Source: Mycolicibacterium smegmatis (GTDB lineage: Bacteria > Actinomycetota > Actinomycetes > Mycobacteriales > Mycobacteriaceae). From it: a stretch of DNA of 32,000 nucleotides. The notes below the pieces were generated by a model. That model was not told the origin of the DNA. It was given only the letters and a program-made list of their open reading frames with translations, and did no database searches. Both the position numbers and the translations under genes were made by a program. The stretch covers positions 4,140,001 to 4,172,000 of the forward strand of contig NZ_LN831039.1 in NCBI RefSeq assembly GCF_001457595.1, read 5' to 3'. Below, one piece after another: positions 1 to 32,000 of the stretch; the stretch's first letter is position 1; the number at the start of each line of letters is the position of its first letter.

Positions 1-1
1 C

Positions 2-379
2 GCCCACGGCGTCGACGTCGACGCCGACTACGCCGAGGGACGCCCGCCCACCGTGAACGACCCCGATGAGACGGCGCTCGCCCGCGAGGTGATCATCGAG
101 ACCCTCGGTGAGAACCGATATGCCCCGCTGGCCAACCCCTTCACCGGTGCGGAGGACTTCGCACGGGTACTCGACGAGGTGCCCGGATGCTTCGTTGCAC
201 TCGGCGCGCTCCCGCCGGGCGCCGACCCCGACAAGGCGGCCTACAACCACAGTCCCCAGGCGGTGTTCGACGACTCGGTCCTGCCCGACGGCGCAGCACT
301 TTACGCCGAACTCGCCCATCGCAGGCTCAACGTCAACTCGGGGGCCACATCCGGGGCCACGACCCAGAAAGGCCGCTGA
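2..379 (+). CDS. M20D-family amidohydrolase (hippurate hydrolase / N-acyl-L-amino-acid amidohydrolase-like), C-terminal fragment; 5' end lies outside the window
   Basis: The frame is open from the window edge. Translation '...YAEGRPPTVNDPDETALAREV...NPFTGAEDFARVLDEVPGCFVALGA...AAYNHSPQAVFDD' matches the typical C-terminus of M20D amidohydrolases. Stop TGA 377-379 overlaps the ATG of the next gene (TGATG). Confidence 0.75.
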   Translation, partial: AHGVDVDADYAEGRPPTVNDPDETALAREVIIETLGENRYAPLANPFTGAEDFARVLDEVPGCFVALGALPPGADPDKAAYNHSPQAVFDDSVLPDGAALYAELAHRRLNVNSGATSGATTQKGR

Positions 380-1656
380 TGCACCAGACGATTCAACCCC
401 GCACGACGTCACCGACCCGGCGTACGCCGCAACTGATCGGCACCGCGTTGGGCCACGCACTGGAGTGGTACGACTGGGGCATTTACGCGATCTTCGTGCC
501 GTTCTTCGCCACCCAGTTCTTCGATGACAGCAACCAGTTGTCGGCGGTGTTGTCGAGCCTCGCGGTGTTCGCGGTCGGGTTCGTCGCACGCCCGGTCGGT
601 GGATTCGTGTTCGGTTGGCTGGCCGATCGTGCCGGACGACGCACGGCGATGATGGCGACCGTGGTGACGATCGCCGCGGCGAGCTTCGCCATCGGCGTCG
701 CACCGACATACGCCGAGATCGGCGCGTGGGCATCGCTGATCCTGCTGCTGGCCCGCATCGTTCAGGGTCTCGCCTGCGGCGGCGAACTGCCCTCGGCCCA
801 GACCTACCTGTCAGAGATCGCCCCCGCGAATCGGCGCGGTGTCTGGTCGAGCATCATCTACATCTCCAGCGTCTTCGGCAACACAGTGGGTGTACTGCTC
901 GGCCTGGTGCTGACGCTCACCCTGTCCGAGGCCGACATGCACGCCTACGGCTGGCGGATCCCGTTCCTCCTGGGCGGCGTGTTCGGTCTCGTGGCCATCT
1001 ACATGCGACGAAAAATGCCCGAGACCGAGGCCTTCACCCAGGCGGATCGCCGACGCCCTCGACTGTGGCCCGAACTCGTCCGCCACCGCGGGCAGGCGCT
1101 GCGCGTCATCGGCCTGTCCGTCGGGTTCACGGTGTTCTACTACTCGTGGGTGGTGGCCGCACCCGCCTACGCGATCAGCTCGCTGCACGTGTCGTCGGCC
1201 GGGGCGCTGTGGGCCGGCGTGACGTCGAGCATCCTCCTGATGGCGTTGATGCCGTTGTGGGGCAGACTGTCTGATCGCATCGGTCGCAAACCCGTCCTGC
1301 TCATCTCGACGGTCGGTGGTGCGGCGACGCTCTTTCCGGTGCAGTTCCTGGTGCGCGACAGCGCCTGGCAACTGTTCGCGGGTATGACGATCGCCGCAGT
1401 GTTCATCTCCGCCGGGGTGTCCATCCTGCCCGCGGTGTACGCCGAGATGTTCCCCACCGGAATCCGTGCGCTCGGTCTGGCAGTGCCGTACTCCGTGGCC
1501 GTAGCGGTATTCGGCGGGACGGCCCCGTACCTGCAGACGTGGATCGGCGCGAACCTGGGACCGCTCTTCTACACCGGATACTGCGTGTTGCTGCTGCTGG
1601 CCTCCACACTGGTGATCATCAGGATGCCGGAGACCCGCGGAAAGGACCTGACGTGA
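379..1656 (+). CDS. MFS transporter, metabolite:H+ symporter (MHS; ProP/KgtP-like) family
   Basis: N-terminus 'LIGTALGHALEWYDWGIYAIFVPFFATQFF' and 'RPVGGFVFGWLADRAGRR' are MHS signatures, and the protein is hydrophobic over about 12 segments. Start chosen at ATG 379, which overlaps the upstream stop. The Arg/Pro-rich extension back to 187 in the ORF track looks non-coding. Confidence 0.85.
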   Translation: MHQTIQPRTTSPTRRTPQLIGTALGHALEWYDWGIYAIFVPFFATQFFDDSNQLSAVLSSLAVFAVGFVARPVGGFVFGWLADRAGRRTAMMATVVTIAAASFAIGVAPTYAEIGAWASLILLLARIVQGLACGGELPSAQTYLSEIAPANRRGVWSSIIYISSVFGNTVGVLLGLVLTLTLSEADMHAYGWRIPFLLGGVFGLVAIYMRRKMPETEAFTQADRRRPRLWPELVRHRGQALRVIGLSVGFTVFYYSWVVAAPAYAISSLHVSSAGALWAGVTSSILLMALMPLWGRLSDRIGRKPVLLISTVGGAATLFPVQFLVRDSAWQLFAGMTIAAVFISAGVSILPAVYAEMFPTGIRALGLAVPYSVAVAVFGGTAPYLQTWIGANLGPLFYTGYCVLLLLASTLVIIRMPETRGKDLT

Positions 1657-2471
1657 ATGCTTCCCTGCTCGACGCCCTTGCCGCCGCGCGGCCACGAATC
1701 ATCGACCTCGCGCAACCTCTGCAGGAGGGAATGCCCTGCTCCCCCACACATCCCGGGTTCCGCATGGCGCTCAGCCGCAGGCACGGCGACGTCGCGCGTC
1801 CGGACGGGATGACGGGTTCACACGAAATGCTCGTCCTCGGCGGACACGTCGGCACCCACATGGACGCACTCGCCCACGTCGCGGTCGACGGCTACTTCCA
1901 CGGCGGCACACCGGTCACCGTGACCGACGGACGCTATGCCAGTCACGGGATCGACGAGGTTCCACCGCTGGTATGCCGGGGTGTGCTCGTCGACGTGCCA
2001 AAACTGCGCGGTGTGGACCGCCTGCCTCCGGGCGAACCGGTCACCGCGGCAGATCTGCGTGACGCCGACATCCGCCACGGCGATGTCGTGCTCATCCGGA
2101 CCGGGTGGGCGCAACTGTGGCACAACCCGGACGCCTACATCGGCACCGACAGCGGCGTGCCCGGTCTCACCACCGACGGTGCGCGACACCTTGTCGCAGC
2201 CGGTGCCCGCGTCGTCGGGGCCGACACCCTCGCACTTGAGCACATTCCCCCTGGAGCCGGCTTCGCCAACCTGCCTGTACATCGGATTCTCCTGCAGGAC
2301 AGTGGGATGAACATCATCGAGGCAATGAACCTCGAAGCGCTGGCACACACCGGTGCGCGGGAGTTCGTGTTCGTCGGCGCTCCCCTGCCGGTCGTCGGGG
2401 CGACCGGCGCACCGATCCGACCGCTCGCGCTGGTGGAAGAGCAGCACGTTGGTAGCGGTGGACAGACATGA
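1653..2471 (+). CDS. cyclase-family metal-dependent hydrolase (kynurenine formamidase-like)
   Basis: 'GGHVGTHMDALAHV' matches the HxGTHxDxPxH-type motif of the putative cyclase family (PF04199-like). GTG 1653 overlaps the transporter stop (GTGA). Confidence 0.75.
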   Translation: MNASLLDALAAARPRIIDLAQPLQEGMPCSPTHPGFRMALSRRHGDVARPDGMTGSHEMLVLGGHVGTHMDALAHVAVDGYFHGGTPVTVTDGRYASHGIDEVPPLVCRGVLVDVPKLRGVDRLPPGEPVTAADLRDADIRHGDVVLIRTGWAQLWHNPDAYIGTDSGVPGLTTDGARHLVAAGARVVGADTLALEHIPPGAGFANLPVHRILLQDSGMNIIEAMNLEALAHTGAREFVFVGAPLPVVGATGAPIRPLALVEEQHVGSGGQT

Positions 2472-2477
2472 GGGGCC

Positions 2478-3854
2478 CTACACCGTCTTCGTCACAGGCT
2501 CGCTGGGTTCCGGCGCGGAATCTGATGCGCGTTCAACGTTGTCGAGATCGCGCTCTGAGGTTTCCGGAGCGAGGTATGCGGCGATGACCGTCAGCACGCT
2601 TGCCAACGAGATGTACATCGCGACAGCAGTCACCGAACCGGTGGTGTCCAGGAGGGTTGATGCGATCATGGGGGCAAAGCCGCCGCCGACGACTCCGATG
2701 AGCATGTAGCCCAACGACACTCCGGTGTAACGGAAGCGGGTGTCGAACAGTTCGGCGATGAACGCCGCGAGCACACCGTACATCGCACCCTGGAACACCA
2801 TGGCCACGGATACCGCCAGAACCATCAGAGCGAAGTTTCCGGTTCCCATCAACGGATACACCGCAAACGCCCACACTGCCATCCCCACACCGCCCACAAG
2901 GAATGGGACACGGCGCCCGAGCCGGTCACTGAGTCGTCCGAAGCAGAGAATTGACAGCAACTGGACAACCGCACCGACCGATATCGCGTTCAGTACGGCA
3001 GACCTGGAGATGTCGGTGTGCTGAGTCACGTACGACAGTGAGAACACATTGATCACGAAATACGCGACCTGTTGGCCAAGTCCGAGAAGCACCACGAGCA
3101 GAATCATTTTGGGCGCGTATCGCAGCACCTGCAAGATGGGGGCCTTGGCCTCCTGAGTTCCGTGCCGGCGGCTCCGGGTGAATACAGATGACTCCATGAT
3201 CTTCACCCGAATCAACAGGCCCACCAACACCAGGGGTGCACTGAGCAAGAATGGAACTCGCCAACCCCATGCCAAGAACTGTTCTTCGGTCATGAGAGCG
3301 CTCACCGCTGACAGGGTGGCAGTCGACAGCAGGAATCCGATCGGCGAGGCCGATTGTGTCCAACTACCAGCAGAACCTCGCGTGTGTTCAGCTCCGTCCT
3401 GTTCGACCACCATCAATACGGCGCCGCCCCATTCACCGCCGATGCCTATGCCTTGAATCAGCCGGCACAACACCAACAGGATGGGCGCGAGAATACCGAT
3501 CGTGCTGTAGGTGGGCAGAAGCCCGATTGCCACTGTCGCCGCGCCCATCAGCAAGATGGTCGTGACAAGCGCCGCCTTGCGTCCCACTCGGTCACCGATG
3601 TGACCGAAGATGATGCCGCCGACCGGCCGGGCGAAGAACCCCACACCAAATGTTGCCAGTGCCAATAACGTACCCACCGCCGGCGCCATGTCCGGAAAGA
3701 ACAATTTGCCGAACACCAGCGCGGCTACGGATCCGTAGATGTTGAAGTCGTACCACTCGATCGTGGTACCGACCATGCTCGCGATGACCGTGCGCCGACG
3801 GCCCGATCCTCGGGCGGAGGTGTCAGTCGGTGCATCAGGAACTGAAGGGCTCAT
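2478..3854 (-). CDS. MFS transporter, MHS family
   Basis: 'MVGTTIEWYDFNIYGSVAALVFGKLFFP' and 'RPVGGIIFGHIGDRVGRK' are MHS signatures. ATG at 3854 is preceded by GAGGA. Convergent with the cyclase gene, with a 6-nt gap. Confidence 0.85.
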   Translation of the reverse strand: MSPSVPDAPTDTSARGSGRRRTVIASMVGTTIEWYDFNIYGSVAALVFGKLFFPDMAPAVGTLLALATFGVGFFARPVGGIIFGHIGDRVGRKAALVTTILLMGAATVAIGLLPTYSTIGILAPILLVLCRLIQGIGIGGEWGGAVLMVVEQDGAEHTRGSAGSWTQSASPIGFLLSTATLSAVSALMTEEQFLAWGWRVPFLLSAPLVLVGLLIRVKIMESSVFTRSRRHGTQEAKAPILQVLRYAPKMILLVVLLGLGQQVAYFVINVFSLSYVTQHTDISRSAVLNAISVGAVVQLLSILCFGRLSDRLGRRVPFLVGGVGMAVWAFAVYPLMGTGNFALMVLAVSVAMVFQGAMYGVLAAFIAELFDTRFRYTGVSLGYMLIGVVGGGFAPMIASTLLDTTGSVTAVAMYISLASVLTVIAAYLAPETSERDLDNVERASDSAPEPSEPVTKTV

Positions 3855-3928
3855 GTTGTCCTCGATAGTTGTTCGTAATGCCGGAAATCACGGGGTCGCA
3901 ATATGGCACCGCCCCATGGTCTGAGTGT

Positions 3929-3946
3929 CACGAGAACGGTCTCGTG
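3929..3946 (-). terminator. perfect 7-bp stem / 4-nt loop hairpin (CACGAGA-acgg-TCTCGTG); candidate terminator or operator
   Basis: Read directly from the sequence. It lies in the 152-bp gap between the AMDase-like gene (end 4007) and the MFS start (3854). There is no U-tract, so an operator role is equally possible. Confidence 0.3.
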
Positions 3947-4006
3947 AGGTGTGTGCGTGCGTATTCGTCACCGCCACTGATGCGCAGATCTTTCTGGCGC
4001 TCCGAA

Positions 4007-4807
4007 TCACGTCCTTGCTAGCGTCTCGCCGGCCAGACCTGCACCATGAGACAGTCGAGATCCCCAGCGCGCGTCCAAGGGGGCTGCCCCCACCATCGCC
4101 AGGCACACCGCGAGTGTGACCGCGACTGAATCCAGCACGGGGACACCGAGTTCGGCTTCGAGCGCCTCGACCGCGTCGGCGCCACGCAGATTGGTGCAGA
4201 CGTACGCAATCGCGTCAGGGGCGGCTGCGGCGACGTGGCGAGTGGGGCTGCCCAACTCGTGCGGTTGTATTCGGGCGATGTCGGTCGTCTCGGTGAGGCC
4301 GAAGCCCTGCGTTGAGATAACCGTCACGCCTTCTGCACGGTAGGACTCACCGATCCTGGCATTCATGTAGTCGGGGTATGGCGTGACAATGCCGAGCCGG
4401 TGGACACCAAGGGCGCCGAACACCGCCATGAACGCCAGGGTGCTGGTGACGGCCCGCACTCCTGTCGCCCGAGAGATCGCATCAGTGATCGCGCGGTCGT
4501 GAGAGGTGCCCAACCAGGACCCGGCCGTGCCGTTCCAGGCGATCAGGTCGACGTCGGCGGTGGCGAGCAGAGTAGCGGCCGCCTGCATTGCCCCAGTGTC
4601 GAACTGGGCGTCTGACGTATCGTCGAGACCGACCCGTGTTACCGGCGTACGAGTGAAGTGGACGGTCACGTCGCACCGATTGTCGAGCATCCGGTAGGTC
4701 AGAGGCTCCAGGCACGTGTTCGAGGACGGCACGATCATCCCGATGCGCGCCGTCTTCCTCACGTTCGGGTCCGAATCATCAGACCGCACGGGTGATGCCG
4801 CCGTCAT
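4007..4807 (-). CDS. Asp/Glu-racemase-superfamily protein, maleate isomerase / arylmalonate decarboxylase-like (single-Cys type)
   Basis: 'ARIGMIVPSSNT', 'IAWNGTAGSW', 'LGIVTPY' and 'AYVCTNL...LGVPVLDS' align by eye with maleate isomerase/AMDase. The start is ambiguous: ATG 4807 overlaps the SDR gene by 29 nt, and in-frame GTGs at 4789 and 4762 are alternatives. Confidence 0.7.
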   Translation of the reverse strand: MTAASPVRSDDSDPNVRKTARIGMIVPSSNTCLEPLTYRMLDNRCDVTVHFTRTPVTRVGLDDTSDAQFDTGAMQAAATLLATADVDLIAWNGTAGSWLGTSHDRAITDAISRATGVRAVTSTLAFMAVFGALGVHRLGIVTPYPDYMNARIGESYRAEGVTVISTQGFGLTETTDIARIQPHELGSPTRHVAAAAPDAIAYVCTNLRGADAVEALEAELGVPVLDSVAVTLAVCLAMVGAAPLDARWGSRLSHGAGLAGETLART

Positions 4808-5567
4808 TGGTGATCGTGGTGCCGTTGAGGTATGCCGCCCGCGGCGATGCCAGAAACGCGATCGAGTAGGCGATGTCGCGGGCGCTGGGGATGTACGGCA
4901 AAGGGAGGCCGGCCAGGAACCGTTCCTCGGCCTCCTCCGGAGTGCAGTTCCAGTCCCGGGCGTTTGCGGCGAACTGTTTGACCAGGCGAGCTGTCCGGAC
5001 CGGTCCCGGGCACACCGTGTTGATGATGACTCCTTGGGCCCCGACCTGCAGTGACAGGGACTTGCTGAAATTCAGGATCGCCGCGTTCGCGGCGGCTCCC
5101 GGCATGTGGTATTCCAGCGCCTGCTTACCGGAGTTGCCCGCAACGTTGACGATTCGTCCACTACCTGTCTTCAACAGATGTGGCAGAGCCGCGCGAGTCA
5201 TCCGAATGAACCCGAACAGCTTGAGATTGATGTCTGCCACCCACTGCTCATCGGTGATGTCACCAAAGCCGCCGAAGGATGATGCGCCGGCATTGTTGAT
5301 CAGGATGTCCAGGCCGCCGAGTTCATCGACGGCGTCGTTCACCACCGCATCGAACACCGATTTGTCGCTGAGGTCGGCGGCAAGCGGTACGGCCTTGACG
5401 CCTGTCTTGGACGCGATAGAGTCGCAACCCTCTTTGAGCACATTCGCGCGGCGGGCCACCAAGGCCACATCGACGCCCTCTTCTGCGAGTAGTTCGGCCG
5501 CAGCGAGGCCGATGCCATCGCTGGCACCCGAGATCAACGCCCGCTTGCCCTTCAAACCCAGGTCCAC
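4779..5567 (-). CDS. SDR-family oxidoreductase (FabG-like)
   Basis: N-terminal Rossmann motif 'ALISGASDGIGLA', then 'NNAG' and a PG motif ('VCPGPVRT'). GTG start at 5567 is preceded by GGGAGAAG. Confidence 0.85.
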   Translation of the reverse strand: MDLGLKGKRALISGASDGIGLAAAELLAEEGVDVALVARRANVLKEGCDSIASKTGVKAVPLAADLSDKSVFDAVVNDAVDELGGLDILINNAGASSFGGFGDITDEQWVADINLKLFGFIRMTRAALPHLLKTGSGRIVNVAGNSGKQALEYHMPGAAANAAILNFSKSLSLQVGAQGVIINTVCPGPVRTARLVKQFAANARDWNCTPEEAEERFLAGLPLPYIPSARDIAYSIAFLASPRAAYLNGTTITNDGGITRAV

Positions 5568-5623
5568 GGCTTCTCCCTACCTATCGAGTGTCGTATCTAA
5601 TTGGGAAACTGCGAATTTCGTTA

Positions 5624-6940
5624 TCACGGATGACCAGCACCGGCCGCATCAAGCGAACCATCAAGCATGCGCGCCACGACCTCGGTGAGTAGATCCACCC
5701 CGCTGCAGAGGTCTTCGTCGGAGGTGTACTCGGCCTCGGCGTGAGAAATTCCTTCCACGCTGGGAACGAACAGCATCACCGACGGGACGATCTCCTTCAT
5801 GTTGGTCGAGTCGTGGCCGGCCCTGGTCTGCACCAACATGCTGCTGATTCCGAGGTCGTTGGCGGCGTCACGGGCCAACTCCACTCCTTGAGGCTGGTAA
5901 TGGTGGCCGGGCCACACATGAGCCTTGCGGTGTTCGACCTTGACTCCGGCGCGGATCTCGGCCTCTGCGATGCGCCTTCGCAATGCCGCATCGGCTGCCG
6001 CCAGCAGTTCATCGTTGTCCGAACGTAAGTCGAGGTGCATGTGTACTTCACGTGGCACGACGACGGGCGAGTTCGGCAATACCGTCAACTGCCCGCAACT
6101 GGTGTGCAACTCTTCGCCGAACTCATCGGCGATGTCACGCAACGCCACCACGATCAGGGCCGCGCCCAACAGCGCATCCTGACGGTCTTCGATGGCGGTT
6201 GCACCGGTATGCCCCTGGATGCCGACGACGTTCAATTCGTACTTGTTCGCTGCCCAGGTGCGGTCCACCAACCCGATGGTCACGTTGTTCTTCTCCAACT
6301 CGCGACCCTGTTCGATGTGAATCTCGGCGTACGCTGCCAACTGCCGCGGCCCGGTGGAGGAGAACACTTCTCGATCACCGATGCCGTTGATCGCCGCGAG
6401 CGCGTCACGGACGGATACGCCGTCGTCGTCAGTGGTGTTGAGTGCCTCTTCGAGATCGAGAGTTCCGGTGAATACCGCGCTGCCCATCATCGACGGCTTG
6501 AATCGTGAGCCCTCTTCATTGAACCAATCGACGACCGCGACGTTGTACCGCGGCGTGAAGCCGGACCGGGTGACGTATCGACGGGTCCGGTCAGCGGCGA
6601 CGGCACCGGCCAGTACTCCGTACGCTCCATCGAACCGGCCACCGCGCGGTTGGCTGTCGAGATGCGAACCCACAAGAACATATGGGGCGCCCGGATTGAA
6701 TTCCAACAACCCGAAGAGGTTTCCGATCGGGTCGACTTCAACCGAAAATCCTCGGGTGCGCAACCAACGAGACAACCAATCCCGCATCTGACCGTCCTCG
6801 GCGGTGCCCGCCTGACGCTCGACACCTCCTGCCGGCGTCGCTCCGATGGCCTCCAGTTCGGCCCAGGAGTCAAGGAACTCGCGATCGCGGCCGGTGTCGA
6901 GCGGGATTCGCAGGTTGGTTGCGTTGACGGGCACAGTCAT
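5624..6940 (-). CDS. M20 Zn-dependent amidase of the hydantoinase/carbamoylase family (N-carbamoyl-amino-acid or beta-ureidopropionase / allantoate-amidohydrolase type), copy 1
   Basis: 'IGATPAGGVERQAGTAEDGQMRDWL...DPIGNLFG', 'GSHLDSQPRGGRFDGAYGV', 'NEEGSRF' and 'AGHDSTNM' are the family signatures. Start chosen at ATG 6940 with an AGGAGA SD. The 61-codon upstream extension in the ORF track was rejected. Confidence 0.85.
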   Translation of the reverse strand: MTVPVNATNLRIPLDTGRDREFLDSWAELEAIGATPAGGVERQAGTAEDGQMRDWLSRWLRTRGFSVEVDPIGNLFGLLEFNPGAPYVLVGSHLDSQPRGGRFDGAYGVLAGAVAADRTRRYVTRSGFTPRYNVAVVDWFNEEGSRFKPSMMGSAVFTGTLDLEEALNTTDDDGVSVRDALAAINGIGDREVFSSTGPRQLAAYAEIHIEQGRELEKNNVTIGLVDRTWAANKYELNVVGIQGHTGATAIEDRQDALLGAALIVVALRDIADEFGEELHTSCGQLTVLPNSPVVVPREVHMHLDLRSDNDELLAAADAALRRRIAEAEIRAGVKVEHRKAHVWPGHHYQPQGVELARDAANDLGISSMLVQTRAGHDSTNMKEIVPSVMLFVPSVEGISHAEAEYTSDEDLCSGVDLLTEVVARMLDGSLDAAGAGHP

Positions 6941-6984
6941 CACTTGTCTCCTGGTCTCGATGAAAGATTGGTTTTCTGAACGGT

Positions 6985-8403
6985 TCAGATCAGGTATTGC
7001 GACAGCCCGCGTTTGAGGAAGACGCCGTGACCCTTGCGGCCCAGGTATCGTCCGCGGTCGACAACGATCGTGCCTCGCGACAAAACCGTCTGCACACAGC
7101 CCTCGACTTCGAAGCCCTCCCATGTGGAGTGGTCGACGTTCGAATGGTGGTTCTTCTCGAATCCGATCGACGTACGTCCGTCAGGGTCGTAGATCACCAC
7201 GTCGGCGTCCGCTCCCGGTGAGACGATGCCCTTTCGGGGGTAGAGTCCGAACATGCGGGCGGGGGTCGTCGCACACACGTCAACCCACCGCTGAAGACTC
7301 AACTTGCCGTTGACGACACCCTGGTACATCAGATCGATTCGGTGCTCGACCCCTGACATCCCGTTCGGAATCTTGGAGAAGTCACCGAGTCCCATCTCTT
7401 TCTGCCCTTTGAAGCAGAACGGGCAATGGTCGGTCGACACTGTCGCGACATCTCCGGTCCGGATGTAGCGCCACAGCTCCTCTTGATGCCCCTCCTCGTG
7501 GGAGCGCAGCGGTGTGGAGCACACCCACTTGGCGCCTTCGAATCCCGGTGCCGCCAGTTGCTCTTCCAGGGACAGGTACAGGTACTGGGGACATGTCTCG
7601 GCGAAAACATTGGCGCCGCTACCACGCGCGCCGGCGATTTGCTCCATCGCCTGCTTGGCTGAGACGTGAACCACGTACAACGGCGCCCCGGTGATCTTTG
7701 CCAGCATGATGGCGCGGTGTGTGGCTTCCTCTTCCAACTCCCAAGGCCGCGATACCCCGTGATAGTAGGGCGATGTCTCACCCCGTTCGATGTGCTGGGC
7801 GACCAGTTGATCGATGGCAATACCATTCTCTGCGTGCATCATTGTTAACGCGCCGTTACCGGCACATTGCTGCATGGCACGCAAGATCTGGCCGTCGTCG
7901 GAGTAGTACACCCCCGGATACGCCATGAAGAGTTTGAAACTCGTCACACCTTCAGCGACCAGTTCATCCATCGCCTTGAGGGCGTCTGTATCGACACCGC
8001 CCAGGATCTGGTGAAAGCCGTAGTCGACAGCGCAGTTTCCCCGCGCCTTCGCGTGCCAGGCCGCCAGGGTGTCCTGCACCCTCTCCCCCTGCCGCTGGAT
8101 CGCAAAATCGATGATCGTGGTGGTGCCCCCGAATGCCGCAGCGCGAGTGCCTGTCTCGAACGTGTCAGACGCGACAGTGCCCCCAAAAGGCATCTCCATG
8201 TGCGTATGGGCATCGACTCCGCCGGGAATGACGTACTTACCCTTCGCCTCGAGCACGTGGTCGAAAGTCCGGTCGGGATCGTCGAAGGGCGCCAGTTCGG
8301 GATCGACGAGAGCAGCTATGCGCTCACCGTCGATGAGCACGTCGAGGTCCTGGCAACCGGTGGGTGAAACGACGGTGCCGCCGCGGATGTACGTCGTGGC
8401 CAT
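6985..8403 (-). CDS. hydA: dihydropyrimidinase / D-hydantoinase, copy 1
   Basis: All cyclic-amidohydrolase metal-site motifs are present: 'GGVDAHTHM', 'SFKLFMAYPG' (carboxylated Lys), 'MMHAENG', 'LYVVHVS' and 'STDHCPF'. Start at ATG 8403 ('MATTYIRGGTVV'); 472 aa. Confidence 0.9.
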   Translation of the reverse strand: MATTYIRGGTVVSPTGCQDLDVLIDGERIAALVDPELAPFDDPDRTFDHVLEAKGKYVIPGGVDAHTHMEMPFGGTVASDTFETGTRAAAFGGTTTIIDFAIQRQGERVQDTLAAWHAKARGNCAVDYGFHQILGGVDTDALKAMDELVAEGVTSFKLFMAYPGVYYSDDGQILRAMQQCAGNGALTMMHAENGIAIDQLVAQHIERGETSPYYHGVSRPWELEEEATHRAIMLAKITGAPLYVVHVSAKQAMEQIAGARGSGANVFAETCPQYLYLSLEEQLAAPGFEGAKWVCSTPLRSHEEGHQEELWRYIRTGDVATVSTDHCPFCFKGQKEMGLGDFSKIPNGMSGVEHRIDLMYQGVVNGKLSLQRWVDVCATTPARMFGLYPRKGIVSPGADADVVIYDPDGRTSIGFEKNHHSNVDHSTWEGFEVEGCVQTVLSRGTIVVDRGRYLGRKGHGVFLKRGLSQYLI

Positions 8404-8611
8404 GGGAACAGATCGTATGGCTGCCAACGTCACCATGCCCATGTTCACGGTGCAACGCGTTCTGTCACACACGTTGTGCACGAGCACATCTCATGCGGGG
8501 TGCCGCCGAGCGATTCGCCGCGCCGATTGGGCACCGCGTCAACTCCGCAGCGAGTATCGCCGGATCTGGTCACCCGTCGTTACGCCGAAAAGTGCAGTAC
8601 CCTCCCCTGTC
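8404..8611. promoter_or_regulatory. divergent promoter/operator region between hydA copy 1 and a PucR-type regulator
   Basis: A 208-bp gap between divergent starts. It contains the perfect palindrome AACGCGTT (8454-8461), nested in the imperfect inverted repeat GTGCAACG...CGTTGTGCAC (8450-8481). No experimental support. Confidence 0.4.
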
Positions 8612-9757
8612 ATGCGCAGTTTGGCCTGTAGTCGCGCCGATACCAAGGTCCGTTGGCGGGCGTTGCTGCAGAATCTCGGCGACATGCTCGACGATCTCGC
8701 CGACGATTACCTGATGCGAGTGGACAGCGGCGCTCGGTTCTATGACAACGTGCCCTCTGAGGAAGATCTGCGCGACGCTGCCCGGCTTGCGTTCCGCTAT
8801 TTGCTCGACACCCTCCTGGAACGGCCGATGAGTCGCAGGCTCATCGAGTTTCCCGCCGCGGTCGGCTCTTTGCGCGCGACACAAGGCATAGCGCTGGAAA
8901 ATCTCACCGCAGCCGTTCGCACCGACTTCCTGGTCGCCTGGTCTGCACTCCTACGCCTCGCCGGTGAAGACGACATGGCCATCTTGGCGTTGCACGTCGA
9001 CGTGCTCTGGAAAACGGTCGACGACTTCACGATTCAGGTGCAGCGAGGGTACCTGGACCAGCGACTGGCGATGGCACGCACAAGCGCTCTGGAACAGCAA
9101 CACACCCTTTCGGACCTGTTTTGCCGTGAACCCGCACCGACCACAGTCCGGCGTGCCGCCCAGATCCTGGGACTCGAAGAGACAGCGACCTATTGGATCA
9201 TCGGCACACCCAGCGAGGAGGCTGGGCGTTCGGTGGCAAGGCGTCTGCTCAACAAGCACCTCACCCCCTTCGAGTACATCGACCGCGGGATAGCACTCAT
9301 CTTGGTGGCAGCCGATGGCCGCTGGGCCGACGACGAGGCAGTGGTGGCGGATGTGATGAGCGGCCTCGACGGCGCCGTAGCACCCCGATCGGTACCGCTG
9401 GCCGACGTGCATCGGGCCGCCGCGACAGTCCGCATGTTGGTTGACCTGGGCAAGAGCGGCGCGACCACACTGCTCCGTTCGTGGGTCCACCTGTCGATGG
9501 CCCAGTTGTCGGAGGTGATCGATGATCTGCGGGGCTACGTGCTGGATCCCCTGAGGAAGGTACACGATCGGGAACTGATCGTGGAGACCATCCAGACGTT
9601 CGCCGACAACGGATCGGTGGCCGATACGGCATCGGTGCTCTACTGCCACCGCAACACGGTCATGAACCGGATTCGACGCTTCGAGGAAGCCACCGGCATC
9701 AGCCTGCGAAGCCCGCGTTCTCTTGCGATGGTGCAATTGTGTCTACTGCCTGCCTGA
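8612..9757 (+). CDS. PucR-family transcriptional regulator (C-terminal PucR-type HTH)
   Basis: C-terminus 'TIQTFADNGSVADTASVLYCHRNTVMNRIRRFEEATGISL' is the PucR C-terminal HTH. The ORF-track start at 8069 overlaps hydA on the opposite strand, so the first plausible in-frame start after it is ATG 8612. That start has no SD and may be leaderless. Confidence 0.75.
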   Translation: MRSLACSRADTKVRWRALLQNLGDMLDDLADDYLMRVDSGARFYDNVPSEEDLRDAARLAFRYLLDTLLERPMSRRLIEFPAAVGSLRATQGIALENLTAAVRTDFLVAWSALLRLAGEDDMAILALHVDVLWKTVDDFTIQVQRGYLDQRLAMARTSALEQQHTLSDLFCREPAPTTVRRAAQILGLEETATYWIIGTPSEEAGRSVARRLLNKHLTPFEYIDRGIALILVAADGRWADDEAVVADVMSGLDGAVAPRSVPLADVHRAAATVRMLVDLGKSGATTLLRSWVHLSMAQLSEVIDDLRGYVLDPLRKVHDRELIVETIQTFADNGSVADTASVLYCHRNTVMNRIRRFEEATGISLRSPRSLAMVQLCLLPA

Positions 9758-9830
9758 TCAGTTGACCTGGTGGGTTCTGCGCATTGTCCGAGAGTCGTCG
9801 TGACAGGTGGACCGAAGAGTCGCGGTGGCA

Positions 9831-9978
9831 TCAGAGTGTCAGGACGAGTTTGCCCCGGGAGGTGCCCGACTTCCATGAGTCGATGCGCATCCGAAACACG
9901 TTCGAACAGAGAGGTTTCCTGCACATGGAAGTCCTCGCTGCGCTGGACCGCGACCAGCCTCGCCCCGTGGACGTCATC
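9831..9978 (-). pseudogene. C-terminal remnant of an MDR (quinone oxidoreductase / Zn-ADH superfamily) gene, frameshifted
   Basis: The minus-strand translation '...GARLVAVQRSEDFHVQETSLFERVSDAHRLMEVGHLPG' resembles an MDR C-terminus. After a 1-nt shift in the G/C run at about 9851-9857 it reads 'GKLVLTL*'. Only about 50 codons remain, abutting the AraC stop at 9993. Confidence 0.5.
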
Positions 9979-9992
9979 CGACTACTCACCGG

Positions 9993-10889
9993 TCAGTTTT
10001 GGTGTCGCTGCCGATACGCCGACGGGGATTGGCCGTGAACCTTCGCGAATTGACGTGAGAAGTACAGCGGATCGTTGAAGCCCGCGGCGCGAGCGACCGC
10101 CGCGATGGTGAGAGTGGTGGTGTCGAGGAGTTCGCGAGCGCGCGACATGCGCAGCTGCTGTTGAAACTCCAAGGGTCCGATACCTGTCCGCTGGCGAAAC
10201 AACGCGTTGAGGTGTGAGGTACTGAGGCCGACGATGGCCGCCAACGCCGCGACATCGGTGCGTCGCGGACTTGTTGAGCGCAGATGCTCCAAGGCCCTGT
10301 CCACAGGGTCTGCCTCACCTGTTGAACGCTGGCGGCCGGTGGCGGCGATGACGGTCAAGGCGTGCCAGGCGGCGCCGGCTGCGCCGATGAGACCGGCGGT
10401 GGTGCTGGCGTCCGCGAGCATGTCGATCACCTGCGAGATCAGGCTCGTCGCCGGTGCCGGATCGACGAGGTGAACCACCGGGCTGACTGGTGACACCCTG
10501 GCCGCGGCGATCAATTCTGCACTGTCGGAGCCCGTGACGTGCATCCACCACAAGGTCCACGGGTCTGACTCGGCTGCGCCGTACATGTGCGCCCGCCCTT
10601 TCGGTAGCAGTACCGCGTCGCCTACGCCGACGTCGAACGCCCCCTCCTCGGTGCGGCACCACCCGGCACCGGCTGTACACACCATGACCACGTGCTCGGT
10701 GGCCCCGCGAGACCGGGATCGCCCGTGACGGGTGGCCCGCGGAAAGAACCCGGCGTCGGTGACGAGCAGCCTGCGGGTGACCGGCGCACCCAGCGCGTGG
10801 TCCACGACCGGACGCGGTACCGCGAGCATCCGCTGCCCGACGAAGCCGTCAGCGATCCATGCTGCCGTTGATTCGTCCATAGAGCTCAT
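9993..10889 (-). CDS. AraC-family transcriptional regulator (N-terminal cupin-like sensor, C-terminal AraC HTH)
   Basis: C-terminus 'TDVAALAAIVGLSTSHLNALFRQRTGIGPLEFQQQLRMSRARELL...IAAVARAAGFNDPLYFSRQFAKVHGQSPSAYR' is a canonical AraC double HTH. Divergent from the ABC operon. Confidence 0.85.
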   Translation of the reverse strand: MSSMDESTAAWIADGFVGQRMLAVPRPVVDHALGAPVTRRLLVTDAGFFPRATRHGRSRSRGATEHVVMVCTAGAGWCRTEEGAFDVGVGDAVLLPKGRAHMYGAAESDPWTLWWMHVTGSDSAELIAAARVSPVSPVVHLVDPAPATSLISQVIDMLADASTTAGLIGAAGAAWHALTVIAATGRQRSTGEADPVDRALEHLRSTSPRRTDVAALAAIVGLSTSHLNALFRQRTGIGPLEFQQQLRMSRARELLDTTTLTIAAVARAAGFNDPLYFSRQFAKVHGQSPSAYRQRHQN

Positions 10890-11027
10890 AGCTATGACTA
10901 TGCTCTACAGCACAAATGAGGGATACCTTTCGACTCGTGTTCATCGAAAACGTGCTATCCGCTCCTGAGCGGCTCACGTGGTCGGCAAACTCTTCGAGAT
11001 GTTTTGCCGGTGACCCGCATTCGTAAC

Positions 11028-11045
11028 CGATGCCCGCGGGCATCG
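11028..11045. promoter_or_regulatory. perfect 18-bp palindrome CGATGCCCGCGGGCATCG in the AraC/ABC divergent region
   Basis: Read directly from the sequence. It lies 73-90 nt upstream of the binding-protein ATG (11118) and is either an operator or an RNA leader hairpin. A smaller palindrome, TGAGCgGCTCA, is at 10966-10976. Confidence 0.4.
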
Positions 11046-11117
11046 TTGATTTCTGTTGTTACGCAGAGGGTTTTGCGGATGTCGGGAGGAAGCCGACACA
11101 GGAGAATCGAGGTTGAC

Positions 11118-12107
11118 ATGCCGAGATCGCTGCGGCGGAGGGCGGTCCGGTTTGCGACGCTGATGCTGGTCGCGGCACTGGCCGTATCCGGTTGCTCACG
11201 CATCGGCGAGAACGGTCGCATCGCAGTGGTGTACCTGAACGCCGAGGGTTTCTATGCGGGGGTCAAGGTCGGGGTGAAGAAGGCCTTCGCCGACGCCGGC
11301 GACGCTCCCCAGCTGATCGAGACCAACGCGCGGTCCGATCCATCGCAGGAGAGCGCCTTCATCGATACGGTGAGCTCGGTGCAGGTCGACGCGCTGATCT
11401 TGTCGCCGACATCTGCCGACGCCTCGGTGCCGGCTGTCCGGCTTGCCCATGACAGTGGGATCCCGGTGATCTGCTACAACACGTGCGTCACCGAGTCTGA
11501 TGCCCGCAAGTACGTCGACTCCTGGATTCTCGGCTCCCCGCAGGAGTTCGGGCGTATCGGTGGTGAGCAGATGGGCAACTACTTCATCGAGAACGGCATC
11601 ACCCACCCCAAGGTTGCAGTGATCAACTGCGAGCAGTTCGAGGTGTGCATTCAGCGTCGACAGGGATTCGAGCAAGCTCTGACGAGTTTGGTGCCCGCCG
11701 CCGAGATCGTCGCCAATCAGCAGGGGTTGCTCGTGGACGAGGCCGTCGAGGCCTCCGAGCGGATCCTCACAGCCCACCCCGACCTGGACGCGTTCTACGG
11801 TGAAGCCGGATCCATGACGGTGGGTGCGGTACGTGCCGTGCAGGCCAGAAGGCTCACCGGCCGGGTCGTGGTCTTCGGCGGCGACATGTCCACGCAGATC
11901 GCTCAGATGCTGCAGGAGGGGTCGGTTCTCCGAGGCGTCGCCGACATCTCCGGCATCACCGTCGGTGAAATGGCAGCCGACGCGGCGCTGCGCCTCCTCA
12001 GAGGGCAGCGGTCTGAGAACCTCATCGTCGACGCTCCCGTCGATGCGTACGAGGGACCTGATGCGGGCACCCGTTGGCTGCGGGAACATCCCGACGGAAT
12101 CCCATGA
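11118..12107 (+). CDS. sugar ABC transporter substrate-binding lipoprotein (periplasmic-binding-protein type 1, ribose/xylose/arabinose-like)
   Basis: Signal peptide plus lipobox 'LVAALAVSGCS'. 'IAVVYLN...DALILSP...GIPVICYN' matches the PBP1 pattern. ATG 11118 is preceded by AGGAGA. Confidence 0.8.
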   Translation: MPRSLRRRAVRFATLMLVAALAVSGCSRIGENGRIAVVYLNAEGFYAGVKVGVKKAFADAGDAPQLIETNARSDPSQESAFIDTVSSVQVDALILSPTSADASVPAVRLAHDSGIPVICYNTCVTESDARKYVDSWILGSPQEFGRIGGEQMGNYFIENGITHPKVAVINCEQFEVCIQRRQGFEQALTSLVPAAEIVANQQGLLVDEAVEASERILTAHPDLDAFYGEAGSMTVGAVRAVQARRLTGRVVVFGGDMSTQIAQMLQEGSVLRGVADISGITVGEMAADAALRLLRGQRSENLIVDAPVDAYEGPDAGTRWLREHPDGIP

Positions 12108-12167
12108 CCTGGCCCGGATCCACTCCTGTGCAGCCAGATTCACCCTCGACCGATGAAAGGGCATCGA

Positions 12168-13679
12168 ATGTCCGCGAGCCGTTCTCTGGCAGCACCGCTG
12201 TTGAAAGTCGATGCCGTGACCAAGCGGTACATCGGCGTCACCGCCCTCACTGACGCCAGCCTTGCGGTGGGCGCCGGAGAGGTGCGTGCGCTCCTGGGCC
12301 GCAACGGTGCCGGGAAATCCACCCTTATCCGAATCCTGTCCGGCGTCGAGCAGGCCGACACGGGGACAGTGTCCATCGACGGCACGATTCTCGACGGTGG
12401 CGGGGTACGTCGTGCGAATGAACTGGGAGTTCAGACCGTACATCAGGAACTCAGCCTGGTGCCGGACATGACGGTCGCCGAGAACATGTTCGTCGGTGCG
12501 TGGCCGCGCAGCGGGGGCAAGATCGACTACGACGCGATGCGAGCCGAAGCATCCACGGTCATCGACCGCCTCGGTCTGGATATCGACCCTGATTCCCCCG
12601 TTGCGGCGTTGTCGCTGGCGACCCGCCAACTCGTCGAGATCTGCCGCGCGGTCCGCCGGCAACCGCGCGTGTTGATCCTCGACGAACCCACCAGCGCGCT
12701 GGCCGCGACGGAGGTGTCCATCGTGCTCGACACCGTGACCCGCATCGCCCAGACCGGTGTCGCCGTGATCTACGTCAGTCATCGCCTCGATGAAATACGC
12801 CGCATCGCCTCCAGCGCAACAATCCTGCGGGACGGTCGAGTCGTCGACACCGTCGAGATGGACACCACGGGTACCGATGCGATGATCGCCATGATGGTAG
12901 GCCCTGACCACCAAGCCCAGGAGCGGCCACCGCTGCGGGCCGTCGACCGCACCCGCACGCCGCTGCTGTCGGTACGCGACCTGCGCTTACCACCCAAGAT
13001 CGAGAAGGTCTCCTTCGATCTGTTCGCCGGTGAAGTGCTCGGCATTGCCGGTCTCATGGGATCGGGGCGTACCGAGGTACTCCGCGCCGTCGCCGGCTTC
13101 GACACCCCGGTGTCCGGCGAGATGACGCTCGATGGAAAGCCGATGCCGTGGAACGCACCTGCGGTGATGAAACGCAATGGCGTCGGGCTCACGCCCGAGG
13201 ACCGCAAGCACGACGCGATCGTGCCGTTGCTCGGTGTCGACGAGAACATGGTGCTGTCGGACTACACCAGGGTTCGCCACCACGGACCAATCTCGTTGCG
13301 TCGTATGCGCACAGCCGCCCAGTCGTTGATCGATCGGCTGCGCATCGAGACCGCCTCGCCGGTGACACCGATCGTCAACCTGTCCGGAGGCAACCAACAG
13401 AAGGCGATCATCGGACGCTGGCTACACGCCGACGCCTCGATCCTGCTGCTGGACGAACCCACCCGCGGGGTGGATGTGGCGGCGAAAGCCGGCATCTACG
13501 ACCTGGTGCGCGCGTTGGCGGATGCGGGCAAGGCAGTCATCTTCGTGTCCGGTGAGCTGGAGGAGCTACCGCTGGTGTGCGACCGAGTCATCACTGTCCA
13601 GGGCGGTCGGGTGACCGCCGAGTTCATCGGCGTCGACGTCACCGTCGACGCCGTCCTGTCCGCCGCGATGGCGGCGTGA
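12168..13679 (+). CDS. sugar ABC transporter ATP-binding protein (duplicated ABC domains, RbsA/MglA type)
   Basis: Walker A 'GRNGAGKST' and Walker B 'ILDEPTSAL'; the second domain has 'LSGGNQQK' and 'LLLDEPTRGVD'. ATG 12168 has a GAAAGGG SD; ATG 12153 is an alternative. Confidence 0.85.
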   Translation: MSASRSLAAPLLKVDAVTKRYIGVTALTDASLAVGAGEVRALLGRNGAGKSTLIRILSGVEQADTGTVSIDGTILDGGGVRRANELGVQTVHQELSLVPDMTVAENMFVGAWPRSGGKIDYDAMRAEASTVIDRLGLDIDPDSPVAALSLATRQLVEICRAVRRQPRVLILDEPTSALAATEVSIVLDTVTRIAQTGVAVIYVSHRLDEIRRIASSATILRDGRVVDTVEMDTTGTDAMIAMMVGPDHQAQERPPLRAVDRTRTPLLSVRDLRLPPKIEKVSFDLFAGEVLGIAGLMGSGRTEVLRAVAGFDTPVSGEMTLDGKPMPWNAPAVMKRNGVGLTPEDRKHDAIVPLLGVDENMVLSDYTRVRHHGPISLRRMRTAAQSLIDRLRIETASPVTPIVNLSGGNQQKAIIGRWLHADASILLLDEPTRGVDVAAKAGIYDLVRALADAGKAVIFVSGELEELPLVCDRVITVQGGRVTAEFIGVDVTVDAVLSAAMAA

Positions 13680-13701
13680 AACCCACAGGGAGACAGACGA
13701 T

Positions 13702-14706
13702 ATGAGCACATTACGGTCAGACGCCCACCCTGACGCCACACCGCGGGCCGCATCGCCGAGGTCGTACCGACTCAATGAGATCGGACTTCTGGTCGCGATC
13801 GTCGCGTTGTACATCGCGCTGAGCGCCTCAGCAGCCGGCTTCCTGACTGCCGGCAACCAGTTGGGCATCCTGCGCGACGCGGCAACGATCGGTATCGCCG
13901 CGTGGGGTGTCACGCTCGTGATCATCGCCGGGGACATCGACATCAGTATCGGTCCCGCAGTGGCGTTCTCATCGGTACTGGTCGCCAAGGGAAGTGCCCA
14001 ATGGGGACTCGGTATCGGCGGGGCCATCGTGTTGACCTTGGTCCTCGGCACGCTATGGGGTGCGGTGGCCGGTTATCTACGCGCCCGGTTCAATGTCCCC
14101 TCGTTCATCACCACGCTCGGCTTGTGGAGCATCCTCGGTGGCCTTGCCCTGTACATGACTGACGCGTTGCCGGTGGTGCTCCCGGCCAGCAGCATGATGG
14201 AGGTTCTCGGCGGCGACATTCTGGGTGTGCCCACGTCAGCGATCATCATGCTCGTCCTCTTCGCGGTTTTCGCATACGTTGCGAAGTTCACGGCCTACGG
14301 CCGATCGGTTTATGCCATCGGCGGCAACGCCGCGGCGGCGATGCTTGCAGGCATCAACCTCACCCGCACCCGCGTGATCCTGTTCGCCACCACCGGACTG
14401 CTCTCGGCAGTCACCGGCATCCTGGTTGCGGCGCGTCTCGGATCCGGCAACGGCGGCGCCGCGGGCGGACTCGAGTTCGATGTGATCGCGGCCGTGGTCA
14501 TCGGCGGCACCTTGCTCGCCGGCGGCCGGGGCAGCCTGGTCGGCACCCTTCTCGGGGTCGTGTTCATCACGGTCATCGCCAACGGACTGGTGTTACTCGG
14601 CATCGACTCCTTCCTGCAGGAGGTTGTGCGCGGCGTCATCATCGTCGGCGCAGTGCTGATCAACGTGATCATCGGTCGACGCCGGAATGCCACTCGCACC
14701 ACCTGA
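13702..14706 (+). CDS. sugar ABC transporter permease (RbsC/BPD type 2)
   Basis: Polytopic hydrophobic protein. 'GDIDISIGPAVAFSSV' and 'YAIGGNAAAAMLAGINL' are typical of ribose-type permeases. AGGGAGA SD. Confidence 0.85.
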   Translation: MSTLRSDAHPDATPRAASPRSYRLNEIGLLVAIVALYIALSASAAGFLTAGNQLGILRDAATIGIAAWGVTLVIIAGDIDISIGPAVAFSSVLVAKGSAQWGLGIGGAIVLTLVLGTLWGAVAGYLRARFNVPSFITTLGLWSILGGLALYMTDALPVVLPASSMMEVLGGDILGVPTSAIIMLVLFAVFAYVAKFTAYGRSVYAIGGNAAAAMLAGINLTRTRVILFATTGLLSAVTGILVAARLGSGNGGAAGGLEFDVIAAVVIGGTLLAGGRGSLVGTLLGVVFITVIANGLVLLGIDSFLQEVVRGVIIVGAVLINVIIGRRRNATRTT

Positions 14707-14750
14707 TTCCCCCGACTGACGTGACCACCGACCCGCAGACAGGAAATACC

Positions 14751-15833
14751 ATGAATCACACCACCATTCCCTCCACGATGGACGGTGTATACCTGCCCGG
14801 TGACTCCACCGCAGTACTGAAGCAATTCGACGTCCGCCCACCCGGGCCAGGGCAAGTGCTCCTCGAGATGGGCGCATCCGGCATCTGTGGCAGCGACATC
14901 GGATACATCTACCGCGGGTACAAGGGTTACCGCGGGATCGACGGACCCGCCTACCGAGGTGTGGTCGCAGGCCACGAGCCTGCCGGGCGCATTGTCGCCA
15001 CAGGAGAAGGAGTCACACGCTTCGGCGTGGGCGATCGGGTGCTGCTGTACCACATCGTGGGCTGCGGGCTGTGCGACAACTGCCGCCGCGGCTTCTACAT
15101 CAGCTGCAGTGGAGACCGGGCATCCTACGGGTGGCAGCGCGACGGCGGCCACGCCCGCTATGTGCTGGCCGAGGAACGTACCTGCATCCCCCTGCCCGAC
15201 GAATTGTCGTTCGTCGACGGCGCCCTGATCGCATGCGGGTTCGCCACCGCCTACGAAGGGCTGCGCCGCGCCGGCGTCAGCGGCGACCACGATCTGTTGG
15301 TGGTCGGTCTCGGCCCCGTCGGCCTGGCGGCCGGAATGATCGGCCGGGGCATGGGCGCTGCGACGGTGATCGGCGTCGAGCCCTCCACCACACGCCGCGA
15401 ATGGGCTGACAGCCTGGGAATTTTCGACGCCACCATCCCCGCGGGCCCCGACGCTCTGGACACGATCACAGAACTGACCCGCGGCGCCGGCGCCAGTGTC
15501 ACCATCGACTGCTCGGGAAGCCGCGCGGGGCGTTCGCTGGCACTGGAAGCCGCTGCCGAATGGGGCAACATCTCTCTGGTCGGCGAGGGCAACGATCTTC
15601 ATACGGAAGTGTCGGACACCCTGCTGCACAAGCAGTTGACCATTCACGCCTCCTGGGTCACCTCTCTGCCCACCATGAGTGAGCTGGCCACCAATCTCGT
15701 GCGGTGGAACCTGAAGCCGGAAACCGTCGTCAGCGATATCTTCCCGCTGTCGCAGGCCGCACGCGCCTACGAGTTGGCGGCAGGCACCAGCCGCGGCAAG
15801 GTGTGCCTGGTCCCGGATGGGAACGCCGCGTGA
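14751..15833 (+). CDS. Zn-dependent alcohol/polyol dehydrogenase (MDR, sorbitol/threonine dehydrogenase-like)
   Basis: 'GICGSD' and 'GHEPAG' form the catalytic Zn site, 'GCGLCDNCRRGFYISC' the structural Zn site, and 'VVGLGPVGL' the Rossmann motif. ATG 14751 has an AGGAA SD; GTG 14721 is an alternative start. Confidence 0.85.
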   Translation: MNHTTIPSTMDGVYLPGDSTAVLKQFDVRPPGPGQVLLEMGASGICGSDIGYIYRGYKGYRGIDGPAYRGVVAGHEPAGRIVATGEGVTRFGVGDRVLLYHIVGCGLCDNCRRGFYISCSGDRASYGWQRDGGHARYVLAEERTCIPLPDELSFVDGALIACGFATAYEGLRRAGVSGDHDLLVVGLGPVGLAAGMIGRGMGAATVIGVEPSTTRREWADSLGIFDATIPAGPDALDTITELTRGAGASVTIDCSGSRAGRSLALEAAAEWGNISLVGEGNDLHTEVSDTLLHKQLTIHASWVTSLPTMSELATNLVRWNLKPETVVSDIFPLSQAARAYELAAGTSRGKVCLVPDGNAA

Positions 15834-16783
15834 CGGTCTCCATCCCGCAGTCGTGGGTGACCCACGGCCATCACGATGTGTACTGGATCCGAACCGGCTC
15901 CCTCACTTTGGGTGTGGTGCCGGCGCTCGGCGGGCGGCTGCTCAGCCTGCGACTCGGTGAGCGAGAACTGCTGTGGCGCAACCCCGCACTGCTGGGCGAA
16001 GATCTGCAGCCAGTGGGCGGACACATTCCGGCACCGGTCAGCGGGCGCCTGGGCGACTGGTGCAATTACGGCGGGGACAAGACCTGGCCTGCCCCGCAGG
16101 GCTGGTCGTCACCGCAACAGTGGGCGGGGCCACCCGATCCCGTCCTCGACTCCGGCCACTACGCAGTCGATGTCTGCAGATGGGAGGCCACAACCGAACT
16201 CGCAGTCACCAGTCCGCCCGATCCGCGTACGGGATTACAGATAACCCGGACATTCACCGTCAACACCGACAGTGAATTCGTCATCCACCTGTCCGCGACC
16301 AATGTCACCGATCACGAGGTGACCTGGGCGCTGTGGAATGTGACCCAGCTGCCCGGCGGCGGAACCGTCGAAGTCGATGTGGAACATCGATTCACAGAAC
16401 CCATCGAGATCCTGGCCGGCACCGGTGTGCCGACCTGGCGCCGCAGCGGTCCGGACACCATCACCATCGACCCACAAGATGTCGTCGGCAAGCTGGGGTT
16501 CCCCTACGCCACCGGCAGGCTGCGATATCTACACCAAAATGTCACGCTCGCATGGGATTTCCCTGTCGATGAAGATGCGCCCTACCCGGATGAGGGTGCC
16601 CGGGCCGAGCTGTGGATGGAGCATCCGCAACCGGCGCCGCTGGCCAGTCTCGACGGGCTCGATCCCCCCGACCGCATCGTCGAGTGTGAAGTTCTTTCCG
16701 CGTCGCACACCTTGGCTCCGGGCAGTTCGATGACTTTTCCCGTGAAGCTCAGCGTCCACACCTCCCCTGGCGGTGGGCGGTGA
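15830..16783 (+). CDS. galactose-mutarotase-like fold protein (aldose-epimerase superfamily / DUF4380-like), function unknown
   Basis: 'GGRLLSLRL..RELLWRNP' and 'NYGGDKTWPAPQGW' resemble mutarotase-like DUF proteins; this is recognition from memory only. GTG 15830 overlaps the ADH stop (GTGA). Confidence 0.5.
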   Translation: MTVSIPQSWVTHGHHDVYWIRTGSLTLGVVPALGGRLLSLRLGERELLWRNPALLGEDLQPVGGHIPAPVSGRLGDWCNYGGDKTWPAPQGWSSPQQWAGPPDPVLDSGHYAVDVCRWEATTELAVTSPPDPRTGLQITRTFTVNTDSEFVIHLSATNVTDHEVTWALWNVTQLPGGGTVEVDVEHRFTEPIEILAGTGVPTWRRSGPDTITIDPQDVVGKLGFPYATGRLRYLHQNVTLAWDFPVDEDAPYPDEGARAELWMEHPQPAPLASLDGLDPPDRIVECEVLSASHTLAPGSSMTFPVKLSVHTSPGGGR

Positions 16784-17529
16784 TGACACAAGGGCGTGCA
16801 CGGGTCGCGGTGGTCACCGGCGCCGCTCGCGGCATCGGGGAGGCCACTGCACGACAGCTCCACGCCGACGGATTTGCGGTGGCTCTGATGGACCTCGCGC
16901 CCGAGGTCGGCGACCTGGCCCGCGAACTGTCAGGCGGTACAGGGAATGCGATCGGTATCCGCGGTGACGTCGCCGACCCGCGAGCATGGGCCGATGCCGC
17001 ATCGGCGGCGCGGACCTTGGGGAGTGTCAGCGTGCTCGTCTCCAACGCGATGACCGTCGACATCGCCTCCCTCGACGAGACATCCACGGCCAGCTGGCAC
17101 CGCCAGCTCGACGTGATGCTCACCGGCACATTCCACGGCGTCAAGACGTTCCTGCCCGACCTGCGCGCCGCACGCGGCTCGATCGTGCTGGTGTCTTCGG
17201 TGCACGCCATGTTCGGCCTGCCCGGCCGACCGGCATACGCTGCCGCCAAGGCTGGCCTCACCGGTCTCGGCCGTCAACTCGCCGCCGAGTACGGCCCGCA
17301 ACTGCGGGTCAACACAGTGTTGCCTGGCCCCATCTTGACCGCATCGTGGGACGGTATCGGAGAGCAGGACCGGCGCACCAGCGCGGCGGCCACGGCGCTG
17401 GGCCGGCTCGGCACTCCCCGGGAAGTCGCCTCCGTGATCTCATTCCTGGCGTCCGAGGCAAGCTCGTACATCACGGGTGCCAGCATTCCGGTGGACGGAG
17501 GCTGGAGCGTCACAAAGGATTCCTCATGA
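16783..17529 (+). CDS. SDR-family oxidoreductase
   Basis: 'VAVVTGAARGIGEA', 'SNAM', 'YAAAKAG' (YxxxK) and 'LPGPILT'. ATG 16783 overlaps the upstream TGA (TGATG); GTG 16780 is an alternative. Confidence 0.85.
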   Translation: MTQGRARVAVVTGAARGIGEATARQLHADGFAVALMDLAPEVGDLARELSGGTGNAIGIRGDVADPRAWADAASAARTLGSVSVLVSNAMTVDIASLDETSTASWHRQLDVMLTGTFHGVKTFLPDLRAARGSIVLVSSVHAMFGLPGRPAYAAAKAGLTGLGRQLAAEYGPQLRVNTVLPGPILTASWDGIGEQDRRTSAAATALGRLGTPREVASVISFLASEASSYITGASIPVDGGWSVTKDSS

Positions 17530-18401
17530 CACCTGCACTGACATCCGCATGGCAACCGATCGGTCCGGCCTTGGAACTGGGCGAAGGGGCACGCCTCGTC
17601 GATGGCCAGCTGCTGCACGTCGACCTGCTGAAAGGACGTCTGTTCAGCAGGGATGTGTGCACCGGTGACGTACACCGGCTCGCCGCATTGGATATTCCGC
17701 TGGGCGCCGTCGCTCCGGTGGACGGGCGCGCAGGTGAGTTCATCGCGACGCTGGGTACCGGAATCGGTTTCCTGGCAAAGGGATCCGTCATGCGCGAAGG
17801 GCCGAGTTTCGGTGTTGACGCCACTCGTGTACGAGTGAACGACGGTGCGTGTGATCCCGGTGGAAGATTCTGGGCAGGCGTGATGGCCTACGAACCCTCA
17901 CCCGAGGCCGGCGCGCTGTTCCGCATCGACCGCGACGGCACGATCACCCGTGTCGTCGACGGATTGGCCGTGCCCAATGGCCCAGCTTTCAGTGCATCGG
18001 GAACGGTCATGTATCTGGCCGACAGCGCCGCGGGGCAAATCTACCGGTTCGATGTCGACGAGGCTGGGCACCTCACCGGGCGTGAGGTTTTCGCCACGGT
18101 GGACGGATCACCCGACGGAATGACCGTCGATGCCGAGTCACATCTCTGGACCGCGATCTGGGGAGCAGGTGAAGTGCACCGCTACGCACCCACCGGCGAC
18201 CTCGTGGAGGTCATCCCGGTTCCCGCGCAGCAGCCGACGAGCGTCGCGATCGGCGAGGGGAAGGTGTTTGTCACCTCTGCGACCCACGGGCTGAACCAAC
18301 CGGGGCCCGACGACGGACGGACATTCGCCGCCGACTGTGCCGTTGAGGGTCTGCCCACCTCCGCTTTCAAGCCTGTGACCGGCGGATCGTCCCACGGATG
18401 A
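17526..18401 (+). CDS. SMP-30/gluconolactonase/LRE-family lactonase
   Basis: 'GEGARLVDG', 'NDGACDPGGRFWAG', 'PNGPAFS' and 'PDGMTVD' are beta-propeller lactonase motifs. ATG 17526 overlaps the SDR stop (ATGA). The upstream 180 codons in the ORF track are an out-of-context extension. Confidence 0.8.
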   Translation: MTPALTSAWQPIGPALELGEGARLVDGQLLHVDLLKGRLFSRDVCTGDVHRLAALDIPLGAVAPVDGRAGEFIATLGTGIGFLAKGSVMREGPSFGVDATRVRVNDGACDPGGRFWAGVMAYEPSPEAGALFRIDRDGTITRVVDGLAVPNGPAFSASGTVMYLADSAAGQIYRFDVDEAGHLTGREVFATVDGSPDGMTVDAESHLWTAIWGAGEVHRYAPTGDLVEVIPVPAQQPTSVAIGEGKVFVTSATHGLNQPGPDDGRTFAADCAVEGLPTSAFKPVTGGSSHG

Positions 18402-18403
18402 TG

Positions 18404-18424
18404 AGGCGCCGAACGAGTGCGCCT
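18404..18424. terminator. weak hairpin (AGGCGC-n9-GCGCCT) between convergent genes
   Basis: A 6-bp GC stem read from the sequence. It lies in the 62-bp gap between the lactonase stop (18401) and the PucR-type regulator stop (18464). No U-tract. Confidence 0.25.
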
Positions 18425-18463
18425 GCGGGGCCGAGATCCGTTGTCGACCAGTCATTCCAGGCG

Positions 18464-19912
18464 CTACTCGCCCTCGGGATTGCTGTCGAGTGAGAACATC
18501 GCCAACGCGGTGAAGATGTTCATCCTCTTGGCGGGATCGTTGAGGAACTGCCCGGTGATGGACTCGATGCGGTTGATGCGCGCGCGCAACGTGTTCGGAT
18601 GGATGAACAACTTTCGGGCCGACTCGGTGATGTTGCAGTCGGTCGCACGCAGCGTGCGCAGGATCCGGCGTTGGTCGAGAGCGTCAGGGGTGTCGTCGGC
18701 GACCGATCCGAGCGTTTCGGTGACGAAACCGCGCCGGGCGTGTTCGGGCAGCTGGTAAAGGAGGCCGAGGATGCCGAGATCGCGATAGCGTGTCACGCGG
18801 TTGACGCCGCCCACACGTCGCCCGACGGCGACCGCCCGCTGGGCCTGTCGGAAAGCACCCGGATAACTGCGGGGTGCGGTCACCTCGTCGCTCGCTCCGA
18901 TGACCAATGGTGTGCGCACCGCCCGATACAGGCCACGCGACATGATGTCCAACCCGACCGCCGCGTTCACCATCATCACCACCGCACCCTCGTGCACGAT
19001 CGTGATCGCGTCACGGTCGGTGCGCCTCGCCAACGGCTCAAGATCGCTTCGCAGTTGCTGTATGCCCGCCATGGTCACGGCAACACCGAACGGCTCGATC
19101 ACCAGGCACACCAACGGATGCCGGGGAAACATCGACAGTCGGCGGGATCTGCGTAGGGTGGCTTCGCGCGCCACCAGGTCCTCACCGAGGATGGTCTTGA
19201 GATTGCGGGCTGCCTCGGCCGTGGTCTCGTCGTGTTCGGTGTCGCGCAACCGCAGGTGCAGGCGCATCACCGGAATCAGCAGCTCGACGAGTTCGGTCTC
19301 TTCCGGGGTCAGCGCGCTGTCCCGGCGTATCTCGAGCCATGCCGAGCGTCCCCCACTGACGACAGGAAACCCCGCGGTGCCCGCTCCGTTCGTCGGACGA
19401 TCGAGCAGTCGTACCGTCGCATCGAGCGCGCCGCCCAGTTCGTCGAGCAGACGGCTGAGGTCGTCCGCCGCGCCCAGCAGATCGGCCGGCACCGTGAAGC
19501 CCTTACGGGCAGCGCGGGTGGTGTGAGCCATCTGCATGAGCTTGTCGATCTGCGCTCGAACGTCATCAACCGGTGCGGCCTCCATCACCCACAACAGCGC
19601 CACGCCGTGGCGACGGGCGTGCGCAACCACCGGCCGGGGCGGGTTGACCGGCCGTGATGGGGTGATGACCACCGCGGCGGGGCGTTTGGCCAGCAACGGC
19701 TCAAGCGTCGTGAGCAGGTTCGGTAGCGGGCCGTTCGGGCGATGTGGCGCCCAGTCGAGGACCACCAGCGCGCCGTCGAGCGACGCTGCGTCGGAGGCGC
19801 GTTCGGCGTCCATCACGGATTGGACGGCCACGGTCGGATCGTACGGCGGTGCCGCGATCTGCGCTCCGATGGCCGCACCGATTTCGGCAAGCGTGGGACC
19901 CACACTTCCCAC
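18464..19912 (-). CDS. PucR/CdaR-family transcriptional regulator (N-terminal PucR domain, C-terminal HTH)
   Basis: C-terminus 'NITESARKLFIHPNTLRARINRIESITG' is a PucR HTH. The N-terminus 'PTLAEIGAAIGAQIAAPP...VQSV...LDGALVVL' aligns by eye with the PucR N-domain. That alignment favours GTG 19912 (or GTG 19903) as the start, rather than the 680-aa track ORF, which overlaps the oxygenase gene. Confidence 0.75.
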   Translation of the reverse strand: MGSVGPTLAEIGAAIGAQIAAPPYDPTVAVQSVMDAERASDAASLDGALVVLDWAPHRPNGPLPNLLTTLEPLLAKRPAAVVITPSRPVNPPRPVVAHARRHGVALLWVMEAAPVDDVRAQIDKLMQMAHTTRAARKGFTVPADLLGAADDLSRLLDELGGALDATVRLLDRPTNGAGTAGFPVVSGGRSAWLEIRRDSALTPEETELVELLIPVMRLHLRLRDTEHDETTAEAARNLKTILGEDLVAREATLRRSRRLSMFPRHPLVCLVIEPFGVAVTMAGIQQLRSDLEPLARRTDRDAITIVHEGAVVMMVNAAVGLDIMSRGLYRAVRTPLVIGASDEVTAPRSYPGAFRQAQRAVAVGRRVGGVNRVTRYRDLGILGLLYQLPEHARRGFVTETLGSVADDTPDALDQRRILRTLRATDCNITESARKLFIHPNTLRARINRIESITGQFLNDPAKRMNIFTALAMFSLDSNPEGE

Positions 19913-19960
19913 ACCGTGTTCGGGTGCACCTGTGTGCTGCACTTGAGGCAGAGTAACGGT
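19913..19960. promoter_or_regulatory. 48-bp back-to-back control region between the PucR-type regulator and oxygenase 1
   Basis: Contains GTGCA-n9-TGCAC (19924-19942). The 8-bp inverted repeat CACACCGT (19910-19917) / ACGGTGTG (19956-19963) has outer triplets that are the two proposed GTG start codons. Confidence 0.4.
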
Positions 19961-20950
19961 GTGTTGTCCATTCCGCCGGTCGACCTCATTGAAGCTGCCG
20001 CAGACCCGGCCTCGCGTCGGCGACAGTTCGAGCTCCTGGATGCCGCATTCTCCGAGGTCGGGTACGTCCACGTCGTCGGCCATCGGATCCCGTCTTCGGT
20101 GTTCACCGAGCTCTACGCCGTCACGCGGCGCTTCTTCGGTCTCCCGGCGGAGGAGAAGAGCAAGGTAGCGCAGCCGACACCTGAGCAGGTGCGCGGATGG
20201 TCCGGGGCCGGCTCGGAGGGTATGGCCTATTCCCTGGGGGAAGAAACGCACGCCGACCTCAAGGAGAAGATGGACATCGGCCCTGTGACGGGGCCCACCA
20301 TCGGGCAACCGGGCGCCGGGCCGATGGCATACCTGAACCTGTGGCCGGAGCTGCCGGAGTTCCGGACGGCGTGGGAGTGCTACTACCAGCACATGCAACG
20401 GGTGGGCGCCGAACTGCTGGCCTTGGCCGCCGAGGGATTCGGACTGAGCCGGCAGCATTTCGTGCCGTTGTTCGACGCCGAGTTGAGCATGCTTCGCGCA
20501 CTGCACTTTCCGCCGCAGCCCGAGCCGCCCCTACCCCATCAATTCCGTGCCGGTATTCACACCGACTACGGCGCCTTCACCGTGGTCTCCGCCGAATCGA
20601 CACCAGGAGGGTTGCAGGTCCTCGAGGCTGACGGTGAGTGGTTGGAGGTGAACACCACCCCGGCCACGCTGGTGGTGCTGGTCGGGGATCTGCTCGCGGA
20701 GTGGACGGGAAATCACTGGCCGGCGACGTTGCACCGCACGGCCAATCCTCCGCGGTCGGTGGCGTTCGAGAACTCAAGGCTGGCGTTCGCGTTCTACCAG
20801 CATCCGAACTGGGATGTCGAGGTTGCGGAGTTGTCACCGTTCGCCGGTGGTGCGGCCCACGCGACGGACGACGCGCTGGTCTCCGGCAGGCACCTGGCCG
20901 AGAAGTACGTCAGGCAGACGACGTTCGGGACCTCGGATCCCACCGTCTGA
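19961..20950 (+). CDS. 2OG-Fe(II) oxygenase, isopenicillin-N-synthase-like family, paralog 1
   Basis: N-terminus 'VLSIPPVDL' (DIOX_N style), 'HTDYGAFTV' (HxD), 'ATLHRT' (distal His) and 'NSRLAFAFYQHP'. GTG 19961. Confidence 0.8.
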   Translation: MLSIPPVDLIEAAADPASRRRQFELLDAAFSEVGYVHVVGHRIPSSVFTELYAVTRRFFGLPAEEKSKVAQPTPEQVRGWSGAGSEGMAYSLGEETHADLKEKMDIGPVTGPTIGQPGAGPMAYLNLWPELPEFRTAWECYYQHMQRVGAELLALAAEGFGLSRQHFVPLFDAELSMLRALHFPPQPEPPLPHQFRAGIHTDYGAFTVVSAESTPGGLQVLEADGEWLEVNTTPATLVVLVGDLLAEWTGNHWPATLHRTANPPRSVAFENSRLAFAFYQHPNWDVEVAELSPFAGGAAHATDDALVSGRHLAEKYVRQTTFGTSDPTV

Positions 20951-21133
20951 CCGGCGACCCGTGTAAACCGCAGCTTTCGGTATGCGACATCCGTGTGATC
21001 GTCTGTTACATACAGGTTTCCGATGTAAGGCGGTGACAGGCTCACCTTTGATCTGGCGGTGATCGCTGCTCTTGTCGGCACGTGTTCTGCGCCGAAAACT
21101 CGTCGTATCCGCTATGAGACGAGGAGCCAACAC
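20951..21133. promoter_or_regulatory. 183-bp spacer between the two oxygenase genes with inverted repeats; possible internal promoter/operator
   Basis: Visibly less GC-rich than its flanks. Contains TTACAT-n11-ATGTAA (21006-21028) and GGTGA-n5-TCACC (21032-21046). GAGGAG SD at 21121-21126. Confidence 0.3.
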
Positions 21134-22147
21134 GTGTCCCAGGACAATTCGGTAGTACCTGTCATCGACATCGCCGCTCTGCACGGCGACGACGAGGCCG
21201 CCATGATTGCGGTCGCCGCAGAACTCGATGCGGCATGTCGGGAGATCGGTTTCTTCCAGATCCGCAACCACGGCATCTCCGAGGACGTGATCGAGGCGAT
21301 GTACCGCACCGCCGACGAGTTCTTCGCATTGCCAGACGAAGAGAAACGCCTCGTCGCACAACCGAGTTCAGATGCGGTACGCGGCTACTCGTCGATCGGC
21401 GAGCAGGCGTTCTCCTACAGCGAGGACGTGCACCAACCGCGGGACCTGCATGAGAAGTTCGACATCGGACCTGTCGACGTCGACCGCGACGACCCTTACT
21501 ACGCCCCTGAGAACGCCGGACCGCACTTCCTGCCCAACCTGTGGCCACAACGGCCCGCCGGCATGGAGGCAGCTTGGACCACCTATTTCCACGCCATGAA
21601 CGACCTCGCCCGAAAATTGATGAGCGCGTTCGCCCTCGGGTTGAGGTTGCCCGCCGACTACTTCGTCGACACCATCGACCGCGACATCAGCATGCTGCGG
21701 GCGATCAATTACCCGCACCTGAACACCCCGCCTCAGCCGGGACAGATGCGCGCGGGTTCGCACACCGATTACGGCAGTCTGACCATCGTGCGTCAGGAAG
21801 CCGCGCCCGGCGGTCTGGAGGTGTTCACCAAGGACGGCGACTGGATATCGGTACCCGTGGTGCCCGACGCCCTCGTGGTGAACATCGGCGATCTGATGGC
21901 GCAGTGGACCAACGACCTGTGGACCTCGACGCGCCACCGTGTGCGCACCCCCGGTCCTGATGCGTCGGGAGACACCCGTCGCATGTCGCTCGTCTTCTTC
22001 CACCAACCCAACTACGACGCCGTCATCGAGACCCTGCCGACGTGTATCACGGCTGACAACCCGCGCCGCTACGATCCCATCACCTCGGGTGATCACCTCA
22101 CCTCGAAGTTCGAGAAGACCATCGCCCTCGCCTCGACAAATGGTTGA
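21134..22147 (+). CDS. 2OG-Fe(II) oxygenase, isopenicillin-N-synthase-like family, paralog 2
   Basis: 'VVPVIDIAAL', 'GFFQIRNHGI', 'HTDYGSLTIV', 'STRHRV' and 'RRMSLVFFHQP' (RxS). GTG 21134 lies 7 nt after GAGGAG. Confidence 0.85.
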   Translation: MSQDNSVVPVIDIAALHGDDEAAMIAVAAELDAACREIGFFQIRNHGISEDVIEAMYRTADEFFALPDEEKRLVAQPSSDAVRGYSSIGEQAFSYSEDVHQPRDLHEKFDIGPVDVDRDDPYYAPENAGPHFLPNLWPQRPAGMEAAWTTYFHAMNDLARKLMSAFALGLRLPADYFVDTIDRDISMLRAINYPHLNTPPQPGQMRAGSHTDYGSLTIVRQEAAPGGLEVFTKDGDWISVPVVPDALVVNIGDLMAQWTNDLWTSTRHRVRTPGPDASGDTRRMSLVFFHQPNYDAVIETLPTCITADNPRRYDPITSGDHLTSKFEKTIALASTNG

Positions 22148-22412
22148 GAGCTTCGAGATCGAACTGCGCCGCTCCGGCCGGGTGGTGACCGTTCCGTCTG
22201 ACCGCACCGCCCTCTCGGCGGTTCGTGACGTGCTGTCGACCGCCGAATTCGACTGTCTGCGCGGCGAATGCGGCGCCTGTGTGGCGAAAGTCCTGGAGGG
22301 CATACCCGACCACAGGGACACCGTGCTCTCCGAGCGTGCCAGGCAGGCAGGCAAACGAATCATTCTGTGCGTCAGCCGTTCCGCCACGCCGCGGCTCGTG
22401 CTCGACCTCTGA
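22140..22412 (+). CDS. stand-alone [2Fe-2S] ferredoxin domain of the phthalate-dioxygenase-reductase/VanB C-terminal type
   Basis: 'FEIELRRSGRVVTV...CLRGECGACVAKVLEGIPDHRDTVLSERA...IILCVSRSATPRLVLDL' has a Cx4Cx2C...C ligand pattern and the 'DHRD...CVSR...LVLDL' tail. ATG 22140 overlaps oxygenase 2 by 8 nt. Confidence 0.7.
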   Translation: MVESFEIELRRSGRVVTVPSDRTALSAVRDVLSTAEFDCLRGECGACVAKVLEGIPDHRDTVLSERARQAGKRIILCVSRSATPRLVLDL

Positions 22413-22421
22413 CGAAAGGCT

Positions 22422-22838
22422 GTGCCCGTGACACCGACCCTGTCGTTCGCGAGTGTGTTCGCTTCCGACATCGAGAAGCTGAGCACGTTCTACGCAGACC
22501 TGCTCGGCCTGCCCGAGGTTACCGAATTGCGCTCCGAGCATTTCCGTGGGCTGCGGATCGGTCCGACCATACTCGGATTCAGTGCGCCGAGTGCCTACGC
22601 CATGCTGAACCTGACGGCACCCGGAGAGGGCGCCGAAGGAGTGGACACCTTCCTCACATTCGAGATGCCGGACGCCGCCACGGTGGACTCCACCACCGCG
22701 GCGGCGGTCGCCGCGGGCGCACGCTGCGTGCGCGAACCAGGCCGGACATATTACGGCGCCTGGCAGTCGGTGCTCCTCGACCCAGAGGGAAATGCATTCC
22801 GCCTCAACTATCTTCCCCTCGAATCCGCTCAGCACTAA
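22422..22838 (+). CDS. VOC-family (glyoxalase/bleomycin-resistance/dioxygenase fold) protein
   Basis: 'FASVFASDIEKLSTFYADLLGL' and 'LLDPEGNAFRL' follow the VOC pattern; about 138 aa. GTG 22422 follows GAAAGG. Confidence 0.65.
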   Translation: MPVTPTLSFASVFASDIEKLSTFYADLLGLPEVTELRSEHFRGLRIGPTILGFSAPSAYAMLNLTAPGEGAEGVDTFLTFEMPDAATVDSTTAAAVAAGARCVREPGRTYYGAWQSVLLDPEGNAFRLNYLPLESAQH

Positions 22839-22847
22839 GGATCCCTC

Positions 22848-24158
22848 ATGTCCATCTTCGACTGGCAAGTCAAAAGCGGTGATTCCGTAGTCGCCCCGCA
22901 CGAGCGGCTGAGTTGGCCGCGCACAACGGGAATCGGCCTGCAGCATGTGGTCGCCATGTTCGGTGCGACCTTCCTGGTGCCGGTTCTCACCGGTTTCCCG
23001 CCGGCCACCACACTGTTGTTTTCGGGTCTCGGCACGATCCTCTTCCTGATCATCACGCAGAACCGCTTGCCCAGCTATCTGGGGTCGAGCTTCGCGATCA
23101 TCGCGCCCACCATCGCCGCGTCGACGTCGCACGGCCCATCAGGTGCGCTCGGTGGCATCGTCATCGTGGGCGCACTGCTCATCCTCATCGGCGCCGTGGT
23201 GCACTTCGCCGGTATCGGCTGGATCGAATCGTTGATGCCGCCGGTGGTGACCGGATCGATCGTGGCGCTCGTCGGGTTCAACCTGGCCCCAGCCGCCAAG
23301 GCCAACTTCGAAGAAGACGCTGTCACCGCCGCGGTCGTGCTGGTGCTCTTGCTGTTGTCACTGGTGGTGTTTCGGGGTCTGCTCGGACGGTTGGCGATCT
23401 TCACCAGCGTGGTGATCGGTTACTTCGTGGCACTGGCCCGCGGCAAGGTCGACACCAGCGCTATCGGCGCCGCGGACTGGGTCGGTCTGCCCGAGTTCAC
23501 CACCCCCACCTTCCATCTGTCGGTGCTGCCGATGTTCATCCCGGTGGTGATGGTGCTGGTCGTCGAGAACATCGGCCACGTCAAGTCGATCACGGCGATG
23601 ACCGGCATCGACAACAACAGCCGAGTGGGTCGCGCGCTGGCCGCCGACGGACTGGCGACGGTTCTGGCAGGTAGCGGCGGCGGTTCGGCCACCACCACGT
23701 ATGCCGAGAACATCGGCGTGATGGCCGCGACCAAGGTGTACTCGACCGCGGCCTACTGGATCGCGGGCCTGGCGGCGATCCTGCTCGGCCTCTCCCCCAA
23801 GGTTGGCGCAGTGATTGCCTCCATCCCACCCGGTGTCCTCGGTGGTGTCACCGTCGCGCTCTACGGCCTGGTCGGGATCCTCGGCGTGCACATCTGGGTG
23901 ACCAACAAGGTCGACTTCTCCAAGCCCATCAACCAGTTCACCGCCGCCATCGCCCTGGTGATCGGAATCGCCGACTTCACCTGGAAGATGGGCGATCTCG
24001 CCTTCGGCGGTATCGCGCTGGGCGCGATCGGCGCGGTGGTCGTCTACCACGTGATGCGGATGATCGGGCAGTGGCGCGGCACCGTGATCATCGATGGTCC
24101 GGCGTCTGATGACGCGGCAGCGCAAGATCTCACGGCGGGTCAGAAGGTGGCGCTCTGA
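22848..24158 (+). CDS. NCS2-family nucleobase:cation symporter (uracil/xanthine permease-like)
   Basis: 'GLQHVVAMFGATFLVPVLTG', 'ENIGH' and 'TTYAENIGVMAATKVYS' are NCS2 signatures. AAGGA SD. Confidence 0.85.
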   Translation: MSIFDWQVKSGDSVVAPHERLSWPRTTGIGLQHVVAMFGATFLVPVLTGFPPATTLLFSGLGTILFLIITQNRLPSYLGSSFAIIAPTIAASTSHGPSGALGGIVIVGALLILIGAVVHFAGIGWIESLMPPVVTGSIVALVGFNLAPAAKANFEEDAVTAAVVLVLLLLSLVVFRGLLGRLAIFTSVVIGYFVALARGKVDTSAIGAADWVGLPEFTTPTFHLSVLPMFIPVVMVLVVENIGHVKSITAMTGIDNNSRVGRALAADGLATVLAGSGGGSATTTYAENIGVMAATKVYSTAAYWIAGLAAILLGLSPKVGAVIASIPPGVLGGVTVALYGLVGILGVHIWVTNKVDFSKPINQFTAAIALVIGIADFTWKMGDLAFGGIALGAIGAVVVYHVMRMIGQWRGTVIIDGPASDDAAAQDLTAGQKVAL

Positions 24159-25579
24159 TGGTTACCACCCTGATCCGGGGCGGCACCGTGGTTTCGGCGA
24201 CGGGGCGCCAGTCGATCGACGTGCTGATCGACGGGGCCACCATCGCGGCCCTGATCGAGCCCGGTGCCGCGCCGTTCGGTGATGGGCTCGCCGAACGTGT
24301 CGACAACGTCGTCGACGCCACCGGCAAGTACGTGATCCCCGGCGGCGTTGACGCCCACACCCACATGCAGATGCCGTTCGGTGGCACCACCGCGTCGGAC
24401 ACGTTCGAAACCGGCACGCGCGCAGCCGCACTGGGCGGCACCACCACCATCGTCGATTTCGCGATCCAGACCCCAGGCGAACATGTTCAGGACACTCTGC
24501 AGGCGTGGCACGAGAAAGCGGCAGGGAACTGCGCGATCGATTACGGATTCCACCAGATCATCGGTGACGTCAACACCGAATCACTCGCGGCGATGGGCGA
24601 GCTGATCGACGAAGGGGTCACGAGCTTCAAGCTGTTCATGGCTTACCCGGGCGTCTACTACTCCACCGACGGGCAGATCTTGCGGGCGATGCAGAAGTGC
24701 GCGGAGATCGGCGGGCTGATGATGATGCACGCCGAGAACGGCATCGCGATCGACGAGTTGGTGGCTCAGCACCTGGGTCGCGGCGAGACGGGCCCCTACT
24801 TCCACGGGGTCTCGCGGCCCTGGCAGCTCGAGGAGGAGGCCACTCACCGGGCAATCATGCTCGCCGACGTGACCGGTGCGCCGTTGTACGTCGTCCATGT
24901 TTCGGCACACCAGGCACTCGAACAGATCGCCACCGCGCGGGGCGCCGGCGGGAATGTGTTCGCCGAGACCTGCCCGCAATACCTGTACCTGTCGTTGGAG
25001 GAACAGCTCGGCGCCGGAGGTTTCGAGGGCGCCAAGTGGGTGTGCTCCACACCGTTGCGTGCCCGCTCCGAAGGCCACCAGGACCAGTTGTGGCGCTATA
25101 TCCGCACCGGCGACGTCGCGGGTGTGGCCACCGACCACTGCCCGTTCTGCATGGTCGGCCAGAAGGAACTGGGTATCGGCAATTTCTCGAAAATCCCCAA
25201 CGGCATCGGCGGTGTCGAGCACCGCATGGATCTGATGTTCCAAGGTGTCGTCGACGGGCGAATCAGCCTCGAACGGTGGGTGGAGGTCTGCGCGACCACC
25301 CCGGCGCGCATGTTCGGCCTGTACCCCCGCAAAGGTGTCATCTCGCCAGGGGCCGACGCTGACGTGGTGATCTACGACCCCGCCGGGCACACCAGTATCG
25401 GCGTCGGCAAGACCCACCACATGAACATGGACCACTCGGCCTGGGAGGGCTTCGAGATAGACGGCGCCGTGACGGCCGTGTGGTCGCGCGGAAAGAAGGT
25501 CGTCGAGGACAGGCGCTACCTGGGAGCCAAGACCGACGGTCGATTCGTGCGCCGCGAACTTTCCCAGAATCTCATCTGA
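24158..25579 (+). CDS. hydA: dihydropyrimidinase / D-hydantoinase, copy 2
   Basis: It has the same complete motif set as copy 1 ('GGVDAHTHM', 'SFKLFMAYPG', 'MMHAENG', 'LYVVHVS', 'ATDHCPF'); 473 aa. ATG 24158 overlaps the permease stop (TGATG). Confidence 0.9.
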   Translation: MVTTLIRGGTVVSATGRQSIDVLIDGATIAALIEPGAAPFGDGLAERVDNVVDATGKYVIPGGVDAHTHMQMPFGGTTASDTFETGTRAAALGGTTTIVDFAIQTPGEHVQDTLQAWHEKAAGNCAIDYGFHQIIGDVNTESLAAMGELIDEGVTSFKLFMAYPGVYYSTDGQILRAMQKCAEIGGLMMMHAENGIAIDELVAQHLGRGETGPYFHGVSRPWQLEEEATHRAIMLADVTGAPLYVVHVSAHQALEQIATARGAGGNVFAETCPQYLYLSLEEQLGAGGFEGAKWVCSTPLRARSEGHQDQLWRYIRTGDVAGVATDHCPFCMVGQKELGIGNFSKIPNGIGGVEHRMDLMFQGVVDGRISLERWVEVCATTPARMFGLYPRKGVISPGADADVVIYDPAGHTSIGVGKTHHMNMDHSAWEGFEIDGAVTAVWSRGKKVVEDRRYLGAKTDGRFVRRELSQNLI

Positions 25580-25594
25580 AGAGGAGAACAATCG

Positions 25595-26614
25595 ATGGAT
25601 TTCGGCGTTGTGCTGCAATGCAATCCACCAGCATCCCGGGTCGTGTCGCTGGCTGCGGAGGCTGAGGACCGTGGCTTTTCGCACGTGTGGACCTTTGATT
25701 CGCACGTGTTGTGGCAGGAGCCGTACGTCATCTACAGCCAGATCCTCGCCGCCACCCGCAACGTGATCGTCGGGCCGATGGTCACCAACCCGTTGACCCG
25801 GGACGACACCGTCACGGCGTCGACGTTCGCGACGCTGAACTCGATGTTCGGCAACCGCACCGTATGCGGCATCGGGCGCGGGGATTCGGCGGTTCGGGTG
25901 ATCTCCGGCAAACCCTCTACCGTCACCCATCTACGGGAGAGCATCGAGGTGATCCGGGCGCTGGGCAACGGCGGCAGCGCCACGATCAACGGGGCGACCG
26001 TGCAGTTCCCATGGGCAGCCCGGTCGAGATTGCCGGTATACGGAGCCGGCTACGGGCCGAAGGTGCTCGACCTGATCGGCAGGCACGCCGACGGTTTCAT
26101 ACTCCAACTCGCCGATCCCGCAATCGTCCAATGGACAGTGGGACGCGTACGAAAGGCAGCGGAGCAGGCGGGCCGCGATCCCCGTGATGTGACGATCGTG
26201 GTGGCCTCACCGGCCTACGTCGGCGACAACCTGGCCCACCAGCGCGACCAATGCCGATGGTTCGGCGGAATGGTGGGCAACCATGTGGCCGATCTGGTCG
26301 ACCGCTACGGCGGTGACGGTACACAGGTGCCGGCGGCGTTGACCGATTACATCCGCGACCGGCAAGGTTATGACTACAACGAACACGGCCGCGCGGGCAA
26401 CGCCCACACCGAGTTCGTGCCCGACGAGATCGTGGACCGATTCTGTGTGCTCGGCCCGGCCGAGGACCACGTGCGGCGGCTGCGTGAGCTCGCCGACCTC
26501 GGAGTCGACCAGTTCGCAGTGTATCTACAGCACGACGGAAAGGACGAGACATTGGCTCAGTACGGCGAGGCCGTCATTCCGGCGCTCCAGCCCACCGTGG
26601 CGGCTCGCTCATGA
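25595..26614 (+). CDS. luciferase-like (LLM) oxidoreductase, probably the F420-dependent TIGR03842-type subfamily
   Basis: 'MDFGVVLQCNPPASRVV...GFSHVWTFDSHVLWQEPYVIYSQILAAT...GPMVTNPLTRD.TVTASTFATLNSMFGNRTVCGIGRGDSAVRV' matches my memory of that subfamily; no search was run. GAGGAG SD at 25581-25586. Confidence 0.7.
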   Translation: MDFGVVLQCNPPASRVVSLAAEAEDRGFSHVWTFDSHVLWQEPYVIYSQILAATRNVIVGPMVTNPLTRDDTVTASTFATLNSMFGNRTVCGIGRGDSAVRVISGKPSTVTHLRESIEVIRALGNGGSATINGATVQFPWAARSRLPVYGAGYGPKVLDLIGRHADGFILQLADPAIVQWTVGRVRKAAEQAGRDPRDVTIVVASPAYVGDNLAHQRDQCRWFGGMVGNHVADLVDRYGGDGTQVPAALTDYIRDRQGYDYNEHGRAGNAHTEFVPDEIVDRFCVLGPAEDHVRRLRELADLGVDQFAVYLQHDGKDETLAQYGEAVIPALQPTVAARS

Positions 26615-27906
26615 CGGCCGACACAGTGCGCGTGCCACCGAACCCGGTGTCCGACAATGCTTTCCTGGCCGACTTCGCGGCCATGTCGACCTTCGGAGCG
26701 ACACCCGCGGGAGGTGTGGAACGACAGGCGGGCACCACTGCCGACGGTGAGAACCGGCGCTGGCTTGCCGCCTGGCTGGCCGAGCGCGGTTTCGAGGTGC
26801 GCTATGACCGCATCGGCAACATGTTCGGCCTGTACGAACTGGTGCCCGGCGCTCCCTATGTGCTGGCCGGTTCGCACCTGGACAGTCAACCGCGCGGCGG
26901 CCGTTATGACGGTGCGTACGGGGTCTTGGCCGCCGCGCACGCCGCCACCAGGCTGCTCGACCATTTCCGCGCGAACCCGGGTGCCGCGCGATACAACATC
27001 GCAGTCGTGAACTGGTTCAACGAAGAAGGGTCGCGGTTCAAACCCTCGATGCAGGGCAGCGGGGTGTTCACCGGCAAGCTCGCGCTGCAGGAGGCATTGG
27101 ACACCACCGATGTCGACGGCGTGAGCGTGGCCGAGGCGCTCGGTGCACTCGACATGCTTGGCGAGCGCGACGTCTTCACCGTCGGCGACCACCACACCGC
27201 AGGCGGCGTGCAGGTCGCGTCATACGCCGAGATCCACATCGAGCAGGGCCGCGAACTCGACAAGGCCGGGGTGCCGATCGGCATCGTGCCCTCGACGTGG
27301 GGCGCCAACAAGTACGAGATCTCCGTCGTGGGCGCACAGTCGCACACCGGCGCCACAGCGATCGCCGACCGTCAGGATGCATTGTTGGGTGCGGCGAAAG
27401 TCGTTGTCGCTCTGCGCGAGCTGGCCGACTCCTACGGCGAGGATCTACACACGTCCTGCGGGCAGTTGACCGTTTACCCGAACTCACCGGTGGTCGTCGC
27501 CCGGGAGGTCCACATGCACCTCGACCTACGCTCACCGTCGGACCAGCTTCTCGATGAGGCCGACGCGCGGCTCAACCGGACACTCGCCGAGATCGAAGTT
27601 GCCGCTGACGTGCGCATCGAACGTCGTTTCGCTCATACCTGGAAGGGACACACCTACACTCCCGAGGGCGTCACACTGGCCGAGGCCGCGATCGAGGCAC
27701 TGGAACTGAGCTCGATGCACGTGCGCACGCGCGCCGGCCACGACTCCACGAACATGAAGGACGTCGTTCCGACGGTGATGCTGTTCATCCCCAGCGTCGA
27801 CGGGGTCTCACACGCGGAGAACGAGTTCACCCACGACAAGGACCTGACCACCGGTGTGGATGTGCTCACCGAGACCATGGCACGCATGGTGGAGGGTGAT
27901 CTGTGA
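26611..27906 (+). CDS. M20 Zn-dependent amidase of the hydantoinase/carbamoylase family, copy 2
   Basis: Same motif set as copy 1 ('FGATPAGGVERQAGT', 'GSHLDSQPRGGRYDGAYGV', 'NEEGSRF', 'AGHDSTNM'). ATG 26611 overlaps the LLM stop (ATGA). Confidence 0.85.
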   Translation: MTADTVRVPPNPVSDNAFLADFAAMSTFGATPAGGVERQAGTTADGENRRWLAAWLAERGFEVRYDRIGNMFGLYELVPGAPYVLAGSHLDSQPRGGRYDGAYGVLAAAHAATRLLDHFRANPGAARYNIAVVNWFNEEGSRFKPSMQGSGVFTGKLALQEALDTTDVDGVSVAEALGALDMLGERDVFTVGDHHTAGGVQVASYAEIHIEQGRELDKAGVPIGIVPSTWGANKYEISVVGAQSHTGATAIADRQDALLGAAKVVVALRELADSYGEDLHTSCGQLTVYPNSPVVVAREVHMHLDLRSPSDQLLDEADARLNRTLAEIEVAADVRIERRFAHTWKGHTYTPEGVTLAEAAIEALELSSMHVRTRAGHDSTNMKDVVPTVMLFIPSVDGVSHAENEFTHDKDLTTGVDVLTETMARMVEGDL

Positions 27907-27954
27907 GCTGACACCCGGCCGTATCACGCATCAGCCGCCGCACGAGCAGGGTGA

Positions 27955-28320
27955 GCTCGCCTGTCGATCCGAGCGCGCGCGTCGCATCGAACCGACCACG
28001 GTGGCGCTCACCGCCTGGATGAGGCCGTCGACTTCGTCGTCGACGCGGTGACCGGGTGGGCCCGCCGCGAACCCGTCACGCTGGCGGGCCACAGCTGGGG
28101 TGTATACCCGCTGACCGGAGCCGCGATCCTCCTCGGCGCCGAGCTGATTCGAGAAGTCGTATACGTCAACGCCGTCGTGCCCGAACGTGGCGTCGCCATG
28201 CGCGACAAGAACCCAGCGATGGCGTCAATCATCGACGCTCAGCTCGAAAGCAGCCAGTCGATCTCGGCCTCACCGAGTGACGTCGCCGCCCAGATGATGC
28301 AGGACGAGTCACCAGTCGCC
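27955..28320 (+). pseudogene. internal fragment of an alpha/beta-hydrolase gene (nucleophile elbow retained, both termini missing)
   Basis: The frame reads '...HRLDEAVDFVVDAVTGWARREPVTLAGHSWGVYPLTGAA...REVVYVNAVVPERG...SPSDVAAQMMQDESP'. The GHSWG elbow and following strand are present. There is no room for the N-terminal roughly 40-50 aa after the carbamoylase stop, and the C-terminal third is cut off by the convergent NTase gene. Confidence 0.5.
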
Positions 28321-28385
28321 ACTACTCGAAGGCAAGCAATTTGCCCAGGCGACGTTGCTGAGCCCCGGTGCAGCGCGTGAGGCGC

Positions 28386-29141
28386 CTACCCCGGGTGGTG
28401 CGCGTCGAGTTCGGTGAGAGACGGAGGGTCCAGCAGCGTGTGCATCTGATCGACCGCCGCAGGCGCGTCCGTCGATGCGGTCCCGATGATCTGATGTGCC
28501 GCACTGAGACCCGCCCGGTCGATGAGACGTTTCTCGTTCAATGCCCACTGCCCGCGTGAGGCCAAGATACCGTGGGCGGTCTGCATCGCGGCCCGCGCCA
28601 GCATGCCCATGCATGCCGTGCGGTCCGCGGTGGTGGCGTAGTGGCGCGCGAAGACCAGAGAGAACCCCGCATTCCAGCGCCACCGGAGTTCAGCGGATTC
28701 CCGCAGCGCCTGTGGAAACGATACGTCCGGCAGTTGACCGGAAAGCCGCCGGGCGAGGGCAATTTCACCGATCGGGACATAGGTCGGAAGGCCCGCCAGG
28801 TGCCCTTCGACATTCTCGATGTCGAACCGCCCAACCTGGGCGTCGTCCCACCACCGCTCGATGACGTCGAGGTCACGCAACAGCACGTCCACCGGTTGGC
28901 CCGACACCGACAGCCAGGCACCGCCGTTGACGATGCGACCCCACTCACCGGGCTGCGCCGCATGTCCGGGATAACCAAGACGTGCCAGCAATGCCGCGTC
29001 GAACGAACCACGGTAGTAGACGCTGAGATCCCAGTCGCTGTCCGGGCGATGGGTGTTCGTAGCGCGACTGCCTCCAAGCACCACCGAGACCACACCGGGC
29101 AGCTCGACCAGCCGCGGCACCAGTTCTGCGACCACGTCCAT
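28386..29141 (-). CDS. nucleotidyltransferase-domain protein (Pol-beta NTase fold plus helical C-terminal domain; kanamycin-NTase-like architecture)
   Basis: 'VVLGGSRATNTHRPDSDWDLSVYY' fits the G-S-x10-D-x-D NTase motif. ATG 29141 ('MDVVAELV'). The upstream 40 codons of the track ORF look non-coding. Confidence 0.7.
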   Translation of the reverse strand: MDVVAELVPRLVELPGVVSVVLGGSRATNTHRPDSDWDLSVYYRGSFDAALLARLGYPGHAAQPGEWGRIVNGGAWLSVSGQPVDVLLRDLDVIERWWDDAQVGRFDIENVEGHLAGLPTYVPIGEIALARRLSGQLPDVSFPQALRESAELRWRWNAGFSLVFARHYATTADRTACMGMLARAAMQTAHGILASRGQWALNEKRLIDRAGLSAAHQIIGTASTDAPAAVDQMHTLLDPPSLTELDAHHPG

Positions 29142-29291
29142 ACGAACCACTATCGCAGCAGGTGCGCCGTAAGACCGCGTTGCGGGCCGACACCCTGCGA
29201 AGGGCGGCTGAACCCATTTCCTCCACCGCCCAGATGCAATCGTATGTGACAGCAGATACACGACGGCAACGACCGCGCAACGGAGGTTGCC

Positions 29292-29311
29292 ACCCTGTCA
29301 CCGCGCAGGGT
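29292..29311 (-). terminator. hairpin ACCCTG-n8-CAGGGT downstream of the acyl-CoA synthetase gene
   Basis: A 6-bp stem read from the sequence, 24 nt past the stop at 29335 on the minus strand. No U-tract. Confidence 0.25.
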
Positions 29312-29334
29312 CCTCCCCACGGGCCGGCAGCCTC

Positions 29335-31068
29335 TCATTCGGATGAGTGCTGGACGACGCTTCGCGCGCGTCGACTCTGCAAGCGAGGTGCCTGCGTGAT
29401 ACCGCCGGCGGTGAGCTCGGTACGGATGCGCTCGCGCAACTCGACCTTGCGAATCTTGGTTCCCGACATGGGCCATTCGTCGACGAAGCGTACGTAGCGC
29501 GGCACCTTGTACGTGGCGATCCGATCGAGGCAGAAGTCGATGACGTCGGCTTCTGTCAGTTTGTGTTCGCGCGTCAGCTGGATGTAGGCAACCGGAACTT
29601 CGCCATAGTAGGCGTCAGGTGCGCCCACGACGGCGACGACCGCTACGGCGGGATGCCGGAGCAGATAGGACTCGACCTCCAGCGCGGAGACGTTCTCCCC
29701 ACCGACTTTCAGCATGTCCTTGATCCGGCCCTTGAAGGTGAGCCGGCCTGCCTCGTCGAGGACGCCGAGATCACCTGATGTGAACCATCCTTCGGCGTCG
29801 ATGCACGCCGCGTTGGCTTCCTCGTCGCGGTAGTAACCGAGGAAGCGGGACTCACCGCGAAATTGGATCTCTCCGAGGACGTTGGGTGCGACGGGCTCTC
29901 GGGTGTCGAGATCGACGATGCGGGCCTCCATACCCGGCAGAGGTTTCCCGCCGGTGCACACCCGGACGTCGAGCGGGTCGGCAACCGTGGTCATCGCGAC
30001 ATGACCACTCCCCTCGGTGATCCCGTAGTTGGCGAGTTGAATCGCGTGGGGAACGCGGGCCTGCAGCTTGCGCAGAAGGTCTTCGCCACCGGTGTTCATC
30101 AACACCCGCAGCGAGGACAGGTCGGCCACGGCGAAGTCGGGGTGGTCGAGTATGCGCATCCAGATGGTCTCGAAACACGGGATCGCGTGGGTGACCCGCT
30201 CCTCGACCATCGCACGTAGCGATTGCGCGGGGTCGAAGACACCGGCATGGACGAAAGATGCGCCTGCGGTGATGCAAGCGGTGAGGGTGGCCAGTCCCGC
30301 GGTGTGGAAGAGGGGTAGCGGGCACCAGAACACAGACGTCTCGTCGAGCAGGTAGCGGTCGAACGCGAGCGACGTTCCCTGCGCGACAACAGCCACGTGG
30401 GCGATCATGCACGCTTTGGGCGATGCCGAGGTACCCGACGTATACATGAGATACGCGACCTCGCCGCCGGGTGCGGGTTCTTCCTGGTCGACGCCGTGCC
30501 GGCTGGTCCGTTCCCTCGGGTGGGTCGTCGGCAGGCCGACGGCGCTCTGATGGGTGAAGGCCCGGGCCGGCGGTGAGTATCCGTCGTCGGCGAGGACGAT
30601 GATGCGTCGCAGACGGGGCGTGGCGGTCAACGCGAGGTCCGGACCCGGCGCTTCGGCGAGGCCCGGAATCGCACTCAGCAGTTCGGCCGGCCGGTCGGAG
30701 TGCTGGTTGGGCGCAATCGTGATGACTGCTGCGAGATCGCTGTGGGCGATCACGTAACTCAGTTCGTCGGTGCGGAAACGATCGTTGATCGCGACGGTGA
30801 CTGCGCCGGCACGGGCACAGGCGACGATGGCGGCGATCATGTCGAGCGATGCGGGCATCCACAACCCGACATGGTCACCGGCCTGTACACCGGCTCGGCG
30901 CAACATCCGGACGAAGTCGTCGACGCGAACATCCATCTCTGCGTAGGTGTATCGCTGGTCGGGAAAGGCGAACACCGAATCGGGATGTGCCGAGGCGCTG
31001 CGGCGCAGCAGGTCGCTGAGGTTACGCGGGACCGCTTCTGTCATGGTGATGGCTCGATTCCATTGCAT
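29335..31068 (-). CDS. AMP-dependent acyl-CoA synthetase/ligase (class I adenylate-forming enzyme)
   Basis: 'YLMYTSGTSASPKACM' is the AMP-binding motif; also 'GEIQFRG', 'WFTSGDLG' and 'PMSGTKIRKVELR'. Start at ATG 31068 or ATG 31044. Confidence 0.85.
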   Translation of the reverse strand: MQWNRAITMTEAVPRNLSDLLRRSASAHPDSVFAFPDQRYTYAEMDVRVDDFVRMLRRAGVQAGDHVGLWMPASLDMIAAIVACARAGAVTVAINDRFRTDELSYVIAHSDLAAVITIAPNQHSDRPAELLSAIPGLAEAPGPDLALTATPRLRRIIVLADDGYSPPARAFTHQSAVGLPTTHPRERTSRHGVDQEEPAPGGEVAYLMYTSGTSASPKACMIAHVAVVAQGTSLAFDRYLLDETSVFWCPLPLFHTAGLATLTACITAGASFVHAGVFDPAQSLRAMVEERVTHAIPCFETIWMRILDHPDFAVADLSSLRVLMNTGGEDLLRKLQARVPHAIQLANYGITEGSGHVAMTTVADPLDVRVCTGGKPLPGMEARIVDLDTREPVAPNVLGEIQFRGESRFLGYYRDEEANAACIDAEGWFTSGDLGVLDEAGRLTFKGRIKDMLKVGGENVSALEVESYLLRHPAVAVVAVVGAPDAYYGEVPVAYIQLTREHKLTEADVIDFCLDRIATYKVPRYVRFVDEWPMSGTKIRKVELRERIRTELTAGGITQAPRLQSRRARSVVQHSSE

Positions 31069-31075
31069 GCTGCTC

Positions 31076-31867
31076 TCACTGCCCGGTGAATACCGGTGCT
31101 CGGTGTTCGCTGAATGCCGACATCCCTTCGGCAAAGTCACAGGACCCGATGTAGTCCCCGAAGGTCGTGAGTTCGAGCCCGAGTCCGACAGACACCGGTT
31201 GGTTCCTGGCGCTGTGAGCGGTGCGTTTCATGTGGGCCAAGGCCAAGGGACTGAGGTCGGCAATGTGCGCCGCAAGTTCGCCTGCGACGCCGATGAGTTC
31301 GTCGTGCGGGACGACTTCGTCGACGAGTCCGGTGAGGTGTCGGTGGCCTGCGGGCAGCAACTCACCGCTGAGTAGCAACCGCGCGGCGATGTTGGGCGGG
31401 ACCTTGTTGACCAAGCGAGCGACTCCCCCGGCGCCGGGGAGGACGCCGTACCGGGCGTGGCCGTCTCCGATGAGCGCGGTGTCGGCCGCCAGTACGATGT
31501 CGCAGCACAGCAGCAGTTCCATACCGCCTGCGACGGCCACCCCGTTGACGGCGGCGATCACCGGCCTCGGACTGTCTTCCAGCCGGCTCAGGGTTTTCGC
31601 GGTGTGGTCGACGAACCGCACGAGTCCCTCTCGATCACCGCGGTCGAGGAACTGCTTGAACTCCCGCAGATCGCCACCCGCGCTGAACGCCGGGCCCATG
31701 CCGGTCACGACGATCACACGACACGACGGGTCGTTCTCGATCTGGTCGAGCGCAGCATTCAGGTCGGAGATGAGCTGTTGTGACAACGCGTTCCGTTTGT
31801 CGGCACGGTTGAGCCGCAGCCAGCCGACCCCTCGTGTGATGGCGAGCAACACCGTGGATTTCGTCAC
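31076..31867 (-). CDS. enoyl-CoA hydratase/isomerase (crotonase) family protein
   Basis: 'LRLNRADKRNALS', 'VIVVTGMGPAFSAGGDLREF' and 'IAAVNGVAVAGGMELLLCCD'. GTG 31867 is preceded by GGAAGGA. Confidence 0.85.
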   Translation of the reverse strand: MTKSTVLLAITRGVGWLRLNRADKRNALSQQLISDLNAALDQIENDPSCRVIVVTGMGPAFSAGGDLREFKQFLDRGDREGLVRFVDHTAKTLSRLEDSPRPVIAAVNGVAVAGGMELLLCCDIVLAADTALIGDGHARYGVLPGAGGVARLVNKVPPNIAARLLLSGELLPAGHRHLTGLVDEVVPHDELIGVAGELAAHIADLSPLALAHMKRTAHSARNQPVSVGLGLELTTFGDYIGSCDFAEGMSAFSEHRAPVFTGQ

Positions 31868-32000
31868 GGATGGTCCTTCCCGGATGGGCCGACAGCGGCG
31901 TCGGCGAGGTCGGGGATGCGACTGTGTGCACGCCAAGGCGCAACCGCCTCGGCGAATGCTCGCCGGAAGTCGCCGCTCGTTCCGGCGATCAAGATTGTTC
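31864..32000 (-). CDS. 3' end of an unidentified minus-strand gene (partial; continues beyond the window)
   Basis: An open, GC3-rich frame reads '...ILIAGTSGDFRRAFAEAVAPWRAHSRIPDLADAAVGPSGKDHP*'. Its TGA overlaps the GTG of the crotonase gene (GTGA). It is too short for the ORF track and no family was recognised. Confidence 0.35.
   Translation of the reverse strand, partial: TILIAGTSGDFRRAFAEAVAPWRAHSRIPDLADAAVGPSGKDHP

Follow-up and report, generated by a model that had tools for sequence, protein, structure and literature searches.

In the reductive Pyd pathway of pyrimidine catabolism, the first step, from uracil to 5,6-dihydrouracil, is carried out by PydA, PreTA or the ferredoxin-dependent PydAc. 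These enzymes belong to the dihydroorotate-dehydrogenase family (PF01180), contain FMN and Fe-S centres, and receive electrons from NAD(P)H or ferredoxin by way of an electron-transfer chain; canonical clusters hold PydA beside PydB and PydC (PMC7332683). RutA, a member of the luciferase-like superfamily, attacks uracil oxidatively, cleaving the ring with FMNH2 and O2. The putative F420/FMN oxidoreductase SSGG-03002/NpsU of mureidomycin/napsamycin biosynthesis reduces the uracil C5=C6 bond in mureidomycins, and in vitro activity was not obtained for it (PMC10714638); its substrate is a uridyl-peptide antibiotic, a product of secondary metabolism, and the likeness to the protein studied here lies in the described reaction. 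In Chloroflexota uricolytic clusters, a predicted F420-dependent luciferase-family 'yanthine reductase' (PF00296) takes the place of the PydA-like reductase YgfK/UacX in a reductive N-heterocycle pathway (PMC12507026). That case too is only a prediction. It comes from a different phylum and from the breakdown of a purine, uric acid; the paper reports no Pyd pathway that runs on F420 (PMC12507026). Finally, LxmJ, Fht and Fps/Apd6 share the LLHT fold and transfer hydride from F420H2 onto activated C=C or ring carbons, in the case of LxmJ onto the C=C of a dehydroalanine (PMC8498797), but they have other substrates, fall in other subfamilies, and none takes part in nucleobase catabolism. We found no literature describing F420-dependent uracil reductase activity.

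The locus considered here lies in a 32 kb stretch of the M. smegmatis mc2 155 genome, the whole of which was analysed and which we call the window. Four packed genes occupy its + strand: MSMEG_4011 (22848-24158), MSMEG_4012 or hydA (24158-25579), MSMEG_4013 (25595-26614) and MSMEG_4014 (26611-27906). We propose that MSMEG_4013, a luciferase-like (LLM-class) F420-dependent oxidoreductase, is an F420H2:uracil (pyrimidine C5=C6) reductase catalysing step 1 of the pathway. We judge it reasonably probable that this protein, together with its orthologues in TIGR03842, reduces pyrimidines with F420H2 and so takes over the task of dihydropyrimidine dehydrogenase, using a fold and a cofactor unrelated to those of that enzyme.

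In the DNA itself, the permease and hydA genes meet at TGATG (24156-24160), the hydA stop (25577-25579) is followed by a 15-nt gap before the LLM ATG at 25595, with a Shine-Dalgarno GAGGAG inside that gap (25582-25587, + strand), and the LLM and amidase genes overlap at ATGA (26611-26614). An earlier sequence-only reading of this DNA had described the four genes as one translational unit. Its junctions are exactly right, but the unit is larger: it begins at 21134 with MSMEG_4008, and the junctions from there onward to the permease measure -8, 15 and 9 nt. GC3 is 0.80-0.85 in the four frames, as in coding sequence, and the long antisense ORFs found here are high-GC artefacts.

MSMEG_4011 is an NCS2 nucleobase permease of uracil/RutG-like type (PF00860, 238 bits), whose best NCBIfam models are RutG and uracil permease, both under their equivalog cut-offs. 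MSMEG_4012 is the dihydropyrimidinase/D-hydantoinase of step 2, scoring 541.7 bits to TIGR02033 (cut-off 393) and 446 bits to a D-hydantoinase/dihydropyrimidinase in the PDB. MSMEG_4014, proposed to be the N-carbamoyl-beta-alanine amidohydrolase of step 3, is an M20 carbamoyl-amidase (PF01546) that matches the hydantoinase/carbamoylase-family amidase model TIGR01879 at 288 bits (cut-off 204). Among its characterised PDB matches, allantoate amidohydrolase (142 bits) falls below N-carbamoyl-beta-alanine amidohydrolase 8c46 (195 bits) and beta-alanine synthase 1r3n (183 bits). These matches bear out the earlier assignment of steps 2 and 3, along with an NCS2 permease, to the unit.

The canonical first enzyme, in turn, is missing from the window, as had been claimed: comparison of all large ORFs with Pfam disclosed no PydA/PreTA-like gene there, and E. 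coli PreA and PreT gave a best tblastn E of 0.14. Nor does a PreA/PreT homologue occur in any of 80 LLM loci (best E = 0.002, partial), and in 54 loci the pathway is otherwise complete, the LLM gene being the one redox gene left without an assigned role. Since the LLM gene stands between those of pathway enzymes 2 and 3 while the usual first enzyme is missing from these loci, its product probably replaces dihydropyrimidine dehydrogenase. The two types of enzyme would be alike in their reaction, in their place at the head of the pathway and in their genomic company. The LLM is a PF00296 TIM barrel of unrelated fold, without Fe-S or FAD domains and without sequence similarity to PreA or PreT, and its proposed reductant, F420H2, would transfer hydride directly rather than through an electron-transfer chain.

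The 339-aa MSMEG_4013 protein matches PF00296, and TIGR03842 at 591.2 bits (cut-off 295) over residues 2-331; membership in this family, earlier recognised from the N-terminal half, therefore covers the whole protein. NCBIfam still labels the family as function unknown. The next-best models are those of Mer, the F420-dependent methylene-tetrahydromethanopterin reductase, and of further F420 LLM families, the two Mer models giving 138 bits (cut-off 276) and 121 bits (cut-off 349), while FMN-type NCBIfam models reach at most 37 bits, with a best E of 1e-9 or worse. The protein thus scores to the F420 and not the FMN families of LLM enzymes, as the assignment to F420 implied. It is scarcely credible, then, that MSMEG_4013 is an FMN-dependent monooxygenase making a RutA-like oxidative attack on the pyrimidine ring, for all that it has a PF00296 domain in common with the luciferase-like superfamily of RutA, would share its uracil substrate, and is accompanied by a permease whose best NCBIfam model is RutG. 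The RutA model is absent among the 24 NCBIfam matches of MSMEG_4013 at E ≤0.001; the operon lacks a flavin reductase, RutB, RutC and RutD, and the locus has no other rut genes; and a route of the Rut type can do without a dihydropyrimidinase. Moreover, the best 28 structural matches of the AF2 model (pLDDT 90.8) are all chains of F420 enzymes, ahead of any FMN enzyme.

The closest solved relative of MSMEG_4013, in sequence (~29% identity, E = 4e-34, full length) and in predicted fold alike, is Mer, which belongs to the same cofactor family and uses F420H2 as hydride donor. In the alignment, the F420 backstop motif GP-x-V-TNP is kept, including the Val after Mer's non-prolyl cis-peptide bond, and the equivalent of Asp96 is conserved. 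By contrast, the position of the catalytic Glu6 is Val in the TIGR03842 family, and that of the pterin-stacking Phe233 falls in a TIGR03842-specific motif, RWFGGMVGNH (roles of the Mer residues: PMC11094777). MSMEG_4013 differs from Mer also in scoring under both Mer cut-offs, and in that its gene belongs to a pyrimidine cluster in an aerobic actinobacterium. The cofactor itself is at hand in this host, as the F420 assignment requires, M. smegmatis being a standard F420 producer (PMC3012119, PMC8498797).

Close homologues of the LLM occur in at least 598 species. Gene linkage was counted in 54 loci, from Actinomycetes, Acidimicrobiia and Thermoleophilia, in which the LLM gene is flanked by 5 kb or more in each direction. 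A hydA gene lies at most one gene from the LLM in 51 loci and is absent in the other 3; a carbamoyl-amidase gene is present as a nitrilase-type enzyme in 48 and as an M20 enzyme in 4 further loci. An ABC transporter ATPase is found in 40 of the 54, a class III aminotransferase of beta-alanine type in 29, and a TIGR01722 (methyl)malonate-semialdehyde dehydrogenase (709 bits) in 24. The gene order varies over the three classes while the linkage is retained. Between classes the LLM is 65-81% identical and hydA 60-88%, one outlying locus excepted, so that the LLM is conserved at least as well as hydA. Divergent TIGR03842 proteins (42-45% identity) still adjoin Amidohydro_1 and/or CN_hydrolase genes; members at ~40% identity occur in other gene contexts. 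As partners of the LLM, the M20 amidase and NCS2 permease seen in M. smegmatis are in the minority, the nitrilase-superfamily amidase and ABC transporter being commoner.

This linkage, comparative-genomic in kind, supports the suggestion that the LLM may be an F420H2-using C5=C6 pyrimidine reductase. It also contradicts the view that the LLM takes no part in pyrimidine catabolism, being a positional accident or an enzyme of general redox function. Some 45 LLHT-family proteins are predicted for M. smegmatis (PMC8498797), and with so many, a single neighbour by chance would be no surprise; but the same neighbourhood recurs in 51 of 54 loci, the LLM gene is translationally coupled at both ends, and it is co-induced with its neighbours. 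We regard such an accident as very improbable.

In the pathway we propose, uracil would enter through the NCS2 permease, or through an ABC transporter in most other Actinomycetota. At C6 of uracil the LLM would add a hydride taken from C5 of F420H2, and an active-site acid would protonate the uracil C5, giving 5,6-dihydrouracil; the enzyme's substrate, its use of F420 and the direction of hydride transfer are here deduced from family and context. Dihydropyrimidinase would then open the ring to N-carbamoyl-beta-alanine, from which the M20 amidase (elsewhere the nitrilase-superfamily amidase) would release NH3, CO2 and beta-alanine. In many relatives the clustered class III aminotransferase and CoA-acylating malonate-semialdehyde dehydrogenase would carry beta-alanine to acetyl-CoA.

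These last genes raise the question of whether the LLM works on a later intermediate, once the ring has been opened. It could be, for instance, an F420H2-dependent reductase of malonate or methylmalonate semialdehyde, serving to remove a toxic aldehyde. In other pyrimidine pathways this is done by RutE/YdfG or PydE. F420 LLMs include alcohol/aldehyde-level dehydrogenases (Adf, Fgd, fHMAD), and in many loci the semialdehyde dehydrogenase gene lies directly between hydA and the LLM. Nevertheless, the most constant and tightest partner is hydA (51/54), as against 29/54 for the aminotransferase; no aminotransferase is encoded in the operon of M. smegmatis, and hence no semialdehyde is made locally; a CoA-acylating dehydrogenase for that intermediate is already present in 24 loci; and the closest homologue reduces a pterin C=N+ centre, not a carbonyl. 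We therefore consider a semialdehyde substrate improbable.

Published data show how the operon is regulated. MSMEG_4008-4014 are GlnR-activated, with inductions of 49-, 6.6-, 21-, 18-, 15.9-, 10.5- and 5.6-fold in gene order (PMC3662644 and supplement), and the operon is induced in N-limited chemostats (MSMEG_4012 9.4-fold, MSMEG_4013 3.5-fold; PMC4617892). A GlnR ChIP-seq peak at 4082411-4082451 is assigned to MSMEG_4008 (PMC3662644); with an offset of 4061440, derived from gene positions, it falls at 20971-21011 of the window. At its edge, on the - strand (21005-21020), lies a GlnR-box-like site, GAAACctgtatGTAAC followed by A, matching the published motif Gn2AC-n6-GnAACA; this pattern alone is not significant, the window having 9 matches where 4.2 would be expected. 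GlnR turns the genes on during nitrogen starvation, so that the pathway would scavenge pyrimidine nitrogen. Uracil as nitrogen source supports GlnR-dependent growth of M. smegmatis, and thymine is no nitrogen source for it (PMC4222082). The latter speaks against our proposal, as thymine is ordinarily among the substrates of a general dihydropyrimidine dehydrogenase. According to Petridis et al., the reductive-pathway genes of M. smegmatis are only partly identified, and the dehydrogenase is given without a locus.

The GlnR-activated operon opens with MSMEG_4008 (21134-22147, +), a thymine-7-hydroxylase-like 2OG-Fe(II) oxygenase (PF14226, PF03171) that among PDB sequences comes closest, over its full length, to thymine dioxygenase 5c3p (E = 7e-48). 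It is followed by a small 2Fe-2S ferredoxin, MSMEG_4009 (22140-22412, +; PF00111), which overlaps it by 8 nt, and by the Glyoxalase/VOC-family protein MSMEG_4010 (22428-22838, +; PF00903). Upstream lies a second 2OG-Fe(II) oxygenase, MSMEG_4007 (19961-20950, +; PF14226, PF03171), for which 5c3p is the second-best PDB sequence match (E = 3e-30), and, divergently, the PucR/CdaR-family regulator MSMEG_4006 (18464-19942, -; PF13556 HTH_30 and GGDEF_2; gene call in locus L005), up 3.1-fold under N limitation (PMC4617892). The oxygenases, ferredoxin and VOC protein are unexplained by a simple three-step pathway. M. canariasense, Williamsia and Rhodococcus keep the whole eight-gene module that includes them, and with it a regulator of the MSMEG_4006 type; an oxygenase-VOC pair also adjoins LLM clusters in two distant MAGs (L024, L065).

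With thymine-hydroxylase-like oxygenases in the operon, the substrate of MSMEG_4013 could be a modified pyrimidine. The same chemistry would then apply to another N-heterocycle, either a 5-substituted uracil from or for the upstream oxygenases or a cyclic ureide/hydantoin precursor, and plain uracil would be handled by MSMEG_3553-3555. Besides the two leading oxygenases and the intact module, this possibility is favoured by the presence of three hydantoinase clusters in M. smegmatis, and by the hydrolysis of 5-substituted hydantoins by the hydA family, as indicated by the name D-hydantoinase that TIGR02033 carries. We hold it to be unlikely, though deserving of attention. With orthologues from oxygenase-free clusters that carry beta-alanine-specific downstream enzymes, MSMEG_4013 has 65-81% identity, which argues for a single substrate; the permease has RutG and uracil permease as its best models; and GlnR dependence is common to uracil use and to the operon.

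Elsewhere in the genome, MSMEG_3553 (hydantoinase), MSMEG_3554 (1020 nt, annotated as methylene-H4MPT reductase) and MSMEG_3555 (beta-alanine synthase) possibly include a second LLM/hydantoinase pair. The window itself also contains a second hydA and a second M20 gene, paired and lacking an LLM, which are paralogues of the genes described above with 76% and 64% identity; these two enzymes are thus not strictly dependent on an LLM partner.

At the centre of the locus is a tightly packed run of four genes on the forward strand: an NCS2 permease (MSMEG_4011, 22848-24158), whose best models are RutG and uracil permease; a dihydropyrimidinase, hydA (MSMEG_4012, 24158-25579), which scores 541.7 bits against a TIGR02033 cut-off of 393; a luciferase-like protein of 339 amino acids, the LLM (MSMEG_4013, 25595-26614); and an M20 amidase of the hydantoinase/carbamoylase family (MSMEG_4014, 26611-27906), which passes the TIGR01879 cut-off. 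The junctions that a sequence-only reading had picked out can all be read in the DNA: TGATG at 24156-24160 between permease and hydA, a 15-nt spacer with GAGGAG (25582-25587) before the ATG of the LLM at 25595, and ATGA at 26611-26614 between LLM and amidase. That reading took these genes to form one packed unit, which holds for the four genes but not for the extent of the unit, which already starts at 21134 with a 2OG-Fe(II) oxygenase (MSMEG_4008, 21134-22147, +). From there it runs through a 2Fe-2S ferredoxin of 90 amino acids (22140-22412, +) and a VOC/glyoxalase-family protein (22428-22838, +) to the permease, with junctions of -8, 15 and 9 nt. Upstream of the packed unit lie a second 2OG-Fe(II) oxygenase (MSMEG_4007, 19961-20950, +) and a divergent PucR/CdaR regulator (18464-19942, reverse strand).

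The four central frames have GC3 values of 0.80-0.85 and are thus coding. Long antisense reading frames, such as one of 449 codons at 24581-25930 on the reverse strand, show an inverted GC1/GC3 pattern, and we reject them as non-coding artefacts of high GC content. A scan of 19900-28400 for promoters and terminators found nothing above the shuffled expectation. The identical LLM protein is encoded in M. smegmatis mc2 155 (CP000480.1, 4087035-4088054); genome coordinates equal window coordinates plus 4061440, an offset that we checked against published gene coordinates. Dihydropyrimidinases in the PDB match hydA with up to 446 bits, and we assign it to step 2 (PydB) of the reductive pyrimidine (Pyd) pathway. 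Solved beta-alanine synthases are closer relatives of the amidase than allantoate amidohydrolases are, and it also passes the model NF006772, 'allantoate amidohydrolase'. We propose that it acts as an N-carbamoyl-beta-alanine amidohydrolase, a substrate that cannot be read from sequence. Just beyond it, at 28048-28380 (+), is a frame of 110 amino acids with a GHSWG nucleophile-elbow motif and zero Pfam matches. It is probably what remains of a truncated alpha/beta hydrolase, and separates the operon from a convergent nucleotidyltransferase gene.

The LLM belongs to TIGR03842 (F420_CPS_4043), to which it scores 591.2 bits against a cut-off of 295.45. The sequence-only reading had named this family for the N-terminal half; the match in fact covers the whole protein, with residues 2-331 aligned to positions 1-329 of a 329-position profile. 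The only domain present is PF00296 (197 bits against a gathering score of 27.9), which places the LLM outside the PydA/PreTA family of canonical dihydropyrimidine dehydrogenases, with their dihydroorotate-dehydrogenase-like FMN domain and Fe-S ferredoxin domains. Such non-membership is no argument against the LLM acting as PydA does. TIGR03842 was reportedly defined by Selengut and Haft in 2010, and in NCBIfam (June 2026) it is still a 'hypothetical equivalog'.

Does the protein look like an F420 enzyme or like an FMN enzyme? F420 families lead the NCBIfam matches, as the earlier reading expected: after TIGR03842 come two models of Mer, the F420-dependent methylene-H4MPT reductase (138 and 121 bits), and then other F420 luciferase-like families, while the best FMN-type model reaches 37 bits. 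The LLM is nevertheless not a true Mer, for it falls below both cut-offs (138 against 276 bits for NF002619, 121 against 349 for TIGR03555) and lacks the catalytic Glu6. Nor is it a pyrimidine monooxygenase of the RutA type, which would open the ring oxidatively with FMN: the family scans contradict and exclude this, as the RutA model is absent among the matches at E ≤0.001, as is any strong match to an FMN family. A Pfam scan of the large open reading frames found no rut genes in the window. The proposal would also have failed in a host without F420, and M. smegmatis is a standard producer of the cofactor (PMC3012119, PMC8498797), with about 45 predicted enzymes of the LLHT family (PMC8498797). 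Ten over-long relatives (380-529 amino acids) were considered as Rosetta-stone fusions; bar one solute-binding fragment they carry PF00296 only, and since they resemble miscalled or chimeric reading frames, the fusion evidence is uninformative.

Among PDB sequence matches there is no solved structure of a TIGR03842 member; the nearest entries are Mer, which aligns over the full length at about 29% identity (E = 4e-34), followed by Adf, fHMAD and Fgd. An AlphaFold2 model built from 28 sequences has a pLDDT of 90.8 and a pTM of 0.90, and is less certain only in an insertion at residues 230-270. The 28 best PDB matches found by Foldseek for this model are all F420 enzymes, with TM scores of 0.77-0.79 to Mer structures, in keeping with the TIM-barrel fold of the luciferase-like superfamily. 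By comparison with Mer of Methanocaldococcus jannaschii (jMer), the backstop loop after beta-3 is kept (G60-P61-M62-V63-T64-N65-P66, against G59-P60-G61-V62-T63-N64-P65 in jMer), including the backstop valine that follows a non-prolyl cis peptide in jMer, and jMer Asp96 corresponds to Asp97. The catalytic Glu6 of jMer, at the end of beta-1, aligns instead with Val6; the E6Q variant of jMer retains 0.4% of kcat (PMC11094777). The position of jMer Phe233 falls within a family-specific motif, RWFGGMVGNH. Since the backstop and the aspartate are kept while Glu6 and the Phe233 motif are not, the LLM is predicted to retain the F420 site of Mer, an F420H2-consuming reductase, with a different substrate pocket.

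To our knowledge, every dihydropyrimidine dehydrogenase characterised to date is a member of a single family of Fe-S flavoproteins that work with NADPH, NADH or ferredoxin. Canonical Pyd clusters have the gene for PydA next to those for PydB and PydC (PMC7332683). The window had been said to hold no such gene, and a tblastn search of its 32 kb with E. coli PreA and PreT agrees, finding no homologue (best E = 0.14); the same search of the best 80 loci carrying LLM homologues gave only a partial match (E = 0.002). For M. smegmatis, PMC4617892 gives no dihydropyrimidine dehydrogenase locus, and its authors note that the gene set of the reductive pathway is incompletely identified in this species.

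The loci just mentioned come from a scan with one genome per species, in which at least 598 species have close homologues of the LLM. The best 80 are all from Actinomycetota, and span Mycobacteriales, Micromonosporales, Micrococcales, Frankiales, Kineosporiales and Nanopelagicales, along with many Acidimicrobiia (Ilumatobacteraceae) and one member of the Solirubrobacteraceae. We called and clustered open reading frames, annotated the recurrent clusters, and probe-scored each locus; 54 loci have flanks of 5 kb or more in both directions. A dihydropyrimidinase is adjacent to the LLM gene or one gene away in 51 of these 54, which bears out the link with hydA that the sequence-only reading had proposed to look for across Actinobacteria. 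A nitrilase-superfamily carbamoyl-amidase is present in 48 and an M20 amidase takes its place in 4, while 40 loci have an ABC transporter ATPase, 29 a class III aminotransferase, 24 a CoA-acylating (methyl)malonate-semialdehyde dehydrogenase (TIGR01722, 709 bits), and 20 a MocR-type regulator. In the one hydA-less locus with a 3.4-kb gap (L011), nothing recognisable lies in that gap.

The usual gene orders are amidase-hydA-LLM-ABC-aminotransferase and amidase-hydA-dehydrogenase-LLM-ABC. The permease-hydA-LLM-M20 arrangement of M. smegmatis is a minority form, common to Williamsia and M. canariasense, and two Rhodococcus loci have the same genes, rearranged in one of them. The linkage is thus retained despite variable gene order, and this synteny excludes chance co-location of the LLM with pyrimidine genes. 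Across classes the LLM is 65-81% identical and hydA 60-88%, bar one outlying locus; the LLM is no less conserved than hydA.

In these clusters every step from uptake to acetyl-CoA is encoded except the reduction of uracil, and the LLM is their sole conserved redox gene lacking an assigned function. The reading of the LLM as an F420-dependent uracil reductase, in a variant of the Pyd pathway, is therefore well supported by comparative genomics, although it remains a prediction from sequence. With its low potential, F420H2 acts as an obligate hydride donor and can reduce enones, enoates and enamines. In the proposed reaction it would deliver a hydride to C6 of uracil, an acid of the enzyme would protonate C5, and the resulting dihydrouracil would pass to the adjacent dihydropyrimidinase. 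Candidates for the C5 proton donor, all invariant in the family, are H37, D97, H230, Y259, Y261, H264 and C284. The LLHT fold offers precedents in the dehydroalanine reductase LxmJ and in picrate reductase (PMC8498797), and SSGG-03002/NpsU, a putative F420/FMN oxidoreductase, is genetically required for reduction of the uracil-ring C5=C6 bond in mureidomycins (PMC10714638). The LLM might alternatively act after ring opening, for example by reducing malonate semialdehyde, and an aminotransferase and a semialdehyde dehydrogenase do occur in many of the clusters. Since the constant partner is hydA, the aminotransferase being less so, and since the M. smegmatis operon yields no semialdehyde, such a downstream role fits poorly.

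The main rival to uracil reduction keeps the chemistry but gives the MSMEG_4013 copy another substrate. It draws on the head of the operon, where fungal thymine dioxygenase (thymine-7-hydroxylase) is the best solved relative of one oxygenase (MSMEG_4008, E = 7e-48) and the second-best of the other (MSMEG_4007, 3e-30), and on the recurrence of an oxygenase-VOC pair near LLM-hydA clusters in two distant MAGs, one Frankiaceae and one unclassified Actinomycetota (L024 and L065, downstream of the LLM). This suggests that the pair is functionally linked to LLM clusters, without an obvious place in a three-step pathway. No iso-orotate decarboxylase was seen with the two oxygenases. In M. canariasense (L096-L098), the regulator, both oxygenases, ferredoxin, VOC protein, permease, hydA, LLM (77% identical) and M20 amidase are all kept amid completely different flanking genes, and the eight-gene module seems to travel, or be retained, as one block. 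Elsewhere in M. smegmatis, published tables pair another 2OG oxygenase, MSMEG_2569, with the xanthine/uracil permease MSMEG_2570.

The regulation of the operon points to nitrogen supply. A GlnR ChIP-seq peak assigned to MSMEG_4008 maps to 20971-21011 (PMC3662644), and a candidate GlnR box at 21005-21020 (reverse strand) matches the published Gn2AC-n6-GnAACA motif. When nitrogen is limiting, the genes from MSMEG_4008 to MSMEG_4014 are induced in a GlnR-dependent manner by factors of 49, 6.6, 21, 18, 15.9, 10.5 and 5.6 in that order (PMC3662644 supplement), and in nitrogen-limited chemostats MSMEG_4011, 4012 and 4013 rise 6.3-, 9.4- and 3.5-fold (PMC4617892). Growth of M. smegmatis on uracil as nitrogen source likewise depends on GlnR, and thymine is no nitrogen source for it (PMC4222082), a point that weighs against the proposal.

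One could combine these strands into a broader, two-part reading, which we regard as improbable when taken as a whole. In its first part, the eight-gene module MSMEG_4006-4014 would constitute a so far undescribed hybrid pyrimidine route, in which the 2OG oxygenases, ferredoxin and VOC enzyme would begin by remodelling pyrimidines substituted at C5, perhaps derived from modified DNA (thymine or the 5-hydroxymethyl, 5-formyl or 5-carboxy forms of uracil), the LLM would reduce the remodelled product with F420H2, and hydrolytic ring opening would follow. In its second, Actinomycetota would generally rely on TIGR03842 enzymes as their dihydropyrimidine dehydrogenase. Lineages that abound in soil and water would then use F420 as a cofactor in their core metabolism of nucleobases and nitrogen.

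Uracil reduction by the LLM, if true, would be a clean non-orthologous replacement of an Fe-S flavoprotein step by an F420 luciferase-like enzyme. It would fill an acknowledged gap in the pyrimidine pathway of M. smegmatis, lend one of its roughly 45 predicted LLHT proteins, many of which have no known function, a role in primary nitrogen metabolism, and provide a function for a family that at least about 600 species carry, among them Acidimicrobiia and Nanopelagicales that are abundant in fresh water and in the sea. Bacterial PreTA inactivates 5-fluorouracil, so an analogue that has gone unnoticed in Actinomycetota could affect how drugs are metabolised; biocatalysis, too, would have an interest in an F420 ene-reductase that acts on cyclic enamides. 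In openly accessible full text we found no published account of F420-dependent uracil reduction by TIGR03842, and a 2021 review does not give a pyrimidine reductase among F420 enzymes (PMC8498797). The published proposal that comes closest, a prediction from 2025, has an F420 luciferase-family enzyme take the place of the PydA-like reductase when Chloroflexota break down uric acid reductively (PMC12507026), whereas the present case concerns the pyrimidine pathway.

Elsewhere in the genome, MSMEG_3553 (hydantoinase, 3612964-3614376), MSMEG_3554 (3614417-3615436; at 1020 nt, the length of MSMEG_4013) and MSMEG_3555 (beta-alanine synthase) lie in series, MSMEG_3554 being annotated as an N5,N10-methylene-H4MPT reductase (PMC4617892); by that annotation and its gene length, this is possibly a second hydA-LLM-amidase set. 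Some 17 kb upstream of the operon, a paralogous cluster (MSMEG_3993-3996, 2478-9757, reverse strand) encodes a dihydropyrimidinase above the TIGR02033 cut-off and 76% identical to MSMEG_4012, an M20 amidase 64% identical to the operon's, an SDR, an EutA/arylmalonate-decarboxylase-like protein and an MFS transporter, with the divergent PucR gene MSMEG_3997 alongside and the LLM absent. This hydA/M20 pair without an LLM is a further point against the proposal. Published GlnR ChIP peaks map to about 7811-7851 and 8611-8651.

More distant members of TIGR03842, at 42-45% identity, lie beside Amidohydro_1 and/or CN_hydrolase genes, on one contig together with an ABC transporter and an aminotransferase. 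One such gene (L092, 8001-16022; 42%) overlaps the end of an Amidohydro_1 gene and is followed by CN_hydrolase, FAA_hydrolase, a second LLM, two CoA-transferase subunits, an amidohydrolase and an aminotransferase, an extended variant of the LLM cluster. At about 40% identity the contexts differ and are partly those of N-heterocycle metabolism (HyuA/HyuB, Bmp-type nucleoside transporter, isochorismatase, amidase), with one member adjoining MaoC and acyl-CoA ligase genes. A divergent branch at 41% identity (399 bits to the model; L099, 1-17000, and L088) has as neighbours the ATP-dependent hydantoinase HyuA/HyuB, a Bmp-family nucleoside-type ABC transporter, DUF1989, a second LLM (441 amino acids), isochorismatase, amidase and cyclase, and looks like a different N-heterocycle catabolic island. 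A TIGR03842 gene of 68% identity occurs on a MAG contig labelled 'uncultured Bifidobacterium sp.' (L060); the contig is only 2.1 kb long, so a binning error is more likely than a TIGR03842 gene in Bifidobacterium. Within the window, 11004-18401 (+) holds an unrelated sugar/lactone utilisation cluster (ABC sugar transporter with binding protein, ATPase and permease; zinc alcohol dehydrogenase; DUF4380; SDR; SMP-30/gluconolactonase-like protein), with an AraC regulator at 9993-10889.
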